From Thermoplasmata archaeon (GTDB lineage Archaea; Thermoplasmatota; Thermoplasmata; UBA10834): a stretch of DNA of 64,000 nt. The position numbers and the translations under genes were made by a program. Below, in pieces: positions 1-64,000 of this stretch (within the stretch, counting starts at the first letter, position 1; every line of letters begins with the position of its first letter). The stretch is from the NCBI GenBank assembly GCA_041304525.1, contig JBFYNF010000045.1, forward strand, positions 7,479 to 71,478, in the 5' to 3' direction. The notes below the pieces were generated by a model. The model did no database searches. It was given only the letters and a program-made list of their open reading frames with translations, and was not told where the DNA came from.

Positions 1-1
1 G

Positions 2-415
2 ATGAAGGCCGCCGTGCACTACGGCTGTCACTTCCTGAAGCCGAGCAACATCAAGAAGATCGACGACGCCGAGAGGCCGCACATATTCGACGACATCGTC
101 GAGGCGGCTGGCGTGACGAGCCTGCCATTCAAGGACAAGGGGACTTGCTGCGGCGCGGGCGGAGGCGTCAGGGCGAGGACGCCCGATGTGGCGCTCAAGA
201 TGACCAAGGAGAACCTGACGAACATGAAGGCCGCGGGCGCCGAGGTCATCGTCGACTGCTGCCCGTTCTGCCACCTGCAGTACGACGCCGGACAGGCGCA
301 GCTCAAGGAGTTCGGCATACCGGTGCTGCACCTGTCCCAGCTGCTCGGGATGGCGTTCGGGCTCGACAAGGCGAAGCTTGGGCTAGAGGTCCACCAGACC
401 AAGGTGAACCTGTAA
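2..415 (+). CDS. HdrB-like CCG-domain protein (HdrB/GlcF/SdhE type), 5'-truncated by window edge
   Basis: ORF is open at the window start. It carries Cys-rich CCG-type motifs (KGTCCGAGGG and VDCCPFCHLQYD) typical of heterodisulfide reductase B-like proteins. Confidence 0.6.
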   Translation: MKAAVHYGCHFLKPSNIKKIDDAERPHIFDDIVEAAGVTSLPFKDKGTCCGAGGGVRARTPDVALKMTKENLTNMKAAGAEVIVDCCPFCHLQYDAGQAQLKEFGIPVLHLSQLLGMAFGLDKAKLGLEVHQTKVNL

Positions 416-420
416 ACCAC

Positions 421-711
421 ATGGGGTGTCCGGAAATGCACAACGCTAACCTCGTAGTGATAACCGAGGTGAGGAACGTGCCCCCGGACATCCGACCGTT
501 TGTTTCTTTCAGGGCCGATGTGGAAGAGAGGACGCTCACGGAAGACGAGCTCGTCGCAATCCTGGTCATAGACACGACCACGAGCTACATACCCGTGTTC
601 CTGAAGGACCCGCCCTCTATGGCGGGCCTTGAGGGGATGCTCGCCAAGCAGGACGCGAAGCTCACCTCCGAGGCGAAAGCGGCCCTCTCCAGGCACATCA
701 AGATAAGCTGA
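421..711 (+). CDS. hypothetical protein (96 aa)
   Basis: In-frame ATG at 421 within track ORF 145..711, just after the HdrB-like stop (413-415). The upstream part of the track ORF overlaps the HdrB-like gene out of frame and is discounted. No motif recognised. Confidence 0.35.
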   Translation: MGCPEMHNANLVVITEVRNVPPDIRPFVSFRADVEERTLTEDELVAILVIDTTTSYIPVFLKDPPSMAGLEGMLAKQDAKLTSEAKAALSRHIKIS

Positions 712-763
712 AAAGTTCATTACTGACCACGCGATACACGTGCCGCCCAAGGAGCGGACCGAT

Positions 764-904
764 ATGGCGCGGACGATGTTCAAGTGCTTCACGTGCGGCA
801 GAGTCTACAAGGACGAAGAGAGCGCGGTCAAGTGCCACAACGCCCCCGTCCAACGCATAGTGGAGAACGAGAGGGCGTCGAAGCCCAGGTTCCTGGGCAA
901 CTGA
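764..904 (+). CDS. small zinc-finger-like protein (46 aa), not in ORF track
   Basis: ATG at 764, TGA at 902-904, AAGGAG about 9 nt upstream. Translation is MARTMFKCFTCGRVYKDEESAVKCHNAPVQRIVENERASKPRFLGN. The CxxC-x12-CH spacing resembles a C2H2/C2HC finger. Confidence 0.4.
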   Translation: MARTMFKCFTCGRVYKDEESAVKCHNAPVQRIVENERASKPRFLGN

Positions 905-940
905 CCGTATTTTCTTTCGCCTCATACGGGAGGACGAGAC

Positions 941-2458
941 ATGTCACTGCAGGAGTTGCACAGAGAGGTGGACAGGAAGTGGAGCAGACACCTGGCCGAG
1001 ACCAGGAAGCTGCTCAGGATCCCGAGCGTGTCCATGACCGGCGAGGGCATCGAGGAGTCGGCTGCCGCGGTCGCGGACATGCTCTCGAAGATCGGGGCCA
1101 AGCCAAAGCTCTTCAAGGGCTCCAAGGGGAGCCACCCGCTGGTGACAGGCTATCTCGACGTCGGGGCTGAGAAGACCGGCATCCTGTACGGCATGTACGA
1201 CGTCCAGCCCGTCGGCGACCTGGACGAGTGGGACCACCCTCCGTTCGGCGCGACGATCGTCAAGAGGAAGCCGCACGGCGAGGTGCTGGTCAACAGGGGG
1301 GTATACAACTCCAAGGGTGCGCTCGCGGGCATGCTGCTCGCAGTCAGGACGATGTTGGAGAAGGACGACATGCCGCTGAACTTGCACTTCGTGATAGAGG
1401 GCGAGGAGGAGTGCGGCGGCCTCAGCCTGCCAAGGTACATAATGAAGAACAAGGAGCGATTGTCAAAGGCCGATGTGGCGTTCGGGTTCGATTACAACGA
1501 GAATTCCGATGGCGTGCCCGTGATCTCGCTCGGGCTCAAGGGGGTCGTGTATTTCGACCTCGTAGCGGAGGGGAACGCCGACACGGGCGGCCCGATGAAG
1601 GATGAGATACACAGCGGTGAGGCCTCATGGATCCACAACCCCGCGTGGAGGCTCGTGCAGGCCCTCTCGACGCTCGTCGACGCGGACCAGCGCCCCACGG
1701 TCGACGGACTCTGGGACGATGTCAGAGAGCCGGATGAGGACGACCGTGAGTTGATCAGGAATGTGGCGCCCAGGTTCGATCCCGAGGCGTGCCTCGGTGA
1801 CCTGGGGGTCGCGAGGTTCAAGGGCGAGGGGACGAAGGAGGAGATGATCACGAGGTACCTCTTCGAGCCGTCGCTGAACATCGATGGACTCATATCAGGG
1901 TACACCGACCCGGGCACGAAGACGGTCATCCCCAAGACCGCGACGGCGAAGGTCGATATCAGGACCGTGCCGGACATGACCATCGAGGGGACGAGGGACA
2001 AGGTCATGGCGCACCTGCGCAGGAGGGGCTTCACCGACATCAGGATGCGGACCTACGAGGACTACCCGTGGTCGAAGGTGTCGCCCCGCGAGACCATCTC
2101 CAAGGCCTGCGTCGAGGCGATGAGGTACCACGGCAAGGAGCCGGAGGTGTGGCCTATGATGGCCGGGTCGGCCCCGTTCTACCTGTTCGACCAGGTCCTC
2201 GGGGTCCCCTGGGGGGGCGTCGGCCTCGGGTTCGGAGGCAACGCCCACGCGCCGAACGAATTCGCCGTCGTGAAGGGCATGCGTGAGTTCGAGAAGAGCG
2301 TGATCACCGTCGTGCACGAGTTCGTGGCGCAGTCCGACAAGGACCCGCTGCTCGGAAGGGCCGACCACCCGGTGAGATCTAGGGGTGCTGAACGACGTCC
2401 GAGGCGCACCGATACGGTATGCGAACCGAAAGTACCTTTTTCGAACCGAGACAGATGA
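941..2458 (+). CDS. M20-family (PepV/carnosinase/Dug1-like) metallopeptidase homolog with substituted metal ligands
   Basis: GGGAGGA RBS precedes the ATG at 941. Family motifs are YGMYDVQP...W.HPPF, NRGVYNSKG, IEGEEECGG and GGNAHAPNEF. The canonical His (GHxDVQP) and Asp (DDKG) positions read M and N. Confidence 0.75.
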   Translation: MSLQELHREVDRKWSRHLAETRKLLRIPSVSMTGEGIEESAAAVADMLSKIGAKPKLFKGSKGSHPLVTGYLDVGAEKTGILYGMYDVQPVGDLDEWDHPPFGATIVKRKPHGEVLVNRGVYNSKGALAGMLLAVRTMLEKDDMPLNLHFVIEGEEECGGLSLPRYIMKNKERLSKADVAFGFDYNENSDGVPVISLGLKGVVYFDLVAEGNADTGGPMKDEIHSGEASWIHNPAWRLVQALSTLVDADQRPTVDGLWDDVREPDEDDRELIRNVAPRFDPEACLGDLGVARFKGEGTKEEMITRYLFEPSLNIDGLISGYTDPGTKTVIPKTATAKVDIRTVPDMTIEGTRDKVMAHLRRRGFTDIRMRTYEDYPWSKVSPRETISKACVEAMRYHGKEPEVWPMMAGSAPFYLFDQVLGVPWGGVGLGFGGNAHAPNEFAVVKGMREFEKSVITVVHEFVAQSDKDPLLGRADHPVRSRGAERRPRRTDTVCEPKVPFSNRDR

Positions 2459-2692
2459 CCTCTGCGGGGCGTCCGAACAACCGGAGCGGCGACCGGTCCT
2501 GGCCGTTGCCGGGTATCATCTCATAAGGGCCGGAGCGTTGTCCGAGTCTGTGCAACGCGTGGCCGTCGGCGAACCCATCCAGCATACGCGAACTCACATT
2601 GTTTATATAGCATAAAGTCCAATGCCCGCGCGAAAGGGGGCCAGGGGAGTGCCCATCCGCCACTTTGTCGGATACAAGGGGAGTATAGGGGA

Positions 2693-5600
2693 ATGACGAG
2701 TATGTATATGGGAACATCAAAACGTGTGCTAGCGTTCTTTCTCGCGACTGCATTTTTGTTCATGGCCATCCCGATGGCCGCGGACACGCCTCCACCTGTG
2801 CGGGAGGCAGCGGCTCTCGGAGAGACTTACGTCCAGGTCGGCTACATGAACATGGAGATCTCGTTCTGGAACCCTCTGACCATACAGATGGTCGAGGACT
2901 ACGTGGCGTGCTACCTGATGTACAGCGCCCTTTGGACCTATGACGAGGACTGGGCGGGACCCGTGAGCGACCTCGCCCTCGAATGGGATTCCGAACCTCA
3001 GGCGAACGGATCGATGAATACCTATGTGAGAATCACCGACAACGCTTACTTCAGGAACATGGGCAACCTCGCGGACACGAGCCAGAAGCTCACCGCGTAC
3101 GATGTCTCATGGACATTCAACCTGATTATGAACAACACGGGCTACACCTTCGACTGGTACTTGAGGGACATATACGAGATCGAGGTGTTGAGTGATACCG
3201 AACTCATCATCAAGACGACCTTCGTGAAGGCCACCCTGATAGATGACCTGTCCGGAGTCCCGATCTTGTGCGAGGATTACTGGGGCGACCTGAGCCAGCC
3301 GATGGCGAAGAGCATGGCACCCGAGGCCCAGTATGGGACGGGGCCGTTCGTCTATGAGGACCACGAGGAGGCCAGCTGGTACGCATTCAAGAAGGCGCCC
3401 AACTACTTCGGCGAGATTGAATACGGTGGTGACAGAACCATCGACATAGACGGCATCATGTACCGCATCTATACTGACCCGAGCGGAATCGCGCTTGCCC
3501 TGAACAGCGGCGATGTCGACGCCGTGAACCTCGGAGGGGAAGTGACCACTTACATGGAGGTCCTGGGTGTCGGCACATCCCTCGACATCGATAAATTCGC
3601 TGTCTCGGAGCCAGGTATCTGCGACGTCGCGATTAACGGGATACCCGATTTCTTCGACACGAACACATACTACAACGGCAACCCCATCCTGAGGGACCCG
3701 TTCGTCAGGCAGGCCATCATGATGACGCTCGACAAGACCTACATCGTGGGCACCATCCTCAACGGCCTGGCTACGCCGGCCGCGTCTGTTGTGCAGCCGG
3801 GGGCCTGGCAGGCGGACATCGACGAGTACGCCTTCGACCCTGCAGCAGCCAGGCAAATCCTGATAGACCACGGATACAGCGCTGACGATGATGGTGACAC
3901 ACTCCTGGAGGCCACGAGTTCCTCCATGGCGGTCCAAGAGGGCTGGTGCGACGAGGGTGACGAACTCTCAGGATTCAGATGTGAAGCGCCCGACACCGAC
4001 CAGAACTACTACACCATTGCTCTGAACTGGGTCAATGATGCGTATGAGGCAGGCGTCGGACTGGTGGCTGCCCAGAAGTCCGAGGGCGTAATGACCTCCA
4101 AGGCCTGGTACCTGTCCGACTACGACATATGGGTATGGCACTGGGGCTGGGGACCTGAACCGATCGGCGCCGCACTCACATGCTGGCTGACCGAGGAGAT
4201 CAGGGATGGCGGATACAACTGCCAGGGTCCGATGGGACCATGGTGGGTCCATGGCGAGAGCGCGGACTATGAGGAGAACTACTCCACGAGCCCGTTCGTC
4301 GATGCCGCGATGATCGAAGAGTTCGGCATGGATGAGGAAGGCTTCATCGGCTTCTCCGCGTTCGACCAGAACATATCGATTGCGCAGCAGACCCTTGATG
4401 TGACAGAGAGGAAGGTCATCCTCGACAAGCTGCAGCAGTGGGTTTACGACTCCTACACCGAGAACCCACCGTACTATGACCTTGGACTCTACGGCGTCAG
4501 CACAGCCCACTTCGTCGGCTGGGGCGACTGGGAGGAACACAACGGACGCCCGATGACCTCGGATCTCCTCTGGACCTGGTTCGACCTGATGAACGCGGAC
4601 AACCTGGCGCCTGAGTTCACAAGCGACCTCGACACAGACTACCAGGCGCTGATAAATCAGGACTTCTACGTGACAGTCCAGGTTAAGGACCGAGACGGCG
4701 ACCCGATCACCGTCAACTGCACTTGGGGCGACGGAAGCCTGCCGGAACAGATGCTGCTGACTGGCGACACGACAATCGCTGAGTCGGTCACATTCACGCA
4801 CCAGTATACCACCGTAGCATCGGACCTCGAGCTGATGATTTCGGCCTGGGACGGCTTGCAGAACCACGAAGCCTCGACCAGCGCGCTGGTCGATGTCGTC
4901 ACCATCCTGGACTACGGCCCTGTGATTGTGCCAGGCTCGCTGGTTGGAACGCCGGCATCGCCGGTCTATATCGAGCAGGCAGTCGATTGGACGATTTCCG
5001 CGAGCGACGCCGAGACCGACGAAACGGGTGCGCTCAAGTTCACTTGGGTTTGGGACGACGGCACATACGACGTATCAGAGCAGATCCCGGCCGAACTCGG
5101 AGGCACGGTGACGGACACGCAGACCCACACATGGACCGACATTGGCACCAAGGTGGTGGAGGTATGGGTGTTCGACGGATACCAGGACGACGAGACGAGC
5201 TCGGAGCACAACATCACCGCGACCAAGACCTACACGGTTCTGGAGAACACCGCGCCGTACAGCCTATCGGCATCGGAGATCCTCTGGACGCCTGACACCT
5301 GGGCGACGGTTTCTGGATCCGCGATTGACAACGACCCCGACACGCTAACCTTCACCTGGGAGTGGGACGACGGGACGTTCAACGTGACATCGGTGCTCAA
5401 CGAGGACCCGGGCTCTACCTTGGCCAACTCAGTCAAACACATGTGGGATGCTGATGGCACGTACGACGTCACCCTATGGGTCGACGACGGAAATGACCAC
5501 AACGAGTCCGTATCGGGGACCGTCACGATATCCAGCAACCCCGGGCCGACGGCACTTGCCGTGGTCCAGGAGCCCAACCCCGGATGGGTCGATCAGGAGA

Positions 5601-6601
5601 TCACCTTCACCGCATCCGCGAGCGACGCCAACGGCGACCCGTTGACCATGACGCTCGAGTTCGGAGATGGAACGCTAGCGGTCGACACCACCGAAGGAGG
5701 TTCGACGGAAGCTCAGACCGTGGTCTTCACCCACACATACACGGCCGAGGGACCGTTCTCGGCGACGCTTTATGCAGACGACAGCACGACGAACTCGTCG
5801 TTGCCGTTCTCCGCCAGGGTGTCCGAGAACGCAGCGCCTGATGTCTCGATGCAGTCGTCGTTCGTTGCGGGATTCAACGTCACCTTCGAGATAGCGCCGA
5901 TCGAAGTCTCGGACGATGATGGCGACGTGGTGACGATCTGGTACGACTGGGGAGACGAGACGCCCATGACCATGGGCGACCCTGAGGACTATTACTCGGC
6001 GACGCACGTGTACATGGACATCGGGACATTCACCGTGAAGGTGTATGCGGACGACGGGATGGGGCACAACGACAGCATATCCGTGCCCGTGATGGTCAGC
6101 GAGACCAACCTCAAGCCCACGTTGGCCGACCTGACCTTGACCCCCGAGGCCGACACATACTTTGTCGGCGACGTGATCACCTTCACCGTGAAGGTCAGCG
6201 ACCAGGAGGGAGACAACGTCACAGTGGTGATCGACTTCGACGATGATACGACCGACCAGATGGTCGTCGACACACTGCCCGGCAACGTCAACGCAACGGT
6301 GAACTTCACGCACGCGTTCGAGACGATCGGGGACTACTCGGTAGTCGCGAGCGTCACGGACGGAGAGGACCACTCGGACATGACGCCGCAATCCAGGACC
6401 ACGGATGTGGACATCGTCGGCCAACCGGTCGATACCAACTGGATCCTCATAGGCGGGATACTCCTGCTGATTGTGGCCGTGATCGTGGCCGCGTTCCTGC
6501 TGATGAAGCGGAAGAAGGGAGCTGAGCCCGCCGCCGGCGAGGACGGAATGGAAGGGATGGCCGCCCCGGTGGACCAGTCCCCGCCCCCACCTCTGAACTG
6601 A
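2693..6601 (+). CDS. ABC transporter substrate-binding protein (family 5, peptide/nickel type) fused to six PKD domains and a C-terminal TM anchor
   Basis: N-terminal signal/TM segment, then about 620 aa that look like SBP family 5. Six repeats follow with PKD signatures (WGDGS, WVWDDGT, WEWDDGT, FGDGT, WGDET, FDDDT). The C-terminus has a hydrophobic helix plus KRKKG. Two permease genes follow. Confidence 0.85.
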   Translation: MTSMYMGTSKRVLAFFLATAFLFMAIPMAADTPPPVREAAALGETYVQVGYMNMEISFWNPLTIQMVEDYVACYLMYSALWTYDEDWAGPVSDLALEWDSEPQANGSMNTYVRITDNAYFRNMGNLADTSQKLTAYDVSWTFNLIMNNTGYTFDWYLRDIYEIEVLSDTELIIKTTFVKATLIDDLSGVPILCEDYWGDLSQPMAKSMAPEAQYGTGPFVYEDHEEASWYAFKKAPNYFGEIEYGGDRTIDIDGIMYRIYTDPSGIALALNSGDVDAVNLGGEVTTYMEVLGVGTSLDIDKFAVSEPGICDVAINGIPDFFDTNTYYNGNPILRDPFVRQAIMMTLDKTYIVGTILNGLATPAASVVQPGAWQADIDEYAFDPAAARQILIDHGYSADDDGDTLLEATSSSMAVQEGWCDEGDELSGFRCEAPDTDQNYYTIALNWVNDAYEAGVGLVAAQKSEGVMTSKAWYLSDYDIWVWHWGWGPEPIGAALTCWLTEEIRDGGYNCQGPMGPWWVHGESADYEENYSTSPFVDAAMIEEFGMDEEGFIGFSAFDQNISIAQQTLDVTERKVILDKLQQWVYDSYTENPPYYDLGLYGVSTAHFVGWGDWEEHNGRPMTSDLLWTWFDLMNADNLAPEFTSDLDTDYQALINQDFYVTVQVKDRDGDPITVNCTWGDGSLPEQMLLTGDTTIAESVTFTHQYTTVASDLELMISAWDGLQNHEASTSALVDVVTILDYGPVIVPGSLVGTPASPVYIEQAVDWTISASDAETDETGALKFTWVWDDGTYDVSEQIPAELGGTVTDTQTHTWTDIGTKVVEVWVFDGYQDDETSSEHNITATKTYTVLENTAPYSLSASEILWTPDTWATVSGSAIDNDPDTLTFTWEWDDGTFNVTSVLNEDPGSTLANSVKHMWDADGTYDVTLWVDDGNDHNESVSGTVTISSNPGPTALAVVQEPNPGWVDQEITFTASASDANGDPLTMTLEFGDGTLAVDTTEGGSTEAQTVVFTHTYTAEGPFSATLYADDSTTNSSLPFSARVSENAAPDVSMQSSFVAGFNVTFEIAPIEVSDDDGDVVTIWYDWGDETPMTMGDPEDYYSATHVYMDIGTFTVKVYADDGMGHNDSISVPVMVSETNLKPTLADLTLTPEADTYFVGDVITFTVKVSDQEGDNVTVVIDFDDDTTDQMVVDTLPGNVNATVNFTHAFETIGDYSVVASVTDGEDHSDMTPQSRTTDVDIVGQPVDTNWILIGGILLLIVAVIVAAFLLMKRKKGAEPAAGEDGMEGMAAPVDQSPPPPLN

Positions 6602-6735
6602 CCACGAGGGCACACGGAAAAACCTTGACAAACCACTTACACCCCCTTTTATATGGGGCGTGAGCCAGACGGACAATCAAAACGAATACGAACCAGGTTC
6701 GGAACTGACAGACCATACTACCGGAAGGTGAACTC

Positions 6736-7716
6736 TTGGCTTCATTCAGGCGCGTGCTGTCGAAGCGGGTATTCAACGCATTCGTTACGATATTATTGAT
6801 CATGCTCGTCAACTTCCTCCTCTTCAGGGTCATGCCGTCCGACCCCGCGGACATGATGACCCCGAGGGACCCGACGACGCCTCCGGAGGTGAAGTGGAGG
6901 AACATCGAGGCGTGGGGACTGAACGACTCACTGTATGTGCAGCTCTACAAGTACTTCGTTGGGACGTTAACGGGTGATTGGGGGATATCATTCTGGTACG
7001 AAGACAATGTCGCCAACGTTTTAGGGAGTGCCATCGGCTGGACTATGCTCCTCTTAGGTACCTCGTCCGCGCTCACATTCATAATCGGCATAATCCTCGG
7101 CAAGTACGCCGCCCGCAAGAGGGGTAAACCGGCGGACGTGGCCATCACCTCGTTCGGCCTGTTCTTCTACGGGATGCCGATATTCTGGTTCGGCATCCTG
7201 CTGATGGTGCTATTCGTGAGCATCATACCCCTGTTCCCGAGCGGGCAGTACATTTCGGCAGGCCTCCACCCCGAGCTGACCCTGACATCCATTTCGGACA
7301 TCCTCTGGCACATGGCGCTCCCATGCGCCACGCTCACGATAGGATCCATCGCGGGCATCGTGCTCATACAGAGGAACTCACTCATAGACGTCCTGACGGA
7401 GGAGTACATAGTCACCGCCTACGCAAAGGGGCTGACAGAGGCACAGGTAATGAAGCGCCACGCGACTCCCAACGCCAGGTTGCCGGTTGTGACGACATTG
7501 GCGATGGATACGGCGTTCATCCTGGGAGGCGCGTTCCAGATAGAGGTCGTGTTCAGCTACAAGGGATTGGGGTACGTCACGATCGAAGCGATTGGCAGAC
7601 AGGACTACCCGATTCTCCAGTTCGTGTTCTTCATAGGTGGAGTCGCGGTAGTGATCGCCAACCTGATAGCAGACCTAGTGCTGGTCAAACTCGACCCAAG
7701 GGTGACGATTACCTGA
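6736..7716 (+). CDS. ABC transporter permease (OppB/DppB-like)
   Basis: TTG start with GGAAGGTGA RBS 5 nt upstream. Multi-TM protein with the EAA-type region (TAYAKGL...RHA.PNA) typical of DppB/OppB. Confidence 0.85.
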   Translation: MASFRRVLSKRVFNAFVTILLIMLVNFLLFRVMPSDPADMMTPRDPTTPPEVKWRNIEAWGLNDSLYVQLYKYFVGTLTGDWGISFWYEDNVANVLGSAIGWTMLLLGTSSALTFIIGIILGKYAARKRGKPADVAITSFGLFFYGMPIFWFGILLMVLFVSIIPLFPSGQYISAGLHPELTLTSISDILWHMALPCATLTIGSIAGIVLIQRNSLIDVLTEEYIVTAYAKGLTEAQVMKRHATPNARLPVVTTLAMDTAFILGGAFQIEVVFSYKGLGYVTIEAIGRQDYPILQFVFFIGGVAVVIANLIADLVLVKLDPRVTIT

Positions 7717-7726
7717 TGGTGGTACC

Positions 7727-8659
7727 ATGACGTTCGAGAAGAAGTTCGAATCTGGCACGAGGAGACTCCTGGCATTCAACCCGCTGCTGGCCGACAAAGC
7801 CGGCCTATCGATGAGGAACATCGGGAGGACCACCGACCTCTTCATGGCGACGTGGATGGGAAAGATCGGGACGGGGATACTCGTGTTCTTCCTTGGAATC
7901 GTGGTGTTCACCGAGTTGTTCGTCCCCTACGACCCTGGAGATTTCACGACTGACAAGCTGCTGGACCCGAGTCTCGAGCACCCGTTCGGGACGGACCAGG
8001 TGGGTAGGGACGTCCTCACTAGGACCCTGCACGGCACAAAAGCCTCACTCATGGTGGGCTTCACGGCTATGATCATATCGATGGGGCTCGGGACAATCGT
8101 GGGCCTCGCCTCCGGATACTGGGGAGGGTGGAGGGACGAGGTGATCATGAGAGTCAACGACGTCTTCCTGTCCGTCCCGTGGCTCGTCCTGATGATTGTC
8201 ATCGCATCCATATGGGGCGCCCAGGACCTGACATCGGTCATCGTCGTTATCGGCGTGACAGGGTGGTCTACCACGGCGAGGATCGTGCGGTCGCAGGTAC
8301 TCTCCCTCAAGGCGAGGCAGTTCATCGAGAGGGCGAAGGCGCTCGGCGCGGGCGATTGGCACATCATAAGGAGGCACATATTCCCCAACGTCGTGCCCCT
8401 GATATTCGCCAACGCCATCCTGACCATCGCGATATCGATCCTCTCCGAGAGCACGCTCAGCTTCCTAGGTCTCGGGCCGCAGGACGTGGAGACCTGGGGC
8501 AGGGTGCTGGAGGACGCATACAACAACAACGTCGCCCTCGCTGGCCCGTTCATGTTCATCATCATGCCGGGAATATGCATCGTCGTGGTCGTCCTGGGGT
8601 TCACGTTCATCGGCTACGCGATGGACGAGATCCTGAACCCGAAGCTCAGGAAACGATGA
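7727..8659 (+). CDS. ABC transporter permease (OppC/DppC-like)
   Basis: Contains HPFGTDQVGRDVL and ARALGAG...I.RHI.PN motifs typical of DppC/OppC. It starts 11 nt after the preceding permease. Confidence 0.85.
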   Translation: MTFEKKFESGTRRLLAFNPLLADKAGLSMRNIGRTTDLFMATWMGKIGTGILVFFLGIVVFTELFVPYDPGDFTTDKLLDPSLEHPFGTDQVGRDVLTRTLHGTKASLMVGFTAMIISMGLGTIVGLASGYWGGWRDEVIMRVNDVFLSVPWLVLMIVIASIWGAQDLTSVIVVIGVTGWSTTARIVRSQVLSLKARQFIERAKALGAGDWHIIRRHIFPNVVPLIFANAILTIAISILSESTLSFLGLGPQDVETWGRVLEDAYNNNVALAGPFMFIIMPGICIVVVVLGFTFIGYAMDEILNPKLRKR

Positions 8660-8702
8660 TCCGGGCGTCTGGTCGGCGAAAACCCTTTTCACAAACCACA
8701 GC

Positions 8703-8714
8703 AACCTTTTAATA
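8703..8714 (+). promoter_or_regulatory. BRE/TATA-like promoter for rps3ae
   Basis: AACCTTTTAATA lies about 48 nt upstream of the ATG at 8762. The same AAACC-TTTWWATA pattern recurs upstream of several genes in the window. Confidence 0.35.
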
Positions 8715-8761
8715 CGGCCACCTATTATCGAGCCACCTTATCATCCAACCAGGGGTATCAG

Positions 8762-9529
8762 ATGGCTCAGAAGGCAAGGGCTGCGACAAAGAAGGTCAAG
8801 GACAAATGGCGCGCGAAGCAGTGGTACAACATCCACGCGCCGGACATGTTCAGCAAGATGCAGCTCGGGGAGACCCCATCGGACACGCCTGACCATATAA
8901 TGGGCAGGATAGCCGAGGCGACGGTCCAGGATCTCACGGGCGACTTCTCGAAGATGCACATAAAGCTCAAGTTCAAAGTGACCGACGTGCGGGGTTTCGA
9001 CGCATTCACGCTCTACGACGGACACACCCTGACGAACGACTACGTCAGGAGGCTCACCAGGAGGAAGAGGACCAAGACCGACGCGGTCATCGATGTGACC
9101 ACGAAGGATGGCTGGGAAGTCAGGATAAAGCCCATGGCGGTGTCCGAGCAGCGCATACAGGCGTCCCAGGAGACCGCCATCAGGAACATCATGAAGGAAT
9201 CCGTCCTCAAGGTCGCGTCCGAGTGCACCATAAGCGACCTCGTCCGCAAGATCATCATGGGGGACATGTCCAAAGCGATATCCGACGCGTCGAAGATCAT
9301 CGTACCTGTCAAGAGGATAGAAATCGGCAAGAGCGAGGTCATCAAGGCGGGCAGGCCACCGGAGCCGGACGAGGCCCCGATCGTGGCCCCCGAGGAGCCC
9401 GAGCCAGCACCGGAGCCGGCGCTCGAGGTCGCCCCGGCCGAGGAGAAACAGCCGACGCCTGAGCCGGCCCCTGCGACGAGCAGCGCTCCCGCCGAGGAAG
9501 AGATTCCCCCTGAGGAGAGGGCGCAGTAG
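8762..9529 (+). CDS. rps3ae: 30S ribosomal protein S3Ae (eS1) with Pro/Glu/Ala-rich C-terminal extension
   Basis: N-terminus KKVKDKWRAKQWYNIHAPDMF is characteristic of S3Ae. The last ~60 aa are low-complexity (PEPDEAPIVAPEEPEPAPEP...). Confidence 0.9.
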   Translation: MAQKARAATKKVKDKWRAKQWYNIHAPDMFSKMQLGETPSDTPDHIMGRIAEATVQDLTGDFSKMHIKLKFKVTDVRGFDAFTLYDGHTLTNDYVRRLTRRKRTKTDAVIDVTTKDGWEVRIKPMAVSEQRIQASQETAIRNIMKESVLKVASECTISDLVRKIIMGDMSKAISDASKIIVPVKRIEIGKSEVIKAGRPPEPDEAPIVAPEEPEPAPEPALEVAPAEEKQPTPEPAPATSSAPAEEEIPPEERAQ

Positions 9530-9566
9530 CCCCCAGGGCCGCGCCTGCTCCGAGGGGAGACAACAT

Positions 9567-9674
9567 GTCGGGGTGGCTCAGCCTGGTAGAGCGTCGGACT
9601 CATAGGGAGTTCTTCTGACCAGATGCTCCTAGGACATCCGAAGGCCGCGGGTTCGATTCCCGTCCCCGACACCA
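9567..9674 (+). tRNA. tRNA-Met/Ile2 (anticodon CAU) with 31-nt intron at 37/38, CCA encoded
   Basis: Hand-folded. Acceptor GTCGGGG/CCCCGAC, D stem GCTC/GAGC, anticodon stem TCGGA/TCCGA, T arm GCGGG-TTCGATT-CCCGT. The loop is CTCATA[31-nt intron]A. G1-C72 and the anticodon stem argue against an initiator. Confidence 0.85.
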
Positions 9675-9713
9675 TTATCAGAGGAGAGGGCGTTCCCTCG
9701 CCCTCGGGACGAC

Positions 9714-10940
9714 ATGAGGGTAATCATCTACACGGGCAAGGGCGGGGTCGGGAAGACATCCGTCGCCGCCGCTACAGCGCTCAGGTCCGCCGCGCTCGGC
9801 CACAGGACGGTCGTGATAAGCACCGATGCGGCCCACAGCCTATCGGATTCTCTCGAGGTGCCTCTCTCAGGAACGCTGCAACGCATAGGCGAGAACCTCG
9901 ACGGCCTCGAGATCGACATACAGCTCGAGCTCGAGACCCGGTGGAAGGAGATACAGATCTACTTCTCCGACTTCCTGGCGTCCCAGGGCATGGACGGGGT
10001 CTCGGCGAAGGAGATGGCCGTGTTCCCGGGCATGGAGCTGATGTCCGCGCTCTTCTATGTCGAGGAGTTCCACAAGTCGAAGAGGTATGACGTGGTCGTC
10101 ATGGACACTGCCCCGACGGCCGATACTCTCAGGCTCCTGGCGTTCCCCGACATAGCGAACTGGTACTTCGACCACCTGTTCCACATGGTCAGGAACGTTC
10201 TCAAGATCGCGAGGGTCACGGTGGGCAGGATCGTCTCGACGCCACTGCCCTCCGACAAGTTCCTCGAAGACCTTGAGGAGCTGAGGGAGAGGCTCAGGTA
10301 CGTCCGGGACCTCCTGACGGACCCCGAGGTCACCTCCGTGAGGCTCGTCGTGAACCCCGAGAAGATGGTCATATCCGAGACTCAGCGGGCATATACATAC
10401 CTGTGCATGTACGGGTACACAGTCGAGAGCATCGTCATCAACAGGATCATGTCCGAGGACGTCACCGACCCGTTCTTCGCCGACAAGCTCGAGGAGCAGA
10501 GGGGGCACCTCAGGAGCATCGACGAGATGTTCTCGCCCCTGAAGGCCTTCAGGGCCGAGCTGATGCCGAGGGAGGTCCTGGGCAAGGCAGCCCTGGAGAG
10601 GCTGGCGGAAGAGCTGTTCGGCAAGGACGACCCCACGAAGGCGTACTCCCTTGAGTCGCCCATGAGAATCGAGTCCGGAGAGGGGGAGAACACGCTGGCC
10701 GTGAAGCTCCCGTTCGTGATGGACCAGAAACTAGAGCTATATACGCGCAAGGATGTTCTCGTACTGCAGCTGGGGGCGTTCAAGAAGTCCATCATCCTGC
10801 CATACGCGCTCGCGGGCAAGGAGCTCCTGGGGGCGGACATGGACGGGACCTGGCTGACCATCAGGTTCGAAGGTGAGGAAGTTGGGAGGAAGAAGGGAAA
10901 GAGGGACAGAGGCCGCAAAGCGGCTCGAAAGGCACCTTGA
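9714..10940 (+). CDS. arsA: ArsA/Get3-family ATPase (single-domain, HSP20-like C-terminus)
   Basis: P-loop YTGKGGVGKTS and the ArsA-type signature DTAPTADTLRLL. The C-terminal beta-rich domain matches ArsA-HSP20-like proteins. Confidence 0.85.
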   Translation: MRVIIYTGKGGVGKTSVAAATALRSAALGHRTVVISTDAAHSLSDSLEVPLSGTLQRIGENLDGLEIDIQLELETRWKEIQIYFSDFLASQGMDGVSAKEMAVFPGMELMSALFYVEEFHKSKRYDVVVMDTAPTADTLRLLAFPDIANWYFDHLFHMVRNVLKIARVTVGRIVSTPLPSDKFLEDLEELRERLRYVRDLLTDPEVTSVRLVVNPEKMVISETQRAYTYLCMYGYTVESIVINRIMSEDVTDPFFADKLEEQRGHLRSIDEMFSPLKAFRAELMPREVLGKAALERLAEELFGKDDPTKAYSLESPMRIESGEGENTLAVKLPFVMDQKLELYTRKDVLVLQLGAFKKSIILPYALAGKELLGADMDGTWLTIRFEGEEVGRKKGKRDRGRKAARKAP

Positions 10941-11202
10941 GGAGATCGTCTCCGAGGTCACGACCAAGGAGACCATGACACACTTCGTGAACGCGGGCAT
11001 GGATGTGGTCCAGGCGGCCAACTCCGCGCTGAAGCACATCGATGTGCCCGAGGAGACCAAGCTCAGGATCCACAGGGCCGAGAAGGAGGTCCTCCTGGCG
11101 GCAAAGAGCTTCATCGACGCGGTCCTCACGGAGCTCGACAAGGAGATGCCCGAGCGCAAGGCCGCGCTCAAGAAGGTCGAGATCAAGCGGAAATCGAAGT
11201 AG
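10873..11202 (+). CDS. hypothetical small helical protein (start uncertain)
   Basis: The GTG start at 10873 overlaps arsA by 68 nt; an alternative ATG is at 10975. Charged helical sequence with no motif. Confidence 0.35.
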   Translation: MRKLGGRRERGTEAAKRLERHLEEIVSEVTTKETMTHFVNAGMDVVQAANSALKHIDVPEETKLRIHRAEKEVLLAAKSFIDAVLTELDKEMPERKAALKKVEIKRKSK

Positions 11203-11277
11203 CGCTCCGATATCATCGGGGTCGGGACGCACAACTTTTTTACACGTACCCCGTTACCGAGCACCGTCAAACCAGGG

Positions 11278-11739
11278 GTGTCTTACCGTATGGTAAAGAT
11301 GTTGGTTCCGTACCCGGACAAGTGCACGGGGTGCAGGTTCTGCGAGATGGCCTGCTCACTGTATCATGAAGGCAAGGTCAACCACGGCAGCGCGCGGCTG
11401 CAGGTCCACAGGAGGGATGTCAGGACCGACTTCCCAGCTGTGTGCACGCACTGCGTGTCGTGCGGGGAGGAATGTTGCGTCCTCCACTGCCCGGTCGAGG
11501 CGATCAAGAACGAGGACGGCATCGTCCGTGTCGAGGAGAGCGAGTGCACCGCGTGTGGCACCTGCGTCGAAGTGTGCCCGTTCGGAGTGATGCGCATGGA
11601 GGATGTGGCGTTCAAGTGCGACCTCTGCGGAGGGGACCCCACATGCGTCAAGTTCTGCCCGATGGGCGCCATCAAGTACGAGGAGCCGAAGCCCGAGCAG
11701 TACGAACTCGTCCGGAACCTGCTCAAGGAGGAGGAGTGA
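11278..11739 (+). CDS. 4Fe-4S dicluster ferredoxin-domain protein (AOR partner)
   Basis: Cys clusters CTGCRFCEMAC, CTHCVSCGEECCVLHCP, CTACGTCVEVCP and CDLCGGDPTCVKFCP. GTG at 11278 or ATG at 11290. Sits immediately upstream of aor. Confidence 0.8.
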   Translation: MSYRMVKMLVPYPDKCTGCRFCEMACSLYHEGKVNHGSARLQVHRRDVRTDFPAVCTHCVSCGEECCVLHCPVEAIKNEDGIVRVEESECTACGTCVEVCPFGVMRMEDVAFKCDLCGGDPTCVKFCPMGAIKYEEPKPEQYELVRNLLKEEE

Positions 11740-11740
11740 C

Positions 11741-13570
11741 ATGAAGGGATATGCAGGCAGGATCTTGAAGGTCGATCTCTCCACTGGGAAGAGCTCCATC
11801 AAGACCATCGACGAGAAGTACGCCAGGAAGTACCTGGGAGGCCAGGGCTTCGCGGTAGAAATTGTCTATCACAACGTGCCCGAGGGCGCGGACGCGCTCT
11901 CGCCCGAGAACGTGCTCGCGATGGCGCCCGGACTGTTCGCAGGCTACCCCGTCCCCACGGGCGGGAAGACCGCGTTCGCGGGCAAGTCGCCGGCGACCAA
12001 CACGCTCGCGGAGAGCATCATGGGAGGCTCCATAGGGGCCGAGCTGAGACACGCGGGGTATGACGCGCTCGAGGTCCACGGGAAGGCTGAGAAGCCCGTG
12101 TACCTGTTCATAAACGACGACGAGGTCGAGGTCAACGAGGCCGACGACCTATGGGGCAAGGACACGAGGGTCACGCCGGAGACGCTCAAGAAACGCCACG
12201 GCTGGGATGTCAAGGTCGCGTGCATAGGCGTCGCTGGCGAGAAGCTGGTCAGGATGGCGTGCATCGACTGCGACGACAGGCAGTCCGGCAGGGCCGGGCT
12301 CGGGGCCGTCATGGGCTCCAAGAACCTCAAGGCGGTCGTCGTCAGGGGCACAAAGGACCTGGAGCCGGCAGACCCAGGCGCGCTCCTCGAGATAGCCCTC
12401 AGATATCAGAAGATCATGGAGGCCGCGCCCTCGTTCATAGAGGACACGAAGTACGGCACCGGCGAGTTCCTGGGCTGGATCAACAAGGAGAAGGGAGTGT
12501 TCCCGACAAGGAACTGGCAAGAGAGCGTCTTCAAGGAGAGGGAACAGATCGACCCATACTATTGGGCGACCAGGTACGTGACGAAGAACAAGGCGTGCTT
12601 CGCCTGCACCAAGCCCTGCGGCAAGCTGTTCGAGGTGAAGGACGGCAAGTTCGCGGGGGTGGTCATCGACGGGCTCGAGTACGAGACCCTGTACTCTCTG
12701 GGCAGCAGCTGCGGCAACGCGAGCATCGAATCCGTCGCCAGGGCGAACGAGGTCTGTGACCTCGTGGGCATAGACACCATATCCGCTGGTGTCACCATCG
12801 GCTTCGCGATGGAGCTCATCCAGAGGGGCATCCTGACGGAGCAGGAGGTCGGCATGAAGCTCACGTGGGACAACGCCGCGGACGCGGTGCCCAAGATGTG
12901 CGAGATGATGGGTAACCGCGAAGGCTTCGGCGACGTCCTCTCGGAAGGCGTGAAGAGAGCCTCGGAGAAGATAGGCAGAGGCTCCGCGAGGTACGCGATA
13001 CACACGAAGGGCATGGAGCCTCCAGCGTACGATGTCAGGGGCATGAAGGGCCACGGGCTGTCGTTCATGACGTCTACCAGGGGTGCGTGCCACCTGAGGG
13101 CAGGGTTCTACGCCCCCGAGCTCGTGGGCAAGTTCTGGCGCTGGGAGGGCATCGACAGGTTCTCGACCGAGGGCAAGGGCGAGAAGGTCGCCACCATGGA
13201 GAACTTCATGTGCGTGTACGACTCGATCGGCCTGTGCAAGTTCTCGAGGGGCTTCTTCCTCATAGACAAGCTGAGGGAGGTCATCAAGGCCATCACAGGG
13301 CTGGAGTTCACCGAGGACGAGCTGCTCAGGACCGGCGAGAGGATACACACCATGAAGGGCAACTTCAACGTGCTCCAGGGCATCACCAGGAAGGACTGGC
13401 TCCTCCCACCCAGGATACTCGAGGACCCGATCCCGGACGGACCATCCAAGGGTTCCAAGATCAGCGTCGAGGAGATGAACAGGATGCTCGACGACTACAT
13501 GACCTTCAGGAAGTGGACGGCAGACGGGGTCCCCACCCCTGAGAAGCTGAAGGAGCTGGAGATAGCCTAG
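11741..13570 (+). CDS. aor: aldehyde:ferredoxin oxidoreductase (tungstopterin AOR family)
   Basis: Start MKGYAGRILKVDLSTGK is the typical AOR N-terminus. Length of 609 aa and family-like sequence throughout. The track ORF start at 11603 overlaps the ferredoxin gene and is discounted. Confidence 0.9.
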   Translation: MKGYAGRILKVDLSTGKSSIKTIDEKYARKYLGGQGFAVEIVYHNVPEGADALSPENVLAMAPGLFAGYPVPTGGKTAFAGKSPATNTLAESIMGGSIGAELRHAGYDALEVHGKAEKPVYLFINDDEVEVNEADDLWGKDTRVTPETLKKRHGWDVKVACIGVAGEKLVRMACIDCDDRQSGRAGLGAVMGSKNLKAVVVRGTKDLEPADPGALLEIALRYQKIMEAAPSFIEDTKYGTGEFLGWINKEKGVFPTRNWQESVFKEREQIDPYYWATRYVTKNKACFACTKPCGKLFEVKDGKFAGVVIDGLEYETLYSLGSSCGNASIESVARANEVCDLVGIDTISAGVTIGFAMELIQRGILTEQEVGMKLTWDNAADAVPKMCEMMGNREGFGDVLSEGVKRASEKIGRGSARYAIHTKGMEPPAYDVRGMKGHGLSFMTSTRGACHLRAGFYAPELVGKFWRWEGIDRFSTEGKGEKVATMENFMCVYDSIGLCKFSRGFFLIDKLREVIKAITGLEFTEDELLRTGERIHTMKGNFNVLQGITRKDWLLPPRILEDPIPDGPSKGSKISVEEMNRMLDDYMTFRKWTADGVPTPEKLKELEIA

Positions 13571-13641
13571 GCACCCGCTGAGAAACCCCTTCCAGAAACC
13601 CATTACAATCATTCTGTCCGCTGTGCGACCAGGCCCGCGCT

Positions 13642-14037
13642 CTAGATCATCCTGATCGTGTCGGCGAGCTTCAGAAGCTCCCCCTTCGCGGCCGATGGAT
13701 CCACCCTGCTCGGGAGGACCGTGACGATCAGAGCCTTGCGGCCGGCGCCCACGACGAGCATCTTGGCGTCCTCACTCTCGACCAGGACACTCTGGGGCGT
13801 GCCGACTCTCAGCTCCGAGTTTGCGGTTGAGGCGGCGCCTATGAGCGTCGCGCACATGATCGCGAAGGTGTCCATTGACACGCCTTCCGGCAGGTCAGCA
13901 GCTATGACGAGGCCGTCCCTGCTTATGATGGCCGATGCGATGGACCCGCAGTTCTGTCTGAGGGCCCTCAAGGCCGGTTTGAGTTCCAATTCAATTCCCT
14001 CCGAGAGGTTCGACCCTGAACACGCAGTGCTTGTCAC
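13642..14037 (-). CDS. Roadblock/LC7 (MglB-like) domain protein
   Basis: SIASAIISRDGLVIAADLP...LVVGAGRKALIVTVL matches the Roadblock/LC7 pattern. An alternative TTG start at 13989 would abut the V4R stop. Confidence 0.75.
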   Translation of the reverse strand: MTSTACSGSNLSEGIELELKPALRALRQNCGSIASAIISRDGLVIAADLPEGVSMDTFAIMCATLIGAASTANSELRVGTPQSVLVESEDAKMLVVGAGRKALIVTVLPSRVDPSAAKGELLKLADTIRMI

Positions 14038-14401
14038 CCTTGCTGATGCACTCTATCTCCTCGCAGTGGAGACGCCTGTGGCCCTTGGCCTCGTAGACCC
14101 TCTTGACGATACCCCTGAGCCTGTGGCAGGTCGGGACATCCGACTGAGTGGCCTCGATCGAGCCCTCCGCGACGGCGGTGGCCTCCTCGAAGACGATGTT
14201 GTCGACCCATCCCCTCGCCCTCAGCAGGTTGGCGCATATCTCGAAGTACTTCTCGGGCTCCTGCAGAGCGATCTTGGAGATCTCGTCCCCGAGTATCATG
14301 CCCTCCCGGAAGAAGAGGCCGTAGCACGCCTGAGACATCACGCCCTCGTAGAGCTTGCGTATCTCCTCGTACTCGGACTGGGAGAGCTTAACGAACTTCA
14401 T
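13991..14401 (-). CDS. V4R-domain protein
   Basis: Start taken at MKFVKLSQ (14401). The C-terminal pattern CHRLRGI...HCEEIECISKGDKHCVF is typical of V4R (4-vinyl reductase-like) small-molecule-binding domains. Confidence 0.6.
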   Translation of the reverse strand: MKFVKLSQSEYEEIRKLYEGVMSQACYGLFFREGMILGDEISKIALQEPEKYFEICANLLRARGWVDNIVFEEATAVAEGSIEATQSDVPTCHRLRGIVKRVYEAKGHRRLHCEEIECISKGDKHCVFRVEPLGGN

Positions 14402-14508
14402 CGTAACCGCTCGTGGATTCGTATGGATGATATTTAAGGTTTGGCGCATGGCCGTCGAGCCAGGCAACCCATGCACTTCCTCCGACGAAATCGTGTTGAA
14501 AAGTCTTT

Positions 14509-15162
14509 ATGTCTGATACTCGATTGCGCAGGAAGATTGCGATGTTCTCTGACGAAGACGGCCGACTGGCGGTCAATGCCGCAAGGGCCGTCGTAGAGTG
14601 CCACGTGAAGAAGGAGAAGGCCCCGAAGCTCGGCCTCCCGAGCGGTTTCAAGAACAAGTCAGGGGTGTTCGTGACCCTCACGACCCATCCTGGAGGGGAC
14701 CTGAGGGGATGCATAGGGTATCCAGAGCCACTCCTCGCGCTTGAAGAGGCGCTCAGGGACTCGGCCATCAGCGCATGCTCGCGGGACCCGCGGTTCCCGC
14801 CCGTGAAACCCTCGGAACTGGACGGGATCAAGGTCGAGGTTAGCCTGCTGACGCCACCGGAGGAGATCATCGTCAAGAAGCGCACGGAGTACCCGAAACA
14901 CATCAAGGTCGGGGACGACGGCCTCATAGTGCAAAGGGGTTGGAACCGCGGCCTGCTTCTGCCGCAGGTGCCCGTGGAATGGGGATGGGACCCTGAGGAG
15001 TTCCTCTCGCAGACCTGCCTGAAGGCAGGGCTCACGCCAGACACATGGCTCCAGGAAGGCACGAAGGTTTTCAAGTTCCAGGCGGAGGTCTTCTCGGAGG
15101 AGGAGCCCCGCGGAGAGGTCAAGCGAAGGAGTCTGGATGAGGAGCATGGAGCTTGTCATTGA
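14509..15162 (+). CDS. AMMECR1-domain protein
   Basis: GVFVTL...LRGCIGYPEP motif and overall length are typical of AMMECR1. Confidence 0.85.
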   Translation: MSDTRLRRKIAMFSDEDGRLAVNAARAVVECHVKKEKAPKLGLPSGFKNKSGVFVTLTTHPGGDLRGCIGYPEPLLALEEALRDSAISACSRDPRFPPVKPSELDGIKVEVSLLTPPEEIIVKKRTEYPKHIKVGDDGLIVQRGWNRGLLLPQVPVEWGWDPEEFLSQTCLKAGLTPDTWLQEGTKVFKFQAEVFSEEEPRGEVKRRSLDEEHGACH

Positions 15163-16411
15163 GGGCGAGTGTTACATATCCGGCCGCTTCGAGAGGGCGT
15201 GCATCGGGATAGACGGTGGCAGAATATCCGCCATCGCGAGGAACCTCGAGGGTGACCGACGGATTGACTTCGGCAGCAGGAAGATATTGCCCGCAGCCAT
15301 CGATTCGCACGTGCACTTCAGAGAACCTGGCATGACCCACAAGGAGGACTTCGGCTCCGGCTCATTGGCAGCGCTCCACGGAGGAGTGAGCTGCGTCCTG
15401 GACATGCCCAACACAATCCCTCCGACGACCACCTCGTCCGCGCTCACTGAGAAGGCCGAGATCGCGGCGTCGAAGTCCTTGGTCGATTACGGGTTCTTCG
15501 CAGCTGTGAGGCCAGGGGTCGACATAGCCGGGCTTGCCCCGAGGGTCGCGGGCTTCAAACTGTACATGGCAGGGACCACCGGGGACCTCCTGGTGCCGTC
15601 TCTCGCTTCAGTCGAACGTGAAATAGCCGAGGTGGCCAGGTCAGGGAAGGTCCTCGCGGTGCACGCGGAGGACGAGAGCCTGAGGCACAAGAACCTGGCG
15701 AAGAACCTGAGCGACCACCTGAGGAACAGGGGCAACGACTGCGAGGTCAGCGCGATCCGGAAGGTCGCGAAGAGTGGCGAAGGGTGCAGGCTGCACATAT
15801 GCCATGTCTCGTCGAAAGACTCGTTGTCGCTTGCCCTGGGTCAGCCCAACATGACCGCCGAGGTGACCCCGCACCATGTCCTGCTCGACAGGGACCGGCC
15901 GCTCGGTACGTACGGGAAGGTCAACCCCCCCCTTCGCACAAGGGCGGACAGACAGGCGTTGTTCCTGGCGTTCAAGCAGGGCAGGTTCGACACCATGGCC
16001 TCGGACCATGCGCCCCACACGATCGACGAGAAGAAGGAGGATTTCGATTTCGCGCCTAGCGGCATGCCAGGCGTGGAGACCATGTTCCCAATCATGCTGC
16101 AACATGTCCGAGACCGACATCTCGCGTTGGCGACGGTCGTCAAGGCACTCTGCGAGAGACCAGGTGAGATATTCGGCATCAATAAGGGCAGGATAGACAT
16201 CGGGTACGATGCGGACCTCGTCGTCGTCGATTTCATGGATGGGCGCGATGTCAGGGCCGACGACCTGTACTCCAAATGCGGCTGGACAGCGTTCGAAGGT
16301 ATTCCAGCCGTGTTCCCCAGGGCCGTCATGGTCCGAGGGGAGCTGGTCATGAAGGACGAGGAGCAGGCCGGTGAGTTCCGGGGCAGGGACGTTGTGACCC
16401 ATGGACGATGA
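15137..16411 (+). CDS. pyrC: dihydroorotase-like cyclic amidohydrolase
   Basis: Metal-binding DSHVHFREPG, plus later HAED and DHAPH motifs. About 420 aa, typical of archaeal PyrC/allantoinase-type amidohydrolases. Confidence 0.75.
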   Translation: MRSMELVIEGECYISGRFERACIGIDGGRISAIARNLEGDRRIDFGSRKILPAAIDSHVHFREPGMTHKEDFGSGSLAALHGGVSCVLDMPNTIPPTTTSSALTEKAEIAASKSLVDYGFFAAVRPGVDIAGLAPRVAGFKLYMAGTTGDLLVPSLASVEREIAEVARSGKVLAVHAEDESLRHKNLAKNLSDHLRNRGNDCEVSAIRKVAKSGEGCRLHICHVSSKDSLSLALGQPNMTAEVTPHHVLLDRDRPLGTYGKVNPPLRTRADRQALFLAFKQGRFDTMASDHAPHTIDEKKEDFDFAPSGMPGVETMFPIMLQHVRDRHLALATVVKALCERPGEIFGINKGRIDIGYDADLVVVDFMDGRDVRADDLYSKCGWTAFEGIPAVFPRAVMVRGELVMKDEEQAGEFRGRDVVTHGR

Positions 16412-17552
16412 CATGATCGAAACCGACCTCTCGGATCTCGGGGGGCTCACATACACATGCATAGACGGTTGCGCGCTCTGCTGTCTTTGCCAACCAGAGC
16501 TGCTCCCGGACGAGGAGAAGTTGTTCAGAAGCGACCCGACACTCTCCCAGGGTCTCGCCGACAAGCACATCTCGCCAGATGTGACGGGCGCTGCCATCAA
16601 GCTTCAGGGAGCTCACGGCGCATGCCACTTCCTCAGACAACGAAGGTGCGCGATATACACCAGACGTCCGCACTACTGTAGGGCGTTCCCAATCAGCGTG
16701 TATGCAGGCTGGCGCATCCAGATGAACGCGAACCAGTCCTGCAGGGGCATCGGACTAGCGGGGGAGGATATGATGGAGGCCGGCAAGGCCTTGCTCGCAC
16801 GATATGGCGAGAGCGAACTCATGGACGAACTCCGAGGTTCCAGGGAGGTGTTTGCCGAGTTCTCGGACAACACGAGGGACGCCAAGGTCGCACAGTCCGT
16901 CCCCTCCCTGAGAGATGCGGCAGGCGCGCTCATGGACGACCTCACGGAAGAGTTGGGCCTGAGCAGGATATTGACCTATGCGGAATCTGGGAGCACCCGG
17001 CAAAACTCCTCCGCGCAGGATATCGCCAGGAGGGCCAGGAGCTCAGAGCCAGAAGTTGACGTGCAGGACCTCGGAGTCTCGATTGGGACGGAGTTGTTCG
17101 ACCTACCTGACCTGAGCTACCTACCAGTCTACGTGGCCGAAGACCTGACATGGAAGATATTCAAGCTCGTCGGGGACGACGTCGTCGGATTCGTCCTCCA
17201 CGAGGACGGCAGGACCGAGGAGTTCTCCAGGACCGCACCCTCAGACGTTACGTTGATGTCACTGACGGCCGGAGGGAGGAAGGTTTTCGAGGAGTACTTG
17301 AGGACAGTCAACCAGAGGGATTGCTTCATCGGACACGCCGCGCACCTGCTGGACCTCGAGGACTACTCATTCAGCTATGCACAGGCGTATCTGGGAGCCA
17401 TCGGGAACGCCGCGGTGGATCTATGGTGGCGCTCGTCGTTCCTCGCCCGTCAGCGTGGAGAGGTGACGCTGGACCAGCATGGAGTCAGGGAGGGCATCAT
17501 CTTCTTCGACATGGACCTGCTGGACCAGCCGACGATCGGCGCCTTCCTATGA
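16401..17552 (+). CDS. YkgJ-type Cys-cluster (CxxCxxCC) domain protein with long C-terminal extension
   Basis: N-terminal CIDGCALCCLC...C..F....C.IY..RP..CR.FP is like the YkgJ/UPF0153 zinc/iron-chelating domain. The ~290 aa downstream have no recognised motif. The start overlaps the pyrC stop. Confidence 0.5.
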   Translation: MDDDMIETDLSDLGGLTYTCIDGCALCCLCQPELLPDEEKLFRSDPTLSQGLADKHISPDVTGAAIKLQGAHGACHFLRQRRCAIYTRRPHYCRAFPISVYAGWRIQMNANQSCRGIGLAGEDMMEAGKALLARYGESELMDELRGSREVFAEFSDNTRDAKVAQSVPSLRDAAGALMDDLTEELGLSRILTYAESGSTRQNSSAQDIARRARSSEPEVDVQDLGVSIGTELFDLPDLSYLPVYVAEDLTWKIFKLVGDDVVGFVLHEDGRTEEFSRTAPSDVTLMSLTAGGRKVFEEYLRTVNQRDCFIGHAAHLLDLEDYSFSYAQAYLGAIGNAAVDLWWRSSFLARQRGEVTLDQHGVREGIIFFDMDLLDQPTIGAFL

Positions 17553-17661
17553 TGTACCCCGTTGACAGGCTCCGGTCTGACCAAACGAACTGATGGACAC
17601 ATTCGTACATTGCATGAGGGCAGGGTCGTGACACGTCGTTCGATTGGCGTTCTATTCGAGG

Positions 17662-18204
17662 ATGACCCAACGAAAGCGTTATCTATCCGATTTTCATGTT
17701 ACCTTTTCGAACGTTTTAGAGGGGGCACCTTCGTTGGACAAACCGGACCCGGTCACGCTGGACAAGAGCGACAGGATCATATTGAAAATGCTTCAGGATG
17801 ACTGTAACATAAGCCTGAAGAAGATCGGCGAGAAGACGGGACTATCCTCGTCCACAGTCCACTACAGGGTCAACAGACTGATCGAGGAAGGGGTCATCAC
17901 CGGGTTCAAGGCATGTGTCAACCCCCTGAAGGTGGGGAAGGAGATACTGGCCATCTCGCTGATCACTGGCAGGTACGGTCCCGACTACTCCAAGAAGATA
18001 GGCGAGAAGATATCGAAGATCCCCGGCGTTTGGGCGACGTACTTCCTCCTGGGGAACATCGACTTCGCCATCCTGCTCAGGGCGTCTTCCAGAGAGGAAC
18101 TCAAGGACATAGTGGACGCATTCATCAGGATCGACGAGGTTGAGCGCAGCAACACATACCTCATACTGGACAGGATCAAGGAAGATATCACAGTGCAGCT
18201 GTAG
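17662..18204 (+). CDS. Lrp/AsnC-family transcriptional regulator
   Basis: LDKSDRIILKMLQDDCNISLKKIGEKTGLSSSTVHYRVNRLIEEGVI HTH plus a C-terminal RAM-like domain. The start is uncertain (TTG 17644, ATG 17662 or TTG 17734). Confidence 0.8.
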   Translation: MTQRKRYLSDFHVTFSNVLEGAPSLDKPDPVTLDKSDRIILKMLQDDCNISLKKIGEKTGLSSSTVHYRVNRLIEEGVITGFKACVNPLKVGKEILAISLITGRYGPDYSKKIGEKISKIPGVWATYFLLGNIDFAILLRASSREELKDIVDAFIRIDEVERSNTYLILDRIKEDITVQL

Positions 18205-18217
18205 TCCAGCAGGCTGG

Positions 18218-19450
18218 CTACCTCTGTGTGCGCTTGGCGGCCGACACGGCTGACAGGTAGTCCTCGATGCGCTTGATACGCATAGACACCTTGGCCACGT
18301 CGTTCGTCAGGGTACCGATCCTGAGGACCAGTTCGTCAGGAACCCTTGGCTCGGGGATTATCGGTATGTCGGGCATTCTGATGTTCTCGGCAATCGACCG
18401 CACCGTGGCGACCTCCTCGACCAGTTCTTCGAACCTGGCGGGGAGGTCGTCCTCGCCCTCCTCTTCCTCCGGGACCCGCAGAAGCTCGATTGTGCTCTTG
18501 AGAGCGGTCACTTCGTCGGCCAAATTCGCGACTGCCGACTGGGTGCCCGAATCCTTCGCAGGTGCATGAGAGGATGCGATAGCCTTGTCTATCTTCCTGT
18601 CCGTTGTGGCCAGTATGACACCGAGCCCCTTGGCGATCTTCTTGTCCAGCTCGATCTTGAAATCGTGGAGTTCTCCCCTCAGATGTTCCTGGACGTCCTC
18701 CAACTTCTCGCCTTGGAGCTTCACGTCCCTGAGCATCGTGGTGAGGTCCGACATGAGGGAGGATGCACCTGACAACGCCTCGAGGTCGTCAGGGTCGAGC
18801 TTACCGCCCGCTGAAGCGATGTTGCAGTGCCTGAGACCGTCGACCATCGCAAGCATGTCCACGGTCGGGCCGCTCCTCTGGACCGCCTGCCTGATCGGCT
18901 CCAATCGGGCCATGACAGTCTCGGCCATCTTCACGGGGTTCTTCGTCCATTCGCCCATGTTGCTGAGCTCGCTCATGGCCTTCTCAAGCTGACGAGTGGC
19001 GTCAACCATGTCCGAACTCTCGATAGCGCGTATGTCCCTAATCGCGTCGCGCCGTCCCTTGGCCACGGCGTCATCCACAGAGAAACCCTCGTGAGGATAC
19101 ACGGTCGCCAGGTAGGACACGCCGGACATCACCTTGCCCATCACGTATTCCCAGTCTTGGCTAGTGACGGCTATCGTCGGCCTCTCGGACTTCTCGAACA
19201 GTAGGCAGAAACTGTCGTTGGGCATGTAGCATGCCTCGATGGAGTAGGGATGGTTCTTGTAGAACACTGGCGGGTGTTCAGGGCTCTCGCTCTGGACTGC
19301 GCCCATATAGGCGCCCATGTATGCCCTCGCGTAATTCGCGAGGTCCACGTCGGTGGGCCCTTTGTCCCTGCGCCCGCTCGGTTCTGCGCTCATATCCGCA
19401 CCAGGCATTGTGTCAACCTGGCTCTCACATGCCGTACTTGCGAAAGGCAA
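18218..19450 (-). CDS. hypothetical coiled-coil protein (410 aa)
   Basis: Long ORF on the same strand as, and 99 nt downstream of, the wHTH gene 19550..19930. The C-terminal half is heptad-like and charged. No motif recognised. Confidence 0.5.
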   Translation of the reverse strand: MPFASTACESQVDTMPGADMSAEPSGRRDKGPTDVDLANYARAYMGAYMGAVQSESPEHPPVFYKNHPYSIEACYMPNDSFCLLFEKSERPTIAVTSQDWEYVMGKVMSGVSYLATVYPHEGFSVDDAVAKGRRDAIRDIRAIESSDMVDATRQLEKAMSELSNMGEWTKNPVKMAETVMARLEPIRQAVQRSGPTVDMLAMVDGLRHCNIASAGGKLDPDDLEALSGASSLMSDLTTMLRDVKLQGEKLEDVQEHLRGELHDFKIELDKKIAKGLGVILATTDRKIDKAIASSHAPAKDSGTQSAVANLADEVTALKSTIELLRVPEEEEGEDDLPARFEELVEEVATVRSIAENIRMPDIPIIPEPRVPDELVLRIGTLTNDVAKVSMRIKRIEDYLSAVSAAKRTQR

Positions 19451-19549
19451 ACTACAGCATGCCGCATCGGGTAGAACGGTGAAATATGTTTCCGGTCGAA
19501 TCTCGGATATGATTATCAGTCCGGACGAGCTCAGCGAGATGCTCTCTGT

Positions 19550-19930
19550 CTACACAGCAGCGGAGGCGATCCAGTCCTCGGACCACTTCACCTGGCCGGT
19601 CCTGAGTTCGAACTTCAGTCGCACCTTGCCGTCATCGAAGAATATCTGGGCGCGTCTGACCTGAGACAGATAGGTCCTTGTCCACTTGCCCTTCTGCGTG
19701 AGGACCTTACCCTCGCATTCCAGGAGTCCTTCTGAAAGGAGAGTGTTGACCCTCCTGTAACCCAGCGTGACTGGTATGTCCAGACGTTGGCACATGTCCT
19801 GGACGGTGCGCGGCCTGTCCCTCGAGTAGATGAGGATCTTGGCCGAGTACTCATCGACCAAGAGCTTGGACAGCTCGTACGCGTTCATCCCAGGTGGCCT
19901 CGACCTTGACAATTCTATGTCATCCGTCAT
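19550..19930 (-). CDS. winged-HTH (ArsR-like) regulator, paralog 1
   Basis: KILIYSRDRPRTVQDMCQRLDIPVTLGYRRVNTLLSEGLLE looks like a wHTH. Alignable along its length with the divergent neighbour 20179..20547. Confidence 0.6.
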   Translation of the reverse strand: MTDDIELSRSRPPGMNAYELSKLLVDEYSAKILIYSRDRPRTVQDMCQRLDIPVTLGYRRVNTLLSEGLLECEGKVLTQKGKWTRTYLSQVRRAQIFFDDGKVRLKFELRTGQVKWSEDWIASAAV

Positions 19931-20178
19931 AAACCATCTGGCTCAATTCCAAGCCGAGACAATCAGAGACGATACACCGCCCTATGAGACAGTTCTGACA
20001 GCAAGGAGTGAGGGACGTATCTGGCCGGCCTGAAAGGACGCCTGTGAGAAGTTCGTGTGATTCTCACCCGTTACAAACAAATCGTGAATTATATATATTG
20101 ACAAAATAGTACCCCTGGACAAGGGATGGGAATAAGCTCTAACTCCCCCCTAACGAGGGGATCCGAACGGCTACCGAA

Positions 20179-20547
20179 TTGGGCATCACAGCGGACGCTA
20201 AGAAGCTGAGTATCGCGCAGATACTCACAGACGAATACAACATGAACATCCTTGCAGCCACGAGCCACAAGGCCCGTAGCGCCAGGGAGCTTGCGTTCAT
20301 GTTCGATATACCACTCGCGAGCTGCTACAGGAAACTGAGGGAGCTCGGGACATCTGGTTTGATCGAGCAGGAAGGCAGCGAGCTCACATCGGATGGGAAG
20401 AGGTACAAGGTGTACCGCTCGATGATAGGGAGCGTGACGATGGTCTACGAGAAGGGCACTCTCCGCATGAAGGTGGACATGAACTTCAGGTCCGCCCCGC
20501 TCGAGATCATCCAGAATATGGCGTTGCCGAAGTCGAGAGAGTTCTGA
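20179..20547 (+). CDS. winged-HTH (ArsR-like) regulator, paralog 2
   Basis: NILAATSHKARSARELAFMFDIPLASCYRKLRELGTSGLIE. Same architecture as paralog 1. A TTG start is needed to keep the full HTH. Confidence 0.55.
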   Translation: MGITADAKKLSIAQILTDEYNMNILAATSHKARSARELAFMFDIPLASCYRKLRELGTSGLIEQEGSELTSDGKRYKVYRSMIGSVTMVYEKGTLRMKVDMNFRSAPLEIIQNMALPKSREF

Positions 20548-20604
20548 TTCTGCGAGAAGATTGTGCCTGCGGAGCCTCCGCAGGAAACCTTTGCATAGTC
20601 ATGC

Positions 20605-20638
20605 CAGCATGTGCGGCCGGCGGCACATGCTGATTTTC
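20605..20638 (+). terminator. hairpin plus T-run downstream of wHTH paralog 2
   Basis: Perfect 10-bp inverted repeat CAGCATGTGC/GCACATGCTG (20605-14 / 20623-32), followed by ATTTTCT. Confidence 0.4.
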
Positions 20639-20737
20639 TAAAAAGAGAATCACACCGGAACCGTCTTCTATTACACATGATAATCATTCATGGCTCTCAG
20701 GGGCGGAAGTAACGCTCCGCGCAGGGCAACGCTTGGA

Positions 20738-20759
20738 CTATCCACAGGGCATGTAGACC
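20738..20759 (+). repeat. archaellin-leader conserved element, copy 1
   Basis: CTATCCACAGGGCATGTAGACC, flanked by complementary CTTGGA/TCCAAG. Lies 161 nt upstream of the flaB1 ATG. Confidence 0.8.
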
Positions 20760-20919
20760 TCCAAGGGAGTGAGCTAGAACAACAACGAAGGCGGATAGGC
20801 CAGGCAGCGGATTCTGGACCCATGTCATAACGGCAGTGCTTCCTCACTACCGTCCTCCAATCCCATGGTCCCAGGACACGATGCCTAGCCTTCCCGCACA
20901 CACCACGGAGGTATGAGAA

Positions 20920-21534
20920 ATGAAGAAGATATCCAAACCCAGAAGGGTGCGGATGGGCGAAGAGGCCGAGATGGGGGTCGGGACATTGCTGATCTTCATC
21001 GCGATGATACTTGTCGCGGCGGTTGCCGCGGGGGTGCTCGTCCAGACCGCGTATGTACTACAGCAGCAGGCGGAGTCGACAGGAGATCAAGCACTGATGG
21101 AAGTGGCAACGGGATTCAGAATACTCGCGGCGTACGGGGTGACGAACCTATCGGTCCCTGAGGTGACCGACCTATACATCAAGATAACCTTGGCGGCAGG
21201 TAGCCCGGTCATCAACCTCGAGCACGTGATCATCGAGATCACGAACGGCGACAACGACGTTTCGCTGGCGTTCAATGTCACTGGCTCTGATGTGGATTAC
21301 TTCGGCGCGACACAGATCAGGGACACCTATCCCACGAACGACTGGACCACTGGCGAGCCGGGGATGACACAAGGCGACATCGCCCTCATCCACGTGAACC
21401 TTAGTGCGAACAGCCTCAGTCTGGCGTCGCAGCAGCAGGCGGACCTGTTGATCATCCCGAAGCACGGCATACCGACATACCTGTCGGTGGTTGCGCCGTC
21501 AGTGCTCTCGAACACCTACGAGAACCTCACCTAG
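20920..21534 (+). CDS. flaB: archaellin (FlaB/ArlB) 1
   Basis: Class III signal peptide and conserved hydrophobic N-terminus EMG|[26 protein letters not shown], followed by a beta-rich domain. Confidence 0.9.
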   Translation: MKKISKPRRVRMGEEAEMGVGTLLIFIAMILVAAVAAGVLVQTAYVLQQQAESTGDQALMEVATGFRILAAYGVTNLSVPEVTDLYIKITLAAGSPVINLEHVIIEITNGDNDVSLAFNVTGSDVDYFGATQIRDTYPTNDWTTGEPGMTQGDIALIHVNLSANSLSLASQQQADLLIIPKHGIPTYLSVVAPSVLSNTYENLT

Positions 21535-21557
21535 AAGGCTTTGAAGGATGTGATTCC

Positions 21558-22019
21558 ATGAACGAGGACGGGGAAGCCGCGTTGGAAGTGATTTCGGTCG
21601 ATTCGAGGACCAACATCATCACGATGCGGTGGCTCTCGTTCCTCATGGACAAGATTGACCCTGAGGCATTGCCTGAGCTGTTCGTCTTCTACAAGAGGAT
21701 AGGGTGGCTGGGAACGCAGGCAGCCGCGTACATGTCTGCGTTGGCCGAAGGGGCGAAGCCCGAAGCGCCTTCTGAAGAGCAGGCGCTGATGGAAGAGGAC
21801 GTCGAAGACCACAACCTCCTGATAAGGAGAGGGACCGATTCCGGAAAGGAACCGATGGTGGAAGAGGTCGACTGGCGGCTGACGCCCGAGGACCACATCA
21901 AGTGCTGGATGTTCATGATGGAGATAGCCGGATTGGACGTCGATAGGAACACTTGGGTAGAGGTCGACGAGCGCATCAGCCGGTTCGAGAGAAGGCTCGC
22001 GGACTACTACAAGGTATGA
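21558..22019 (+). CDS. FlaD/FlaE-family archaellum accessory protein (short form)
   Basis: TMRWLSFLMDKI...FYKRIGWLG...DWRLTPEDHIKCWMFMMEIAGLDVD aligns with the C-terminal FlaD/E domain of 25285..26442. Confidence 0.65.
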   Translation: MNEDGEAALEVISVDSRTNIITMRWLSFLMDKIDPEALPELFVFYKRIGWLGTQAAAYMSALAEGAKPEAPSEEQALMEEDVEDHNLLIRRGTDSGKEPMVEEVDWRLTPEDHIKCWMFMMEIAGLDVDRNTWVEVDERISRFERRLADYYKV

Positions 22020-22151
22020 TACTCTGTAGGTGCTCCGCCGCTGCGCTGAGAGAGGCAAACATACACACAGGGCATCCGAACGTACCTGGACCAGGCTTCG
22101 GCCAAACCCTTTACAATTCTGATTTTCTCCCGTGAAAATCACGGCTGGTCG

Positions 22152-22161
22152 CCTTATATAT
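22152..22161 (+). promoter_or_regulatory. TATA-like box upstream of giant archaellin gene
   Basis: CCTTATATAT lies about 45 nt upstream of element copy 2 and about 205 nt upstream of the ATG. Confidence 0.45.
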
Positions 22162-22202
22162 CAACGGCCCTGATTGAATATCAACAGCCTCCAACGCATC
22201 TC

Positions 22203-22230
22203 GAGGCACTATCCACAGGGCATGTAGACC
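22203..22230 (+). repeat. archaellin-leader conserved element, copy 2 (28-nt form)
   Basis: GAGGCACTATCCACAGGGCATGTAGACC. The 22-nt core is identical to copy 1, and all 28 nt are identical to the reverse complement of copy 3. Confidence 0.8.
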
Positions 22231-22365
22231 GTAGGCTCTCGTCCTCAGGACGAGCTAGTAGGCAGGTCCGTAGGACCTGCCCATTCTGATAGTGTCCCAC
22301 GTTGGTGACCGCTGCAATCCGAACATAGCCACGTTCCATGCCCTCCAAACACGGAGAGGACTGGG

Positions 22366-24087
22366 ATGGGGCTTCGCAAGATCCGACAACTGAGGGCACA
22401 GGACGAAGAAGCCGATATCGGTATCGGTACTCTGATCATCTTCATCGCGATCGTACTAGTGGCGGCCATTGCGGCATCGCTCATACTGTACGCGGCCGCG
22501 CTGCTCCAGGAGCAGGCTGAGAGGACCGCGGACGACGCAGTATCGGAAGTGGCTGGTGGCCTGTCGGTCATCAACATAGCGGGTGACCGAAACCCGGACG
22601 GAGAAGCGTCGACGATAGTCTCGGGATACATGCCGGTGACTGACAACCATGCGCCCATCGGTGGAATACTATGGAATGTCACAGCCTCGACCGACGGGAC
22701 GTCAGTACTAGGGGTTGCCCTGAACTGGACCCCTGCGAACGATTTCGGGTCAGGGTTGTACGAGGAGATCGTGTACCGCACCTCCGTGTACGATCCCACC
22801 AACCCGGCCGTATTCAACGAACAGATCGCAAGGAACCGTCTCTTGACGCTCGACCAGCTGAACCCATCCATGGAGCTCGTCAGGCTCGGCGCGGGTTCCA
22901 GGTCTACCGTCCAATACACTGACTACACCGTTAGGGACGACAACTCGACCTCCTACGCCTACGCCATAGTGGGCGTGGACAGGGCGGGGAACGTCGTACT
23001 CTACACAGCCATCGACAGCTCCACCTCCACGGACGGCTCGTCGCATGACGAGGACCTCGTGCCGCCCTCCGGCGGCTCGATGACGAGCACTGCCAGGCCC
23101 GACGAATATTCAGTGGCGCTGTTCTGGGTGCCTGCGAGTGACGGCGCGAGCGGAATAGATGCTCAGAGGCTGTACAGGACCGAGGGGGCTGTGAGCTCTC
23201 TGCCTATAACCATCCAGGATGGAAGGACCGTGGTGACTGTCCCAGTCACGGTGACACTCTTGGAGGAGTTCAATTCCACCACATCGAGTCACGTCGACGC
23301 TCCCTCTGAGATCGGGGTGTACACGTACTTCATCGTGGTCCGAGACAACGCTGGGAACGAGGAGTTCATCGGCACCCTCAGTTACGACGCGCAGACGGTC
23401 GATTCGAACCCGCCCGAGAACGCAGGGTCGGTATCCGTCAGACAGGCCCCACAGTCAATGAACATATCCTGGACGGAGGCGACCGATGCGCAGACGGCTG
23501 TCTCTTCGTACCTGATCTTCAGGAGCACGAGTATCGGCACCCTTGACACGATTGAAGAGCTCATGACCATGGCGCCGTTGGCGGAGCTCGACTCGAGCGC
23601 CGGGAACTACTCCGACTACTCCGGTACGTCGGGCACGCTCTACTACTACGCAGTCGTGGCAGTCGATTCCGCCGGCAATTACGCTCAGTCCTCGATGCCA
23701 TCCAACACCATACAGATGATCGAGATCAAAGTCAAGACCGTCCCGGGAAGCAGGCCTGTGCAGTTCACGACCATGATGATCGAGATAACCGATGGCATGA
23801 CCGATGTCACCCTGAACTTCAACTCCGGTCAGTTGGGGGCCTCCGGCGCGACCGCCACCATGTTCTCCGCAGAGATCCTGAGGGATCCCGACAGCACCTT
23901 CGCCACCACATTCTCACTCTACGATGGTGCCCTAGTGAAGGTCTTCATCGACGCGGGCGAGATTGGATTGAGCCTGCATGCGGACTCGTCGTTCTCCCTC
24001 AAGTTCATACCGGCAATCGGGCAGCCGACCCTCGAGGAGTGCAGGATACCATACCTCGGTACGTATAGGTACGTAATACTCGTGTGA
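22366..24087 (+). CDS. flaB: giant archaellin (573 aa) with three FN3-like domains inserted
   Basis: Archaellin N-terminus ADIG|IGTLIIFIAIVLVAAIAASL and archaellin-like C-terminal domain (IQMIEIKVKTVPGSRP...ITDGMTDVTLNFN). About 360 aa between them hold three repeats with an FN3-like pattern (L.W.PA.D..SG....YR ... Y.Y.VV.VD.AGN). Confidence 0.8.
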   Translation: MGLRKIRQLRAQDEEADIGIGTLIIFIAIVLVAAIAASLILYAAALLQEQAERTADDAVSEVAGGLSVINIAGDRNPDGEASTIVSGYMPVTDNHAPIGGILWNVTASTDGTSVLGVALNWTPANDFGSGLYEEIVYRTSVYDPTNPAVFNEQIARNRLLTLDQLNPSMELVRLGAGSRSTVQYTDYTVRDDNSTSYAYAIVGVDRAGNVVLYTAIDSSTSTDGSSHDEDLVPPSGGSMTSTARPDEYSVALFWVPASDGASGIDAQRLYRTEGAVSSLPITIQDGRTVVTVPVTVTLLEEFNSTTSSHVDAPSEIGVYTYFIVVRDNAGNEEFIGTLSYDAQTVDSNPPENAGSVSVRQAPQSMNISWTEATDAQTAVSSYLIFRSTSIGTLDTIEELMTMAPLAELDSSAGNYSDYSGTSGTLYYYAVVAVDSAGNYAQSSMPSNTIQMIEIKVKTVPGSRPVQFTTMMIEITDGMTDVTLNFNSGQLGASGATATMFSAEILRDPDSTFATTFSLYDGALVKVFIDAGEIGLSLHADSSFSLKFIPAIGQPTLEECRIPYLGTYRYVILV

Positions 24088-24129
24088 TTCTTGGAAGCCA
24101 GTCGTCCCGGAATCAACGCGGAGCGAATC

Positions 24130-24158
24130 AGGGGTGAGAATCACCCCTAGTAATTTTT
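24130..24158 (+). terminator. hairpin plus T5 terminator after giant archaellin gene
   Basis: AGGGGTGA-GAA-TCACCCCT (8-bp stem), followed by AGTAATTTTT. Confidence 0.55.
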
Positions 24159-24166
24159 CTGAATAT

Positions 24167-24178
24167 TTGTATAATAAT
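24167..24178 (+). promoter_or_regulatory. AT-rich TATA-like region upstream of flaB3 leader
   Basis: TTTGTATAATAA lies within the only AT-rich stretch (24151-24187) of this intergenic region. Confidence 0.4.
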
Positions 24179-24217
24179 GTTTATGACTTGTCCTCTCGAT
24201 AGTAAGGGCTCGAGAGA

Positions 24218-24245
24218 GGTCTACATGCCCTGTGGATAGTGCCTC
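24218..24245 (-). repeat. archaellin-leader conserved element, copy 3 (inverted)
   Basis: The plus strand reads GGTCTACATGCCCTGTGGATAGTGCCTC, the exact reverse complement of copy 2. Flanked by GAGAGG/CCTCTC. Confidence 0.8.
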
Positions 24246-24566
24246 TCAAGCCAACCTTGGGAGGCACATCTCTCTCACTCCCCGCTGTAGGGCACGGCGG
24301 TTGCCTCGGAGGTGAGGCGTGAGGACCTGGTAAACACGATTGACCTGGTTGCCGCCAGAATCGATTGATCGCCCCAGAGCAACGACGTGCCAAGTACGGG
24401 GTACAAAACCGTGTGTTTTGGACCTACATCGAGCAGAGGAAGCTCTCGATGTCCCGCCTGTGGCGGGGGAGCCAGGATCGGCTCTGACGATCCCCGCGCC
24501 GGCAGGTTCGCCGGTCGTCCCTCAGGTACGGAACCTGGGAAAGATGCGAGATTGGAGGAAGAAAGA

Positions 24567-25181
24567 ATGCAGAAACTAGCATGGAAGAAGAGGAAGATGG
24601 AAGAGGAAGGTGAGATGGGTGTTGGTACCCTTCTGATCTTCATCGCCATGATACTCGTAGCCGCTGTGGCCGCGGGTGTACTGGTTCAGACCGCATACAA
24701 GTTGCAGCAACAGGCTGAGAGCACCGGTAACGAGGCACTGCAGGACGTCGCCACGGGCTTCAAGGTCCTGACTGTCTGGGGAACCACGGGCACTGGTGGG
24801 AACATCACTGACGTGTACCTGAAGATCGCCCTTACGGCGGGCAGCCCCGGCATCAACCTTGCAGACGCCAAGATCGAGGTCATACAGACAATCGGCGGAA
24901 CCACTGCCTCTGAAGTGACCCTTGATTATGTGGACGGCGCGCCATCGGCATCGGCGTTCAACGCAACTGTGCTGAGGGACATGGCTCCGTCGACGACTGC
25001 CGCGATGATGACCTCTGGCGACATATTCCAGGTCCACCTTGACCTCGAGACGATGGTCATGGGTCTGGATGTCCAGGAGCAGCTCTCTGTGTTGCTGATG
25101 CCGAAGCACGGTGTCCCAACACTGTGTGAGATAACTGCGCCCTCGACGCTCGAGGCAAGCAGCGTGGTTGTCCTGAAGTAG
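24567..25181 (+). CDS. flaB: archaellin (FlaB/ArlB) 3
   Basis: ATG at 24567 preceded by [26 protein letters not shown]|[26 protein letters not shown] is identical in protein to flaB1 over the N-terminal helix. Both are 204 aa. Confidence 0.9.
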
Positions 25182-25203
25182 AGACACAAGCCTCTGCGAA
25201 CCC

Positions 25204-25255
25204 GTCAGGGCATCACCAAACCCCTCCCTTTCTGGGAGGGGGATGGTGCCCTGAC
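25204..25255 (+). other. long imperfect hairpin between flaB3 and flaC/D/E
   Basis: GTCAGGG..CACC..CCCCTCCC-TTTCTG-GGGAGGGG..GGTG-CCCTGAC, giving 7+4+8 bp with small internal loops. Confidence 0.4.
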
Positions 25256-25284
25256 TAGAGAGCACGGGGAAATGGTGTAAGGAA

Positions 25285-26442
25285 ATGGCTGGCCTGTTCC
25301 GCAAGAAACCAGAGAAAGACGGTTCCTCCGCAAGAAGGAAGCTGAAAGGCTTCGAGGAGGGATTCGAAGAGGAGGCGGAAGAGGGGGCCTACGAGGAGAC
25401 TGAGACTAGCCAGAGAGCCGACAAACTCGTCAGCGCGGAAGATGAAGACTACTTGGGAGAGGACGAGGCCAGCGGCGCAGGTCTCGCAGGCGTCAAGGAG
25501 CTAAGCGAGCTCATGGGACGCCTGGAGGAGATCGAGGACAAGATGGGCCGGATCGACTCCGCTCTCACAACGGATCGGAACGAGAATGCCAAGGTCCGGG
25601 ACCGGCTCAATCAGATGGAACAGGACATCAGGAAGCTCCTTTCCGTCTACGAGGTCGTGTCCACCAAGTTCAACCCCTTCCTAGATGTCTCCGAGAAGAC
25701 CCCCCCACCTGTCCAGCCCCAACCGGCTGTGATGCCTGAGCCCGCTCCGTTCGCTCCAATCGAGCTGGACGGGGACATACCGGAGTTCCGGCCATATCAG
25801 GAAGGGGAAGTGGAGCCGCCCACCTTCAATGGCAAAGGGCCCAAGGCCAGCCGCGACGCCGCCCCGTGGGAGCCAGGGACGTCAACCGCTACCGTTGAGA
25901 CAGTGTTCTCCGGACCCAGGAGAGAGCCCCCACCGACACTCGACAAGACCTCGAAGGACGAGAAGTATGAAAGGCAGGTGAGAGCGTCCGCGAGGAGCAA
26001 ACACAACAAGAAGCCGCTCCTTGCGTACATCCCACACGACTACCTGACGCTGGTCCTCGTGATGCGCTGGATAGAGTTCCTGTTCGAGCGCGTGACCAGG
26101 GAAAGGATGTCGCTCGTGCTAGACTACTATGTCGATGTAGGATGGATCAGCGAGGACGTGAAATCAGAGATCATGTCCTACGCGCGCGGAGAAATGCAGG
26201 ATGTGACCAAGTACATGGGCCAAGAGGAGGTAAGGGAGGACGTGTTCCGCGACCTCCCGCCGCCGACAGCGGCCCCGTACAAGAAGGTCGAGGACTGGCG
26301 TCTGTCCGCAGACGACCACCTGAAGTCCCTGCTGTTCGTGCAGAAGATAGCCGGACTAGAGGTTGACAAGGACCGCCTTAACTCCCTCGAACAGAACATC
26401 TCCAAATTCAAGGAGAGTCTGGAGGGCTTTCATGGGGTTTAG
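25285..26442 (+). CDS. FlaC/FlaD/FlaE-type fusion protein (ArlCDE-like)
   Basis: N-terminal coiled coil ending LSVYEVVSTKFNPFLD (FlaC-like), a Pro-rich linker, then the FlaD/E domain (LVMRWIEFLF...YYVDVGWISEDV...DWRLSADDHLKSLLFVQKIAGLEVD). Confidence 0.8.
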   Translation: MAGLFRKKPEKDGSSARRKLKGFEEGFEEEAEEGAYEETETSQRADKLVSAEDEDYLGEDEASGAGLAGVKELSELMGRLEEIEDKMGRIDSALTTDRNENAKVRDRLNQMEQDIRKLLSVYEVVSTKFNPFLDVSEKTPPPVQPQPAVMPEPAPFAPIELDGDIPEFRPYQEGEVEPPTFNGKGPKASRDAAPWEPGTSTATVETVFSGPRREPPPTLDKTSKDEKYERQVRASARSKHNKKPLLAYIPHDYLTLVLVMRWIEFLFERVTRERMSLVLDYYVDVGWISEDVKSEIMSYARGEMQDVTKYMGQEEVREDVFRDLPPPTAAPYKKVEDWRLSADDHLKSLLFVQKIAGLEVDKDRLNSLEQNISKFKESLEGFHGV

Positions 26443-27622
26443 TGTCTCGGCTACAATGGCGATATTCTTCGCCGCCTTTCTAATCCTTTTTTCTATTCTT
26501 TATTCCTCTTTGAACGACGCCTTCGACTCTGTGTCGGAGTCGTTCGATGAGAAGTACGAATACATGAACGATCGACTCGATACGCAAGTGACGATACTCG
26601 ACGTCAGTTACCAGAGGGACTCAAACACCCTAGATATCAGGGTCCAGAACACTGGCAGCAAGGTCCTGGACATATCCAAGGTCGACCTGATTCTGGAAGG
26701 GGCCATCCCCACGTCGTTCAATAAGACCATCCAGGGGACGGACACAGAGGTTTGGCTCCCGACTGAGGTCCTCACGATCACTGTCGATGATCCCGATGTG
26801 TCATTCGAGACTGACCTCGACCCGCGCGCTTCGCTCACCAATGACGCCTCCCTGTCTGCCCCCTCGAATGTCTCCGTTGGAGAGAGCGTCTACGTCCTGG
26901 ATGGACAGGACATAGATGTCTTCACGCTCGGAGGTGTCTTCGATTTCACGATTACAGACTCATCAAACATGGTCTCGCCCTCTGACCTGAAAGTGTGGGG
27001 AGATTATCTCTACGTACTGGACGAGGGCACACACATCGATCGGTTCGGACTCGACGGGGCTTGGGTGGACCGGATAGTGAACGACACGACGAACTCGTCC
27101 ATCCTGACCTCATTCAGCGTCGATTCCGAGTACATATACATCATAGACAACAGGAGCCACATCGACCGGTATGGCCTGGCCACAGGAATATTCGTGGACT
27201 CGATTGTGCCGAACGGAGGCACGATGACATCGCCGCGAGACATCTTCGTCAGCTCGCACATCTTCGTGATCGACTACAGTTCGGGATACCATGTTGACGT
27301 GTACGAGCTGGACGGCAGCGGAGGGACGGAGTTAGTCGGCACGGTAGGGCTCTCGTCGCCAACGGATATCTGTGCCAGCGCGAACGGCCTGGACGACGTG
27401 TATGTGTATGTCGTCAACGGATCGAGCGAGGTGGCCGTGTTCAACGCAACGGGGTCGCCCGTGGACATAGTCGACAGCCTGCTGAGCGACTCTGTGATCG
27501 CCGTAGACGTCACAGGCAAGATGTATGTCTCTGACAATGTGAATGGACTCGTCGTGGAGAACCTGGGTACTAACATCAAAGTGGTGGTAGAGAATGGAAT
27601 CTCATGTGTCACAGTGCAATAG
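26432..27622 (+). CDS. flaF: FlaF-like protein fused to six-bladed NHL-like beta-propeller
   Basis: N-terminal TM helix plus an FlaF/G-type beta-sandwich (TQVTILDVSYQRDSNTLDIRVQNTGSKVLD). Six ~40-aa repeats of the form sP.d..v....iYViD....hIdrF.l.G follow. The start overlaps the upstream stop. Confidence 0.65.
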   Translation: MGFSVSATMAIFFAAFLILFSILYSSLNDAFDSVSESFDEKYEYMNDRLDTQVTILDVSYQRDSNTLDIRVQNTGSKVLDISKVDLILEGAIPTSFNKTIQGTDTEVWLPTEVLTITVDDPDVSFETDLDPRASLTNDASLSAPSNVSVGESVYVLDGQDIDVFTLGGVFDFTITDSSNMVSPSDLKVWGDYLYVLDEGTHIDRFGLDGAWVDRIVNDTTNSSILTSFSVDSEYIYIIDNRSHIDRYGLATGIFVDSIVPNGGTMTSPRDIFVSSHIFVIDYSSGYHVDVYELDGSGGTELVGTVGLSSPTDICASANGLDDVYVYVVNGSSEVAVFNATGSPVDIVDSLLSDSVIAVDVTGKMYVSDNVNGLVVENLGTNIKVVVENGISCVTVQ

Positions 27623-27631
27623 GAGGTGGAG

Positions 27632-28072
27632 ATGATGGGCGCAAGCGGAGCATCGACTCAGCTGATATTCTTCATATCCGCGTTGATCGTGGCAACGGCA
27701 GTAGTCGCCGTGGCCGCCAACGGGGTGTCCAAGATAACCAACGGGATAGACCAGAAGAGCGATAATGTGGAGAAGGATCTGCTGACGGACATTTCGATAA
27801 TAAACGACCCTGACGAGATCCCGAACGACCCTGTCAGGATATATGTCAAGAACGTGGGCAAGACCGTCCTGAACCAAAACTATATCACAGTAATGCTGGA
27901 TGGGTTTGCGGTCACGAACTACACGCTGACGCTGAGCGGGAGCACGTTGTCCTACTGGGACCCCGCGAGCATGCTGACGATATCAATAGACCAGAATTTG
28001 GCAGAGGGGGACCATTCGGTACAGGTGACCACCGAGAACGGCGTCTCTGACAAGCTCAGCTTCCGCATATGA
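27632..28072 (+). CDS. flaG: FlaG-like archaellum protein
   Basis: AGGAGG RBS. Archaellin-like N-terminus GASGASTQLIFFISALIVATAVVAV plus a beta-sandwich (VRIYVKNVGKTVLN). Position between flaF and flaH. Confidence 0.7.
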   Translation: MMGASGASTQLIFFISALIVATAVVAVAANGVSKITNGIDQKSDNVEKDLLTDISIINDPDEIPNDPVRIYVKNVGKTVLNQNYITVMLDGFAVTNYTLTLSGSTLSYWDPASMLTISIDQNLAEGDHSVQVTTENGVSDKLSFRI

Positions 28073-28076
28073 CGGG

Positions 28077-28787
28077 GTGAACCCTCCAATGGGGGAGACC
28101 TACAAGCTACAGATACCCAGAGACGACCTACATGACCAGCTAGGTCAGGGCCTCCCCGCGGGAACGATAACGTTGGTCGAGGGAGCGCATGGGACCGGAA
28201 AAAGCGCCCTCGTCCAGCGGATGATCTACGGATTCCTTTCGAACCAACACTCGGTAACGTGCATATCGACGGAGCTGACCGTCAGGGACTTCATCAACCA
28301 GATGTACTCGCTCGACTACCCCATATCCTCATGGCTCCTGAACGGGAAACTGAAGTTCGTGCCTGTGTACCCACTCGTGGGCAAGGCCAGGAAGAGGAGC
28401 GACTTCCTGGGCATGCTGATGGGCTCCGAGGAACTGTACAAGAGTGACATCATGATCATAGATACCTTCTCCAGCCTCGTCAGCAACAGCCTTCATGGGG
28501 AAGACAACAGCATAGGTGTGCTGTCATTCTTCAAGAGACTCACCGGCATGGGTAAGAGCATCGTGGTGACAGTGGACCCGACTGAACTGGACCCTAAGGC
28601 GCTCGCACCGTTCGAGTCGGACAGTCACGTGTATTTGAGCATAATCGTGTCACAGGTCGGCGGGATGATATCCAGGAGCATCATGGTGAAGCGGTTCGGT
28701 GGCACCGAGTACAGGGTGTCCCCGGTCGTGGGCTTCAGGATAGAGCCTAATGTGGGCATGGTCATCGAGATCACATCAGTCGTGTGA
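28077..28787 (+). CDS. flaH: FlaH (ArlH) KaiC/RecA-like ATP-binding protein
   Basis: Walker A VEGAHGTGKSALV, about 235 aa, located upstream of flaI. GTG at 28077 or ATG at 28089. Confidence 0.85.
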   Translation: MNPPMGETYKLQIPRDDLHDQLGQGLPAGTITLVEGAHGTGKSALVQRMIYGFLSNQHSVTCISTELTVRDFINQMYSLDYPISSWLLNGKLKFVPVYPLVGKARKRSDFLGMLMGSEELYKSDIMIIDTFSSLVSNSLHGEDNSIGVLSFFKRLTGMGKSIVVTVDPTELDPKALAPFESDSHVYLSIIVSQVGGMISRSIMVKRFGGTEYRVSPVVGFRIEPNVGMVIEITSVV

Positions 28788-28797
28788 GGTCACGGTC

Positions 28798-30429
28798 ATG
28801 GCGGCGAAGTTCAGCAAGGTCCTGGAACGGAATCCCCACCTGAACGTCTATCTTCAGAGATACGCTCAGGAGACAAACCAGTCGCCGAAGTTCATGGACA
28901 CACTGGGCAGGGATCTCGGGAAGGAGGCGACCGTGGATGTCATCTACCCTGTCGGCGACCCGATATTCATACACCTGCACGGCTCCAAGGACACCGGGCA
29001 CAAGTACGATGTCGTGCAGCCAATGATGGAGGACGAGCTTGGCAAAGCGTACGAGAAGGTCGTCAATAATGTCTTCTTGAAGTCAGGGAAGGAGAAGATC
29101 CACTCGACCGATGAGGAGTTCAACGAGGTCCTGGACAAGCTCCTGAACGAAATAGTCGAGGTCACAGAGAGACGCATCCCCTCGAAGGTCGTACAGCTGT
29201 TCAAACCCAACTCCAAGATCTACGTCACCCCAGATGACTACAGCATCCTGGAGTACTACGTCAAGAGGAACATCCTCCAGAACGGCATCCTCGAACCGAT
29301 ACTCAGGGACCCGTACATAGAGGACATCCACTGCGTCGGCGTCAGGGAGGTGAACCTGTACCACAAGATCCTGGGCATGGTGGAGACGAACATCAAGTTC
29401 TCGAACGTCTCAGACCTGGACAAGTACACCAAGGGGATGAGTGAAAGGATGGGTCGTCCCGCATCGATATCGAGACCGATCATCGACGGCGCCCTCCCGG
29501 ACGGTTCCCGTATCAACATCATCTACGCTGACGACGTGAGCGTCAACGGGCCGACATTCACCATCAGGAAGTTCTCAGCGGAGCCGCTGAGTGCCGCTCA
29601 ACTCTCTGGATGGAACACTGTCTCCGCGCAGGAGGCCGCATACCTCTGGCTCTGTCTCGAGAACGGCATGAGCGTGTTCGTCTGCGGTGAGACCGCCTCA
29701 GGTAAGACGACCCTGCTCAACGCCATATTCCCGTTCATAAGGTACGACCAGAAGATATTCTCGGCTGAGGACACCCTGGAGGTGCAGCCGCCTCACGCCG
29801 TCTGGCAACAATTATCCACAAGGGAGTTCGGCCCGGAGGAGAGCAAGGTGGACACCTTCGCCCTCCTGAGAGCTGGACTCAGGTCCAGACCCAACTACAT
29901 CATCGTGGGTGAGATCAGAGGGAAGGAAGGGAACGTCGCGTTCCAGGCGATGCAGACTGGCATCCCGGTCATGGCGACATTCCACGCCGCCTCCGTCAAG
30001 AGGATGATACAGAGGTTCACCGGCGCCCCGATCAGCGTGCCCATCACGAGCATGGACAACCTCAACGTGGCGGTCTTCCAGGCGGGCGTATACAGGAACG
30101 GGAAGTTGATCAGGAGGACCCTGTCCATCGAGGAGATACTGGGCTACAGCGAGTCGATGGGCGGAGTGATGACCAGGGCAGTCTTCGTATGGAACCCGGT
30201 GAGCGACCAGCACATATTCCGAGGGATGAACAACTCGTTCATACTGGAGGAAAGGATCGCCGTCAAGAGGGGGTACAAGGACAAGAGGGACATATACAAG
30301 GAACTCGCCCTCAGGACCAGGATCATCGAGAAGATGGTCGAGACGAACATGACCTCCTACAAGACAGTCAACGACATCCTCAAGGCATTTCAGAAGGAGG
30401 GAGTGGCCGGCCTGCCGTTCACGGTCTGA
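28798..30429 (+). CDS. flaI: FlaI (ArlI) archaellum ATPase, copy 1
   Basis: Type II/IV secretion ATPase motifs: Walker A GETASGKTT, Walker B/Asp box NYIIVGEIRGKEG, LRDPYIEDIH. The start at MAAKFSKVLERNPHL aligns with copy 2. Confidence 0.9.
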   Translation: MAAKFSKVLERNPHLNVYLQRYAQETNQSPKFMDTLGRDLGKEATVDVIYPVGDPIFIHLHGSKDTGHKYDVVQPMMEDELGKAYEKVVNNVFLKSGKEKIHSTDEEFNEVLDKLLNEIVEVTERRIPSKVVQLFKPNSKIYVTPDDYSILEYYVKRNILQNGILEPILRDPYIEDIHCVGVREVNLYHKILGMVETNIKFSNVSDLDKYTKGMSERMGRPASISRPIIDGALPDGSRINIIYADDVSVNGPTFTIRKFSAEPLSAAQLSGWNTVSAQEAAYLWLCLENGMSVFVCGETASGKTTLLNAIFPFIRYDQKIFSAEDTLEVQPPHAVWQQLSTREFGPEESKVDTFALLRAGLRSRPNYIIVGEIRGKEGNVAFQAMQTGIPVMATFHAASVKRMIQRFTGAPISVPITSMDNLNVAVFQAGVYRNGKLIRRTLSIEEILGYSESMGGVMTRAVFVWNPVSDQHIFRGMNNSFILEERIAVKRGYKDKRDIYKELALRTRIIEKMVETNMTSYKTVNDILKAFQKEGVAGLPFTV

Positions 30430-30447
30430 TCCGCGTTTGCTGGCACT

Positions 30448-30485
30448 GATAGTCAGGCCTGAGAATTGGGCGCCAACCCTTATTA
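30448..30485 (+). repeat. 38-nt promoter/operator-like element, copy A (upstream of flaI-2)
   Basis: GATAGTCAGGCCTGAGAATTGGGCGCCAACCCTTATTA matches 34189-34226 at 33 of 38 positions. It ends in a BRE/TATA-like CCAACCCTTATTA. Confidence 0.7.
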
Positions 30486-30608
30486 CTTCAGGTTCTGGAT
30501 TGGCCTTTGAGGCCACCGAGCGCAGGCTCCACAGGGCTACCTCCGCCCAAGGGTGCGGCATTGGCTCTGCTCAGGAGCCGCTTGAGGCGCCTCAGCGGAT
30601 GGGTGAGG

Positions 30609-32258
30609 ATGCCTGCAGACGAAGCTGGCCTGAAGAAGGCCATGAGGAAGAACCCGCACCTCCTTGAATACGTCCAGGAGTTCGTCAGCAGACACAGGTC
30701 GCCTCCAGAGTTCCACCCCGTGGTCGAACGCAAGATGGGGGACGAGCAGCAGGTCAACGTGATCTACCCGATAGGCGACCCGCTCTTTGTCCATGTGTTC
30801 TCGACAGATAGCATACCCATCAGCTACAAGTCCGTGCAGCCGCCGATGACGCCGGACCTGCAGCCCAAGTACAGAAAGGTCATCCAACAGGTCTACAACA
30901 AGGCCGTCTACATGGACCCGCACGAATCTGTGGAGGAGTTCGAGAAGAATCTCCTGCAGCTGATAGACGCCTCGACAAAGATCTCCGAGAGCAGCACGGA
31001 TGGCGACGGCAAACGCATCTTCGGCGACCTTTTCACGGAGCCAAAGATATTCGTCACCCAGCACGAGCAAGACCTGATCAAATACCATGCGAAGCTGGCG
31101 ATTGTGCTAGCAGGACCCCTTGAGCCACTCCTCAGAGACCCGTACATCGAAGATATCCACTGCATCGGACACGACAACGTCTCCATCGTCCACAAGATAT
31201 TCCAGGCGATGCCGACCGATGTGAAGTTCGAGTCGATGGAGGAACTCGACAACTATGTTCGGGCCTTGAGCGAGAGGATAGGCAGGCCGGCGTCGATGGC
31301 TAGGCCGATAGTGGACGGTACGCTTCCTGACGGGTCACGTATCAACCTCATCTACGCTGACGATGTGAGCGTCAAAGGCCCCAGCTTCTCCATCAGGAAG
31401 TTCGCCGAGGAACCTATAAGCATAACCCACCTGATCGAATGGAACACCATCAGCGCCCAGGAAGCCGCCTACATATGGCTCTGCCTGGAAGAAGGCATGA
31501 GCATATTCTTCTGCGGGGAGACGGCGTCGGGCAAGACGACGACCATGGGCGCGGCCCTCCCATTCATCAAGTACGACAGCAAGGTCTACACGGCCGAGGA
31601 CACCATCGAGATGCAGGTTCCACACAAGGTGTGGCAGAGGTTGGCAACGCGGGACTTCGGCCCTGAGGAGAGCAGGGTCGACACGTTCTCACTGCTCAAG
31701 GCCGCTCTAAGATCGAGACCGAACTTCATCATAGTCGGAGAGATTAGGGGCAAGGAAGGGAGCGTTGCGTTCCAGGCCATGCAAACGGGCCACCCCGTCC
31801 TGTCCACGTTCCACGCGGCATCGACGAGGAAGCTCATACAGAGATTCACCAGCGACCCCATCAATGTGCCCATCACGTTCATAGACAACCTGAATGTCGC
31901 GTTCTTCCAGGCAGGCGTGTACAGGGAAGGTAAATTCCTGAGACGGACGATGTTCATTGATGAGATCGTCGGGTACAACGAAGCGCTAGGCGGGATCATG
32001 ACCCGGACCATCTTCCTGTGGAACGCCGCGGACGACTCTCACATGTTCAAGGGGATGAACAACTCCTACATCCTCGAGGAGAAGATTGCGGTCAAGAGGG
32101 GCTACAGTGACAAGAGGAAGATATACGGTGACCTGGCCCTCAGGACCAAGATACTCGAAGAGATGGTCTCCAGGAAGATATTCAAGTACGAGAAGGTGGC
32201 GGAGATAACCAAGGAGTTCCAGAAGAAGGGGGTGAGCGGCCTACCGTTCCCCGTGTAG
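30609..32258 (+). CDS. flaI: FlaI (ArlI) archaellum ATPase, copy 2
   Basis: Same motifs as copy 1 (GETASGKTT, NFIIVGEIRGKEG) and alignable end to end. ATG at 30609 is preceded by GGTGAGG. Confidence 0.9.
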   Translation: MPADEAGLKKAMRKNPHLLEYVQEFVSRHRSPPEFHPVVERKMGDEQQVNVIYPIGDPLFVHVFSTDSIPISYKSVQPPMTPDLQPKYRKVIQQVYNKAVYMDPHESVEEFEKNLLQLIDASTKISESSTDGDGKRIFGDLFTEPKIFVTQHEQDLIKYHAKLAIVLAGPLEPLLRDPYIEDIHCIGHDNVSIVHKIFQAMPTDVKFESMEELDNYVRALSERIGRPASMARPIVDGTLPDGSRINLIYADDVSVKGPSFSIRKFAEEPISITHLIEWNTISAQEAAYIWLCLEEGMSIFFCGETASGKTTTMGAALPFIKYDSKVYTAEDTIEMQVPHKVWQRLATRDFGPEESRVDTFSLLKAALRSRPNFIIVGEIRGKEGSVAFQAMQTGHPVLSTFHAASTRKLIQRFTSDPINVPITFIDNLNVAFFQAGVYREGKFLRRTMFIDEIVGYNEALGGIMTRTIFLWNAADDSHMFKGMNNSYILEEKIAVKRGYSDKRKIYGDLALRTKILEEMVSRKIFKYEKVAEITKEFQKKGVSGLPFPV

Positions 32259-32265
32259 GTCCTCC

Positions 32266-33927
32266 ATGGCTGCGAGCAAGATGAAGCGTCTCTACCAGTC
32301 CCTCGACATGCCCGTTGAGAAGTACTTCACGAGATACGCTCTCCCGCTCGTGATAGCGGGCATCGGCGCGACTGCCCTGCTGGTCTTCCTATTCCCCGAA
32401 CTGGCGGCCGATGGGCTGTTCAAGTATGTGTTCCTGGCAATCCCTGTCCTCTTCTCGGTCGTGGCAGTAATATACCCGATGCTACAGGGTGAACGGAAGA
32501 AGGTCCAGATAGAAAGGAACATGCACCTGTTCCTCGTCAGGATGAGCGTCCTCTCGACATCGAAGCTGCCAAGGAAGAAGATGCTCGAGATCCTTTCGAA
32601 GGTCAAGGAATATGAAGCGCTCAGCCTTGAAATCGAGAAGATCTACAAGCTCATGGAATACTGGAACATGGGTCTCTCGGACGCCGCGAGGACCGTCTCC
32701 CGCAAGACTCCCTCGCCGATGCTAGCAGATTTCCTCGACAGGCTCGCGCACTCATCCGATGCGGGCGAGGACCTCGAGGAGTTCCTCACCAAGGAGCGGG
32801 AGGTGTCCATGAGCGTCTACATCAACAAGTACGAGACGGCGCTCAAGGACCTCGACCTGCTGAACGAGATATTCGTCGCCGTGCTGATATCCCTGATGTT
32901 CATCCTCGTGTTCGTCGCGCTCCTGCCCGTGTTCGTGGACATATCCATCACCCTCATTCTTCCGGGCGTCGCGCTGCTGTTCGTCATCGTCGAGGGGATG
33001 GTGCTGTATCTGGTCAAATCGCTACTTCCATCGGACCCCATATGGCACAACATCAAGGGGCAGACCGAGATCGACAAGGTGATGAAGTCCGTCCTTCCGG
33101 CGACATACGCGGCATGCATCGGGTTCGCCGCCTTCGGGTTCCTGACGGGCTTACCCCTGATGCTCATAGTCGCGCTTGTCGTCACACCGCTCCTGTATCC
33201 AGGGTTCATGATAAGGAGGGAGGAGAAGCGGGTCAGGGCCAGGGACGAGAACTACGATTCGTTCATGAGGGCCGTGGGCAGCTACGCGGCATCTGCTGGC
33301 TCCGCGGTCACGGATGGCGTCGGCAGGCTGAGCAAGCACGACTTCGGGGAGCTCTCGGAAGGCATAGTGATCCTGTACAAGCGCCTGCTCACCCGGATAG
33401 ACCAGATACGCGCCTGGAACCTGTTCGCAGCCGAGAGCGGGAGCAACCTGATCTCCAAGTTCACGGAGATGTATGTCGTCGGTCTGTCCGTGGGCGGGAA
33501 GGTGGACAAGGTCATCGACATCATCAGCGACAACTTCGTGAAGCTGATGGGCGTCAGGCGCAAGAGGTACCAGTCATCCGACAACATGCTGGGGACATTG
33601 TATGGGATGTCCGTCGGCATAACGTTCACCTTGTTCTCCGCGCTGAGCCTGATGCAACTCCTGAACATCATGAACGAGCAGTTCGCGCTCTCCCAGACGA
33701 CGATCAATCTGCCCATCGCGCTGAAGCCATTCGACCTGGGCCTGGCTGAGGCGGTCTTCCTGCTCATCATGCTCGTGCACTCGCTCATATCCGCGAACCT
33801 CGTCTCCTTCGCCGGCGGCAGCCACAAGCATAGTTTCTACATCAACTTCGCAATCATAACATGGATCAGCACCGTGACGGCCATCGTCACACAGTTGATG
33901 CTCGACAAGGTCCTGAACCTCTCATGA
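32266..33927 (+). CDS. flaJ: FlaJ (ArlJ) archaellum membrane platform protein
   Basis: 553-aa polytopic membrane protein with a duplicated T2SS-F-like organisation, directly downstream of flaI. Confidence 0.85.
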   Translation: MAASKMKRLYQSLDMPVEKYFTRYALPLVIAGIGATALLVFLFPELAADGLFKYVFLAIPVLFSVVAVIYPMLQGERKKVQIERNMHLFLVRMSVLSTSKLPRKKMLEILSKVKEYEALSLEIEKIYKLMEYWNMGLSDAARTVSRKTPSPMLADFLDRLAHSSDAGEDLEEFLTKEREVSMSVYINKYETALKDLDLLNEIFVAVLISLMFILVFVALLPVFVDISITLILPGVALLFVIVEGMVLYLVKSLLPSDPIWHNIKGQTEIDKVMKSVLPATYAACIGFAAFGFLTGLPLMLIVALVVTPLLYPGFMIRREEKRVRARDENYDSFMRAVGSYAASAGSAVTDGVGRLSKHDFGELSEGIVILYKRLLTRIDQIRAWNLFAAESGSNLISKFTEMYVVGLSVGGKVDKVIDIISDNFVKLMGVRRKRYQSSDNMLGTLYGMSVGITFTLFSALSLMQLLNIMNEQFALSQTTINLPIALKPFDLGLAEAVFLLIMLVHSLISANLVSFAGGSHKHSFYINFAIITWISTVTAIVTQLMLDKVLNLS

Positions 33928-34188
33928 GGGAGAAAGGTGAGCGTCCGTCTGCGGTCCATGGCTGGCCTGAAGAGGTTTGGCCACCGAATCTTGCCTTTCG
34001 CAGTCGTCCTCTGAGAGAACGCGCATGGGCCAGCCTCTGGACAGGTTCTGACGAACGCTTGATTCGACTATCCTTAGCGCTTTTCATAAGCGTTTGGCAA
34101 GGAATCTCCGCACTGAGAATCGGTCGAGATTCTCTTCCCCACCCTGTGTCCGGACAACTGGTGTTGTTTCGCTGCACTTGACGCACAT

Positions 34189-34226
34189 GATAGTCAGGCG
34201 CGAGAATTGAGCGCCAAACCTTATGA
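34189..34226 (+). repeat. 38-nt promoter/operator-like element, copy B (upstream of surface protein gene)
   Basis: GATAGTCAGGCGCGAGAATTGAGCGCCAAACCTTATGA. The TATA-like end lies 23 nt before the ATG at 34250, which is consistent with a leaderless mRNA. Confidence 0.7.
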
Positions 34227-34249
34227 GTGGATAGACCTGATTTTGACAT

Positions 34250-37200
34250 ATGGCCACCGTGAGTAGGACGGCGCTCACGAGCACGATGCTCGTTGTTCTG
34301 CTCCTCCCGATGACGCTCATGGTCCTGCTCCAAGGACCGCCGGCGCCGTCCGCTCACGCATTTCCCATAGACGATTTTGGGAGCAGCATCAGACTCACTT
34401 TCGACCAAGCCATATCGACCAACGTATCCTCCAGCGTGGATGACGACGGCAATATACACGTCGTGTGGGAAGACTACAGGTCCGGGGCCGGGGACATCTA
34501 CTACATGAAGCTGGACGACGAAGGCAACAAACTCACCAACGACGCGAAGATATCCAACGACACCACCGCATCCCGGAACCCATCGGTGGCAGCTGACTCG
34601 GACGGACACATATACATCGTGTGGGAGGATGTGGACAACGGCTCGTCTGAGCTATTGTTCGCGAAGCTGTGGTACTACGAGGGCAACATCACATTCCAGG
34701 AGAATGGGCTCCAGGTATCGGACAGCGACCCCGCGAACTCGACTGAGCCGGACATCGCCGTGTGCCAGGACGGCAACCTATCCTTGGTTTGGACCGACGC
34801 TCGGCACGACGCCGGCGACGGCAACCTGGAGATCTACTATAAGCGCCTGAGGATGTCAGGGACCTCTCTCACACCCGATACGCGCGTGACTGGAGACGTT
34901 GGACGGTCTGAACACCCGAGGCTCGATACAGACTCTGATGGTATGGTCCACATCGTCTGGTACGATTTCAGGGACTCCAGTAACGGCCTGGTGATCAACC
35001 ACGGCGTGTTCTACAGGAAGGTCATAATGGACGGCACGCCCCTGACACCCGAGACGAGGATCACCTTCGCTTCACCTCAGTCGAGGCCTGACATAGCAAT
35101 AGACACTGATGGAAACGTACACGTGGTCTTCGACGACGACCGGTATGCGAGTTTCGACATATTCTACACGCTCCTCGACCCTGACGGGAACACACTCGTG
35201 GATGACAGGAACATCTCACCCAAAGACGACAACGAGTCCAGATGCCCCAGGATAGCCCTGAGCGACTCCAACGCAGTCGATGTCGTGTGGCAGGACCAGA
35301 CGTCCGGTCTATGGGCCATCCACTACTCCGCGATGAACTACAACGGTGAAATCGAGGTCTACGACCAAGGACTGACTTCAGAAACGGTCGGGAACGCCAC
35401 CATCCCTGTGGCGATGTGCGCGAATGACAACAACACCCTCGTGATGTATGTGGGCGACTATCCGAACATGGAGGTGTTCTTCTCAAGGACTCACAGGCCG
35501 GATCCGGCGGTGCTCGCGGGCGGGATTTCCATGTCATCCACCCAACCACTGATCGGGACCACTGTCTGGGTCAATGCGACCGTGTGGAACCTCGAAGGGG
35601 ATGCCCTAACGGATCTGGCTGTCCGCCTGATGGTCGATTCGGTGGCGGTCGAAGACGCCACTGTAGCCTACCTAGTAGCAGGGCACTCAACCGTCGTCAG
35701 TTTCTCACACACAGCGTCCGAAGGCGAGACCATCGTGACTGTGGCCGTCGACCCTGATCAGACCGTAAGGGAGACATTTGAGACCAACAACCAACAGTCA
35801 GCCCCTATGCTCGTCCGGACGCCCGGGGTCGTTCTGACGTCCGACGTCAGCAGCCAATCTGCTGAGCCCGACGAGACGGCCATATTCAACATCACAATCA
35901 CCAACGAAGGCAACACGGCGTTCTCATTCTGTCTGTCGAACTCCGAACCTGAGAGCGGCTGGATCATTGACCTGGGTGGCTCGCCTGAGGGCATCTACAC
36001 GGTTCCCGCAGGCTCGTCGGCCGTGGCTACTGTTGAGGTCACGGTTCCCGAGGATGAGACGCCTGGAGCGCGTGCGTTCTCCGTGCTCGCCACATGCGTC
36101 GAAAGAGACTCCGTCAACGACAGCGTCACCCTCATGGTGGATGTCGTCAGGTTCGGCGAACTGACTGTTGTATCGTCCGACGGAGGAGATGTCGAGCCGA
36201 CCATCCCTGAGCTATACACGTTCACTGTCTCAAACTCGGCCAACGCCAATGAGACCTTCGCGGTCTCGGCCTCCGACCTCCTCGGATGGGACCTCGTCGC
36301 TTCCCATGACGAGCTGGAGCTCGCACCCGGTGAGGAGGCTGAGGTGTCCGTGCTCGTGACGCCTGCTAGGTACGATCCCCCGGGCACACTGAATACGCTC
36401 ACGTTGACCCTGTCATCCATGAACTTGACCTGGAACACAGTGGAAGGGAACTTACTCATGATCGTGGGGCATCACTGGGAGGTCGACGCCAAGCTGACGC
36501 AACAGGCGTTCCTCAACATGTCTGTGCCAGATGAGAGAGAGGTCAGGTACATCCTCGATGTGACGAACCTAGGCAACTCAGATGATGTGTTCAGGCTGAG
36601 TCTATCGGGGATTGATGCGTTCTGGGCCACCCTGAACACGACCTATGTGTTCCTCGGAGCCGGGGACGAGCAGCAAGTCTACATATCCCTCACACCAGGC
36701 GTGGACGTGCTCGCAGGCGCATACCCTTTCAATGTGACCGTCGTGTCGGAATCCGACGACAATGCGACGGAGACCCTGGAGATGGGAGTGTCCGTGTTGC
36801 CGTTCTACGACATCTCAGTATCGGCTGAGTTCGCACAGGTGAGCCTACGACGAGGAGAGACCGCGTTCGTCAACCTGACGGTCCGGAACACCGGCAATTC
36901 GGCGGATGTCGTCGACCTGTACGCGTACGTGGGCGCCCTAAACACGACAACGGCTACCTTTGTGGGTGAGGTGGTGTCACTGGAAACGGGAGACCCCATC
37001 CTCATCGCTCTGGAACCCGGAGGGTCTGCCACAATCATGCTGACGATACCGGTTCCCGGAGATGTCGAGATCGGCTTGCAGGACTTGTGCATGGACTTCA
37101 GTTCCATGACCGACCCGAGCGTTATGGCATCTCAGACCGTCAGTGTGCTAGTAGAGGATGACCCGTCTTGGTTCACTCTGTGGGTCATACTGATCATAGT

Positions 37201-37351
37201 CGGCGCAGCAGTGGCCGTCGTGGTCCTCGTCGTGTTCCTGATACTCAGGAAGAGGAGGGCAGAGGAGGTCGCAAGGGAGGAGGAGCGGCGGAAGATGCAG
37301 GCAAGGAAGAGGCCTCCGGGGCCCCCGAGGGTCAAACCGAAAGCGCCGTGA
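34250..37351 (+). CDS. large surface protein: signal peptide, ~7 beta-propeller-type repeats, CARDB/NEW3-like Ig domains, C-terminal TM anchor
   Basis: N-terminal hydrophobic signal. About 52-aa repeats (D.DG..H.VW.D.R.G...IYY..L...G). Several domains carry [FY]..TV.N.GN..D.F patterns. C-terminal TM helix plus a Lys/Arg-rich tail. Confidence 0.7.
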   Translation: MATVSRTALTSTMLVVLLLPMTLMVLLQGPPAPSAHAFPIDDFGSSIRLTFDQAISTNVSSSVDDDGNIHVVWEDYRSGAGDIYYMKLDDEGNKLTNDAKISNDTTASRNPSVAADSDGHIYIVWEDVDNGSSELLFAKLWYYEGNITFQENGLQVSDSDPANSTEPDIAVCQDGNLSLVWTDARHDAGDGNLEIYYKRLRMSGTSLTPDTRVTGDVGRSEHPRLDTDSDGMVHIVWYDFRDSSNGLVINHGVFYRKVIMDGTPLTPETRITFASPQSRPDIAIDTDGNVHVVFDDDRYASFDIFYTLLDPDGNTLVDDRNISPKDDNESRCPRIALSDSNAVDVVWQDQTSGLWAIHYSAMNYNGEIEVYDQGLTSETVGNATIPVAMCANDNNTLVMYVGDYPNMEVFFSRTHRPDPAVLAGGISMSSTQPLIGTTVWVNATVWNLEGDALTDLAVRLMVDSVAVEDATVAYLVAGHSTVVSFSHTASEGETIVTVAVDPDQTVRETFETNNQQSAPMLVRTPGVVLTSDVSSQSAEPDETAIFNITITNEGNTAFSFCLSNSEPESGWIIDLGGSPEGIYTVPAGSSAVATVEVTVPEDETPGARAFSVLATCVERDSVNDSVTLMVDVVRFGELTVVSSDGGDVEPTIPELYTFTVSNSANANETFAVSASDLLGWDLVASHDELELAPGEEAEVSVLVTPARYDPPGTLNTLTLTLSSMNLTWNTVEGNLLMIVGHHWEVDAKLTQQAFLNMSVPDEREVRYILDVTNLGNSDDVFRLSLSGIDAFWATLNTTYVFLGAGDEQQVYISLTPGVDVLAGAYPFNVTVVSESDDNATETLEMGVSVLPFYDISVSAEFAQVSLRRGETAFVNLTVRNTGNSADVVDLYAYVGALNTTTATFVGEVVSLETGDPILIALEPGGSATIMLTIPVPGDVEIGLQDLCMDFSSMTDPSVMASQTVSVLVEDDPSWFTLWVILIIVGAAVAVVVLVVFLILRKRRAEEVAREEERRKMQARKRPPGPPRVKPKAP

Positions 37352-37441
37352 TGGGGTGCCAGCAGGTTCCCGGACATGAATTGTGGACCCGGAAAGCTTT
37401 AAGTACAGTACCCGATTATCGGGAATCAGGTGATTTAATTG

Positions 37442-37654
37442 ATGAAACCCCTGGCAGTTCTGAACAAGGCGATCAACCAGCAGGTTATCGTGGAGCTAAA
37501 GGGGAAGAGGGGATACCGCGGAACCCTCGACGGATACGACCCTCACATGAACCTCGTACTGAGGAATGCTGAGGAGATACTCGACACGAAGGTCACCCGA
37601 AAGATGGAGGCCATCATCGTCCGCGGAGACAACGTCATATACATATCCCCGTGA
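37442..37654 (+). CDS. archaeal Sm-like (LSm/SmAP) protein
   Basis: [39 protein letters not shown]...[12 protein letters not shown] contains the Sm1/Sm2 motifs. Confidence 0.85.
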
Positions 37655-37665
37655 GGTAGGACAGG

Positions 37666-37833
37666 ATGACCAAGGGTACCCCGTCGATGGGCAAGAGAAG
37701 CTCCAAGAAGACGCACATCGTCTGCAGACGATGCGGCAAGAGAGCATACCATGTGCGCCACAAGACCTGTGCTTCGTGCGGCTTCGGTGCGACTGCCAAG
37801 ATCAGGACATACAACTGGGCCAAGCAGCACTGA
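37666..37833 (+). CDS. rpl37e: 50S ribosomal protein L37e (55 aa), not in ORF track
   Basis: [40 protein letters not shown]... carries the CxxC...CxxC zinc ribbon typical of L37e. Sits directly after LSm. Confidence 0.85.
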
Positions 37834-39281
37834 TGAAACGCTTTCCTTTGAACTGGGGGTTGAGGTCAACGGAGCCTGATCACCCGAGGGAAGAGTGTGG
37901 GGTTTTCGCAACTGCGTCAGTGACGAACGTATCGATAGACATATTCTATGCGCTGAGGGTCCTCCAACACAGAGGTCAGGAGTCCGCAGGCATCGCGGTC
38001 TACAACCACGAGGGGATCAAGTGCATCAAGGGCATGGGGCTCGCCCATCAGGCGCTGAAACCAGATGAGGTCCAGTCCCTCAAGGGGGACTTGGGCATAG
38101 GCCATGTCCGGTATTCGACCGTCGGGTCTTCCACGATAAGCAACGCGCAGCCTTTCGTGGTGTCGACCAACTACGGCGACATCGCCCTCGCGCACAACGG
38201 CGAGATAGTCAACGCCGACAAGATCATGGACGAGCTCAAGAAGAAGGGCTGGGCGTTCATAACATCATCTGATTCGGAGATCATCGTAAGGCTCATGGCG
38301 AACGAGATATCCACCACGGGCGACCCTATCAGGGCCATCAAGAATGTCATGTCCATGATACAGGGAGCGTACTCGCTCACGGTCATGGTGGACAACCGCG
38401 TGTTCGCGGTCCGGGATCCGCTCGGCATACGCCCATTGTGCGTCGGCAGGACGAAGACGGGCTATGCTGCAGCATCTGAGAGCGTCGTGTTCGACACGCT
38501 CGGTGGGGAGTTCATCAGGGATGTCGAGCCCGGGGAGATAGTCGAGTTGCTCCAGGGCGAGATCAAGTCCCACAAGACCGGCCTCGCGAGGGGCAGGGCG
38601 CACTGCATGTTTGAGTGGGTCTACATCGCGAGGGCCGACTCGATCATCGAGGAGAAGCTCGTGTACGAGGTCAGGAGGCGCATAGGCGAGCGACTCGCGA
38701 AGGAGCAGCCGGTGCAGGCCGACGTCGTGGTGCCTATCCCTGACTCGGGAAGGTCTCACGCGATGGGGTACGCAGAGGGGTCGGGTATCAGGTACTCCGA
38801 GGGTCTCATGAAGAACCGGTATGTCGAGCGCACGTTCATCATGCCCGAGCAGTCGGACAGGACCACGAGCGTCATGCTCAAGCTCAACCCGCTCAAGAGC
38901 GTGATAAAGGACAAGAGGGTCGTCCTCGTGGACGACTCCATAGTCCGGGGCACGACAATGAGGAAGATCGTGCAGCTCGTAAGGAATGCGGGAGCCAAAG
39001 AGGTCCATGTGAGAGTGGGCTCTCCCCCGATTATCGCCCCATGCTACTTCGGCATCGACATGAAGACCAGGGACCAGTTCGCGGCTACGGGCAGGACGGT
39101 CGAGGAGATCGGGAAGATGCTCACGGCTGACAGCCTCGGATACATATCGGTCGAGGGACTCGTCGACGCCATCGGCCTGCCCGCTGGCGACCTGTGCCTC
39201 GCGTGTCTGACTGAGGAGTATCCCTTGGCCGTACCTGGGGAGAAGGTCCGGTACCAGAAGAAGCTGGACTCGTTCGCTTGA
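37833..39281 (+). CDS. purF: amidophosphoribosyltransferase (PurF)
   Basis: ECGVFA Ntn nucleophile, GIGHVRYST, the PRTase motif VVLVDDSIVRGTT, and a C-terminal Cys cluster. The ATG overlaps the L37e TGA (TGATG). Confidence 0.9.
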   Translation: MKRFPLNWGLRSTEPDHPREECGVFATASVTNVSIDIFYALRVLQHRGQESAGIAVYNHEGIKCIKGMGLAHQALKPDEVQSLKGDLGIGHVRYSTVGSSTISNAQPFVVSTNYGDIALAHNGEIVNADKIMDELKKKGWAFITSSDSEIIVRLMANEISTTGDPIRAIKNVMSMIQGAYSLTVMVDNRVFAVRDPLGIRPLCVGRTKTGYAAASESVVFDTLGGEFIRDVEPGEIVELLQGEIKSHKTGLARGRAHCMFEWVYIARADSIIEEKLVYEVRRRIGERLAKEQPVQADVVVPIPDSGRSHAMGYAEGSGIRYSEGLMKNRYVERTFIMPEQSDRTTSVMLKLNPLKSVIKDKRVVLVDDSIVRGTTMRKIVQLVRNAGAKEVHVRVGSPPIIAPCYFGIDMKTRDQFAATGRTVEEIGKMLTADSLGYISVEGLVDAIGLPAGDLCLACLTEEYPLAVPGEKVRYQKKLDSFA

Positions 39282-39485
39282 TGGACCCCGGCGACCTCAC
39301 TCGACATCGGCCTTGAGACTCTTCAACGATTGTGCCAATCTTTGATTCTTGTCCCACAAAGCACTACCCCATTCACCTTGGTGACTGATGACAGGAGACT
39401 AACAGGGCACGGAGCGGGACCGTCGAGGACGCCGCCAGACTGGACACGGGCGGCCTCGAATGGAAGACACCAAGGAAGTGAGGAT

Positions 39486-39827
39486 ATGAGGAAGGAGTTC
39501 GAGAGCGAGTTGGCGAGACAGGTATCAGGAAAGAAGAGACTCAGCAGGGCCTGGGTCATGTTGGCACTCTGTGCTGCCATTTTGGTCAGCGGGGCAGCGG
39601 CCGTGACGGCCGTAGCCGCAGGCAATGGAGATCAGCTCCAAACCCAGGACCAGCTCAAGGACGGTTCGTGCGACGACTGCGACGGCGACGGCATCTGCGA
39701 TTACGACCTAGACGGTGACGGTGTCTGTGACAATGATTGCACGTGCGACTGTGACGGCGACGGGATCTGCGACAACGACTCCGATGGAGACGGGGTCTGC
39801 GACTACCAAGAGGATTGCGTCGCCTGA
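39486..39827 (+). CDS. small membrane-anchored Cys/Asp-rich repeat protein (TSP type-3-like DGDGxCD repeats)
   Basis: ATG at 39486 after GGAAGTGAGGA. TM helix AWVMLALCAAILVSGAAAVTAVAA, then four DGDG[IV]CD units in CDDCDGDGICDYDLDGDGVCDNDCTCDCDGDGICDNDSDGDGVCDY. Confidence 0.5.
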   Translation: MRKEFESELARQVSGKKRLSRAWVMLALCAAILVSGAAAVTAVAAGNGDQLQTQDQLKDGSCDDCDGDGICDYDLDGDGVCDNDCTCDCDGDGICDNDSDGDGVCDYQEDCVA

Positions 39828-39970
39828 AGCGCCAGTGCTGAGTCGATTAGTCCTGGCAACGGATAGTGGTTGAAACCCATTCAGAACCTGTCGGGGACGA
39901 GTCGCCCCGACAGGCGATCAGTATTCTCCCGTTCCCCGCCTTGGAGAATGTAGGAAGGCAGACCGGGGAA

Positions 39971-39980
39971 GCTTTAATTA
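39971..39980 (+). promoter_or_regulatory. TATA-like box for tRNA-Ala
   Basis: GCTTTAATTA lies about 30 nt upstream of the tRNA 5' end. Confidence 0.4.
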
Positions 39981-40009
39981 CACCTACCATATACATCGAC
40001 AGCCCACAT

Positions 40010-40081
40010 GGGCCGGTAGATCAGCGGCAGATCGCTCGCTTGGCATGCGAGAGGTCGCGAGTTCAAATCTCGCCCGGTCCA
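40010..40081 (+). tRNA. tRNA-Ala (anticodon GGC)
   Basis: Hand-folded. Acceptor GGGCCGG/CCGGTCC with the G3:U70 Ala identity pair, D stem GATC/GATC, anticodon arm CTCGC-TTGGCAT-GCGAG, T arm GCGAG-TTCAAAT-CTCGC. No encoded CCA. Confidence 0.9.
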
Positions 40082-40267
40082 CACTCATTTTCCGGACATC
40101 ACTCGCACAGTCAGGGATACCATCCTCCGAGCATCTCGTCCAGGGCGACCGCCTTGTCATCCACATGCTCCTTCGTCACGACGAGAGGCGTTAGGACGGA
40201 CGAGATTGGCTGACGAGGCATCCGCTCACATGTCCGTCGGTGCAGCTCAGGGGCATCGGTGGCCGAA

Positions 40268-41296
40268 TCAGTAGATACTTCCGCCTGGCTGAGTTGATGC
40301 AAGAACGCCATCGACCGCGCTCAGCGTGTACTCCACCCCTCCGGCCCCCGTCCACGACGCGAGGTCGAATTCTGATGTCATCGTCATCTTGAACACGGAT
40401 ATGCCCGTGAAGGTCAGTGGCGTCTTGGGCTGGCAGACCTCGGGCGCGTGAGTTGTCATGAGGAAGTAGGCAGCGCCTGTCCCGTCGTTGCACGCGTCGA
40501 ACAGGGTCACATCTCCATATTCGTCCACGGCCAACGCGACCTTCTCGTCGATGCCTATGCCCATCGCCACGGAGGCCCATCCATCCTGGACAATGCGCGC
40601 CATGAATGTCACGAGCCGGCCCATCCTATCCCTCGCCACGAAATGGCTGTCGGTGATCTTGTCGTCCATGTTCGGCATGGTGAGGAAGTCCTGCTCAAGG
40701 GTCAACCTCGGGTGATACGGGTTCGTCAGAGCCTCATCCGAGTCGATTGTGTTCCTCTCGGCGGAGAAGGAGAACTCGCCGAGCACCGCGAGGCCCGCAC
40801 TCGTGCCCCCGATCGGCGCGCCCTTGTCGCGCACATAGTGTATCGCATCCTCGACTGGGGTTCCCTTCCACATCCTCACATAATCCCACTGGTTGCCTCC
40901 CGCGATGAAGAGCGCATCGGCGTTGCGGATCTTGTCAAGCACGAAGACGTCGGAGCACGCCTCGTCCTTCAAGAAGATTATGGTCTCGCACGAATCGACG
41001 CCTCCAAGCTGTTTGAATATCCATGGGTTGTAAGCGTCGGTCCCAGAACAACGTATCACTACGAAGTCACCGCCGCCCGATCTCGCAATCATCCACTGCA
41101 TGGCCTCGGCGACGTCCGTGTCCCCGCCTGCTAGAAGCAGACCGGGGGTGGTCACCGTGTCGACGTCGGCGGGGTCCCCGTCTACATAGTACTCATAAGT
41201 CGCCTTCGCACCCGATGCCGACAACGATACCATCGTTGTCGACAGCACCATGATGAAAACCAAAGTCCCTGCTACAGCACGCTTCGCGAGATACAC
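40268..41296 (-). CDS. secreted peptidase S51 family (cyanophycinase/dipeptidase E-like)
   Basis: N-terminal signal, ALFIAGGNQWDY and nucleophile motif GGTSAGLAV. Confidence 0.7.
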   Translation of the reverse strand: MYLAKRAVAGTLVFIMVLSTTMVSLSASGAKATYEYYVDGDPADVDTVTTPGLLLAGGDTDVAEAMQWMIARSGGGDFVVIRCSGTDAYNPWIFKQLGGVDSCETIIFLKDEACSDVFVLDKIRNADALFIAGGNQWDYVRMWKGTPVEDAIHYVRDKGAPIGGTSAGLAVLGEFSFSAERNTIDSDEALTNPYHPRLTLEQDFLTMPNMDDKITDSHFVARDRMGRLVTFMARIVQDGWASVAMGIGIDEKVALAVDEYGDVTLFDACNDGTGAAYFLMTTHAPEVCQPKTPLTFTGISVFKMTMTSEFDLASWTGAGGVEYTLSAVDGVLASTQPGGSIY

Positions 41297-41434
41297 GATC
41301 CCCTCGCCCCCAAAAGCGAAACGGGTTGAGGGTTACATTATGGTTCCGCCAGTAGCCTTCTGACCGTCCCGGATGAGGAGGCAGGCCGGCCAAGGACGGA
41401 CCTCGCCATACAACGGACGCGACGGAGTGAGCGA

Positions 41435-41446
41435 CACCTATATATC
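41435..41446 (+). promoter_or_regulatory. TATA-like box upstream of 41496 gene
   Basis: CACCTATATATC lies about 50 nt upstream of the ATG, with RBS AGAGGAG between them. Confidence 0.4.
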
Positions 41447-41495
41447 AGGGGCCGTCATCAGCGTTATGCTTCAATGAGCATATAGAGGAGATACA

Positions 41496-43544
41496 ATGAG
41501 CGAAGACTCCAAAGTGATCAATGAGAACCCCGAATCCGGGACGGAATCCGAAAGCATAAGCCCGCCTAAGAAGACGGGCGTCTCCCCCGCGATGAAGATG
41601 GTTGCATTGGCAGCCGTAGTCATCCTCCTGGTGGCAGTGCCCATGGGGTACTTCATCCTGAGCCAGGACGATGATGAGGAGGCAAACTTCTCGGTCGCGC
41701 TCACCGGCAAGGGCGGAGAGGAGGAGACCGCGGATCTTGCATCGCTCGAGGACATGGACTTCGTAGAGAACATCTCATCGTACCAGAACAGGTTCAACAA
41801 CTGGAATGGCCTGGGGACATATGGTGGCGTTGAGCTCAGGGACCTCGCGGACCTCGTCGGCGGGATGGCCGAAGGGGACGTGATGACAGTGACCGCCTCC
41901 GACGGATACGCCGTCAACCTGTCGTACGAGCAGGTCTACGCAGGCACGGAGTTCCTCGCAGTCCAGGGCCAGATCATCCTCGCATACGAGTTCAATGGAA
42001 GCCTCATGACGGAGGAGGACTGGCCCATGATAGCCGTCCTCGCCCCGGACGAGGCGTTCAGCAACGACGACTTCAACGCGACAGCCCCGGACGCGCCCGA
42101 GTTCGAGATGCTCACTTCGGCAGGGTCGCTCTGGGTCAAGATGGTCTCGAGTATCGAGATCGGCGAGCTGCAGGAACAGGATGTCGTCCTCACGGTCGAT
42201 GGCACAACGACGGTCGACCTCACGATGTACGAGCTGGAGAACCTGGAGTCGCTCACGTCGAACGGCAGCTTCATCAAGTCGACGGGGACTGTCGAAGGAC
42301 CGTTCGAGTTCACCGGCGTGGCTCTGAAGGACCTCGTCGACCTCGTGTACTCGGGCGACGACTACTCAGTCGAGGTGGTCGCCACTGACGGTTACGCCAT
42401 GACCTACAATTACTCGCAGGTCGAGAACGGCACTTTCGAGCAATACGACTCCGCAGGGACATCCCTGGGGTTCGACAACTTCACGATGGTCGTGGCTTAT
42501 GCGCAGGACGGATTACCCCTGGTAGACATGGTCCTGCGCATAGCCATCATTGACGACAGCGAACCGATCACGGACGGCCACTTCTGGGCCAAGTATGTCC
42601 GCACGGTGAATGTGTTGTCACCCGTGCGGGAGTACACACTAGAACTCAACGGCACGACGGTCTACGAGATGGACAGACAGACCTTCGAATCCGTCGCATC
42701 CTGCGACTACCATGCAGCCAGCTGGTCCTTCGAGAACGAAACTGGGACGCACACCTACACAGGCGTCGCCCTTTGGACGCTCGTATCAGCGGTCGACGGC
42801 GCGGACGGACCGGACACTGAGTATCTGTTCAACGACCTGCTCGCCTTCGAGGGATACATTGTGAGGGTCACTGCCGAGGATGGCTACAACAAGGCCTTCA
42901 CATCGATGCAGGTCGCCCGGAACGATACTATCATCGTTGCCAACAAGCTCGACGGCGAGCCGCTGCCGGACGATGAGTGGCCCCTTAAGATCGTCGGCGA
43001 CTGGCTGGCCAGCAACCTGAAGGTCAGCCAGGTTGTGAACATATCCCTCGAGGATCTCCAACCAGTTCCTGACTGGGAACTCACCATCGTCGGCACCGAG
43101 ACGGTGACGATCAGTGCTGAGACCTTCGCGTCGATATACTACTCCGGCCTCCACGGAACATGGTTCAACTACACGAACTACGGCGGATGGCATGCGACGT
43201 ACCACAACTACACCGACGACGAGCTGGTTGACCACACATACGCGGGCATTCCGCTCTGGGTGCTGATCGCAGCCGTCGACGGCGAGGACCTATACCACTA
43301 CGAGTTCAACGACACCCTCGCAGAAGCCGGGTACGATGTGAAGGTCATCGCATCGGACGACTACAACACGACGTTCTCGATAGATGACGTCGCGTACAAC
43401 AACAGCTTCGTCGTCGCGTTCATGCTGGACTGGATGGCCCTGATCGATGACGAGTACCCGCTCAAGCTCACGAGTGAGTACCTGTTCGGGTCACAGAAGA
43501 TCAAGTCCGTAGCAACGATCGAACTGATAGGACTGCCCGCGTGA
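41496..43544 (+). CDS. membrane-anchored secreted protein with four tandem SUOX/YedY-fold-like (Oxidored_molyb-like) domains
   Basis: N-terminal TM helix. Four ~150-aa repeats each carry [YF].GV.L.DL..LV ... V.A.DGY....[SY]..V ... [IL]..[AY]...G..L....WP[LM]K pattern. No conserved catalytic Cys is evident. Confidence 0.55.
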   Translation: MSEDSKVINENPESGTESESISPPKKTGVSPAMKMVALAAVVILLVAVPMGYFILSQDDDEEANFSVALTGKGGEEETADLASLEDMDFVENISSYQNRFNNWNGLGTYGGVELRDLADLVGGMAEGDVMTVTASDGYAVNLSYEQVYAGTEFLAVQGQIILAYEFNGSLMTEEDWPMIAVLAPDEAFSNDDFNATAPDAPEFEMLTSAGSLWVKMVSSIEIGELQEQDVVLTVDGTTTVDLTMYELENLESLTSNGSFIKSTGTVEGPFEFTGVALKDLVDLVYSGDDYSVEVVATDGYAMTYNYSQVENGTFEQYDSAGTSLGFDNFTMVVAYAQDGLPLVDMVLRIAIIDDSEPITDGHFWAKYVRTVNVLSPVREYTLELNGTTVYEMDRQTFESVASCDYHAASWSFENETGTHTYTGVALWTLVSAVDGADGPDTEYLFNDLLAFEGYIVRVTAEDGYNKAFTSMQVARNDTIIVANKLDGEPLPDDEWPLKIVGDWLASNLKVSQVVNISLEDLQPVPDWELTIVGTETVTISAETFASIYYSGLHGTWFNYTNYGGWHATYHNYTDDELVDHTYAGIPLWVLIAAVDGEDLYHYEFNDTLAEAGYDVKVIASDDYNTTFSIDDVAYNNSFVVAFMLDWMALIDDEYPLKLTSEYLFGSQKIKSVATIELIGLPA

Positions 43545-43553
43545 GACCAGACC

Positions 43554-45041
43554 ATGGAGATGCGTGAGAAGAGGACTTGGACAGTAATAGCTGTCGCGGC
43601 CAGCGCGGTGGTGATACTGGCTGGCCTAGGCCTTCCCATGCTCCGAGAGAGCGTGGAGGCCGTCGGCGGTGACATACTGTCCCAGACCTCCGACACCCTC
43701 ACGGTCAGGTGCCTGGGACCTGAGATCACGCTCACCCTGAACGGCTTCGAGGGTGAGGTGACCTTCACAAACTGCTTCCCAAACTCCACACTTTCTGGTA
43801 ATGATGACCCGGCCACGATAGATGGGTCGAACATATCCTGCACCGTTCGAGGTCCCGAGACGGAGTTGCGTCTCTCAGCTCAGGTCAAGGAGTCGTTCAG
43901 GTTCGCAGTCATGGGGGACAGTCAAGGGCAGAATGGCATACTCGCGGAAGCACTGGAACGCGTCGACGGATGCGAGTTCATTCTCCACCTCGGAGACATG
44001 ACCCCCTCGGGGCAGCCGTCCGAATTCGACGCCTTCGAATCGACCCTGGGAGCCATCACGATCCCCGTCCTCACCACACCTGGGAACCATGACGTCAAAC
44101 TCGACGGGGGCGATGAGTATACATCCAGGTTCGGGTCCTCGGCGTACAGTTTCGAGTACTCTGGCATAAGGTTCGCATCCGTCGATTCATCGGATCAGGT
44201 GATCGACGAGGGTGAGATTGATTGGCTGAGGGACACTTTCAAGGGGGCCGAAAGGAAGGTCCTGGTCACGCACATGCCAAGCTACGATCCGTTCGGAGAC
44301 AACCACACGCTAGATGCTGCATCTTGTGACAGGATACGGCAGTTCGTCCTCGAAGAGGATGTGGATGCCGTGTTCACTGGTCATATCCACGCATTCCACT
44401 ACATGCAGATGGAGAGCACCGACTTCATCATCACTGGCGGCGCGGGCGGAACCCTGGTAGACGGCGTCCATCACATCATCATCGTGAGCGTTGACGACAC
44501 CGGCTTCTCCTATGAGAAGATCGACCTCGATTACGTCCCACCTACGTCGCCACACGTGCAGGTCATCGGGAAGGATGGCTCGACCCTCAACATCACATAC
44601 GAGGAGCTGATGCTCATGGACCTCGTGGAGAACGACTCGTCATACGAGAACCTGTACGGCAACATCGCCGGACAGGGACACTACAGGGGAGTCCTCGTCC
44701 GGGACCTGCTTGAGCTCGTCGGTGGCATGACCGAGGGAGACCTGCTCACAATCACCGCAATAGATGGATACATCCAAGAGTTCGGGTTCCTGAACGCATG
44801 CCCCGATGCGACATGGCTGAATCTGCAGGGTGAGATGATAGTCTCGGTCGAATTAGACGGGGTGCTGGCGCCCACATGGACTGAGGGCCCACGGATAGCC
44901 ATGCTACCAGAGGATGGCCTGTACAGCAACTCCGACTGCGAACTCACCTCGTACGAAGGGCAGGGATACTCGACGTACGAATCCGCGGGCGCGAGATGGG
45001 TGAAGAACACGTTCACTATCACGGTGGAGGCTGCAGCATGA
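43554..45041 (+). CDS. membrane-anchored secreted metallophosphoesterase with C-terminal SUOX-fold-like domain
   Basis: N-terminal TM. Calcineurin-like motifs VMGDSQG, HLGDMT, GNHD, VTHMP, GHIHAFH. The C-terminal YRGVLVRDLLELVGG...ITAIDGY... matches the repeat of 41496..43544. Confidence 0.7.
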   Translation: MEMREKRTWTVIAVAASAVVILAGLGLPMLRESVEAVGGDILSQTSDTLTVRCLGPEITLTLNGFEGEVTFTNCFPNSTLSGNDDPATIDGSNISCTVRGPETELRLSAQVKESFRFAVMGDSQGQNGILAEALERVDGCEFILHLGDMTPSGQPSEFDAFESTLGAITIPVLTTPGNHDVKLDGGDEYTSRFGSSAYSFEYSGIRFASVDSSDQVIDEGEIDWLRDTFKGAERKVLVTHMPSYDPFGDNHTLDAASCDRIRQFVLEEDVDAVFTGHIHAFHYMQMESTDFIITGGAGGTLVDGVHHIIIVSVDDTGFSYEKIDLDYVPPTSPHVQVIGKDGSTLNITYEELMLMDLVENDSSYENLYGNIAGQGHYRGVLVRDLLELVGGMTEGDLLTITAIDGYIQEFGFLNACPDATWLNLQGEMIVSVELDGVLAPTWTEGPRIAMLPEDGLYSNSDCELTSYEGQGYSTYESAGARWVKNTFTITVEAAA

Positions 45042-46114
45042 GGAAGTACTACTTCTCCACGAAGGACCTCGTGACCATCGCCTTGCTCTCGGCGCTCGGC
45101 GGAGTGCTGTCGACATACATCGGGTACCTCGGCAACATGGTCAACCACATCATCGGCGTTCCGTTCGGGGCGGGCCAGTTCTTGGCCGGACTGCACGTGA
45201 TATGGATCATGCTTGCCCTTGGCATCACGCGTAAGAAGGGGGCGGCCACCGTGACGGGATTCCTGAAGGGAGTGATCGAACTCTTCCTCGGGAGTACGCA
45301 TGGAATCGTCATAGTCATCGTTTCGCTAATCCAGGGATTGATACCAGACATCGTTCTGTTCAGTGACAAGGCCAAGGCGAACAGGAGCCCGATGTTCTAC
45401 GCACTGGCGGGGGGTTTCTCCGCTGCATCCAATGTGATTGTGTTCCAACTGTTCTTCTTCTCTGGCATACCTCTGTACCTCGTCGCGATGCTCTGCATGC
45501 TGGCAGCCGCTTCAGGCATCATCTTCGGAGGATGGCTTGTCCTGGAGATGCTCGAGTCGCTCGAGCTGTCAGGGATGATACTCGGCAAGAGGAGGGTCGT
45601 GGTGGACGACCCGAATGTCGACGAGAGCGTGTGGGTCAAGGGGAAGGCCGAGAAGCGCAAGGCGCTCACGGCGGTGATCGCCGCCACGATCTTCCTGTCA
45701 GCGTTCACGGTCGGCGCCGTATACTACTTCACATTCGTGTTCAAGCTCACAGAGGAAGGAACCATCGAAGTCTCCGGCGCGGTCACGGACCCATACACAT
45801 TCCGATACGAGGACTTCAGCGACACGCAGGTCACAGTCAACGCGGAGCTGATTGGCACCGTGACACACGTCGACCCGAGAAACTATACAGGTATCACTCT
45901 GAATGAAATCGTGAGTGAGGCGGGACCTGATGAAGGAGCCACCGAGGTCGTGGTCACTGGCCGGGACGGTTACTACGCCGTATTCGAGCTGGACGACGTC
46001 GCGGCGGACGACGGACTCATCATAACTCAAGAGGATGAGCTGTTCACGATAGTCGCTGCCAACTACGAAGGGGCATACTGGGTGGAGGATGTCGTGTCGG
46101 TCGAAGTGAGGTAG
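45038..46114 (+). CDS. ECF-transporter S-component-like membrane protein fused to an extracellular SUOX-fold-like domain
   Basis: ATGA overlap with the upstream gene. N-terminal ~190 aa are polytopic (STKDLVTIALLSALGGVLS...), followed by an extra TM helix. The C-terminal ~120 aa read YTGITLNEIVSEAG...VTGRDGYYAVFELDDV. ECF A and T genes follow directly. Confidence 0.55.
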   Translation: MRKYYFSTKDLVTIALLSALGGVLSTYIGYLGNMVNHIIGVPFGAGQFLAGLHVIWIMLALGITRKKGAATVTGFLKGVIELFLGSTHGIVIVIVSLIQGLIPDIVLFSDKAKANRSPMFYALAGGFSAASNVIVFQLFFFSGIPLYLVAMLCMLAAASGIIFGGWLVLEMLESLELSGMILGKRRVVVDDPNVDESVWVKGKAEKRKALTAVIAATIFLSAFTVGAVYYFTFVFKLTEEGTIEVSGAVTDPYTFRYEDFSDTQVTVNAELIGTVTHVDPRNYTGITLNEIVSEAGPDEGATEVVVTGRDGYYAVFELDDVAADDGLIITQEDELFTIVAANYEGAYWVEDVVSVEVR

Positions 46115-47578
46115 ATGCTCGACGTCATGGACCTTTACGTAAGGTACGAGAATAGGTCGAAGCCCGCAGTGGACGGACTCTCACTGCACGTCGACCTAGG
46201 CGAGTTCGTCCTTCTCATGGGCGACTCCGCATCTGGGAAGTCGACAGCCATGCAGGCCGTGTGCGGATTCATCCCCGACATCATACCCGCGGAGAAGAGA
46301 GGTGAGGTGCGGATAGGCGGACAGACGTATGAGGACGCCACTGCAATCTCCAGCGTCGCGTGCATGGTGCAGCAGGACCCTGAGACGCAGTTCTGCACGG
46401 AGACCGTCGAGGAGGAAGTCGCCTTCGGTCCTGAGAACCTGAACGTGCCCAGGGCGGATATCAGGAAGGCCGTGGATGAATCTCTTGCGAGCGTGGGCGC
46501 GTCCCACCTCGTCAGCAGGAAGCTCTCTACGCTCTCTGGGGGTGAGAAGCAGAAGGTCGCGATAGCGTCGATGCTCTCGGTGAGACCTCGGCTCCTCATC
46601 CTCGATGAACCCACATCGAACCTCGACCCGCGATCTGTCTCCGATGTCGTCGGAGTCATAGATGCCCTGAGACGGAGGAAAGAGATGACCATCGTGGTCG
46701 TCGAGCACCGGCCAGGAGGGTTCAAGGACCTCGCCTCGAGAGTCATGGTCATGGACAAGGGGATGCTTGTGCTGGACTGTGGACGGCATGATCCATCTTT
46801 CGCAGAGCGCATCGGGAAGGCCGAGGCGAAGCCTTCGCCACCGATACCCTCCAAGAGCGAACTGGCAGTCGTCTCGGTCAAAGGATTGTCGTACGGAGTC
46901 GATGGCACGAAGATTCTCGATGACGTGACATTCGACCTCAAAGATTGCGCTGTCGTGGCGCTAATGGGGGAGAATGGAGCCGGAAAGACGACACTTCTCA
47001 GACACCTCATGGGGCTGCTGACCCCACAGTCCGGAAGTGTCGACGTGTTAGGACATCCTCAGGACAAGGATGTGAGGACTGAACCTTGGGTCCTCGGGAG
47101 GGAAGTCGGGTTCGTCTTCCAGAATCCGAACCACCAGATCTTCGAGAGGACGGTCGAGAAGGAGATACTCTTCGCCGCGGAGAACTATGACGCACCGAAA
47201 GGCGAGGCACTGAAGGCGGTCGAGGAATTCGAGGCCTCCGAGGAGGTCAGAAAGTTCGTACACCCCCATTGCCTCAGCTTCGGTCAGAAGAGGAGGGTGA
47301 ACATCCGGTCTGCGTCGTCCCACGGCCCCAGGCTGATACTCATGGACGAACCGTTCTCGGGACAAGATGCCGAGAACGCAGAGGCCATCCGAGGGATGAT
47401 AACGAACCTCCAACGAGCGGGCAAGACGGCCGTCGTGGTCACGCACGACATACAGTTCGCGAAAACCTCGTGCACCGATGTCGTATTCATGAGGGCCGGG
47501 AAAATCGTCAGAACTGGTCCTGTGAGCAGCGTGCAGGAAAGCGAATGGGAGGAATTGTTCACCGGGGTGACCAGATGA
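46115..47578 (+). CDS. ecfA: fused duplicated ECF-type ABC ATPase (EcfA-EcfA')
   Basis: Two NBDs: Walker A GDSASGKST and GENGAGKTT, signatures LSGGEKQKV and a degenerate LSFGQKRRV, Walker B LILDEP and LILMDEP. Confidence 0.85.
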   Translation: MLDVMDLYVRYENRSKPAVDGLSLHVDLGEFVLLMGDSASGKSTAMQAVCGFIPDIIPAEKRGEVRIGGQTYEDATAISSVACMVQQDPETQFCTETVEEEVAFGPENLNVPRADIRKAVDESLASVGASHLVSRKLSTLSGGEKQKVAIASMLSVRPRLLILDEPTSNLDPRSVSDVVGVIDALRRRKEMTIVVVEHRPGGFKDLASRVMVMDKGMLVLDCGRHDPSFAERIGKAEAKPSPPIPSKSELAVVSVKGLSYGVDGTKILDDVTFDLKDCAVVALMGENGAGKTTLLRHLMGLLTPQSGSVDVLGHPQDKDVRTEPWVLGREVGFVFQNPNHQIFERTVEKEILFAAENYDAPKGEALKAVEEFEASEEVRKFVHPHCLSFGQKRRVNIRSASSHGPRLILMDEPFSGQDAENAEAIRGMITNLQRAGKTAVVVTHDIQFAKTSCTDVVFMRAGKIVRTGPVSSVQESEWEELFTGVTR

Positions 47579-48333
47579 CGGCAAGACTCCCTGAGGAGGG
47601 CACCCCCAGACTGAACCCCATCACCAAGGCGCTCCTGCTGGTGATGTTCTCCATACTCGTGCTCCTCGTGGTCGACCCGGTCCACATGTCCGCGATCGTG
47701 GTATGCGTGCTCGTAGCCAAAGAGCATTTCCACGCGCGAGGACTCGTCACAAGAGGCATCATTGGATTCGCGATGGCCATCTTCGTGGCGCAGATTCTAT
47801 TCAATCACTCAGGGGATGAGCTCGCGAGCTGGTCCGCATTCTCGGTCACGACAGGTGGCATCTACGATGGTGTGTCTATAGCCGGGAAGTTCCTGAGCTT
47901 GATCATGATGTCATGGGTGTTCGTCGCGACGACCTCACCCTCTGAGCTATCATCCGCCCTCACGACCGCGGGATTCCCCTACAGGTACGCGTTCCTGCCA
48001 GCGCTTTCCATGCGGTTCGTACCGGTGTTCCAGTTCGAGCTAGCCACTGTCAGGGAGGCGCAGGTCACGAGAGGGATGAAACTCGACAGGAGCATCAAGG
48101 GGATTGTGCGGTCCGCGAGGTACACGACCATGCCAATGCTCATGACGGCGATGTCCAGGGTCAACTCCATCACGGCATCCATGACGGGCAGAGGTTTCGG
48201 GATGCACAAGACCAGGACCCAGCTCCAGCCCATAAGGATGACTGCATGGGACCTCGCGTTCCTAGCCAGTTCGGCAGTATTCGTGGCAGTGACCTTCCTG
48301 GTCACAAGATGCCCGGCACTCCAAATCGCCTGA
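47575..48333 (+). CDS. ecfT: ECF transporter T component (CbiQ/EcfT family)
   Basis: ATGA overlap with ecfA. Polytopic, with the ..LSMRFVP....E...V.EAQ..RG motif region typical of EcfT. Confidence 0.8.
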   Translation: MTARLPEEGTPRLNPITKALLLVMFSILVLLVVDPVHMSAIVVCVLVAKEHFHARGLVTRGIIGFAMAIFVAQILFNHSGDELASWSAFSVTTGGIYDGVSIAGKFLSLIMMSWVFVATTSPSELSSALTTAGFPYRYAFLPALSMRFVPVFQFELATVREAQVTRGMKLDRSIKGIVRSARYTTMPMLMTAMSRVNSITASMTGRGFGMHKTRTQLQPIRMTAWDLAFLASSAVFVAVTFLVTRCPALQIA

Positions 48334-49080
48334 TCATCCGACCCTCAGCTCACCGTTCTCGATCCTCGTCGCGTATCGTAGGAGTTCGCTCCCGTTCGAC
48401 CTGAAGGGAGCGTAATGTCTGATGGCGGCCGACACGGTAGCAGCAAGCCCGTCCGTGCGGTTCCGTCCGGAATGGGCCCAGTAACAACTCGTGAAATGCC
48501 TTGCGAAAGAAACCTTCGCCGCGGTGAAGACAGGGTCAGTCATGAGTACACTGGCGCACAACTGTCCCAGGTCGTTGAGTGTGTCTGCGGACGAGGCTTC
48601 CTCGAAGTCGAGGCCGGTGATGCCGGAGGGGGTGATGATGAAGTTCTTGAGGACGGCGTCCCCGCGAGCAAGCTTGAAATCGAATGCGATGTGGAAAGAT
48701 GACATCCATTTGGCCAGGTTGTCCGCGAGTTCTCTTTGCGCCTCGGACAGATCGGCCCCCGAAGAGTGGGAGAACAACTCATCGAAGACCACGGCCGCGG
48801 ATTCGCCCTCAATCGGTTCCATCACGATCGCATCTTCGACCATGGTGACGGGTAGCGGCACGGGGACTCCCTTCTCACGGCACCAGGATAGCACACTGAA
48901 CTCAGCTTGGGCACGCTCCTTCCATTCGTCCCTGAAGACCTTCACGACATATTCCCTTCCGCCGACAGATGTTCTGAACACGCGGTTCTTCTTGCTCTGC
49001 ATGTATGGGCCGATGCGGCCGTTCCCCAAGTCGTGCAATGACATCTTGATACTCATCGTCACTCGCCCACGGATTCCCAA
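48334..49080 (-). CDS. protein-kinase-like fold protein (Bud32/RIO/APH-like, degenerate)
   Basis: N-lobe-like EYVVKVFRD...E..VL......GVPVP...V....IVMEPIEG and C-lobe-like GDAVLKNFII....ITGLDFEEA. The catalytic HxD reads RGD. Confidence 0.45.
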   Translation of the reverse strand: MGIRGRVTMSIKMSLHDLGNGRIGPYMQSKKNRVFRTSVGGREYVVKVFRDEWKERAQAEFSVLSWCREKGVPVPLPVTMVEDAIVMEPIEGESAAVVFDELFSHSSGADLSEAQRELADNLAKWMSSFHIAFDFKLARGDAVLKNFIITPSGITGLDFEEASSADTLNDLGQLCASVLMTDPVFTAAKVSFARHFTSCYWAHSGRNRTDGLAATVSAAIRHYAPFRSNGSELLRYATRIENGELRVG

Positions 49081-49268
49081 GACGCGTTCCCCCTATGCCT
49101 CCGCGAAATGAATACCTACTGTCGGTCGGGAACTCCGCGAGACTTCCTCAAGGGACCTCGGCTTGACCCCGTTTCGCAGATGCTGCCCTACGATCTGTGA
49201 AGTCACACTGACTGACCGAAATCTTTATTTAGCGGAAAGTCGGACTCACCGGGTGCGAGGGGGAGTCT

Positions 49269-50555
49269 ATGAGAACGACCTGTTCGAAGAGGATTATAGC
49301 GGCATTGCTGATTGTGACTGCGTTTTCGATGGTGAATGCGTTCGCCGTCGCGAAGCCGGACAGCTTGTTTGATGCGCCGGAAGATACATTGGTCGATGCG
49401 GAATGGACCATAATAGTGTATCTGGCTGCGGACAACAACCTGCAGCTCGCGGCTGTTGGCGACCTTCAGGAGATGGAGGCCGTCGGACCCATGGATGGTA
49501 TCAACGTCGTGGTCCTGATGGACACCATTGACATAACCGAAGGGACGCACTGGTACGCCCTCGGTGATGGCGAGACGCATTTCGATGCGGACGGCGCCCC
49601 GAGCATCTGTGACTGCGACGAGGTCGCAGGCGGCTCTCCTGGCGAACTGAACATGGGTGACCCGGAGACCCTGACCTACTGCCTCAAGACCGCTGTTGCA
49701 TTCGCCCCGGCTGACAACTACATGCTCATCCTTTGGGACCACGGAGGCGGCTGGTGGGGCGTGTGCTATGATGAGGGTTCACTGACGCCCACTGGGAGCA
49801 CGGACAGACTGATAATGGATGAGGTCCAGCAGGGAATCGAAGCATCTGGAGTCGACCTTGACGTCATCGGGTACGACGCGTGCTTCATGGGCATGATTGA
49901 GATAGCCTATGAGAACAGGAACCTGGCCGAGTACATGGTCGCGTCAATCACAACTGTGCCTGGAGATGGCTGGGACTACACGGCCTGGCTGGGTGGAATC
50001 GACGGCACTGACAGGAGCCCGTACGCCGTGAGCGAACTGGCTGCCTCGACATATGTCGATTTCTACACCATATGCATGGGCGTTGGCCTGGGCGGATTCC
50101 CTTACACTAGCATGGGCGTGTTTGACCTCACAACGGTCGAGAACCTCGTAATCAACGGCATAGACCCGGTGGCCGCGGCGCTCGTACCACTGACCGAGGA
50201 GTACTACCTCCGCGGGCCGATAGAGTCCTCGGAATCGCAGACGCCGCAGATACAGTTCCACGGCGAGGCGTTCCCGTTCACTGACATCGGACTGTTCATG
50301 ACACTGCTTGGCGAGAAGATACCAGAACTGAGCGTAGAAACCGCTAAGGCCGTCACACTGCTCGACGATACGATCCTGTGGTTCGACTATGTCGCGCCTG
50401 ACGCAGACATGTGTCTCCGGTCATTCGGGATGTCCATATACTACACCATAAGCGGGGACAAGCTGTACGACAACTACCTCACCAGCAACCTCGACATGGT
50501 GGACGACACGAACTGGGACGAGTTCCTCTGGGCCTTGGCGATGACGGCGGAATAG
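49269..50555 (+). CDS. secreted clostripain-family cysteine peptidase (C11)
   Basis: Signal peptide. IIVYLAADNNL, VVVLMD, catalytic His in LILWDHGGGWWG and catalytic Cys in IGYDACFMG. Confidence 0.8.
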   Translation: MRTTCSKRIIAALLIVTAFSMVNAFAVAKPDSLFDAPEDTLVDAEWTIIVYLAADNNLQLAAVGDLQEMEAVGPMDGINVVVLMDTIDITEGTHWYALGDGETHFDADGAPSICDCDEVAGGSPGELNMGDPETLTYCLKTAVAFAPADNYMLILWDHGGGWWGVCYDEGSLTPTGSTDRLIMDEVQQGIEASGVDLDVIGYDACFMGMIEIAYENRNLAEYMVASITTVPGDGWDYTAWLGGIDGTDRSPYAVSELAASTYVDFYTICMGVGLGGFPYTSMGVFDLTTVENLVINGIDPVAAALVPLTEEYYLRGPIESSESQTPQIQFHGEAFPFTDIGLFMTLLGEKIPELSVETAKAVTLLDDTILWFDYVAPDADMCLRSFGMSIYYTISGDKLYDNYLTSNLDMVDDTNWDEFLWALAMTAE

Positions 50556-50755
50556 GCCCGCCGACGCGCAAAGGGATTCAGGACCCGCACCGACAACTAG
50601 CGCGACCATTAGCATGCAGCGGATGCCTTCCTCCCCCTCGGTCGACTGGCGCCATACTAGCCCGCCAGGCTAGATAGGACTGTCGAGCTTGAGACCGGGG
50701 GGAAGCAGGGAGTATATATCCCACAACGACTAGAAACCCCACAACGGTGTGCTAT

Positions 50756-51196
50756 ATGGGATTCCTAGACAAGATGAGACCCGCCGGATCAGCCATCACC
50801 GGCGGCTCAGCTAAGGTGAGCATCGAATACCCGCACCAGCCAATGATGCGTGGCGATGCCTTGCCGGTCAAGGCGACCATCATGTCGATGGGAAAGGAGG
50901 TCAAGTCAGGGGGTGTTTTCGTCGACATCCACGCGACCGAAGCAGGACAGGTGAAGTGCAAGCACTGCGGCCAGATGACCCAGGTGCAGCAGGAGACCAT
51001 CAAGCAGGCGATACCGGTCGGGCCAGCATTCGTCCTACAGCCGAACGAGACCAAGGTCGTTGAAGCGACCATACAGATGCCAATGGGCCAGCTGTCCTAC
51101 AGCGGCCAGGTCAGACACGAGTGGAGGATACGCGCCAGACTGGATGCGTTCGGCAACGACCCGGACTCCGGATTCCAGGTAATCGAGATACGTTGA
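50756..51196 (+). CDS. Spo0M-like (arrestin-fold) protein
   Basis: N-terminus MGFLDKM....G.AKV and beta-rich sequence resemble the SpoOM family. TATA-like AGTATATATCC sits at 50711-50721. A GTG alternative start is at 50747. Confidence 0.45.
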   Translation: MGFLDKMRPAGSAITGGSAKVSIEYPHQPMMRGDALPVKATIMSMGKEVKSGGVFVDIHATEAGQVKCKHCGQMTQVQQETIKQAIPVGPAFVLQPNETKVVEATIQMPMGQLSYSGQVRHEWRIRARLDAFGNDPDSGFQVIEIR

Positions 51197-51267
51197 AATG
51201 AAAACTCTTCGGACCGGCCATGTTTCATCCCGCCGGCCCAACGATTTCATTCTCCGACATCGGCCAC

Positions 51268-52776
51268 TCAAGGATACTCTAGTCGTCTCGTATCGAATCC
51301 CTTCGCATACTCCCGGAGCAGAACAGCCATGCCCTTGCTCACCTCAGGCTCGAGCGGCTCGGGTGTATGAGTTTTCAGGAGTTCGTACATACGCTCCTTC
51401 GCACGTTCGTCGGCGCTCTTAGACCCTTTGGCGACCCACTGCTGCCTGGTCGACCTGTCTGATAGCCTGGCCGTATGGTGCTCATTCCTGAACTGCGTCA
51501 GCGTCTCCTTCCTCTTCAGGTAGTTGCCCTGAGGACCAGTCTTGTGGATGACGTCTACCGACAGAGTGCTCTCGTCGACCACGATGCCAGCAGCGATTCT
51601 GTTCACGTTCGAGGCGATTTCGTCATCAATAATCAGCTGAACGGGGGAGAAGGCGTTGAACGCCTCCGTAGAACCCATGAAGAGTTCGGCGAAGTCCGCC
51701 CCGGCCAGAGTGGCCATCAACGCCGCTTGCGTCTTCTCGTACGAAGTCTGAGCGTCAACCATCTTCGAGTCGCTCTGGACACCCATGTCGCTCGGCAGGC
51801 CATAGAACTTAGCGAGTTCGACCGTGCCGACCCCCAAGAGGGAGAACTCGGGCGCACCTGTGGCGGCGATGCCTGACCTCATGTCCAGAGGACATGAGAC
51901 GGACCCGTAGACGACCCTTGGGGATTTCGTGACGCACTTCGCTATCGCTATCGAGCTCAGTATCTCGGCGTTCTGCTGGACGAGCAGACCAGCCAGCGAG
52001 GCGGGCGCTGTCCCCCCTGCGAGCGCCATGACCATGATGAAGACCGGCAGGTCCATCTCCGCATACTTCAGGAGCGTCTCGAGCATGTGCTTGTCGTGCC
52101 CCAGAGGGCTAATCGGGTCGATGTAGCCCGGGAAGAGCGGAGTCTTCCTGAGGAGTTCCCTGTCCCCCAGGAGTAGCTCCGAGACGCGGAGCATGAGCTC
52201 GAACTCGATGCTGTCTCCGCTGCTCCCATAACTCGGCTTGGACGTGTGCATCAGACTCGTGACCCACATGACCATGCTCTGGGCGTCGGTATGGACGTCG
52301 CCCGGATAGACGGGCACATAGCCGACGGTGCATGTGTCCAGGGCGTCCAGGAGCCGGCTTATGAGGATTCCGTCCTTGAGGGTCGACGGCCGATACTCAC
52401 CCGTTTCGGGATCGATGTAGAACAGACACTGCGCCCCAGGGCCGAACTTGGTCCTGCCGTCGACGGCATCCACTGACCGGCTCTTATTTCTTGCATGCCA
52501 TCGGAAGTTGTGGGCGCAACTCTTGACCGCCTCCGCGACAGAAGACTCGGACATGCGCACGATCCTCGACTTCCGATCAACTGAGTAACCGTTGCTCTGA
52601 AGCATGTCGAGCACTTCTGGGGAGTCCACGAACACGCCTGTCTTCTCGAGCACTTCGAGGGTCGCGCCGTGAATCGCCTCCAGATTGGCTCTCCCAAGCA
52701 CCGTGAGCATGTTCTTCCCAGAAACCATGTGTACCTCTGCTCCGCCGATAGTGATGGCGTTGGTTCGGTTGACCAT
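51268..52776 (-). CDS. MttB-superfamily methyltransferase homolog (non-pyrrolysine type)
   Basis: 502-aa uninterrupted ORF with MttB-like sequence (LEAIHGATLEVLEKTGV..., MALAGGTAPASLAG). No in-frame TAG. Confidence 0.8.
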   Translation of the reverse strand: MVNRTNAITIGGAEVHMVSGKNMLTVLGRANLEAIHGATLEVLEKTGVFVDSPEVLDMLQSNGYSVDRKSRIVRMSESSVAEAVKSCAHNFRWHARNKSRSVDAVDGRTKFGPGAQCLFYIDPETGEYRPSTLKDGILISRLLDALDTCTVGYVPVYPGDVHTDAQSMVMWVTSLMHTSKPSYGSSGDSIEFELMLRVSELLLGDRELLRKTPLFPGYIDPISPLGHDKHMLETLLKYAEMDLPVFIMVMALAGGTAPASLAGLLVQQNAEILSSIAIAKCVTKSPRVVYGSVSCPLDMRSGIAATGAPEFSLLGVGTVELAKFYGLPSDMGVQSDSKMVDAQTSYEKTQAALMATLAGADFAELFMGSTEAFNAFSPVQLIIDDEIASNVNRIAAGIVVDESTLSVDVIHKTGPQGNYLKRKETLTQFRNEHHTARLSDRSTRQQWVAKGSKSADERAKERMYELLKTHTPEPLEPEVSKGMAVLLREYAKGFDTRRLEYP

Positions 52777-52872
52777 CCCCGCCCCAATCCCGGCGAGTGG
52801 GGAACCGACTACTGGATATTTAAATGGGGCATCCGAGGTCGCTACAATAAGCGTCGGACGATATCCTCTGAC

Positions 52873-53958
52873 TCACGCCTCCTTCCAAGACATCCATCTG
52901 CTGGCAAGGATGAAGAACACCAGACCGAGCACGGTCACAATCAGTAGGTTCACGAGTGCGCTCGTCTCGTTCCCGAACACCATGGTGTCCCTGAGACCGT
53001 TGTTCAGGTACGTGAGAGGCATCGCCTTCGAGATTACCTGGAGGTACAAGGGCGATGCGCTCAGGTCCCAGAACGATCCCGAAAGGAACATCATCGGGAA
53101 ACCGATGACATTTGACACTGCGGCCGCCGACTCGGGGTCCTTCACCACAACACCGAGGAGCATCCCAAGACTCGTGAACATGAACGCCCCCGCCACGACC
53201 AGGATGAGTGACACCGGGGTCAGCACGGCCTTGAGATCGAAAGCGGCCATGGCAACTGCGAACGTGACCAGCAGCGAACCGATGAGCATGATCGAATTGA
53301 AGATGAACTTGGATGACAGCCATTCTGATTTCTTGAGCGTCGTCGTGGCGAGGAGCTTGAAGTATCCCCTAGACCTGTGCTCCGCGCATATCGACGTCAT
53401 GAAGTACATCGCGCTCACCATGACGGTCAATCCGACAAAGCCGGGGAGGAGGAAATCATATCCTGTGAACTGTTCCGAACCCGCGAACTGGACCTCGAAC
53501 GAGACTATGGGGCTCGCTCCCGTCAGGTTGTAGTTCATCTGATTTATGACTGCGTCAAGGACGCCCTGAGCAATCGGGAAGGACGAACGTGAGGTGTCAC
53601 CGCAGAGCACGACCGTTGCAGGCAAGGACGATGCCACGTTGGAGCTGAAGTTGGCCGGCACGCGCAGGGCCAAGGCAAGAGAGTTGTCGTTCACGTAGTC
53701 CACGATATCATCCTCGCCCTCTATCATCGAGATCTCGAAGTAGCCCGTCTGGTTGAGTATGTCCAGGAGAGCTGTGGAATACGGGCCCGTGTCGAGATTC
53801 TGAACGGGGAGGGATATCCCTCCGCCGTCGGGTGCGCTGAACACCGCGCCGAACAACAAGATGAGGAGGACCGGGAATATGAAGGAGAAGAACGGGCCAA
53901 TCTTGGTCCGGAGGTACTGTCGGCCGAAGGATATCGTGTCCGAGAGCAGCCTGTTCAT
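52873..53958 (-). CDS. ABC-2 type exporter permease
   Basis: N-terminal TM helix, a large extracytoplasmic loop, then a 5-TM cluster. Overlaps the upstream ATPase gene by 4 nt. Confidence 0.75.
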   Translation of the reverse strand: MNRLLSDTISFGRQYLRTKIGPFFSFIFPVLLILLFGAVFSAPDGGGISLPVQNLDTGPYSTALLDILNQTGYFEISMIEGEDDIVDYVNDNSLALALRVPANFSSNVASSLPATVVLCGDTSRSSFPIAQGVLDAVINQMNYNLTGASPIVSFEVQFAGSEQFTGYDFLLPGFVGLTVMVSAMYFMTSICAEHRSRGYFKLLATTTLKKSEWLSSKFIFNSIMLIGSLLVTFAVAMAAFDLKAVLTPVSLILVVAGAFMFTSLGMLLGVVVKDPESAAAVSNVIGFPMMFLSGSFWDLSASPLYLQVISKAMPLTYLNNGLRDTMVFGNETSALVNLLIVTVLGLVFFILASRWMSWKEA

Positions 53959-54893
53959 TCCTCCAGCACCCCCTCGTCCATCCTCGACCCTATCAGGCTA
54001 AGAAACACATCCTCCAGTGTCTCACGCCGGGTATACATCTCCTTGTAGCTGACCTCGATAGATGAGAGCTTCGCGAACATCTTCCTCAGCTCGGCCGGGT
54101 CCTCCACGGTTACGACCACGTCGCCGTTCCTGTCCAAAGCGGGTATTCCTCGCCTAGAGAGCTCTCTGAGCCCTTCGGGACCGGCTCCGACCAGCACGAT
54201 CGATGTCTTCTTCCCGTGTTCCGAGACCAGTTGCTCTGGAGCGCCCTGGGCGATGATCCTGCCTTTGTGCATTATGGCGACGTCGTCCGCTAACTTCTCC
54301 GCCTCGTCGAGATAGTGTGTTGTCAGGACCACCGTGGTGCCCCTCTTCTTCGTCTCCTCGATGAGTCTCCAGAGGTCACGTCTTGCCCGGGGGTCGAGTC
54401 CTGTCGTCGGTTCGTCCAGGAAGAGGAGTTCCGGGCTGTTCACCATCGAGAGGGCGATCCCGAGCTTCCTCTTCTCCCCGCCCGACAGGGTCTTTGACAT
54501 GACCTTCTGCCTCTCACCCAATCCGACGAGTTCAAGAGTCGCCGCAATCTCCTTCCTATCCAACTTCACCTCGAACAGATCGGCCCAGTAGCCGACCGCT
54601 TCGAACGGACTGAGCAGGTCGAAGGGTTCGAAGTTCTGCGGCAACACGCCGACGCGCTTCCTGATCTGGCCGTAACCCTTGGAGATGTCAGTCCCGAGAA
54701 CCGTCACGCTGCCGGATGTGGGCGCACGCAGGCCTTCGAGGATCTCTACCGTGGTTGTCTTCCCGGCCCCATTCGGGCCCAAGAGGGAGAACACTGTTCC
54801 TCTCTGGATCGAGAAGCTCACGCCATCCACAGCCATCGTGTCCGGAGGATATCTCTTCTGGAGGTCCACGACCTCCACAACAGGTCCGACCAT
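53955..54893 (-). CDS. ABC transporter ATP-binding protein (DrrA/CcmA-like)
   Basis: Walker A GPNGAGKTT, signature LSGGEKRKL, Walker B LLFLDEPT. Confidence 0.9.
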   Translation of the reverse strand: MVGPVVEVVDLQKRYPPDTMAVDGVSFSIQRGTVFSLLGPNGAGKTTTVEILEGLRAPTSGSVTVLGTDISKGYGQIRKRVGVLPQNFEPFDLLSPFEAVGYWADLFEVKLDRKEIAATLELVGLGERQKVMSKTLSGGEKRKLGIALSMVNSPELLFLDEPTTGLDPRARRDLWRLIEETKKRGTTVVLTTHYLDEAEKLADDVAIMHKGRIIAQGAPEQLVSEHGKKTSIVLVGAGPEGLRELSRRGIPALDRNGDVVVTVEDPAELRKMFAKLSSIEVSYKEMYTRRETLEDVFLSLIGSRMDEGVLEE

Positions 54894-55131
54894 GGAATGG
54901 TGGTACTGAATATCACGGCATTATATGTTTCCGCAAGTGCCTTCAAGACGCGCCGAATCCTACATCGTCCCCTGACAAGCTTTATGCGAGCCTTCGGAGA
55001 TATGCCTCTCGGGCCTAGTCAGTAAGCGCACTGACGGGCCGAGGGGGAGGGACGATTATGTCCTGTCGCAGAAGGGATGACAGTGTCAGTGGTATGACCG
55101 TCTGTGTTCGCCGGTTACGGAGGGGAGTCAG

Positions 55132-55878
55132 ATGATCACCTGCTACAGAGGCAGGCCTGAAGAGCACACGATGGTCGTACAAAACGGGAAGGTAGTCATG
55201 CAGGGTCGTGCCCTGAACTGCCTCGTGACAAGACGTCGCCATATACTGGCCATACCAGGTGCGTGCCTGACCGCTCGCATTAGCTTTCCCGCAAGAAGCT
55301 CGGACATGCAGCCGGTCGGGATCGATGGAGACCTGGTCTACAAGGTCGTGTCCCCATCAAGGGCGGCCTCGAACTTCGATTTCTCGGTCGACCCGAAGAC
55401 CAGCGATCACATATCAGACGGACCGGCCTCGCTCCGCAGAGCGGTCATATCCATCACAAGGGACCTGGTCAGGGACGAGGTCTCGCGGATGAGGGTGGAG
55501 AGCATCATCGGCAGAGAGCCGGCTGTCGGCAGGGCGGTGCTCGTCAGGTTGAGGCACTCCTCAAGACTGAGGGAGATGGGGGTCCGTCCGATGGATGTGT
55601 TCATCAAGGAACTGAAAGTGAGTCCCGATACCGCCAGGACCGTCGAAGAGAGGATGGTGCTCAACTGTGTCTCGGGCGAGACGGTCACGCCCGGAAGAGA
55701 CCGCGCAGTTGCCTGGAACCCGCCTGCGGAGGGGGGCTCCCAACACACGCATGACGGTGCATCGGCAGGAATGGAGTGCACGGACAACTGCCCCTTCAGG
55801 CATCTCTGTGGCGATTACAGGAGCGATGTCAGAGACGGGAAGGCTTGGTGCACCCTGTTTCGCGAGTTCTCCACGTGA
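55132..55878 (+). CDS. SPFH/band-7-like domain protein with Cys-rich C-terminus
   Basis: GGAGGGGA RBS. The central region is weakly SPFH-like (DGDLVYKVVSP...LRRAVISITRDLVRDEVSRMRVESII). The C-terminus reads ECTDNCPFRHLCGDY...WC. Confidence 0.4.
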   Translation: MITCYRGRPEEHTMVVQNGKVVMQGRALNCLVTRRRHILAIPGACLTARISFPARSSDMQPVGIDGDLVYKVVSPSRAASNFDFSVDPKTSDHISDGPASLRRAVISITRDLVRDEVSRMRVESIIGREPAVGRAVLVRLRHSSRLREMGVRPMDVFIKELKVSPDTARTVEERMVLNCVSGETVTPGRDRAVAWNPPAEGGSQHTHDGASAGMECTDNCPFRHLCGDYRSDVRDGKAWCTLFREFST

Positions 55879-56064
55879 GCGCGCGAGGTGCGTGCGCCAT
55901 ATTGTACGACTCGCGTGCAAACCGTAATCGACCCCGACCAACATCTCGTCCTTGGATGGACCATGCCGGCGCCCTCATGGAGTCCAGCAGATGCTCCAAA
56001 ACCGTTAAGTGCTGCATGAATATTGACCATCGTAGAAACACGTGCCAGTCATGGAGACGACCAC

Positions 56065-57582
56065 ATGAGACGGGACAAGTGGACCAGTATCCTGCTTATA
56101 GCCATCCTAGCGCTCTCGATTGCTTGCACCTCGGTAGCCGCTGAGCAGCCGGAGTTCATCCAGATAATCGACGTTGACACCTACGAGAAGACGCTGCGTG
56201 CGGGCGAGTCTGTCACCTACAACTGGACGATACGCAACATAGATTCCGCCGCGAACCTTACAGTATCGGCCGAGGTGCGCTTGGCCAATGACGGATGGAC
56301 CGCGGACCTCAGCACGTACGAGTTCGCACTGACGCCGGGGGAACTCACTTCGGTCACTGCGACCGTGCACGCGCCGTTCGAGAAGGGTGACGCCATTTCG
56401 AACCTCACGGTCGTGTTCGACGTCTTCGAGGACGGATACCTTGTGCAGGTGGCGTCCGTGAGTGCCTCTACGGAGATCCTGGGCGCGTTCGGGAGCGCCA
56501 ACAAGGTCCTCGGGCTCTTCGATAACCCTCTGCCGTCGCCGCTGGACAACGAGTGGGGCATATTCCTTCTCGACGTTGCCCTCTGGCTTGGCATCGCGTT
56601 CGGCATCGCGTATCTCATGGATGCGGTCGCGTACGGGTTCACCCGCAGGACGACGACCATGCTCGACGACATCATCCTCGGGATCGTCCGCACGCCCATG
56701 CTCCTGCTGGTGTTCGCATACGGGGTAGTCAACTCCCTGGATGCTCTCCACGAGCACATACCACTCGACATCCGGGATTTAGTCCTGTCATCTTACAGCG
56801 TCGTAGTCGTGATGGTCATATTCTACCTGGCGTACAAGCTGTTCAAGCAGATCCTGGTCTACTACGGCAAGATGATCGCCAAGAAGACCACGAGCAACAT
56901 CGACGATGTCCTCATACCAGTCGTGGAGAAGGTCGGTGTGGTAGTCATAGGCATAGCAGCACTCGGATATGTGCTGGACATCATGAGCGTCGACCTGACG
57001 ATGTTCGTGGCGGGCGGCGTGGTCATCTCTATGGTGCTCGCCTTCGCCGCTCAGGAGACCATATCCAACTTCTTCAGTGGCATATTCCTCCTGTTGGACA
57101 GGCCGTTTGCTGAAGAGGACATGATCATACTCTCTGACGGCGACTGGTGCGAGGTTCGCAGGATAGGCCTGAGGACCACTCGGTTGTACAGGTTCTCGGA
57201 TGCGACTATGATCTCGCTACCGAACAACAGGCTCGTCAACGACAAGATCGTCCGGGTGAGCAACGTGACAGACCCCGCAAGGGTCAACGTCGACGTCGGG
57301 GTGGCATACGGCTCTGACCCGAAGAAGGTCAGGAACGCCATAACGAAGGCCATCGAGGCGTGTCCCTACTCCCTCCTGAAGGACGAGGCGCGCAAGCCGA
57401 TCATACTGTTCGACAGCATGGGCGATTCTGCCCTGCTCTTCAAGATCATATGCTGGGTCAACGACAACGCCAAACGCGTGGAAGCGAAGGACAATCTCGT
57501 CGAAGAGGTATACCTTAAACTCACAGAGGCGGGTATCGAGATACCGTTCCCGCAGACGGTTGTCACAATCAAGAAGGAATGA
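56065..57582 (+). CDS. MscS-family mechanosensitive channel with N-terminal extracellular Ig-like domain
   Basis: Signal/TM, then a ~130-aa CARDB-like segment (SVTYNWTIRNIDSAANLTV). TM helices and the MscS core follow (FAAQETISNFFSGIFLLLDRPF..GD...V......V..IGLRTT). Confidence 0.8.
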   Translation: MRRDKWTSILLIAILALSIACTSVAAEQPEFIQIIDVDTYEKTLRAGESVTYNWTIRNIDSAANLTVSAEVRLANDGWTADLSTYEFALTPGELTSVTATVHAPFEKGDAISNLTVVFDVFEDGYLVQVASVSASTEILGAFGSANKVLGLFDNPLPSPLDNEWGIFLLDVALWLGIAFGIAYLMDAVAYGFTRRTTTMLDDIILGIVRTPMLLLVFAYGVVNSLDALHEHIPLDIRDLVLSSYSVVVVMVIFYLAYKLFKQILVYYGKMIAKKTTSNIDDVLIPVVEKVGVVVIGIAALGYVLDIMSVDLTMFVAGGVVISMVLAFAAQETISNFFSGIFLLLDRPFAEEDMIILSDGDWCEVRRIGLRTTRLYRFSDATMISLPNNRLVNDKIVRVSNVTDPARVNVDVGVAYGSDPKKVRNAITKAIEACPYSLLKDEARKPIILFDSMGDSALLFKIICWVNDNAKRVEAKDNLVEEVYLKLTEAGIEIPFPQTVVTIKKE

Positions 57583-57604
57583 AAGCCCGAAGGAGGGAAA
57601 CCGG

Positions 57605-58075
57605 ATGGCAGAGGACAAGCCAATAAGCGACATTAGGGTGTCGGATGTGCTCGACAGAGCGGCCAAGACCGTGAGCCCGGCTACCGTGCGCACGGACGCG
57701 ACCTTGCGCGACGCGGTCGATGCGATCATCGTGGACAGTGGGACAAGGAAGGTGTATGTCCTCACAGACGATGGCAAGCTCGCAGGGACCATCACGCTCG
57801 AAGTACTCCTGAGGCACGCAGGATACAAATTCGGTGTGCGATCAGTTGGGATGACGTCATTCCTGAGGATGCTGGCGGAAGTCACAGATGACAGCGTCAG
57901 GGAAGTCATGACCAAGCCGATAAGGGTCTCGAAGGACGAGCTCCTGGTCAATGCCACGAAGCTCATGGTGGAGCACCACCTGAACGACCTTCCAGTCGTG
58001 GATGAGGACGACCGGCTCGTGGCGGAGCTGAACGGCATCGACATACTGAGACTCAGTATCCGCCGCGGGAAATAA
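57605..58075 (+). CDS. CBS-domain pair protein
   Basis: Two CBS-like units (VSDVLDRAAKTVSPATV...VYVLTDDGKLAGTIT; VREVMTKPIRVSKDE...LPVVDEDDRLVAELN). Confidence 0.8.
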   Translation: MAEDKPISDIRVSDVLDRAAKTVSPATVRTDATLRDAVDAIIVDSGTRKVYVLTDDGKLAGTITLEVLLRHAGYKFGVRSVGMTSFLRMLAEVTDDSVREVMTKPIRVSKDELLVNATKLMVEHHLNDLPVVDEDDRLVAELNGIDILRLSIRRGK

Positions 58076-58322
58076 CGCGCCATTCACCAGGTCGGACGGA
58101 ACAGTTGATCCCACTGTAGCCGGTCCAGCGGAACCGGCTCTGCAAGCGTCCGCGAAGCCCGCGACTGATCCTGGCCAACATCCGCAATAGGCCAGACCAC
58201 GACGATGAGGCCATCATGGAACAGGAGGTTGACACACGCACGAAGACCTAATACACCCGTTCGGGAAGCATATTCACTGGAGCGAGAGCCTCCAATTCAA
58301 CTTCTACGACAGAGCGAGAGAC

Positions 58323-59147
58323 ATGTGCGGTCTGATGAGCATCGGACTTAGACCGAACGCGTCCGTCAAGGAGATGTTCTGCTACTTCATGATGCCAGAT
58401 GGTTCTGTCGTGAGCCTCAAGGATTCGATACCTTTGGACAGGCCGACCATGGAAGCGAAGGGGCTCAGGTTCGACATGCTCGAACCAGAGAAGAGATGGA
58501 AGGTCCACTTCGTCGGTGGGATGGAGAGGACCACTGAAAGGAAGATGAAGAAGAGTCACGTGGAACTGTCCCTCGAGTTCACCGCGCTCAACGAAGCCTT
58601 CGATTGCGGTCCGCGCGCATACAGACACGGGCAACAGGCATCCGAGGAGGTCACCCCGGGCGACCTAGCGCAGGTCGGGAGATTGAGGGGAAGGCTCTCC
58701 ACAGGACTGGACGAATTCGAGATCGACGCCCTAGGTGAGCGCAGACATTCATGGGGAGTGACTGACTGGGCCGCCCCCAAAGGGTGGACAAGGCTCACAT
58801 GCCAGTTCTCGGAATCTCACGCGCTGGTCCTGACCAGGCTCGTGACGGAGGAGGGAACCACTGACGCGGGATTCGTGTTCCAGGACGGAAGGAACATGTC
58901 CATCAAAATGGCCGAGCTCAACGTGAACGTGGACTTCGACAGGAACCCGAAGTCATTCGACTTGACCCTGCACGATGATGAGGGGGATGTCCACAAGGTG
59001 TTTGGATCCGCGGTGAAGAGAGTGGGAATCCATCTCAAGTCCTCCGACGGCGGCCCGGTGTTCGCCTTGAACGAGACCCTTACGAGATACACGATAGCGG
59101 GAAGGAACGGATACGGCATCGCGGAGCTCTTGAGCAAGACTGACTGA
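58323..59147 (+). CDS. hypothetical protein (N-terminus possibly incomplete)
   Basis: ORF from the first ATG. The same frame stays open upstream to 58233 and encodes a conserved-looking WSESLQFNFYD segment, but has no start codon. Confidence 0.45.
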   Translation: MCGLMSIGLRPNASVKEMFCYFMMPDGSVVSLKDSIPLDRPTMEAKGLRFDMLEPEKRWKVHFVGGMERTTERKMKKSHVELSLEFTALNEAFDCGPRAYRHGQQASEEVTPGDLAQVGRLRGRLSTGLDEFEIDALGERRHSWGVTDWAAPKGWTRLTCQFSESHALVLTRLVTEEGTTDAGFVFQDGRNMSIKMAELNVNVDFDRNPKSFDLTLHDDEGDVHKVFGSAVKRVGIHLKSSDGGPVFALNETLTRYTIAGRNGYGIAELLSKTD

Positions 59148-59168
59148 CCGCTGCCCGAACGGGGAGGG

Positions 59169-61925
59169 TCAGTCCGGTGTTTCGTCGAGCGATTCCAAGT
59201 TCCTCTTGGCCGCGGCCAGAGCCGCATCATCGCCCAGCAACTCTGCCTGTCCGACGGCTTCGACATACCGCGATCTCGCGGCTGTGTAATCCCCACGTTT
59301 CTCCTCGATGTTGCCAAGCATGAGATGGACCGCCACAAGCCCGGCCTTGTCTCCTGCTGCCCTCAACAGTCTCTCGGCGTCCCTGAGCTTGTCCGAAGCC
59401 CCATCCAAGTCGCCTGAACGCTCCTTCACCAGGGCGAACTCGACCTTGGCCTTGGAGCGGAGCACCGAGTCATCCAGTGACTCTGCCATGTTCGTCAAAC
59501 GTTCGATCTCGGCCTCGGCACCCTTCAGGTTCCCAGAAGACCTGAGCAGGCCGATGAGCGTGATGGACAAGGCGACATCACCGCGATCGTATCGCGCAGT
59601 CCTCTTGAGCAGGCCTGTCCTCTTCCTAAGCTCGGGCCTCGACAAGGCGTCGATGGCAATCTCGATTGCCTCACCCGTCCCGCCCTGAGCTCCGATGGAC
59701 TCCGAACACACGGCCTGGAGCCTCTTGAACTCCTCGAGCTCGCCAGCACGCCTGAATGCCTCGGACGATTCACGCAGTAGGGCAGTCATCTCATTCAGAC
59801 GCGCCTGTATCCTGAACAGTTCTGCGAGATTCTCCAACCCCCTGGCCTCACCTGCATGGTTCTTCACCGCATGTGCGAGCCTGACAGATTCCCTCAGCCG
59901 AGTCTCGGCGTCCTTGAGCCTGCCCTCGTCCCAATCGAGCAACGCCAGGTTGTTCATACATGCGGACTGGGCGCCCCTATCCTCACTCTTGCTAGCGAGT
60001 GACAGGGCCTCGGTATACGCCGCCCTCGCCTTTGCGAAGTCCCCGCGTTTCCTGTGCGCACCCCCTATGTTCAGCCACTCGCGTGTCTGCCCGCTCACAT
60101 CTCCGGTCTTCTCGTAGATTCTCAGAGCCTTCTCGTGAGCTTCGAACGATTCCGCAAACTGCTCGACTCGCGTCTTCAACTTCCCAAGCGACTCAAGCAC
60201 CTGTGCTCGTTCCTCACTGCCCTCGTCCTCCTGGAGCAGGTCCAGACAGGATTCGTAATGCCTCGCTGCGGAGGCGTCATCTCCGAGCATCTCGCTCAGT
60301 TGACCCATGTGGAAGAGCGTTCCGACTGACTCGGCAACAGAGGCCGGCTCAGCATTGATCAGTTCGAGATACTCGAGCGTCTCGTGAGGGAACTCGAGCG
60401 ACAAATCCTCGAAGGCATCTGTTGCCACTCGCCTGGCTGAGGCGATATCTCCAGCCTGGATATAGTGATGGAGGCTCTCGATCATCCAGTCGGCTCCTTC
60501 CCTGCCCTCGCAGTACCCTGCGGCCCTCCTGTGAAGCATCGCCCGTGAATCAGCGCCCAGTCGAGAGATGAAGAATTCGCGAAGAACGTCGTGGGTCCAC
60601 ACACCGTTCTCCTGTTCGACCACGAGGGCCTTATCCTTCAGGCCGATGAAGGCTGTGGCCTCTCTGTCAACGATTGCCTCCAGCGGGACTGGATGGCGAT
60701 AGACGGACAGGAGTTCGAGCATGCCACGCTCCTCTGGAGTCAGAGACATGCTGATCTCCCGGTCCATAAACGACAAGATGTCGCCCCTGGACTCGCCCAC
60801 GCCACTCCGGGACATGAGGCTCAGTAGCAATGGGTGACCACGGCTGGCATCCGCAGTCACAGCGGGGTCTTTCGCCTTCGCGCTCTCGGCGAACTTCCTT
60901 GCGGAAGCGTTGTCCAGCCCCGACAACTCCAACGTGACGTTTCCGTCCCCCGTCTTCGAGAAGAACTGAGGCAGCTCACGGGAAATCAGCACCGCCTTAC
61001 AGGTCCCGGAGGCTCTGACCGCTTCGAGAACCACCGCCAACGTCAGGCCGAGTCTCTCCGAAATCTTCTGGACATCATCCAGGAACAGTACCGCGTCAAA
61101 TCCGGCAAGGTCACTCAACAGTGGAGCGTACAGGCCGCCCACCACGGCCCCTCTTTCCCGTTCCTCAGCGGTAGATCGGCGGTTCGCAGACTCCAGAAAC
61201 TTCGACAGCACTGACACGAAGTGCTCCTCTGTGTCCCACGAATGGAAGGAGTACCAGAACAGGTGTTTCCGCCCTGAGAGCTCGTCAAACGCCTTGGATG
61301 CGAGTGAGGTCTTGCCGATGCCAGGGATGCCCCATATCAGCATGACTGACGAATCGCCGCTGACGTGGTTCATGATAGCCTTCCGCTCGTTCTCGCGCCC
61401 GTACAGAATCGGCATCTTCGGTCTGCCAAGCTCAGCCTCGACGTATCTCTCCTTCCTGACCGACGGCACGAGCTTCTTGGAGAGCTCGTCCGATCTCACC
61501 ACATCGATGCCACGAGCTATGTCCACGAGGTCGAGAAAACTGGGCGTGTAGCCAGTGAGTGCGCTGAAATGCTTGAACGCCTCGGCAAGGGTCATCTCCT
61601 CCGCCCGTCCCCTCTCCTCGTAGACCACCCGGGACTTCAGGAGGTTGTCCTTAACATCATTGGCAACCTTGTGCCCCTTCTCCGTCAGAAAGTATGCCCT
61701 CCGCCTTTTGGGGGCGCCGCGTATGTGCGCCAGCCTATCCATGACAACACCATCCGACTCCAGCACGGACAAGGCCCTTGATACGTTATGGACCTGAGTT
61801 CCCAGGCGGTTGGCAATGCCCTCCTGACTTGCGCCCAGGGGTACCTCCGGTTCCGCCCTGTGGCCATCCATCTCCAGCAGATGGAGCATTAGTCGTTCGT
61901 TCTGGGATACAACTGGGCGGGGCAT
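59169..61925 (-). CDS. wHTH - STAND/AAA-type NTPase - TPR repeat protein
   Basis: N-terminal MarR-like wHTH (IANRLGTQVHNVSRALSVLESDGVV...RRAYFLTEKG). P-loop IWGIPGIGKTSLA and Walker B VLFLDDVQ. The C-terminal ~450 aa are TPR-like repeats. Confidence 0.75.
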   Translation of the reverse strand: MPRPVVSQNERLMLHLLEMDGHRAEPEVPLGASQEGIANRLGTQVHNVSRALSVLESDGVVMDRLAHIRGAPKRRRAYFLTEKGHKVANDVKDNLLKSRVVYEERGRAEEMTLAEAFKHFSALTGYTPSFLDLVDIARGIDVVRSDELSKKLVPSVRKERYVEAELGRPKMPILYGRENERKAIMNHVSGDSSVMLIWGIPGIGKTSLASKAFDELSGRKHLFWYSFHSWDTEEHFVSVLSKFLESANRRSTAEERERGAVVGGLYAPLLSDLAGFDAVLFLDDVQKISERLGLTLAVVLEAVRASGTCKAVLISRELPQFFSKTGDGNVTLELSGLDNASARKFAESAKAKDPAVTADASRGHPLLLSLMSRSGVGESRGDILSFMDREISMSLTPEERGMLELLSVYRHPVPLEAIVDREATAFIGLKDKALVVEQENGVWTHDVLREFFISRLGADSRAMLHRRAAGYCEGREGADWMIESLHHYIQAGDIASARRVATDAFEDLSLEFPHETLEYLELINAEPASVAESVGTLFHMGQLSEMLGDDASAARHYESCLDLLQEDEGSEERAQVLESLGKLKTRVEQFAESFEAHEKALRIYEKTGDVSGQTREWLNIGGAHRKRGDFAKARAAYTEALSLASKSEDRGAQSACMNNLALLDWDEGRLKDAETRLRESVRLAHAVKNHAGEARGLENLAELFRIQARLNEMTALLRESSEAFRRAGELEEFKRLQAVCSESIGAQGGTGEAIEIAIDALSRPELRKRTGLLKRTARYDRGDVALSITLIGLLRSSGNLKGAEAEIERLTNMAESLDDSVLRSKAKVEFALVKERSGDLDGASDKLRDAERLLRAAGDKAGLVAVHLMLGNIEEKRGDYTAARSRYVEAVGQAELLGDDAALAAAKRNLESLDETPD

Positions 61926-62104
61926 CTCGCAACCTCGAACGAGATTGGTTCCTAATACCCCTTTCGCATGAAATATCCGATTCCGAAAGCACCTGGATGA
62001 GGCATGGGAGGGTGCAAATCAGGTGCAAAACAATCCTCAGGGTTCAAATACCCCGGGGATACCTCGTGAGGGCAGAGACGCCTCAAACAGGAGGTAGGAA
62101 GAAC

Positions 62105-63580
62105 ATGAAGGACTTCAGAGTGAAGACGGCTTTCGCGGTGTCGGCCATTCTCATGATGGTAATGGGCATGCTTGCGGTACCCGCACAGGTATCCGCAGAG
62201 ACGGTCACATTGGACGAGCAGATTGCGACGGAGGATGGTGTCACCGACATACTCGGCGGCGGTGACCACTTCTTCGTCAAGTTCGGAACTGACGCTGCAT
62301 TCGGCATCGTGTGGGGGACCGAAGGGGACGAGAACTGCGTGTACTTCGTCGCAATAAAAGCGAGGTATCTCGGACTCGCGCAGGTCTACAACAGCGATGG
62401 CGAGATGATCGAGGAGAACCGCACCGTCAAGGTATACACGATGTACGCAGTGAAGCTCGACTCTATGTTGGAGTTCAACGACTCTGATGACAACGGTCTG
62501 CTGAACTACACAAGGAGCTACGATGGCGACGCTTTCCTTGACTACACCTACGACGAGACGGTATACAAGAGGGTCGACCTGACCACCGCGTGGAACGCTT
62601 CTGAGGTCATCGAGACCGATGGCGATGACAACAGGTCATGGGAGTTCAGCCTGACAGCGACCGACCTGCCTTACGATATCGTGAACGAGTCCGCTGAGCC
62701 GACCGTCGGGGACAACGTCCTCAACGAGCTCAAGCTGACGTTCCACCTGACTGCGGACCTCGTGCAGTACGACAATGTGTCCCTGCCACAGTGGAGGATA
62801 ACCGTCACGACAGGCCCCCTCGGCAAGATGGTCTTCATGACCGCTGACAGGCTAGAGAACATGCAGGTCACCGGGAAGATCCTCAAGTACGATGTCAAGT
62901 GGGACCAGGAGATAACGGGCTGGGACTACGACCCAAACAACACGAACCCGGCCGTGCTCATAGAGTTTCACAGCCTTGTGGGCAACTTCATCTCCCCACT
63001 CATGGCAACTTGGATGCAGATGAACACCCTGACATACATGAACGCCGTCGGTGTCATGAACTGCGAATCGACCGAGGGTGAACTCGATGTGGACGAAACC
63101 ACCGGTACCCTGACACAGCCCAAGGAGCTGATCAGGACCAGACTGTCCTTCGGGAGCGACTGGACAAGCATCGGCGCACTGACATGGGTCGACAACGTGA
63201 CCGTTGACGGCGAACCCGAGCTTGTGAAGGCTCAGATCATGGCGGGCCATAGGATTGTCGCCATGGCGAAGATCGGCGGCGAGTGGGCACCGTTCACAGG
63301 GTTCGTCGCCCTTGGCGCGTTGGTGTTCCCCGGCGGAACCAGCATCGTGCACGACCCAGTCTTCTCGTCCGAGGCGCTCGTCGAGATATCGACGGAGGAC
63401 ACTACGAGACTGCCAGTGTTCCTGCTCTTGATAGGTGCAGTGGTCATAGTGTTAATCGTGGTCGCGATTGCAGCCGTGACGACCACTGGGAAGAAGGCCG
63501 GCAAGGGAGACCAGGGCTCATACGAGAGGAGCAAGAGCTCCCAGCCAGGTGACTGGTCCAAGTACTACGGCAAGAAGTAG
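62105..63580 (+). CDS. secreted, C-terminally anchored hypothetical protein
   Basis: GGAGGTAGGAAG RBS. Signal peptide MKDFRVKTAFAVSAILMMVMGMLAVPAQVSA. C-terminal TM helix plus a Lys-rich tail. No domain recognised. The track ORF start at 61778 overlaps the divergent gene. Confidence 0.6.
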   Translation: MKDFRVKTAFAVSAILMMVMGMLAVPAQVSAETVTLDEQIATEDGVTDILGGGDHFFVKFGTDAAFGIVWGTEGDENCVYFVAIKARYLGLAQVYNSDGEMIEENRTVKVYTMYAVKLDSMLEFNDSDDNGLLNYTRSYDGDAFLDYTYDETVYKRVDLTTAWNASEVIETDGDDNRSWEFSLTATDLPYDIVNESAEPTVGDNVLNELKLTFHLTADLVQYDNVSLPQWRITVTTGPLGKMVFMTADRLENMQVTGKILKYDVKWDQEITGWDYDPNNTNPAVLIEFHSLVGNFISPLMATWMQMNTLTYMNAVGVMNCESTEGELDVDETTGTLTQPKELIRTRLSFGSDWTSIGALTWVDNVTVDGEPELVKAQIMAGHRIVAMAKIGGEWAPFTGFVALGALVFPGGTSIVHDPVFSSEALVEISTEDTTRLPVFLLLIGAVVIVLIVVAIAAVTTTGKKAGKGDQGSYERSKSSQPGDWSKYYGKK

Positions 63581-63748
63581 GTGCAAACCCCAGAAAACGG
63601 AGGCCGAGAACGCCTCCATTTCATGCTTTCTACTCAACGACTTATCGCAACGACAGCTACATGGAAAATGCTCGAGGTCCTGAGAGAGTCGAATCCACTC
63701 TCAGGACCCGTTCGGGTTTCAGAGTCCGTCGACGCACATGAATAGTGC

Positions 63749-64000
63749 TCACAACACTTCAGGGACTTGGTAGTCCGGGAACCCAATCTCGCTTCCATCG
63801 AGTGTCAAGAGAGTCTCAGGGGTCTTGAACATCACGAATATCGAGACCATGTCTCCGTCCTCGTACGACACGCTGGTCAAATCGAGGCTCGGAAGCGTCA
63901 CCTGGATCGACAAGGACCCATCTGCGTACACCGATGTGATGTAGGTTGAGGCGACCAACGGGGAACCGTCCAACGACAGGACGACCGGGGCGTCGTTTAT
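63749..64000 (-). CDS. hypothetical protein, 3' part (ORF open to window end)
   Basis: The reading frame continues without a stop from 63973 to 64000, so the gene probably starts beyond the window. No motif. Confidence 0.3.
   Translation of the reverse strand: MNDAPVVLSLDGSPLVASTYITSVYADGSLSIQVTLPSLDLTSVSYEDGDMVSIFVMFKTPETLLTLDGSEIGFPDYQVPEVL

Follow-up and report, generated by a model that had tools for sequence, protein, structure and literature searches.

In Listeria, the hly 5′ UTR pairs with the prsA2 mRNA, and the RNA of the SreA riboswitch acts on the prfA leader. We know of no such case in Archaea. DsrA and rpoS provide an example of anti-antisense activation, while Hin/hix of Salmonella constitutes an invertible flagellin switch. 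Pairing within one mRNA, between 5′ UTR and 3′ UTR, is found in icaR of Staphylococcus aureus (PMC3868564). Among DNA elements tied to archaellin expression, the EarA boxes of euryarchaeal archaellum operons (Methanococcus maripaludis, Thermococcales) are activator sites of 6-8 bp that lie immediately or ∼9 nt upstream of the BRE and occur before the first archaellin gene only (PMC10665913, PMC5512572).

In an uncultured Thermoplasmata archaeon, a 22-28 nt block is common to the long 5′ leaders of three genes for archaellins (archaeal flagellins); the flaB1 and flaB2 leaders carry it in the sense orientation and the flaB3 leader in the inverted one. As in the Listeria cases, a leader segment is complementary to another mRNA and could couple functionally linked genes. 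However, the predicted partners here are paralogous structural genes of one cluster, and they are complementary over a far longer stretch (up to 28 nt), which is conserved across ∼20 species.

Copies of the block and their position in the leaders

An exact search of the window, by which we mean the entire 64-kb stretch of DNA analysed, returned exactly three matches to the 22-mer CTATCCACAGGGCATGTAGACC, at 20738-20759 and 22209-22230 on the plus strand and at 24218-24239 on the minus strand. No additional match was found in the window at up to three mismatches, and none occurred in 100 dinucleotide-preserving shuffles of it; chance would account for none. The inverted repeat between copies 2 and 3 is perfect over 28 nt (22203-22230 and 24218-24245, with 1987 nt between the arms), and that between copies 1 and 3 over 25 nt (20737-20761 and 24216-24240). 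The search thus bears out the three copies, their orientations and the 28-nt match described in the original prediction, and the distances to the start codons (135-330 bp) are also as it gave them. The three genes (20920-21534, 22366-24087 and 24567-25181) are archaellins by Pfam PF01917. A fourth, degenerate sense copy, GAGAGGCA-N8-CACAGGGCA (22050-22074, plus strand), is situated just 3′ of a flaD/E-like gene and upstream of the flaB2 promoter, and has counterparts in relatives; its CACAGGGCA portion (22066-22074) has four matches in the window against 0.58 expected.

Each archaellin gene has its own promoter. At flaB2 (22120-22161, plus strand) a palindrome, TGATTTTC-N6-GAAAATCA (22120-41), precedes the TATA box TTATATAT (22154-61). 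Its counterparts are a palindrome at 20631-52 with TGATAATCA at 20678-86 for flaB1, GAGAATCA at 24136-43 with a TATA box at 24180-87 for flaB3, and TGATTCTCA at 20058-66 for two neighbouring winged-helix (wHTH) genes. The motif TGATTYTC/GARAATCA is present at all three archaellin promoters and at the wHTH promoter, which together hold six of its seven matches in the window. This motif, the partial copy CACAGGGCA and a complementarity between GGGAGTGAG after copy 1 and CTCACTCCC after copy 3 contradict the earlier impression that nothing else is shared upstream of the three genes.

Archaeal TATA boxes are centred at −26/−27 (PMC5512572). The distance from the start of the TATA box to the start of the conserved leader, 32 nt for both flaB2 (22154 to 22186) and flaB3 (24180 to 24212), fits this value and would place the copies inside the transcripts. 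Counted from the first nucleotide of the TATA box, the block begins 49 nt downstream in flaB2 and 38 nt downstream in flaB3, within the conserved leader. Relative to the predicted transcription starts, copy 1 (20738-20759) is ∼40 nt downstream, copy 2 (22203-22230, the 28-nt sequence GAGGCACTATCCACAGGGCATGTAGACC) spans approximately +18 to +45, and copy 3 (24218-24245, minus strand) is ∼7 nt downstream. Every copy is flanked by hairpins, some of which covary while others hold their shape as their sequence turns over, and G·U pairs within them place these structures on plus-strand RNA. All three copies therefore appear to lie inside transcribed, structured leaders; the TATA spacing and flanking hairpins agree with the proposal that the block follows TATA and stands at, or close to, the 5′ end of long leaders rich in hairpins. 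A search of positions 19000-26000 against Rfam with cmscan (E up to 1) gave two chance-level matches, both unrelated to the block.

The positions and orientations of the block are kept in ∼20 species-level Thermoplasmata genomes. In a genome scan, a 19-mer of the block was found at 22 Thermoplasmata loci from ∼17 species, always as a +/− pair ∼2 kb apart or as a +,+,− triple, whereas 13 single matches in bacteria are at chance level. Three complete related genomes carry the block at the archaellin locus only (three copies in CP070736.1, two each in CP070732.1 and CP070748.1). Nearly all species show no difference between copy 2 and the complement of copy 3 over ∼27 nt, whereas their surroundings do not align. 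The block is thus selectively conserved, as proposed; it recurs upstream of archaellin genes in related species and is not dispersed through the genome. Copy 1 is conserved across species only in CTATCCACAGGGCA, and its 3′ half drifts, with indels, and is degenerate in many species.

Where the block does change, the copies tend to change together. T17C is found in all three copies in lineage CAWBDD. In lineage Ga0137716 all three show T2C, and copies 2 and 3 have an A-to-G change as well. Six more differences between copies 2 and 3 are all G·U-compatible for flaB2 RNA against flaB3 RNA, a bias that is partly explained by structure inside each leader. The concerted changes amount to two or three events, and gene conversion or within-leader structure could give the same pattern. 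In a distant lineage with another gene order (L083), two archaellin leaders carry a copy each, one antisense and the other sense, and the two are complementary over 14 bp plus 6 bp. A relative that lost its archaellins (L008) still has a flaB3-type leader, in which the block matches that of its closest archaellated relative (L068) at 15 of 21 positions while the next 100 nt are 89% identical, suggesting that the block decays once the archaellins are gone.

Predicted structures of the leaders

Across species, the whole flaB3 leader (∼355 nt; 24212-24566, plus strand) retains an RNA structure in which 20 of 62 pairs have changed on both sides in a compensatory manner and 35 of 1054 alignment cells hold non-canonical combinations. 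Its conserved fold, compensatory changes and location on the coding strand are those of a structured leader RNA that regulates in cis. RNAalifold predicts, right at the 5′ end, a three-way junction (24212-24276, plus strand) closed by GAGAGAG (24212-18) and CUCUCUC (24270-76). One arm, hairpin A, is the antisense block GGUCUACAUGCCCUGUGGAUAGUGCCUC folded on itself (24219-25 with 24231-37, loop UGCCC at 24226-30), and the other, hairpin B (24239-50 with 24256-67), covaries. The junction is 97.1% paired with seven pairs changed on both sides, a result reached by none of 500 shuffles, and a covariance model recovers it at 24208-24330 with 123 bits. Two alternative partners are available to CUCACUCC (24274-81) of this leader: GGAGGUGAG (24308-16) and the ribosome-binding site GGAGG (24554-58). 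The sense block cannot form hairpin A, as two G·U pairs would become A·C mismatches.

In the flaB2 leader, copy 2 lies between the hairpins GCCUC/GAGGC (22187-91 and 22203-07) and CUCGUCC/GGACGAG (22238-44 and 22248-54). Its core AGGGCAUG (22217-24) is complementary to a CAUGCCCU box (22337-22344, plus strand) that precedes the ribosome-binding site GGAGAGG (22353-59) by 9 nt, and pairing of GUU (22333-35) with GAC (22227-29) lengthens this helix. The helix is 98.8% paired across species, with changes of the G·U type only, and the CAUGCCCU box is retained, though shifted, in the distant lineages L072 and L083. Because the block and the closing stem of the flaB3 junction are almost invariant, covariation cannot prove either hairpin A or the long-range flaB2 helix, for both of which the changes seen are one-sided and G·U only; in L083, hairpin A is kept through compensating changes. 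Hairpins of the flaB2 and flaB1 leaders persist while their sequence turns over. Directly after copy 1, GGGAGUGAG (20765-20773, plus strand; GGGAGUGAGAGAG in most species) has its complement in the flaB3 leader, in CUCUCUCACUCCC (24270-82), providing a second stretch of flaB1/flaB3 complementarity.

These structures differ from the original picture of the 22-mer as a hairpin loop presented by flanking stems. For copy 1, the stem CTTGGA/TCCAAG is present in the window but is lineage-specific, with TCCTAG, TCCTCG or TCTCTC in relatives. For copy 3, the stem GAGAGG/CCTCTC competes with structures favoured by the comparative data: CCUCUC belongs to a covarying hairpin, and the CCUCCC present in roughly half the species would disrupt the flank stem. 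The loop arrangement itself shows no covariation, and in flaB3 the block is instead predicted to fold on itself as an arm of the three-way junction.

The predicted contacts of the flaB2 block with the CAUGCCCU box and of CUCACUCC with the flaB3 ribosome-binding site resemble icaR and DsrA/rpoS in that a distant segment pairs with the ribosome-binding-site region. Unlike in those systems, a simple thermodynamic test revealed no unmasking: when the flaB2 block was masked in silico, the start region of flaB2 was not predicted to become more accessible, which hence supports no concrete regulatory outcome. Nor can an RNase III-type outcome be assumed in this archaeon.

Protein binding, recombination and action within one mRNA

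The strongest competitor to RNA pairing, although we consider it unlikely, is an orientation-independent DNA operator downstream of each archaellin promoter that represses or tunes transcription, bound by a protein that need not be either of the neighbouring wHTH proteins. A double-stranded-DNA binder would read the sequence equally in both orientations in which it occurs near the three co-regulated promoters, cross-species invariance fits a conserved recognising factor, and synteny with two paralogous wHTH genes plus an Lrp/AsnC gene next door is kept in all relatives. Moreover, archaeal repressors can bind past the transcription start (PMC5512572). However, the block lies at variable positions relative to the predicted starts (∼+7, +24 and +40), the latter two outside the pre-initiation footprint; its asymmetry, with no dyad symmetry, is unusual for dimeric wHTH proteins; its within-genome identity of 28/28 is far tighter than operators usually show; and the spacing from core to TAGACC varies by 1-3 nt among flaB1 copies. 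The regulators' own promoter lacks the block and carries TGATTCTCA instead, and the block decays in L008 despite intact wHTH genes and promoter motifs. The palindrome TGATTTTC-N6-GAAAATCA/TGAGAATCA, which occupies an activator position and recurs at the promoter of the wHTH genes, appears from its placement to be a better transcription-factor site than the block. The suggested link to EarA likewise finds no support in the position of the block. Although the block is a short conserved sequence tied to archaellin expression, its CTACATG resembles TACATA and small wHTH genes adjoin the archaellum operon, it is 22-28 nt long, downstream of TATA inside the transcript, before each archaellin gene and once inverted, whereas an EarA site would be expected ahead of the first archaellin gene, ∼0-11 bp upstream of its BRE/TATA. 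That place is filled by the palindrome. Compared with the EarA consensus (TACATA, or A(C/G)(C/G)TACA(T/C), often in tandem copies), each block has one TACATG (identical at 5 of 6 positions), which copies 1 and 2 carry on the opposite strand and which is TGCATG in all copies of CAWBDD; no tandem TACATA-like copies are present in the block, and the two wHTH proteins give weak HTH_20/TrmB/Sta1 matches only.

We judge it rather improbable that every copy serves only the mRNA in which it lies, by pairing with the CAUGCCCU box in flaB2 and by forming hairpin A in flaB3, the shared sequence then reflecting descent by duplication and inversion plus separate constraints. Own-leader partners are indeed predicted and conserved, and the block is mostly paired in folded monomers. 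This account leaves unexplained why sense and antisense copies stay identical over 27 nt while neighbouring hairpins turn over completely, and why substitutions arise in all copies together; the inability of the sense version to form hairpin A also counts against it. Less probable still, and very unlikely in our estimation, is a recombination substrate, whereby copies 2 and 3 invert the flaB2 cassette as a phase-variation switch and the direct copies 1 and 2 permit deletion, or gene conversion homogenises the copies. A perfect 28-nt inverted repeat does bracket flaB2 and the flaB3 promoter, the size of the repeats (∼26-28 bp) at a motility-filament protein locus recalls Hin/hix, the copies change in concert, and L068 has lost flaB2 while L008 has lost flaB1 through most of flaB3. 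Those deletions end elsewhere than at the copies, though, and none of the assemblies examined (∼25 loci from many independent samples) shows flaB2 reversed. Pfam scans of the large open reading frames in the window detected no recombinase, integrase or transposase, and the block has none of the dyad symmetry of hix, dif or lox-type sites. Inversion would strip both flaB2 and flaB3 of their promoters and, unlike in Salmonella, would give no productive alternative. An inversion switch is thus disfavoured, as is a replication origin. In an archaeal origin, inverted recognition boxes lie on both sides of an AT-rich unwinding element beside orc1/cdc6, where GC skew turns; the window has no Orc1/Cdc6 gene and its cumulative GC skew rises steadily. 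The octamer TCCACAGG is, we presume, the sole resemblance of the block to an archaeal origin recognition box.

A possible pairing module for archaellin mRNAs

We tentatively favour a role for the block as an RNA-RNA pairing module that couples the archaellin mRNAs, which is the best reading of the locus even if it falls a little short of probable. The complementarity expected from the inverted third copy is real, and mRNA-mRNA pairing still offers the best available explanation for it. Complementarity between flaB2 and flaB3 extends over 27-28 nt in nearly all species, and that between flaB1 and flaB3 over 14-33 nt. Dimerisation of the flaB3 leader is predicted to yield a net −8 to −35 kcal/mol with the flaB2 leader and −10 to −29 kcal/mol with the flaB1 leader, compared to −2 to −16 kcal/mol when the antisense block is shuffled. 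The 28-bp perfect match exceeds what pairing needs. On the other hand, the block is asymmetric and the palindromic TGAGAATCA already stands in the usual operator positions, both of which we count in favour of RNA.

Since copy 3 is inverted, the flaB3 leader, which would carry the exact complement of the flaB1 and flaB2 blocks at its very 5′ end, should be able to form a duplex of 27-28 bp with the flaB2 leader and one of 14-25 bp with the flaB1 leader. The antisense block would be held as an arm of the junction with its UGCCC loop exposed, and could meet its partner either on another mRNA (in trans) or within one read-through transcript (in cis). Such a duplex would compete with the partners of the block within each leader, namely the CAUGCCCU box by the ribosome-binding site in flaB2 and the block's own hairpin in flaB3, and thereby may couple the translation or stability of the archaellin paralogues. 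Duplex formation in vivo, its effect and the transcription starts are what we infer. If the pairing model is correct, coupling of the paralogues would set the composition of the filament.

A repeated block at the archaellin locus

The 22-mer CTATCCACAGGGCATGTAGACC occurs as three exact matches, at 20738-59 (+), 22209-30 (+) and 24218-39 (−), and no further copies were found in the 64-kb window even when three mismatches were allowed; shuffled sequences gave none. Copies 2 and 3 form a perfect inverted repeat of 28 nt, and copies 1 and 3 form one of 25 nt. The three copies precede the archaellin genes (Pfam PF01917) flaB1 (20920-21534), flaB2 (22366-24087) and flaB3 (24567-25181), with a flaD/E-like gene (21558-22019) placed between the first two. 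Upstream of the archaellins are an Lrp/AsnC gene and two divergent paralogous wHTH genes (19550-19930, −, and 20179-20547, +; 30% identity); the remaining archaellum operon follows downstream.

FlaB2 is a giant archaellin of 573 aa with Ig/FN3-like inserts, in which a normal N-terminal archaellin domain is joined to ∼400 aa with weak Ig-like/FN3 matches. Its length is conserved in all relatives (∼554 aa past the N-terminal motif), and its additional domains may build an outer layer around the filament. The gene at 18218-19450 (−), whose 410-aa product matches nothing in Pfam or NCBIfam, is kept in synteny with the wHTH pair by all relatives, with products of 275 to 605 aa, and may be part of the archaellum regulatory unit. 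Directly past flaI, the region 30507-37351 encodes another secretion ATPase (T2SSE) along with a platform protein of the T2SSF type, likely flaJ, and a surface protein of 1033 aa with many CARDB and Ig-like domains. Farther away, an MttB-family (trimethylamine methyltransferase-like) gene (51268-52776, −) has an uninterrupted ORF and therefore presumably represents a member that does not use pyrrolysine.

A 255-kb JGI metagenome contig matches the window, and the same species is represented in an NCBI MAG and several sequencing runs; the three copies are identically arranged in all of them. Relatives were reached through wHTH-B homologues, a scan of genome collections with CTATCCACAGGGCATGNAG, and a scan of metagenomes with an alignment of FlaD/E-like proteins. 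Among the genomes, 22 Thermoplasmata loci from ∼17 species were found, each carrying either a +/− pair ∼2 kb apart or a +,+,− triple, together with 13 isolated matches in unrelated bacteria, as many as chance would give. The motif is confined to the archaellin locus in three complete genomes (CP070736.1, 1.42 Mb; CP070732.1, 1.97 Mb; CP070748.1, 1.70 Mb), and when loci are oriented by their archaellin genes all 19 species examined have copies 1 (+), 2 (+) and 3 (−) at the same positions. This distribution marks the block as conserved and specific to the locus, and the three-copy arrangement described in the original prediction is real and non-random; the checks named there, for genome-wide dispersal and for absence from the archaellin loci of relatives, found neither. 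A search of distant archaellum loci for different but analogous repeats found none.

Promoter motifs and the placement of the block in transcripts

Alignment of the upstream regions of the three archaellin genes across relatives revealed a second conserved element, a palindromic motif TGATTYTC/GARAATCA (TGAGAATCA) with sites at 20058-20066, 20631-20652, 20678-20686, 22120-22141 and 24136-24143 in the promoters of wHTH-B, flaB1, flaB2 and flaB3. Six of the seven TGATTYTC matches in the window are at these wHTH and archaellin promoters. In flaB1 and flaB2 the palindrome takes the form TGATTTTC-N6-GA(A/G)AATCA, 11-12 nt ahead of the TATA box, and in flaB3 GTGAGAATCA is found farther upstream of this box. 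The wHTH-A/B intergenic region carries an invariant TGATTCTCA ∼28 nt ahead of a TATATATA box in seven lineages, including archaellin-less ones. Because the palindrome is present both at the usual position for archaeal activators and at the regulators' own promoter, it is the better candidate for a wHTH/Lrp site, and it is likely the operator of the neighboring wHTH or Lrp regulators in an autoregulated archaellum regulon. Published EarA boxes are situated immediately upstream of the BRE (PMC10665913; PMC5512572). The 22-mer is not, and on this wrong position the EarA/TACATA link that had been suggested for it was rejected as unsupported.

The flaB2 TATA box (TTATATAT, from 22154) is followed by a variable stretch, after which strong conservation resumes at 22186 (AGCCUCC...). 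Likewise, conservation in flaB3 picks up at 24211-12 ((C)GAGAGAGG...) behind a TATA box that begins at 24180. The distance from TATA start to conserved-leader start is 32 nt in both cases, which fits a TATA box centered at −26/−27 (PMC5512572). With leaders starting after the TATA box and structured RNA beyond, the block would be placed at about +7 in flaB3, +24 in flaB2 and about +40 in flaB1, in the sense orientation in flaB1 and flaB2 and antisense in flaB3.

Sequence past these putative starts behaves as structured RNA, suggesting that all block copies reside inside transcripts. The ∼355-nt flaB3 leader has 62 consensus pairs, 20 of them with two-sided compensation, and only 35 of 1054 cells are non-canonical. 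Two tandem hairpins directly 3′ of the flaB2 block are present in every species, the second with a wholly different sequence between lineages, and in flaB1 a variable-sequence hairpin separates a conserved GCUCUCA from the block. The structures were assigned to the + strand because G·U pairs are frequent.

Structures of the archaellin leaders

According to RNAalifold, the flaB3 leader begins with a three-way junction that has a closing stem (GAGAGAG/CUCUCUC), a hairpin A composed of the antisense block (GUCUACA/UGUGGAU, loop UGCCC) and a hairpin B (GUGCCUCUCAAG/CUUGGGAGGCAC). Among its alignment cells 97.1% are paired, seven pairs are changed on both sides, and none of 500 shuffles reaches the observed value, while slid controls reach only 40-62%. 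This support derives from hairpin B, as the closing stem and hairpin A are nearly invariant. The two substitutions seen in hairpin A both preserve pairing, and in the distant lineage L083 the hairpin is kept by an inserted A that is matched by an A-to-U change. The original prediction had instead presented the block as the loop of stems formed by its flanks. This reading is rejected: the copy 3 stem (GAGAGG/CCUCUC) is contradicted by the placement of CCUCUC in covarying hairpin B, where about half of the species have CCUCCC, and the copy 1 stem, although present here, is lineage-specific.

Other features were noted in the flaB3 leader. The segment CUCACUCC (24274-24281) has two alternative partners, the nearby invariant GGAGGUGAG (24308-24316) and the GGAGG ribosome-binding site 280 nt downstream (24554-24558), and this anti-SD/anti-anti-SD layout hints at a translational switch. 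Midway along the leader, a hairpin (CAAAAC/GUUUUG) followed by a T4-5 run (24404-24420) is kept in most but not all species, and it might terminate a fraction of transcripts to yield a leader RNA of ∼205 nt. A mini-ORF (AUG CCC UGU GGA UAG) was discarded on the loss of its stop codon in the related lineage Ga0137716, as was an AUG-UAG mini-ORF in the sense copy, which is lost in another relative, CAWBDD, and in flaB1 variants. No known RNA family in Rfam matches, and this 355-nt structured leader is new, from an uncultured Thermoplasmata clade.

In the structure that RNAalifold predicts for flaB2, the block core AGGGCAUG is joined to a conserved CAUGCCCU box (22337-44) located 9 nt upstream of the ribosome-binding site, and a 5′-proximal CAUCU to a GGAUG that contains the start codon. 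The long-range block helix is 98.8% paired with one-sided G·U changes only, and the distant lineages L072 and L083 have a shifted version (CAGGGCA with UGCCCUG); the helix is consistent with these data but not proven. When the block was forced to be unpaired, the predicted unpaired probability of the start region changed from 0.44 to 0.39, 0.32 to 0.32, 0.39 to 0.45 and 0.38 to 0.38. With no general rise in accessibility, unmasking of the ribosome-binding site as a specific outcome is unsupported. Pairing of both CAUGCCCU and GAUAGUG with the block was rejected as well, since the helices would cross and GAUAGUG has A·C mismatches in four species.

The flaB1 5′ domain has a weak consensus structure (−7 kcal/mol), and its CTATCC/GGATAG helix (20793-98) is compensated in two species and broken in five. 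It is not a mirror-image homologue of the flaB3 domain, as copies 1 and 2 score no more than 15-29 bits with the covariance model, on the minus strand, which reflects essentially the 22-mer alone.

Apparent coupling between copies and its possible meaning

Across GAGGCACTATCCACAGGGCATGTAGAC, copy 2 matches the complement of copy 3 exactly in almost every species, and the few core substitutions are present in all copies of a genome, as with CATGCAG in CAWBDD and CCATCC in Ga0137716 (each in all three copies; the latter also has GGCGC in copies 2 and 3). The other six differences that separate copy 2 from copy 3, in the related genomes or clades SRR166 (two), CP748, DATKWQ, CP736 and CAWBDD/CAWFTI, would all yield G·U and never A·C in a flaB2–flaB3 RNA duplex, although several are also accounted for by hairpins within a leader. 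We calculated dimer minimum free energies as the net gain after the unfolding cost of both partners. Nucleotides 1-120 of flaB3 gain −8 to −35 kcal/mol with the flaB2 leader (−27.8 in the window) and −10 to −29 kcal/mol with the flaB1 5′ domain (−25.5), compared to −2 to −16 kcal/mol once the antisense block has been shuffled. In the predicted monomers most of the block is paired, but the UGCCC loop of hairpin A and the GGGCA in the flaB1 copy are predicted to stay open, so that contact could be initiated at a loop.

Natural variants offer further comparisons. Close relatives in three groups (L008-L011, L012-L015 and L020-L021) have lost archaellin genes and kept both wHTH genes, and represent decaying archaellum loci. 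In L008-L011 (8354-8998), flaB1, flaD/E, flaB2 and most of flaB3 are deleted, and the promoter motifs and a flaB3-type leader joined to flaC/D/E are retained; in L008 the fusion to flaC/D/E includes the first flaB3 codons. Compared to L068, its closest archaellated relative, the 100 nt past the block are 89% identical whereas the block matches at 15 of 21 positions. The slowest-evolving part of the leader in archaellated genomes is one of the fastest once archaellins and partner copies are gone, which points the same way, to copies tied to each other. In L068 (1846-2180), flaB2 is deleted except for its last ∼16 codons and copy 2 is gone, while flaB1, flaD/E and flaB3 are kept; copies 1 and 3 share 33 nt of complementarity, including two G·U pairs and one mismatch. 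Gene order differs in L083, where a flaB3-type domain with the antisense copy (400-500) is ahead of an archaellin of 361 aa, itself upstream of flaD/E, and the giant archaellin has a sense copy (2119-2150) before it. The sense/antisense division is therefore older than the present gene order.

Judged from these sequence patterns, the prospects are close to even that the block is an RNA-level sense/antisense module common to archaellin leaders, whatever its precise consequence. A protein that binds the block as double-stranded DNA would be indifferent to its orientation, and archaeal repressors are able to act past the start site, which makes a DNA operator plausible and the main alternative. 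We nevertheless consider it rather unlikely, because the distance from block to start varies, the block has no symmetry, identity between sites reaches 28 of 28 positions, internal spacing is variable in flaB1 copies, the regulators' own promoter has no copy, and the block decays in L008 although the regulators are intact. Purely cis-acting structures formed by each leader separately are quite improbable, as they explain neither the identity of sense and antisense copies nor their concerted changes.

An inversion switch or recombination site is disfavored: the flaB2 orientation is the same in ∼25 independent assemblies, the window has no recombinase, the repeat lacks dyad symmetry, and the inverted state would leave both genes promoterless. 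The block was also rejected as a replication-origin box, given that the window has no Orc1 gene and its GC skew shows no turn.

Pursuing the leader pairing raised in the original prediction, we tentatively propose a conserved sense/antisense network in which paralogous archaellin mRNAs pair through their leaders and so set the archaellin ratio in the filament. Either the flaB3 leader would use its 5′ end as an internal antisense RNA against the leaders of flaB1 and flaB2, or these would act in that way on flaB3, and pairing would affect the share of each archaellin, including the giant one. To our knowledge, the established regulators of archaellum expression (EarA, the Arn network and CsmR) act at the level of transcription. 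Full-text literature searches found no description of an element of this kind at archaellin genes. It fits best under antisense or mRNA–mRNA regulation, and nothing comparable is known to have been described for this lineage and gene system.

The uncultured clade thus provides a candidate regulon motif, TGAGAATCA, and natural deletion variants that can be used as controls. Deeply conserved complementarity between separately transcribed leaders supplies a concrete, testable hypothesis for post-transcriptional coupling of paralogues. If true, this would be the first described archaeal case of regulatory pairing between mRNA leaders, and archaellum composition would have its first known control at the post-transcriptional level.

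Follow-up and report, generated by a model that had tools for sequence, protein, structure and literature searches.

The arlF gene of an uncultured Thermoplasmata archaeon near the GTDB order UBA10834 encodes an ArlF (FlaF) archaellum stator subunit in which a divergent NHL-like six-bladed beta-propeller, ~245 aa long, sits within the beta6-beta7 loop of the Ig-like sandwich. The gene lies in the window, meaning the whole 64,000-nt stretch of DNA that was analyzed, between other genes of an archaellum operon. The features referred to below are these, with the evidence for each in parentheses:

25285-26442, forward strand: arlC/D/E fusion gene, upstream neighbor (Pfam FlaC_arch, Arch_fla_DE)
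26432-27622, forward strand: arlF, encoding ArlF with the nested six-bladed propeller, 396 aa plus stop (ORF, NCBIfam ArlF, AF2 model)
26432-26581, forward strand: hydrophobic helix at the N-terminus, forming membrane anchor and stalk, aa 1-50 (helix 3-50 in the AF2 model)
26582-26788, forward strand: ArlF beta-sandwich strands beta1-beta6, aa 51-119 (DSSP of the AF2 model)
26789-26827, forward strand: entry linker from beta6 to the propeller, aa 120-132, ending in R132 (conservation, AF2 model)
26828-26842, forward strand: first propeller strand, aa 133-137, inferred to complete blade 6 (strand count)
26861-26953, forward strand: blade 1, aa 144-174 (profile comparison, AF2 model)
26978-27079, forward strand: blade 2, aa 183-216, YLYVLDEGTHIDRF (profile comparison, AF2 model)
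27104-27208, forward strand: blade 3, aa 225-259, YIYIIDNRSHIDRY (profile comparison, AF2 model)
27239-27337, forward strand: blade 4, aa 270-302 (profile comparison, AF2 model)
27365-27472, forward strand: blade 5, aa 312-347 (profile comparison, AF2 model)
27494-27562, forward strand: blade 6, a short and divergent blade, strands A-C, aa 355-377 (profile comparison, AF2 model)
27563-27571, forward strand: exit linker L-G-T, aa 378-380 (conservation)
27572-27619, forward strand: ArlF beta7-beta8, NIKVVVENGISCVTVQ, end of the sandwich, aa 381-396 (AF2 strands 381-385 and 391-395)
27626-28072, forward strand: arlG, 148 aa, of canonical size, downstream neighbor (NCBIfam ArlG)

ArlF identity and the position of the insert

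The longest form of the arlF open reading frame starts at TTG 26363. From ATG 26432, which is preceded at 8-12 nt by a GGAGG motif, the protein begins MGFSVSATMAIFF..., the same N-terminus that is found in nearly all homologs. This protein scores 110.7 bits against the NCBIfam ArlF model (NF052590, equivalog cut-off 110), which exceeds its 44.6 bits against NCBIfam ArlG, and 33.9 bits against Pfam Arch_flagellin (cut-off 29.5). Residues 2-24 are almost invariant in the close-family alignment. An alignment-based AF2 model (pLDDT 91.2, pTM 0.84; AF2 from the single sequence gave pLDDT 38) contains the N-terminal helix followed by an eight-strand Ig-like sandwich that is interrupted by the propeller. 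Strands beta1-beta6 fall at aa 53-61, 66-73, 85-88, 96-100, 107-108, and 113-119 by DSSP, an order that parallels that of Sulfolobus acidocaldarius FlaF (PMC4425475). The two profile matches and the model together bear out an earlier note on this DNA in its recognition of an ArlF/FlaF-type N-terminal module with a transmembrane helix and a beta-sandwich.

The same note had described the propeller as a C-terminal addition behind a complete FlaF module (aa 1-125). This does not hold, as aa 381-396 supply the last 2 strands of the sandwich. The N-terminal part alone covers positions 1-121 of the 137 in the NCBIfam ArlF profile with 115.2 bits, and a chimera from which aa 129-375 were removed covers all of them (1-137) with 120.5 bits. 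The same deletion raises the Pfam Arch_flagellin score from 33.9 to 44.2 bits, with a match to profile positions 1-158 of 162. Canonical short ArlFs (137-151 aa) match the chimera over 97% of its length and can be aligned across its junction; in alignment A3, they show a gap of ~250 aa where the propeller sits. The segment aa 381-396 can be aligned with both ArlG and canonical ArlFs at their C-termini, and the strand order of the AF2 model is that of the eight-strand FlaF structure (PMC4425475). When the PDB was searched by sequence with profile A2, from which the propeller is deleted, neither a FlaF nor a FlaG entry came up, because the crenarchaeal structures are too divergent, and the insertion topology is therefore based on NCBIfam and Pfam coverage, the way short ArlFs align, and strand order.

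Two short conserved linkers connect the propeller to the sandwich. The first comprises 13 aa (pLDDT ~84-87) and ends in R132, which shows no variation in alignment A1 and is conserved to 90% or more in A4, the wider alignment. Conservation in the protein peaks at the L-G-T exit linker, which has a mean information content of 3.97 bits in A1 and an invariant G379. As R132 and G379 are shared at the junctions, the insertion is predicted to have arisen once. Despite the insert, the membrane helix and all 8 sandwich strands are retained, including beta7-beta8, which in Sulfolobus FlaF lie in the sheet used for dimerization.

The insert itself contains all 6 repeat strings quoted in the earlier note, at aa 152-168, 191-209, 233-252, 275-295, 323-341, and 363-379. 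In profile-profile comparisons, blades 1-5 are mutually homologous, with E between 1e-8 and 1e-17 for every pair, and blade 6 is shorter and divergent, with a best E of 9e-4. This amounts to 6 tandem repeats of ~40-44 aa each. The AF2 model has 24 propeller strands, as expected of 6 blades with 4 strands each, with merely 3 consecutive strands at aa 355-377. Judging from strand order rather than from coordinates, strand 133-137 would complete blade 6 in a 1+3 "velcro" closure. A Foldseek search with the model retrieved the NHL domain of Brat (E 2.7e-11, TM 0.69), and the family profile matches residues 15-252 of the 256 in Pizza6 as well as the NHL region of Thin. Blade homology, these profile matches, the model, and the structural search agree on a six-bladed, four-stranded propeller that is nearest to solved NHL domains, the fold that had been proposed from the repeats.

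The proposal that the repeats are of the NHL/YWTD type is borne out only in part, since the blades are NHL-like but neither bona fide Pfam NHL repeats nor of the YWTD type. The protein scores 10.4 bits against Pfam NHL (PF01436), below the gathering cut-off of 20, and just 3 of 18 diverse family members match this model at E <0.1 (best 3.8e-5). Ldl_recept_b repeats with the YWTD motif and a best structural similarity to the LDLR class B propellers, which would mark the latter type, are not seen. A catalytic propeller of the lactonase, PAL, phytase, or strictosidine-synthase type could in principle remodel the envelope around the motor, or the domain could sense an extracellular signal in the manner of the PknD ectodomain. 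We regard an enzyme or sensor as improbable.

Family and operon context

The fusion is conserved in relatives and is found in more than 60 protein clusters with 29-95% identity, all of them 388-420 aa long and in every case at the place of arlF. All members with a taxonomic label, which do not include the most divergent ones, P0082-P0100, belong to the Thermoplasmata/Thermoplasmatota, and the nearest relatives of the window ArlF are from the order UBA10834. The architecture of a propeller within ArlF is orthologous across this deep family. We considered that a frameshift or a missed stop might have fused arlF to a separate propeller gene. This is refuted by the data and can be set aside: the frame runs uninterrupted to the stop codon at 27620-27622, identical length and architecture recur across numerous assemblies in the more than 60 independent clusters, among them the 3 complete MAG chromosomes CP070732, CP070736, and CP070748, and the ArlF fold terminates 3' of the propeller repeats with the C-terminal 16 aa. 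The insert is also under purifying selection (omega 0.137 at dS 0.255, against a 94%-identical ortholog). A single gene is thus present, not 2 open reading frames joined by error.

Conservation in the propeller equals or exceeds that in the sandwich (information content 3.01 versus 2.63 bits), which, like the purifying selection, speaks for functional importance. Within the propeller, the top loops are not preferentially conserved in alignment A1 (2.80 versus 2.78 bits), and across the wide family, their conservation falls short of that in the bottom loops (1.88 versus 2.18 bits, p = 0.01), so there is no signature of one common binding site. One relative, P0098, carries a Laminin_G_3/ConA-like lectin domain (E 4e-20) nested inside the propeller. 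In a search for a donor of the propeller, no second copy was found within the 64,000-nt window. The nearest non-ArlF relatives of the propeller are distant and consist of a 1016-aa LVIVD-type protein with 34% identity, whose context is uninformative, and giant bacterial NHL proteins.

The split ArlF signature of divergent family members scores under the NCBIfam equivalog cut-off, and the Pfam archaellin model misses half of the 18 members scanned. Several members carry the name "hypothetical protein" at NCBI. Searches for ArlF with a beta-propeller, an archaellum with an NHL repeat, and FlaF with NHL returned no relevant paper in the searchable literature, where the propeller-bearing ArlF thus seems to be a variant without an earlier description.

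In the window, the genes are ordered arlC/D/E-arlF-arlG-arlH-arlI-arlJ, with an overlap of 11 nt between the arlC/D/E fusion gene and arlF. The downstream gene has NCBIfam ArlG as its best match, with 101.9 bits, but under the 110-bit cut-off, and its product is the expected partner of the window ArlF. The same placement of a propeller-arlF between arlC/D/E and arlG-arlH-arlI-arlJ occurs in loci L001, L002, L022, L023, L025, and L026, while in L024, the gene follows arlC/D/E but has no adjoining arlG-J. Directly after arlJ, the window encodes a conserved CARDB/BNR-like protein of ~1040 aa, whose copy here, at 34250-37351, has 1033 aa.

The ArlB archaellin of the window is 573 aa long and has Ig/fn3 inserts, and in the window as well as in L002, L022, L023, and L024, the long ArlF is accompanied by an archaellin of 572-602 aa. 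This pairing would be expected if the propeller touched the rotating filament or the decorated 573-aa ArlB, as a bearing, guide, or assembly chaperone. However, L025 and L026 combine a propeller-ArlF with only ordinary archaellins of 209-226 aa, so that propeller and long archaellin are separable, and a stator that gripped the rotor would oppose rotation; we give a filament-directed role very little weight. The long archaellin, a second ArlI, and the CARDB giant are all absent from L025 and L026. L001 carries a second ATPase, but the flank read there contains no CARDB giant, and the archaellin genes upstream lie beyond the contig. As co-occurrence with the propeller-ArlF is not strict, we rejected these 3 as obligatory partners.

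Proposed role in envelope anchoring

We favor the interpretation, which we consider likely, that the propeller-ArlF is an envelope-anchoring stator subunit with a new putative binding module. To our knowledge, the model of ArlF-ArlG pairing and S-layer anchoring comes from Sulfolobus and not from any Thermoplasmata. FlaF binds the S-layer (PMC4425475), and the S-layer is required for rotation (PMC4425475; PMC8978795). In the mechanism we propose, ArlF would still pair with the canonical ArlG encoded next door, and the propeller would lie outside the membrane and bind a component of the cell envelope, giving the motor something fixed to push against. Attached by two short tethers, it would be held stiffly and could bear load. 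Strand order in the AF2 model is the basis for how the propeller is placed with respect to the membrane and the ArlG-binding sheet. A binding role is favored by the lectin-type domain nested in P0098 and by the solved folds that match best, which are NHL domains that bind ligands and not catalytic ones. The propeller probably gives the archaellum motor an altered grip on the envelope, and the different or extra envelope ligand suggested in the earlier note is plausible. Since cultured members of neighboring orders lack S-layers, a non-canonical envelope may be present, with one of its glycoproteins as the ligand.

Propellers are common oligomerization and scaffold platforms, and the insert could instead mediate ArlF-ArlF or ArlF-ArlG contacts, with a ring or cage around the filament base supplying anchoring mass or a bushing without a separate envelope layer. 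Conservation is highest in the bottom C-D loops and in strands B and C, and the top loops are variable, a pattern that fits the lack of a conserved external ligand, and the in situ stoichiometry and position of ArlF and ArlG are open (PMC8978795). Against this, the conserved strand residues belong to the generic NHL structural motif (YVxD...HxDRF) and therefore do not point to an interface, and the lectin-type LamG domain nested in P0098 points to external binding. We consider such self-assembly unlikely.

Envelope anchoring by the propeller leads to a more specific and more tentative suggestion, which we put forward as one possibility that is on balance doubtful. The propeller may be how a large uncultured branch of the Thermoplasmata anchors its stator without a crystalline S-layer, by gripping membrane-anchored surface glycoproteins, such as the ~1040-aa protein, or their glycans; in that case, lineage-specific envelope chemistry would be tracked by the top face, which varies, and by a lectin domain nested on occasion. 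If true, this would be the first module dedicated to envelope binding to be identified in an archaellum stator.

The family bears on the question of how the envelope holds the archaellum stator in place, and we know of no observation of ArlF or ArlG in situ. A 2025 study that sought a special binding motif in the ArlF of S-layer-less Thermoplasmatales found none, with AF2 models that showed minor differences from those of S-layered archaea (PMC12448462). The propeller-ArlF lineage provides a test case from nature for which portion of ArlF is turned toward the envelope, namely the beta6-beta7 loop, and the propeller is a soluble domain, with adjacent termini that should let it excise cleanly, which could be produced as bait for the envelope ligand. 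The family also illustrates clearly how a molecular machine has acquired a module through nested domain insertion, with a second level of nesting where a lectin domain lies inside the propeller inside the sandwich. For annotation, it matters that some of these ArlFs are named hypothetical or missed by the NCBIfam or Pfam models.

Comparison with known systems

With the ArlF/FlaF family (NF052590), as known from the S. acidocaldarius crystal structure of Banerjee et al. 2015 (PMC4425475), the window protein shares the N-terminal membrane helix, the eight-strand Ig-like sandwich, the strand order, the conserved beta7-beta8, and the operon place beside arlG. Canonical ArlFs are ~137-165 aa long, whereas the window ArlF has ~260 extra residues (the ~245-aa propeller plus linkers) in the beta6-beta7 loop, and binding of the S-layer by the ArlF sandwich is known only for Sulfolobus. 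The ArlFs of the S-layer-less Thermoplasmatales O. meridianum and T. acidophilum as well as T. volcanium (PMC12448462) fall in the same class as the window family, the Thermoplasmata, and likewise come from an arl operon of the euryarchaeal type that includes arlC/D, but they are canonical, while the window family carries a whole extra domain.

Among propellers, the likeness is to the NHL domains of TRIM2, TRIM71, Brat, and Mei-P26, the extracellular sensor of M. tuberculosis PknD, and the designed Pizza6. The window sequence stays under the Pfam NHL gathering score and differs from these in that its propeller is an insert in another domain, in an archaeal and presumably extracytoplasmic context. 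Matches to the YWTD/LDL-receptor class B propellers of LRP2, LRP4, and LRP6 are partial (profile positions 159-216 or 188-323); the window propeller has neither the YWTD motif nor an EGF context, and its structural scores to these proteins are below those to NHL domains. In its putative function only, the propeller-ArlF may be likened to MotB, the bacterial flagellar stator protein with a peptidoglycan-binding domain, as both would use an extracytoplasmic stator domain to fix a motor to a rigid envelope layer. The 2 are not homologous, and motor, energy source, and fold all differ.

The archaellum cluster and its arlF gene

The archaellum cluster of the window is complete and of the euryarchaeal type, and by its place within this cluster the subject gene occupies the arlF position.

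Genes of the archaellum cluster and the gene that follows it
20920-21534, +, arlB, an additional archaellin gene in the 5' part of the cluster
21558-22019, +, stand-alone arlD/E-like gene (Pfam Arch_fla_DE, E 1.6e-15), besides the arlC/D/E fusion
22366-24087, +, arlB, 573 aa, with Ig/fn3-like inserts
about 24600-25181, arlB
25285-26442, arlC/D/E fusion
26432-27622, +, arlF, 396 codons plus stop in one unbroken frame
27626-28072, arlG
28077-28787, arlH
28750-30429, +, arlI, first paralog
30507-32258, +, arlI, second paralog
32266-33927, arlJ
34250-37351, +, predicted surface glycoprotein of 1033 aa, directly 3' of arlJ

The longest open reading frame of arlF begins with a TTG at 26363. A start at the ATG at 26432, with a GGAGG motif 8-12 nt 5' of it, gives an N-terminus (MGFSVSATMAIFF...) that is common to nearly all arlF homologs.

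Several other features of the window were observed. The arrangement of an extra archaellin and a stand-alone arlD/E-like gene upstream is also found in three loci of relatives (L022, L023, and L002). The tandem ArlI/FlaI ATPase paralogs between arlH and arlJ share 56% identity and score 725 and 709 bits, both far over the 550-bit equivalog cut-off of NCBIfam FlaI, while archaellum operons are usually described with one ArlI (PMC12448462); this duplication is present in L001, L002, L022, and L023 and absent in L025 and L026. The 573-aa archaellin consists of an N-terminus (aa 17-87) and C-terminal strands with ~370 aa containing Big_13/fn3-like Ig domains between them, and looks like a second domain insertion into an archaellin-type fold within the same operon. 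It is conserved in L002, L022, and L023 with a length of 572-573 aa, and in L024 with 602 aa. Elsewhere, a 1302-aa protein (2693-6601, +) with a family-5 solute-binding domain (SBP_bac_5) and several PKD domains is probably a cell-surface substrate-binding protein, and a 918-aa protein (59169-61925, -), whose N-terminal HTH is Crp-like and which also contains a STAND-type NTPase (AAA_16/NB-ARC) and TPR repeats, resembles a large signal-transducing regulator.

A propeller nested in the ArlF sandwich

By the membership tests that were run, the protein is an ArlF. The NCBIfam ArlF model matches aa 1-120 with 110.7 bits (cut-off 110) over profile positions 1-121/137, versus only 44.6 bits for NCBIfam ArlG, and Pfam Arch_flagellin gives 33.9 bits. 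Both the ArlF and the Arch_flagellin matches to the intact protein end before the profile does.

The earlier note had the propeller added C-terminally after the FlaF module; it is instead inserted in the beta6-beta7 loop of the ArlF sandwich, as deletion constructs, short ArlFs, and predicted strand order all indicate. A construct lacking aa 129-375 covers the ArlF profile end to end (1-137/137, 120.5 bits), compared with 1-121/137 and 115.2 bits for the N-terminal part alone, and its Pfam archaellin match spans 1-158/162, with the score raised to 44.2 bits. A profile of propeller-deleted constructs (A2) retrieved canonical ArlFs of 137-151 aa, with 97% of the profile covered at 36-43% identity. 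In a joint alignment (A3), the short ArlFs pass without break from the ...TLTIT... strand to R-V-K-V-V-x-E-N-G-I-S, and the long proteins have ~250 additional residues between these points. The AlphaFold2 model from the 37-sequence family alignment (A1; pLDDT 91.2, pTM 0.84) has a helix at 3-50, strands at 53-61, 66-73, 85-88, 96-100, 107-108, and 113-119, 24 propeller strands within aa 133-377, and then strands at 381-385 and 391-395. The last residues, NIKVVVENGISCVTVQ, are similar to the C-terminus of the adjacent ArlG, VQVTTENGVSDKLSFRI. In FlaF, beta7 and beta8 are part of the sheet beta4-beta3-beta7-beta8, a functionally essential dimer interface (PMC4425475); both are kept in the window ArlF, with conservation above that of the remaining sandwich (3.11 versus 2.52 bits).

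The six repeat strings quoted earlier are all found in the protein, and the repeats are real rather than chance, since profiles of blades 1-5 cut from A1 mutually match (E 1e-8 to 1e-17); the sixth blade has diverged and is shorter. The proposal of a six-bladed NHL-like propeller held for the fold. Pizza6 residues 15-252/256 align to family profile positions 140-377 (E 1.5e-7), a further match is to the NHL region of Thin (E 2.3e-7), and the YWTD propellers of LRP2 and LRP6 match partially. The top Foldseek hits are the NHL domains of Brat and Mei-P26 (E 2.7e-11, target-normalised TM 0.69-0.70). The strand count is 6 x 4 with just three consecutive strands after aa 355, and this order and count in the model suggest that blade 6 is completed by strand 133-137 in a 1+3 velcro closure, which would unite the ends of the insert. 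The proposal did not hold at the level of the Pfam NHL threshold: the window protein scores 10.4 bits, under the cut-off of 20, a weak NHL match occurs in just 3 of 18 diverse family members scanned, and the insert in isolation gave nothing significant against Pfam or NCBIfam. Judged by its sequence, the insert falls outside every curated repeat family.

Conservation and distribution

The fusion is conserved in relatives, with many clusters sharing length and architecture at the arlF position. An initial homolog search gave 62 clusters with identities of 29-95%; full-length members have 380-399 aa, while a few entries of 248-371 aa look like fragments. An exhaustive phmmer search of 1.84 billion representatives with the propeller alone gave just 51 matches at E <=1e-3, the top ones again being 388-420 aa proteins with the propeller at ~aa 130-380; all 14 of those read start with MGF/MGL... 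and finish with ...LGTxxK[IV]VTENG.... ArlF was the best N-terminal match in 10/10 members scanned (E 1e-19 to 1e-27, profile 1 to 109-129 of 137). At loci of members with 27-58% identity, the gene stands straight after arlC/D/E in 7/7, and arlG-H-I-J come next in 6/7, the exception being L024. Family-wide, two residues that flank the propeller are invariant or near-invariant, R132 on its N-terminal side and G379 on its C-terminal side, which argues for one insertion event. Conservation of the propeller is no lower than that of the sandwich (3.01 versus 2.63 bits), and omega is 0.137 (dS 0.255) against a 94%-identical ortholog, comparisons with more distant members being saturated.

Subclades are deep (27-45% pairwise identity; locus GC 37-58%), and all members with a taxonomic label are Thermoplasmata, Thermoplasmatota, or "Methanobacteriota archaeon". 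The nearest genomes are UBA9653 (95%) and S06.Bin063 (94%). UBA9653 and UBA10834 (58%) are placed in the GTDB order UBA10834, which is uncultured, non-methanogenic, and related to Methanomassiliicoccales (bioRxiv 10.1101/2020.03.09.984617). Source databases label the proteins "FlaF" or "hypothetical protein". A full-text literature search turned up no paper describing a propeller, or another large additional domain, on ArlF/FlaF, and the ArlF-focused PMC8667602 and PMC13319060, searched for such terms, mention none.

Two divergent members carry further inserts. P0098 (627 aa; locus L024, 8001-9884), whose gene comes after arlC/D/E on its contig, has a Laminin_G_3 (concanavalin-A-like lectin) domain nested within the propeller (E 4e-20), and P0084 (565 aa) has an unassigned insert of about 150 aa at a similar place; both retain the ArlF N- and C-termini. 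These represent a third level of nesting, in P0098 a lectin domain in a propeller in an ArlF sandwich. The gain of a lectin-type domain in P0098 fits an extracytoplasmic binding role.

Stator anchoring and comparison with known systems

The protein is an ArlF whose nested NHL-like propeller is conserved, under selection, and attached through a pair of short, conserved linkers, one of 13 aa and the other L-G-T. It comes from uncultured organisms and bears directly on how the archaellum stator is anchored. We infer that in this lineage the propeller is probably the stator's envelope-binding end. Two short tethers would give a stiff link suited to torque, and with usual propeller topology both would enter at the bottom face, leaving the top face free. 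Preferential conservation of the top loops was not found; they are the more variable across the wide family, which counts against one conserved ligand and fits lineage-specific ligands. This variability agrees just as well with a less likely alternative, a propeller that mediates ArlF-ArlF or ArlF-ArlG oligomerisation and builds a ring or cage around the filament base.

For an envelope-binding propeller, the 1033-aa protein is a lead only, as a candidate envelope component or ArlF partner. Its features are a signal peptide, six BNR-like DxDGxxxxVWxD repeats, many N-glycosylation sequons (NxS/T), and CARDB, NPCBM_assoc, and FixG_C Ig-like domains; the TM helix at its C-terminus carries a basic tail. 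The loci L002, L022, and L023 encode proteins of ~1040-1100 aa with these domains after arlJ, and L024 has a 1382-aa relative close to arlF; a counterpart is absent from L025 and L026 and from the flank covered in L001.

In Sulfolobus the S-layer is bound by FlaF/ArlF. An ArlF-ArlG heterotetramer caps a filament formed by ArlG, and where cells lack an S-layer their archaella assemble but are unable to rotate (PMC4425475, PMC8667602, PMC8978795). Thermoplasmatales are motile without an S-layer, and their ArlFs have no special motif (PMC12448462), while cultured Methanomassiliicoccales lack a wall or S-layer or are reported with two membranes (PMC10673518). The sandwich strands of the window protein model follow the same beta1-beta8 order as those in the crystal structure of FlaF from S. 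acidocaldarius (PMC4425475), and its insert has a fold in common with NHL propellers but does not reach their Pfam sequence threshold.

Follow-up and report, generated by a model that had tools for sequence, protein, structure and literature searches.

Two tandem ArlI motor ATPase paralogs in the archaellum operon of an uncultured Thermoplasmata archaeon

Results

Organization of the archaellum locus

Examination of a 64-kb window (the whole stretch of 64,000 nucleotides analyzed here) revealed that its host, an uncultured Thermoplasmata archaeon of the GTDB order UBA10834, possesses one archaellum operon with two ArlI (FlaI) ATPases, whose sequences indicate that they are paralogous archaellum motors, both of them functional. 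The original prediction of two full-length flaI genes (543 and 549 aa) lying side by side and served by one FlaH and one FlaJ proved exact in both coordinates and lengths (Table 1). The window contains a single arlH and a single arlJ, and no third ArlI was found in it; ArlF, ArlG and ArlCDE are likewise encoded once at the locus, versus two ArlI. The gene order arlH, arlI-1, arlI-2, arlJ, with arlB, arlCDE, arlF and arlG upstream, places both ArlI inside the archaellum locus, and neither a pilin nor a second tadC-like gene adjoins either copy. The architecture of the upstream archaellum part (20920..28072, forward strand) is kept in all loci of the clade. It includes three archaellins, namely ArlB1 and ArlB2 of approximately 204 aa and an unusual one of 573 aa, the latter conserved in the clade. 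The arlI-1 gene is tightly packed behind arlCDE-F-G-H, starting 10 nt past the arlH stop, whereas arlI-2 follows a promoter-like module and is itself closely followed by arlJ, which starts 7 nt past the arlI-2 stop. The gene of the 1033-aa surface protein is syntenic with arlJ throughout the clade and has a promoter-like motif in common with arlI-2. An alternative TTG-start ORF for the second copy (30507, 583 aa) was rejected, as the extension is not conserved; since relatives have in-frame stops in it, the ATG at 30609 was taken as the arlI-2 start.

Table 1. Features of the archaellum locus, in window coordinates.
Feature	Position	Strand	Evidence or remark
arlB1	20920-21534	+	Pfam and NCBIfam matches
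arlD/E-like	21558-22019	+	Pfam and NCBIfam matches
573-aa archaellin	22366-24087	+	Pfam and NCBIfam matches
arlB2	24564-25181	+	Pfam and NCBIfam matches
arlCDE fusion	25285-26442	+	Pfam and NCBIfam matches
long arlF	26432-27622	+	Pfam and NCBIfam matches
arlG	27626-28072	+	Pfam and NCBIfam matches
arlH (flaH), KaiC-like ATP-binding protein	28077..28787	+	NCBIfam NF052589, 248 bits (cut-off 215); Pfam KaiC
arlI-1 (flaI copy a), ATG start, 543 aa	28798..30429	+	NF058587, 725 bits (cut-off 550)
arlI-1/arlI-2 intergenic spacer, 179 nt	30430..30608	+	179-215 nt across all clade members
Conserved upstream motif TGATAGTCAG-N3-TGAGAATTG, candidate transcription-factor site	30447..30468	+	Spacer conservation
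BRE/TATA-like element GCGCCAACCCTTATTACT (CTTATAAC in relatives)	30470..30487	+	Conserved block in spacer alignment
Predicted 5' UTR of arlI-2	30507..30608	+	Non-coding: in-frame stops in relatives
arlI-2 (flaI copy b), ATG start, 549 aa	30609..32258	+	NF058587, 709 bits (cut-off 550)
arlJ (flaJ), polytopic membrane platform protein	32266..33927	+	NCBIfam NF004704, 554 bits (cut-off 550)
Second copy of the motif and BRE/TATA-like module	34182..34224	+	27 nt upstream of ATG 34250
CARDB-containing surface protein, 1033 aa	34250..37351	+	N-terminal signal or TM segment; C-terminal TM anchor

Both copies are ArlI

Family models and predicted structures identify both genes as genuine ArlI/FlaI of full length. 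Against the NCBIfam FlaI equivalog NF058587 (cut-off 550), ArlI-1 and ArlI-2 scored 725.3 and 709.0 bits, respectively, and for both the next family was the bindosome BasE (approximately 156 bits; cut-off 1000). Exclusion of a pilus ATPase identity rests on these family-model scores. The best PDB sequence match was FlaI 4ii7 for ArlI-1 (E=2.5e-112) and for ArlI-2 (E=1.2e-115). The AF2 models (pLDDT 86.1 and 85.5, respectively) had their secondary-structure elements in the same order, with 4ii7 as the top Foldseek match of ArlI-1 and 4ihq as that of ArlI-2 (TM 0.82-0.87). Overall, both models aligned with 4ii7/4ihq over 527-531 columns (TM 0.74-0.87), corresponding to the full-length two-domain fold of the reference, Sulfolobus acidocaldarius FlaI, which consists of an N-terminal domain with a helical bundle and a RecA-like C-terminal domain.

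Both copies carry GETASGKTT (Walker A), AEDT(L/I)E (Asp box), IIVGEIRGKEG (Walker B with the catalytic Glu), TFHA with the second HIS-box His, and LRDPYIEDIH. The arginines R238, R257, R342, R362, R364 and R374 were invariant in alignments of 70 sequences; these arginines and the catalytic acids are all invariant in both copies. The expectation that the motifs would be intact in both proteins therefore held for Walker A, the Asp box, Walker B and LRDPYIEDIH, and failed for the first HIS-box His, which is replaced by Ile389 in ArlI-1 (QTGIPV) and is canonical in ArlI-2 (QTGHPV, His395). This residue (QTGH) was present in 42/42 single-copy ArlI sampled, whereas 42/42 proteins orthologous to copy a have Ile in its place, deep copy-a branches having Asn or Leu. 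By sequence comparison, H389I marks ArlI-1 as a derived member and leaves its family membership unaffected.

Divergence and origin of the pair

ArlI-1 and ArlI-2 share 56% identity and 74% positives over their full length (BLASTP). The anticipated contrast between a similar ATPase domain and a more diverged N-terminal domain was borne out: in blocks of 30 residues, identity between the clade consensus sequences was 27-50% across roughly the first 230 residues and approximately 53-87% through the ATPase core, with 33% over the last ~40 residues. Within each copy, by contrast, the N-terminal domain has been conserved, with a charge of -5.6 in copy a and -2.7 in copy b. Altogether, 63 sites are fixed differently between the copies. 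Among 137 columns invariant in the 42 single-copy ArlI, ArlI-1 breaks six, including H389I, and ArlI-2 eight, including T255S in FTIRKF and L307M/N308G directly past Walker A. The copies evolve at equal rates, with within-clade identities of 79% (a) and 78% (b); derived states numbered 28 in copy b versus 14 in copy a, a marginal asymmetry. The dN/dS values of 0.05-0.09 for ArlI-1 and 0.05-0.08 for ArlI-2 indicate that strong purifying selection has kept both copies since duplication.

The exact protein was recovered with the order H-I1-I2-J in two independent assemblies (JGI Ga0105107_10000001, 255 kb, and Logan SRR5468439), and the same order occurs in 13 related genomes of the order UBA10834. 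Both ORFs are intact in every complete locus except L016, a long-read MAG in which a single frameshift splits copy a. The concern, raised with the original prediction, that the pair might be an assembly artefact is answered by this recurrence. In the bootstrapped neighbour-joining tree, built with a simple distance correction from 110 sequences, all of them ArlI, copy a (97%), copy b (99%), their union (97%) and the grouping of this union with DHVE2 (97%) were all recovered, the a+b clade being sister to the single-copy DHVE2 archaellum ArlI. This placement, together with the family-model scores that exclude pilus ATPases, also speaks against the other concern, that one copy might cluster with the ATPases of a pilus. 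The copy-a and copy-b subtrees have matching topologies, L012 branching at the base of each. The tree thus shows one tandem duplication in the UBA10834 ancestor, after its split from the single-copy DHVE2/Aciduliprofundum lineage.

A promoter-like module in the intergenic spacer

The 179-nt spacer with a promoter-like element was confirmed in its exact length, and the element turned out to be strongly conserved. The core of the upstream motif is identical in 14 related spacers, including that of the basal L012, and the motif occurs only twice in the 64-kb window, versus 0.02 occurrences expected by chance. The downstream CTTATAAC/CTTATTAC element is conserved, with CCAAC before it, and forms part of a 42-nt match to the second module. 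The promoter and the transcription start were predicted from conservation and archaeal BRE/TATA geometry; a sigma-70 scan, whose model is irrelevant to archaeal promoters, found nothing. The arlI-2 transcript is predicted to start at the conserved GAGGCCRCCGAGC, approximately 27 nt past the TATA-like element. Its predicted 5' UTR may form a hairpin (GAGC/GCUC, invariant) and a stem that closes the fold (GAGGC/GCCUC), a putative structure in whose stems no covariation was found.

The second occurrence of the motif (34188-34209) has one mismatch. Local alignment of its surroundings to positions 30442-30483 extended over 42 nt, with mismatches and one gap, and scored 57 versus a shuffle maximum of 25. 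The second module is kept downstream of arlJ in L002, L005, L010, L013, L015 and L016. Overall, the motif and BRE/TATA-like module were found in every spacer of the clade and before the gene following arlJ, and nowhere else in the 64 kb. As the second module lies 27 nt upstream of the ATG at 34250, a leaderless mRNA is predicted for the surface-protein gene. Since the spacer module is conserved and repeated before this gene, arlI2-arlJ probably has its own promoter.

Tandem ArlI pairs in other archaea

The search of relatives for the duplication yielded, besides the 13 UBA10834 genomes, independent pairs in several other archaeal lineages, so that tandem ArlI, as judged from sequence, is not unique to the source organism. 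Such pairs were identified in Ca. Methanoperedens (12 loci), in the Methanosarcinales locus L069, in another group of Thermoplasmatota (L052, L058, L076, L078 and L079), and in the loci L061 and L073. In the NJ tree they represent independent duplications, four besides that of UBA10834, and both copies of each pair pass the FlaI equivalog model. They have the arlH-arlI-arlI-arlJ order of the UBA10834 locus and differ from it in spacing, their genes being -19 to +6 nt apart, with L052 (134 nt) as the sole exception. Because the genes overlap or are separated by 3-6 nt, these pairs, except L052, are without an internal promoter spacer. The first HIS-box His was lost in one copy in the Methanoperedens/L069 duplication (to Asn) and in the L073 duplication (to Leu); in Methanoperedens the downstream copy lost it, whereas in UBA10834 it was the upstream one. 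Enrichment cultures of Ca. Methanoperedens exist.

Discussion

Possible roles of the two ATPases

We consider it reasonably probable, from the sequence features described above, that the locus encodes a two-ATPase motor with specialised paralogs. ArlI-2 has kept the HIS box, catalytic and inter-subunit, in canonical form, and its own promoter would drive its production alongside that of the ArlJ platform and the surface protein encoded downstream. ArlI-1, in which the HIS box is changed (His389 to Ile) and the N-terminal domain is diverged and more acidic, would be expressed together with the genes of the stator, the switch and ArlH. Both may act on one ArlJ at different phases, assembly versus rotation, the roles being assigned to neither copy. 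Such a split of phases on a shared ArlJ, by analogy with PilB, PilT and PilU sharing PilC in bacterial type IV pili, is put forward tentatively as the favoured mechanism. Tight gene packing in the other lineages counts against it and, for those lineages at least, speaks rather for a mixed ring; the very similar ATPase-domain surfaces of the two copies, on which nothing was seen that would prevent co-assembly, also count against it.

The closest alternative, which we view with some doubt, is that ArlI-1 and ArlI-2 join in one hetero-hexameric ring, for example a-b-a-b-a-b. With alternating subunits every nucleotide site would lie at an a/b interface, and the HIS box of ArlI-1 and the FTIRKF and post-Walker-A changes of ArlI-2 would constitute a co-adapted interface, building asymmetry into the motor. 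Paralogs of homomers usually keep cross-assembly, and the high identity of the ATPase domains (~53-87% per block), the equal evolutionary rates and the few changes that each copy has at positions invariant in single-copy ArlI are all consistent with this. In the four duplications outside UBA10834 the genes lie as close together (-19 to +6 nt, except L052 with 134 nt) as expected for stoichiometric partners. To our knowledge, however, no member of the PilB/PilT/GspE/FlaI family has been shown to form a hetero-hexamer, and the conserved promoter-like module between the genes in the UBA10834 clade allows unequal dosage. The changes do hit motifs that sense the nucleotide of the neighbouring subunit, the HIS box and the arginine-finger strand (PMC5424180), whereas the solved ArlI hexamer is two-fold, not three-fold, symmetric (PMC8978795).

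It is improbable that the copies are regulatory isoforms only, that is, interchangeable ArlI expressed from different promoters and in different conditions, with differences that tune kinetics. The separate conserved promoter-like module before arlI-2 and the complete ArlI architecture of both copies suit this explanation, but the single arlH precedes arlI-1 and the single arlJ follows arlI-2, so that each transcription unit by itself would yield an incomplete core. Moreover, the loss of a His invariant in 42 single-copy ArlI, and its convergent loss in two other lineages with tightly coupled genes and no space for a separate promoter, point to a functional rather than a purely regulatory difference. 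Dedication of each ArlI to a different archaellin (ArlB1/ArlB2 versus the 573-aa protein), as the original prediction had offered, or to a non-archaellum pilus appears very improbable. The three archaellins at the locus, with the unusual one conserved in the clade, would fit it; however, co-occurrence gives no support, as the single-ArlI locus L026 has a similar giant archaellin and dual-ArlI Methanoperedens loci are without one. In addition, the copies are sister paralogs within archaellum ArlI, both above the equivalog cut-off, and they face one ArlJ platform, with no pilin or second tadC-like gene beside either. Finally, the chance that the second copy is an assembly duplication or an incipient pseudogene is practically negligible. 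Apart from the copy-a frameshift in L016 nothing was found in its favour; 56% protein identity, the independent assemblies and the same arrangement in 13 genomes rule out an artefact, and dN/dS of 0.05-0.09 for both copies and intact ORFs in all other complete loci rule out decay.

Significance

The field has yet to explain how a single ArlI hexamer can first build the archaellum filament and then turn it (review PMC8978795); ArlH is no more than a proposed switch. Throughout the order UBA10834, two diverged ArlI paralogs, both under selection, are retained with one ArlJ/ArlH. In ArlI-1 the change lies in a subunit-coupling motif, and of the four other duplications two, including that of Ca. 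Methanoperedens, show loss of the same His from one copy. The HIS box of PilB is responsible for cooperativity between chains (PMC5424180). The sequences suggest that ArlI duplication is recurrent, having occurred independently at least five times; in three cases one paralog shed the first HIS-box His. That the jobs of assembly and rotation were thereby physically separated, or an asymmetric hetero-hexameric rotary motor built, is a rather doubtful generalization at present. If true, it would provide natural separation-of-function systems for the assembly-to-rotation switch. The pairs are concrete proteins for comparing homo- and hetero-hexamer formation, ATPase kinetics, binding to ArlH and ArlJ, and the ability to rescue model archaea that lack arlI. 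A division of roles would open the assembly/rotation question to direct testing; even without one, the locus stands as a well-supported departure from the single-ATPase rule.

Comparison with known systems

That archaellum operons normally carry one flaI, as originally assumed, agrees with the literature, where archaella are stated to have a single ATPase (PMC4858521; PMC12448462), and a recent phylogeny omitted multi-copy loci without comment (PMC12488501). Against these published statements, the finding of two ArlI is real and moderately unusual. The UBA10834 locus comprises the same families, similarly ordered, as the canonical euryarchaeal arl1-type operon of Pyrococcus furiosus, Methanococcus and Haloferax (arlB-arlCDE-arlF-arlG-arlH-arlI-arlJ), with which it shares F before G, the arlCDE fusion and a single ArlH and ArlJ, and the ArlI fold and core motifs are those of S. 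acidocaldarius FlaI (PDB 4ii7/4ihq). It differs from the arl1-type in its two ArlI, the internal promoter-like module before arlI-2-arlJ, the change of the ArlI-1 HIS-box His to Ile, the 573-aa archaellin and the long ArlF.

Bacterial type IVa PilB/PilT/PilU are similar in being paralogous hexameric ATPases, of the superfamily to which ArlI belongs, that divide the work on one platform, PilC, a homolog of ArlJ; pilT and pilU are, moreover, tandem paralogs, PilU depending on PilT (PMC6762196). PilB and PilT, however, are paralogs of ancient origin that differ in their N-terminal domains and act in opposite ways (extension and retraction), whereas ArlI-1 and ArlI-2 are 56% identical, share the complete architecture of ArlI and are parts of a rotary machine not known to retract; division of labour is known for the former and inferred from sequence for the latter. 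Closer in taxonomy, the pilus loci of Cuniculiplasma divulgatum, with the two ATPases CdiPE1/CdiPE2 (PMC12448462), and of Aciduliprofundum boonei, with two ATPases and one pilin (PMC4858521), are likewise type-IV-filament loci of Thermoplasmatota with two ATPases beside one platform. These are adhesive pilus systems, not archaella, and it is with such two-ATPase pili that a 2025 paper contrasts archaella, described there as single-ATPase (PMC12448462).

Two full-length ArlI paralogs in a single archaellum locus

The archaellum locus encodes two full-length paralogs of the motor ATPase ArlI (FlaI) side by side, ArlI-1 (copy a) and ArlI-2 (copy b), separated by a 179-nt spacer, and in this the original prediction was confirmed. 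The two proteins align end to end (BLASTP; 56% identity, 74% positives), and both are assigned to the Pfam family T2SSE. Against the NCBI FlaI equivalog NF058587, with a curated cut-off of 550 bits, ArlI-1 and ArlI-2 score 725 and 709 bits, respectively, the next family reaching only ~156 bits. The closest solved structures for both are those of Sulfolobus acidocaldarius FlaI (4ii7 and 4ihq; E=1e-112 and 1e-115). Their AlphaFold2 models (pLDDT 86.1 and 85.5, respectively) display secondary-structure elements in identical order and match FlaI best (527-531 columns, TM 0.74-0.87). A longer, 583-aa version of ArlI-2 starting at TTG-30507 was rejected, because in-frame stops break the extension in every relative.

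Judged by family assignments, the surroundings of the pair represent a complete canonical arl1-type archaellum locus, all components of which belong to known families. As predicted, both ATPases share one KaiC-like ArlH and one membrane platform protein ArlJ, this count covering the 64-kb window and the compared loci rather than whole genomes, and no third ArlI homolog was found in the 64-kb window. From arlCDE through arlF, arlG and arlH to arlI-1, neighbouring genes overlap or are separated by gaps of ≤10 nt.

Several neighbouring genes have unusual features. Additional to the arlCDE fusion, a clade-conserved gene with an ArlD/E domain separates arlB1 from the giant archaellin gene. ArlF has 396 aa rather than ~140 aa, owing to a C-terminal extension of ~260 aa with repeated Y(V/I)(L/I)D...(H)ID(R/V)(F/Y) units and a beta-propeller-like look; it is conserved across the clade and might take the place of S-layer anchoring of the stator. 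The giant archaellin combines a normal archaellin N-terminus with a C-terminal part around a ~350-aa insert with weak Ig-like and fn3 matches, and is kept in every locus of the clade (51-66% identity).

Features of the archaellum locus (window positions)
Feature	Position	Strand	Remarks
arlB1	20920-21534		Pfam / NCBI family matches
arlD/E-like gene	21558-22019	+	153 aa
giant archaellin gene	22366-24087	+	573 aa
arlB2	24564-25181		
arlCDE fusion	25285-26442		
arlF	26432-27622	+	396 aa
arlG	27626-28072		
arlH	28077-28787		
arlI-1	28798-30429	+	ATG start, 543 aa
promoter-like module, first copy	30447-30487		
spacer motif TGATAGTCAG-N3-TGAGAATTG	30447-30468		clade-conserved
TATA-like TTATTA	30480-30485		window spacer
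predicted 5' UTR of arlI-2	30507-30608	+	predicted transcription start near 30507-30510
arlI-2	30609-32258	+	ATG start, 549 aa
arlJ	32266-33927		
promoter-like module, second copy	34188-34227		
second motif match	34188-34209		
surface-protein gene	34250-37351	+	ATG start, 1033 aa

Distribution among relatives, origin and selection

Two independent assemblies, a JGI contig of 255 kb (3300009087, Ga0105107_10000001) and a Logan contig of 29.5 kb (SRR5468439), encode a protein identical to ArlI-2, both with the gene order ArlH, ArlI-1, ArlI-2, ArlJ and surface protein. A scan of GTDB species genomes yielded 79 archaellum loci (L001-L079), which were compared by tblastn with ArlH, ArlI-1, ArlI-2 and ArlJ of the window. 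Among them, 13 MAGs of related Thermoplasmata (L001, L002, L004-L008, L010-L013, L015 and L016) have the arlH-arlI1-arlI2-arlJ order, these four proteins of L010 being 98-100% identical to those of the window. In a protein search, ArlI-1 orthologs (99-74% identity) and ArlI-2-type proteins (~57%) likewise turned up in pairs, the members of which lie on contigs equal in length. Two loci were discarded as single-copy representatives: the contig of L003 stops just past the spacer motif, and that of L009 (DUKU01000024.1, MAG UBA9653) is probably chimeric, being 96.6% identical to the window over 3476 nt, as far as the middle of arlI-1, and unrelated beyond. In L016 (CAWFTI010000001.1), a long-read MAG, arlI-1 is broken by one frameshift, which may stem from a sequencing error or mark a true pseudogene. 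L008 (UBA10834) and L009 (UBA9653) are members of the GTDB order UBA10834, which is related to Methanomassiliicoccales but non-methanogenic (bioRxiv 10.1101/2020.03.09.984617); the organism of the window is thereby assigned to this order as well. An assembly artefact, the reservation attached to the original prediction, is excluded since the order recurs in two independent assemblies and 13 MAGs, and so is a decaying second copy.

The neighbour-joining tree was constructed from 110 ArlI sequences of these loci (533 columns, 100 bootstraps, Kimura-type distance correction). Clade copies a and b are each monophyletic (97 and 99% bootstrap, respectively), group together (97%) and, as a pair, join the single-copy ArlI of the DHVE2/Aciduliprofundum lineage (97%). 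Branching order agrees between the copy-a and copy-b subtrees, L012 being basal in each. Together with the tree, this points to a single tandem duplication at the root of the clade, later than the split from the single-copy lineage. With the copies as sisters beside DHVE2 ArlI in a tree of archaellum ArlI without pilus ATPases, and with both passing the NF058587 cut-off, neither appears to be a captured pilus ATPase. The arrangement could simply have arisen if a segment with arlI, arlJ and the promoter was duplicated and the first arlJ subsequently lost.

Identity within the clade is similar for copies a and b (79 and 78%, respectively), and Nei-Gojobori dN/dS values are 0.05-0.09 for both copies (~0.03-0.05 in the C-terminal and 0.09-0.13 in the N-terminal domain). 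Both copies have been under equal constraint since the duplication.

A conserved promoter-like module in the spacer

In all clade members the spacer is 179-215 nt long and mostly variable, with one strongly conserved block, TGATAGTCAG-N3-TGAGAATTG-N6-AA-N3-(C)TTATAAC, followed ~27 nt on by GAGGCCRCCGAGCA...GCTCC; the promoter-like element noticed initially in the window spacer is thus conserved across the clade. Within 64 kb the motif matches only once more, downstream of arlJ (chance expectation 0.02). There the BRE/TATA-like element lies exactly 27 nt upstream of the ATG of the surface-protein gene, the geometry expected of leaderless archaeal mRNA. The two modules have 42 nt in common (local alignment score 57 vs a shuffle maximum of 25), additionally GGCCACCG at the predicted start, and share the form TGATAGTCAG-N3-(T/C)GAGAATTG followed by the BRE/TATA-like element, which occurs at these two sites only within the 64 kb. 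The second copy is kept downstream of arlJ in six relatives (L002 at 15414, L005 at 15423, L010 at 15392, L013 at 15412, L015 at 15449 and L016 at 13580).

The module looks like a duplicated promoter with a candidate regulator binding site. Conservation alone points to a genuine promoter in the spacer, with a 5' UTR of ~100 nt, and to two transcription units: arlCDE-F-G-H-I1 would be carried on the upstream unit, and arlI2-arlJ would form a unit co-regulated with the surface-protein gene. This gene, always directly after arlJ in the clade and predicted to be leaderless, encodes a protein of the CARDB and 'choice-of-anchor' type that carries a TM anchor at its C-terminus, besides a basic tail, and may partner the archaellum in the envelope.

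For arlI-2, the predicted 5' UTR opens with the invariant GAGGCCRCCGAGC-N4-GCTCC, and its GAGGC could form a stem with an invariant GCCUC ~20 nt ahead of the start codon. RNAalifold proposes two small stems in this region; every pair is invariant, so the stems have no covariation support and are unproven. That a conserved upstream ORF opens where the transcript is predicted to start was ruled out, as an ATG occurs only in L003, L004, L006 and L011 and the peptides are unconserved. So was a known RNA element: Rfam (20-38 kb, E<=1) returned one chance match, outside the spacer. A scan of the spacer for bacterial sigma-70 promoters and terminators gave no match, as expected for an archaeon.

Divergence between the copies and the HIS box

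Compared in 30-residue blocks, the clade consensuses of copies a and b are 27-50% identical over approximately the first 230 residues, ~53-87% across the ATPase core and 33% in the last ~40 residues, in agreement with the predicted similarity of the ATPase domains and greater divergence of the N-terminal ones. At 63 sites the two copies are fixed differently; the DHVE2 outgroup has the state of copy a at 28 of these and of copy b at 14, making ArlI-2 slightly more derived overall.

The expectation that all motifs would be intact held for Walker A, the Asp box, Walker B with its catalytic Glu, the second His and all conserved arginines, and failed at the first histidine of the HIS box (QTGH...TFHA), kept in ArlI-2 and replaced by Ile389 in ArlI-1. 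Ile occupies this position of ArlI-1 in 13/13 crown-clade loci and in 42/42 orthologous proteins retrieved, and Asn or Leu in deep copy-a branches. His is present in 42/42 sampled single-copy ArlI, a set biased to relatives of the query. Of 137 alignment columns without variation among single-copy ArlI, ArlI-1 breaks six (A96S, V222A, S253T, G273N, A360G and H389I) and ArlI-2 eight (R157Q, V222A, T255S, G273N, L307M, N308G, V329M and M403L); T255S lies in the FTIRKF arginine-finger strand, and L307M and N308G directly past Walker A. In Geobacter PilB, the HIS box mediates inter-chain cooperativity, and the interface threonine of the TGH motif is held between the two HIS-box histidines (PMC5424180). 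By analogy, the ArlI-1 change would lie in the element coupling neighbouring subunits and not in nucleotide binding as such. Overall, paralog-specific differences concentrate in inter-subunit and nucleotide-sensing motifs and in the N-terminal domain, the part presumed to face ArlJ (PMC8978795).

Tandem ArlI genes in other lineages

In 33/79 loci, arlH and arlJ flank a pair of adjacent ArlI genes. Outside order UBA10834, such pairs occur in 12 loci of Ca. Methanoperedens (L036, L038-L041, L043-L046, L048, L050 and L056), in Methanosarcinales (L069), in a second Thermoplasmatota group (L052, L058, L076, L078 and L079), and in L061 and L073. All ten tested copies of these pairs pass the FlaI equivalog cut-off (652-746 bits). 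In the tree, the a and b copies of each lineage form their own strongly supported clades with single-copy relatives nearby, so these duplications are separate from that of the window. Their genes lie 3-6 nt apart or overlap, except in L052 (134 nt), and identity between copies is 44-57%.

The first HIS-box histidine is lost from copy b in Methanoperedens and L069 (Asn) and in L073 (Leu), and T255S recurs in T3_b, L061_b and L073_a. The upstream copy is therefore not always the derived one, the histidine being lost upstream in the window and downstream in Methanoperedens and L073. Three independent losses in paralogs, against 0/42 in single-copy ArlI, suggest that duplication releases an otherwise absolute constraint. 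A different duplication affecting the same motor was observed in ANME-2/Methanosarcinales, where a single ArlI is preceded by two or three tandem ArlH genes (L033-L035, L037, L042, L049, L051, L054, L059, L060, L062 and L065).

Possible roles of the two ATPases

Two functional-looking ArlI paralogs under selection are thus encoded in one locus with a single ArlH, ArlJ, ArlF, ArlG and ArlCDE, from which we infer that the motor uses both and that they are specialised. Our tentative preference is for an arrangement similar to that of PilB/PilT/PilU, in which both would act on one ArlJ platform, one during assembly and the other during rotation. ArlI-2, with a canonical HIS box, would be made together with ArlJ, and ArlI-1, with an altered HIS box, alongside ArlH and the genes for stator and switch. 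The separate predicted promoter, the strongly diverged N-terminal domains and the precedent within the ATPase superfamily fit this reading. The main rival, also quite conceivable, is a mixed ArlI-1/ArlI-2 hexamer with co-adapted a/b interfaces; the tight gene coupling in the other tandem-ArlI lineages, the equal constraint on both copies and the location of changes at inter-subunit elements favour it.

Purely regulatory isoforms are unlikely, considering that neither predicted transcription unit carries a complete core and that the histidine was lost convergently. It is very improbable that the copies serve different filaments, as originally suggested for the different archaellins: a gene similar to that of the giant archaellin accompanies a single ArlI in the DHVE2-like L026, whereas the dual-ArlI Methanoperedens loci lack one, and a link between giant archaellin and second ATPase was rejected on this co-occurrence.

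Comparison with described archaella

A single flaI was taken as the norm for archaellum operons, which matches the report that FlaI, FlaH, FlaJ, FlaF and FlaG are single copy in all archaellated archaea (Makarova et al., 2016; PMC4858521). A 2025 tree in Nature Microbiology used only loci with one ArlI and one ArlJ each (PMC12488501), a restriction implying that multi-copy loci were seen there, undiscussed. Literature searches, including full text, for duplicated arlI/flaI, named ArlI1/ArlI2 or 'two flaI', found no description, and the same applies to recurrent independent ArlI duplication and to convergent loss of the HIS-box histidine in one copy. Compared with the canonical arl1-type archaellum, the families and the locus are the same and the window differs by its second motor ATPase; a clade-wide archaellum with two ArlI thus departs from current descriptions.
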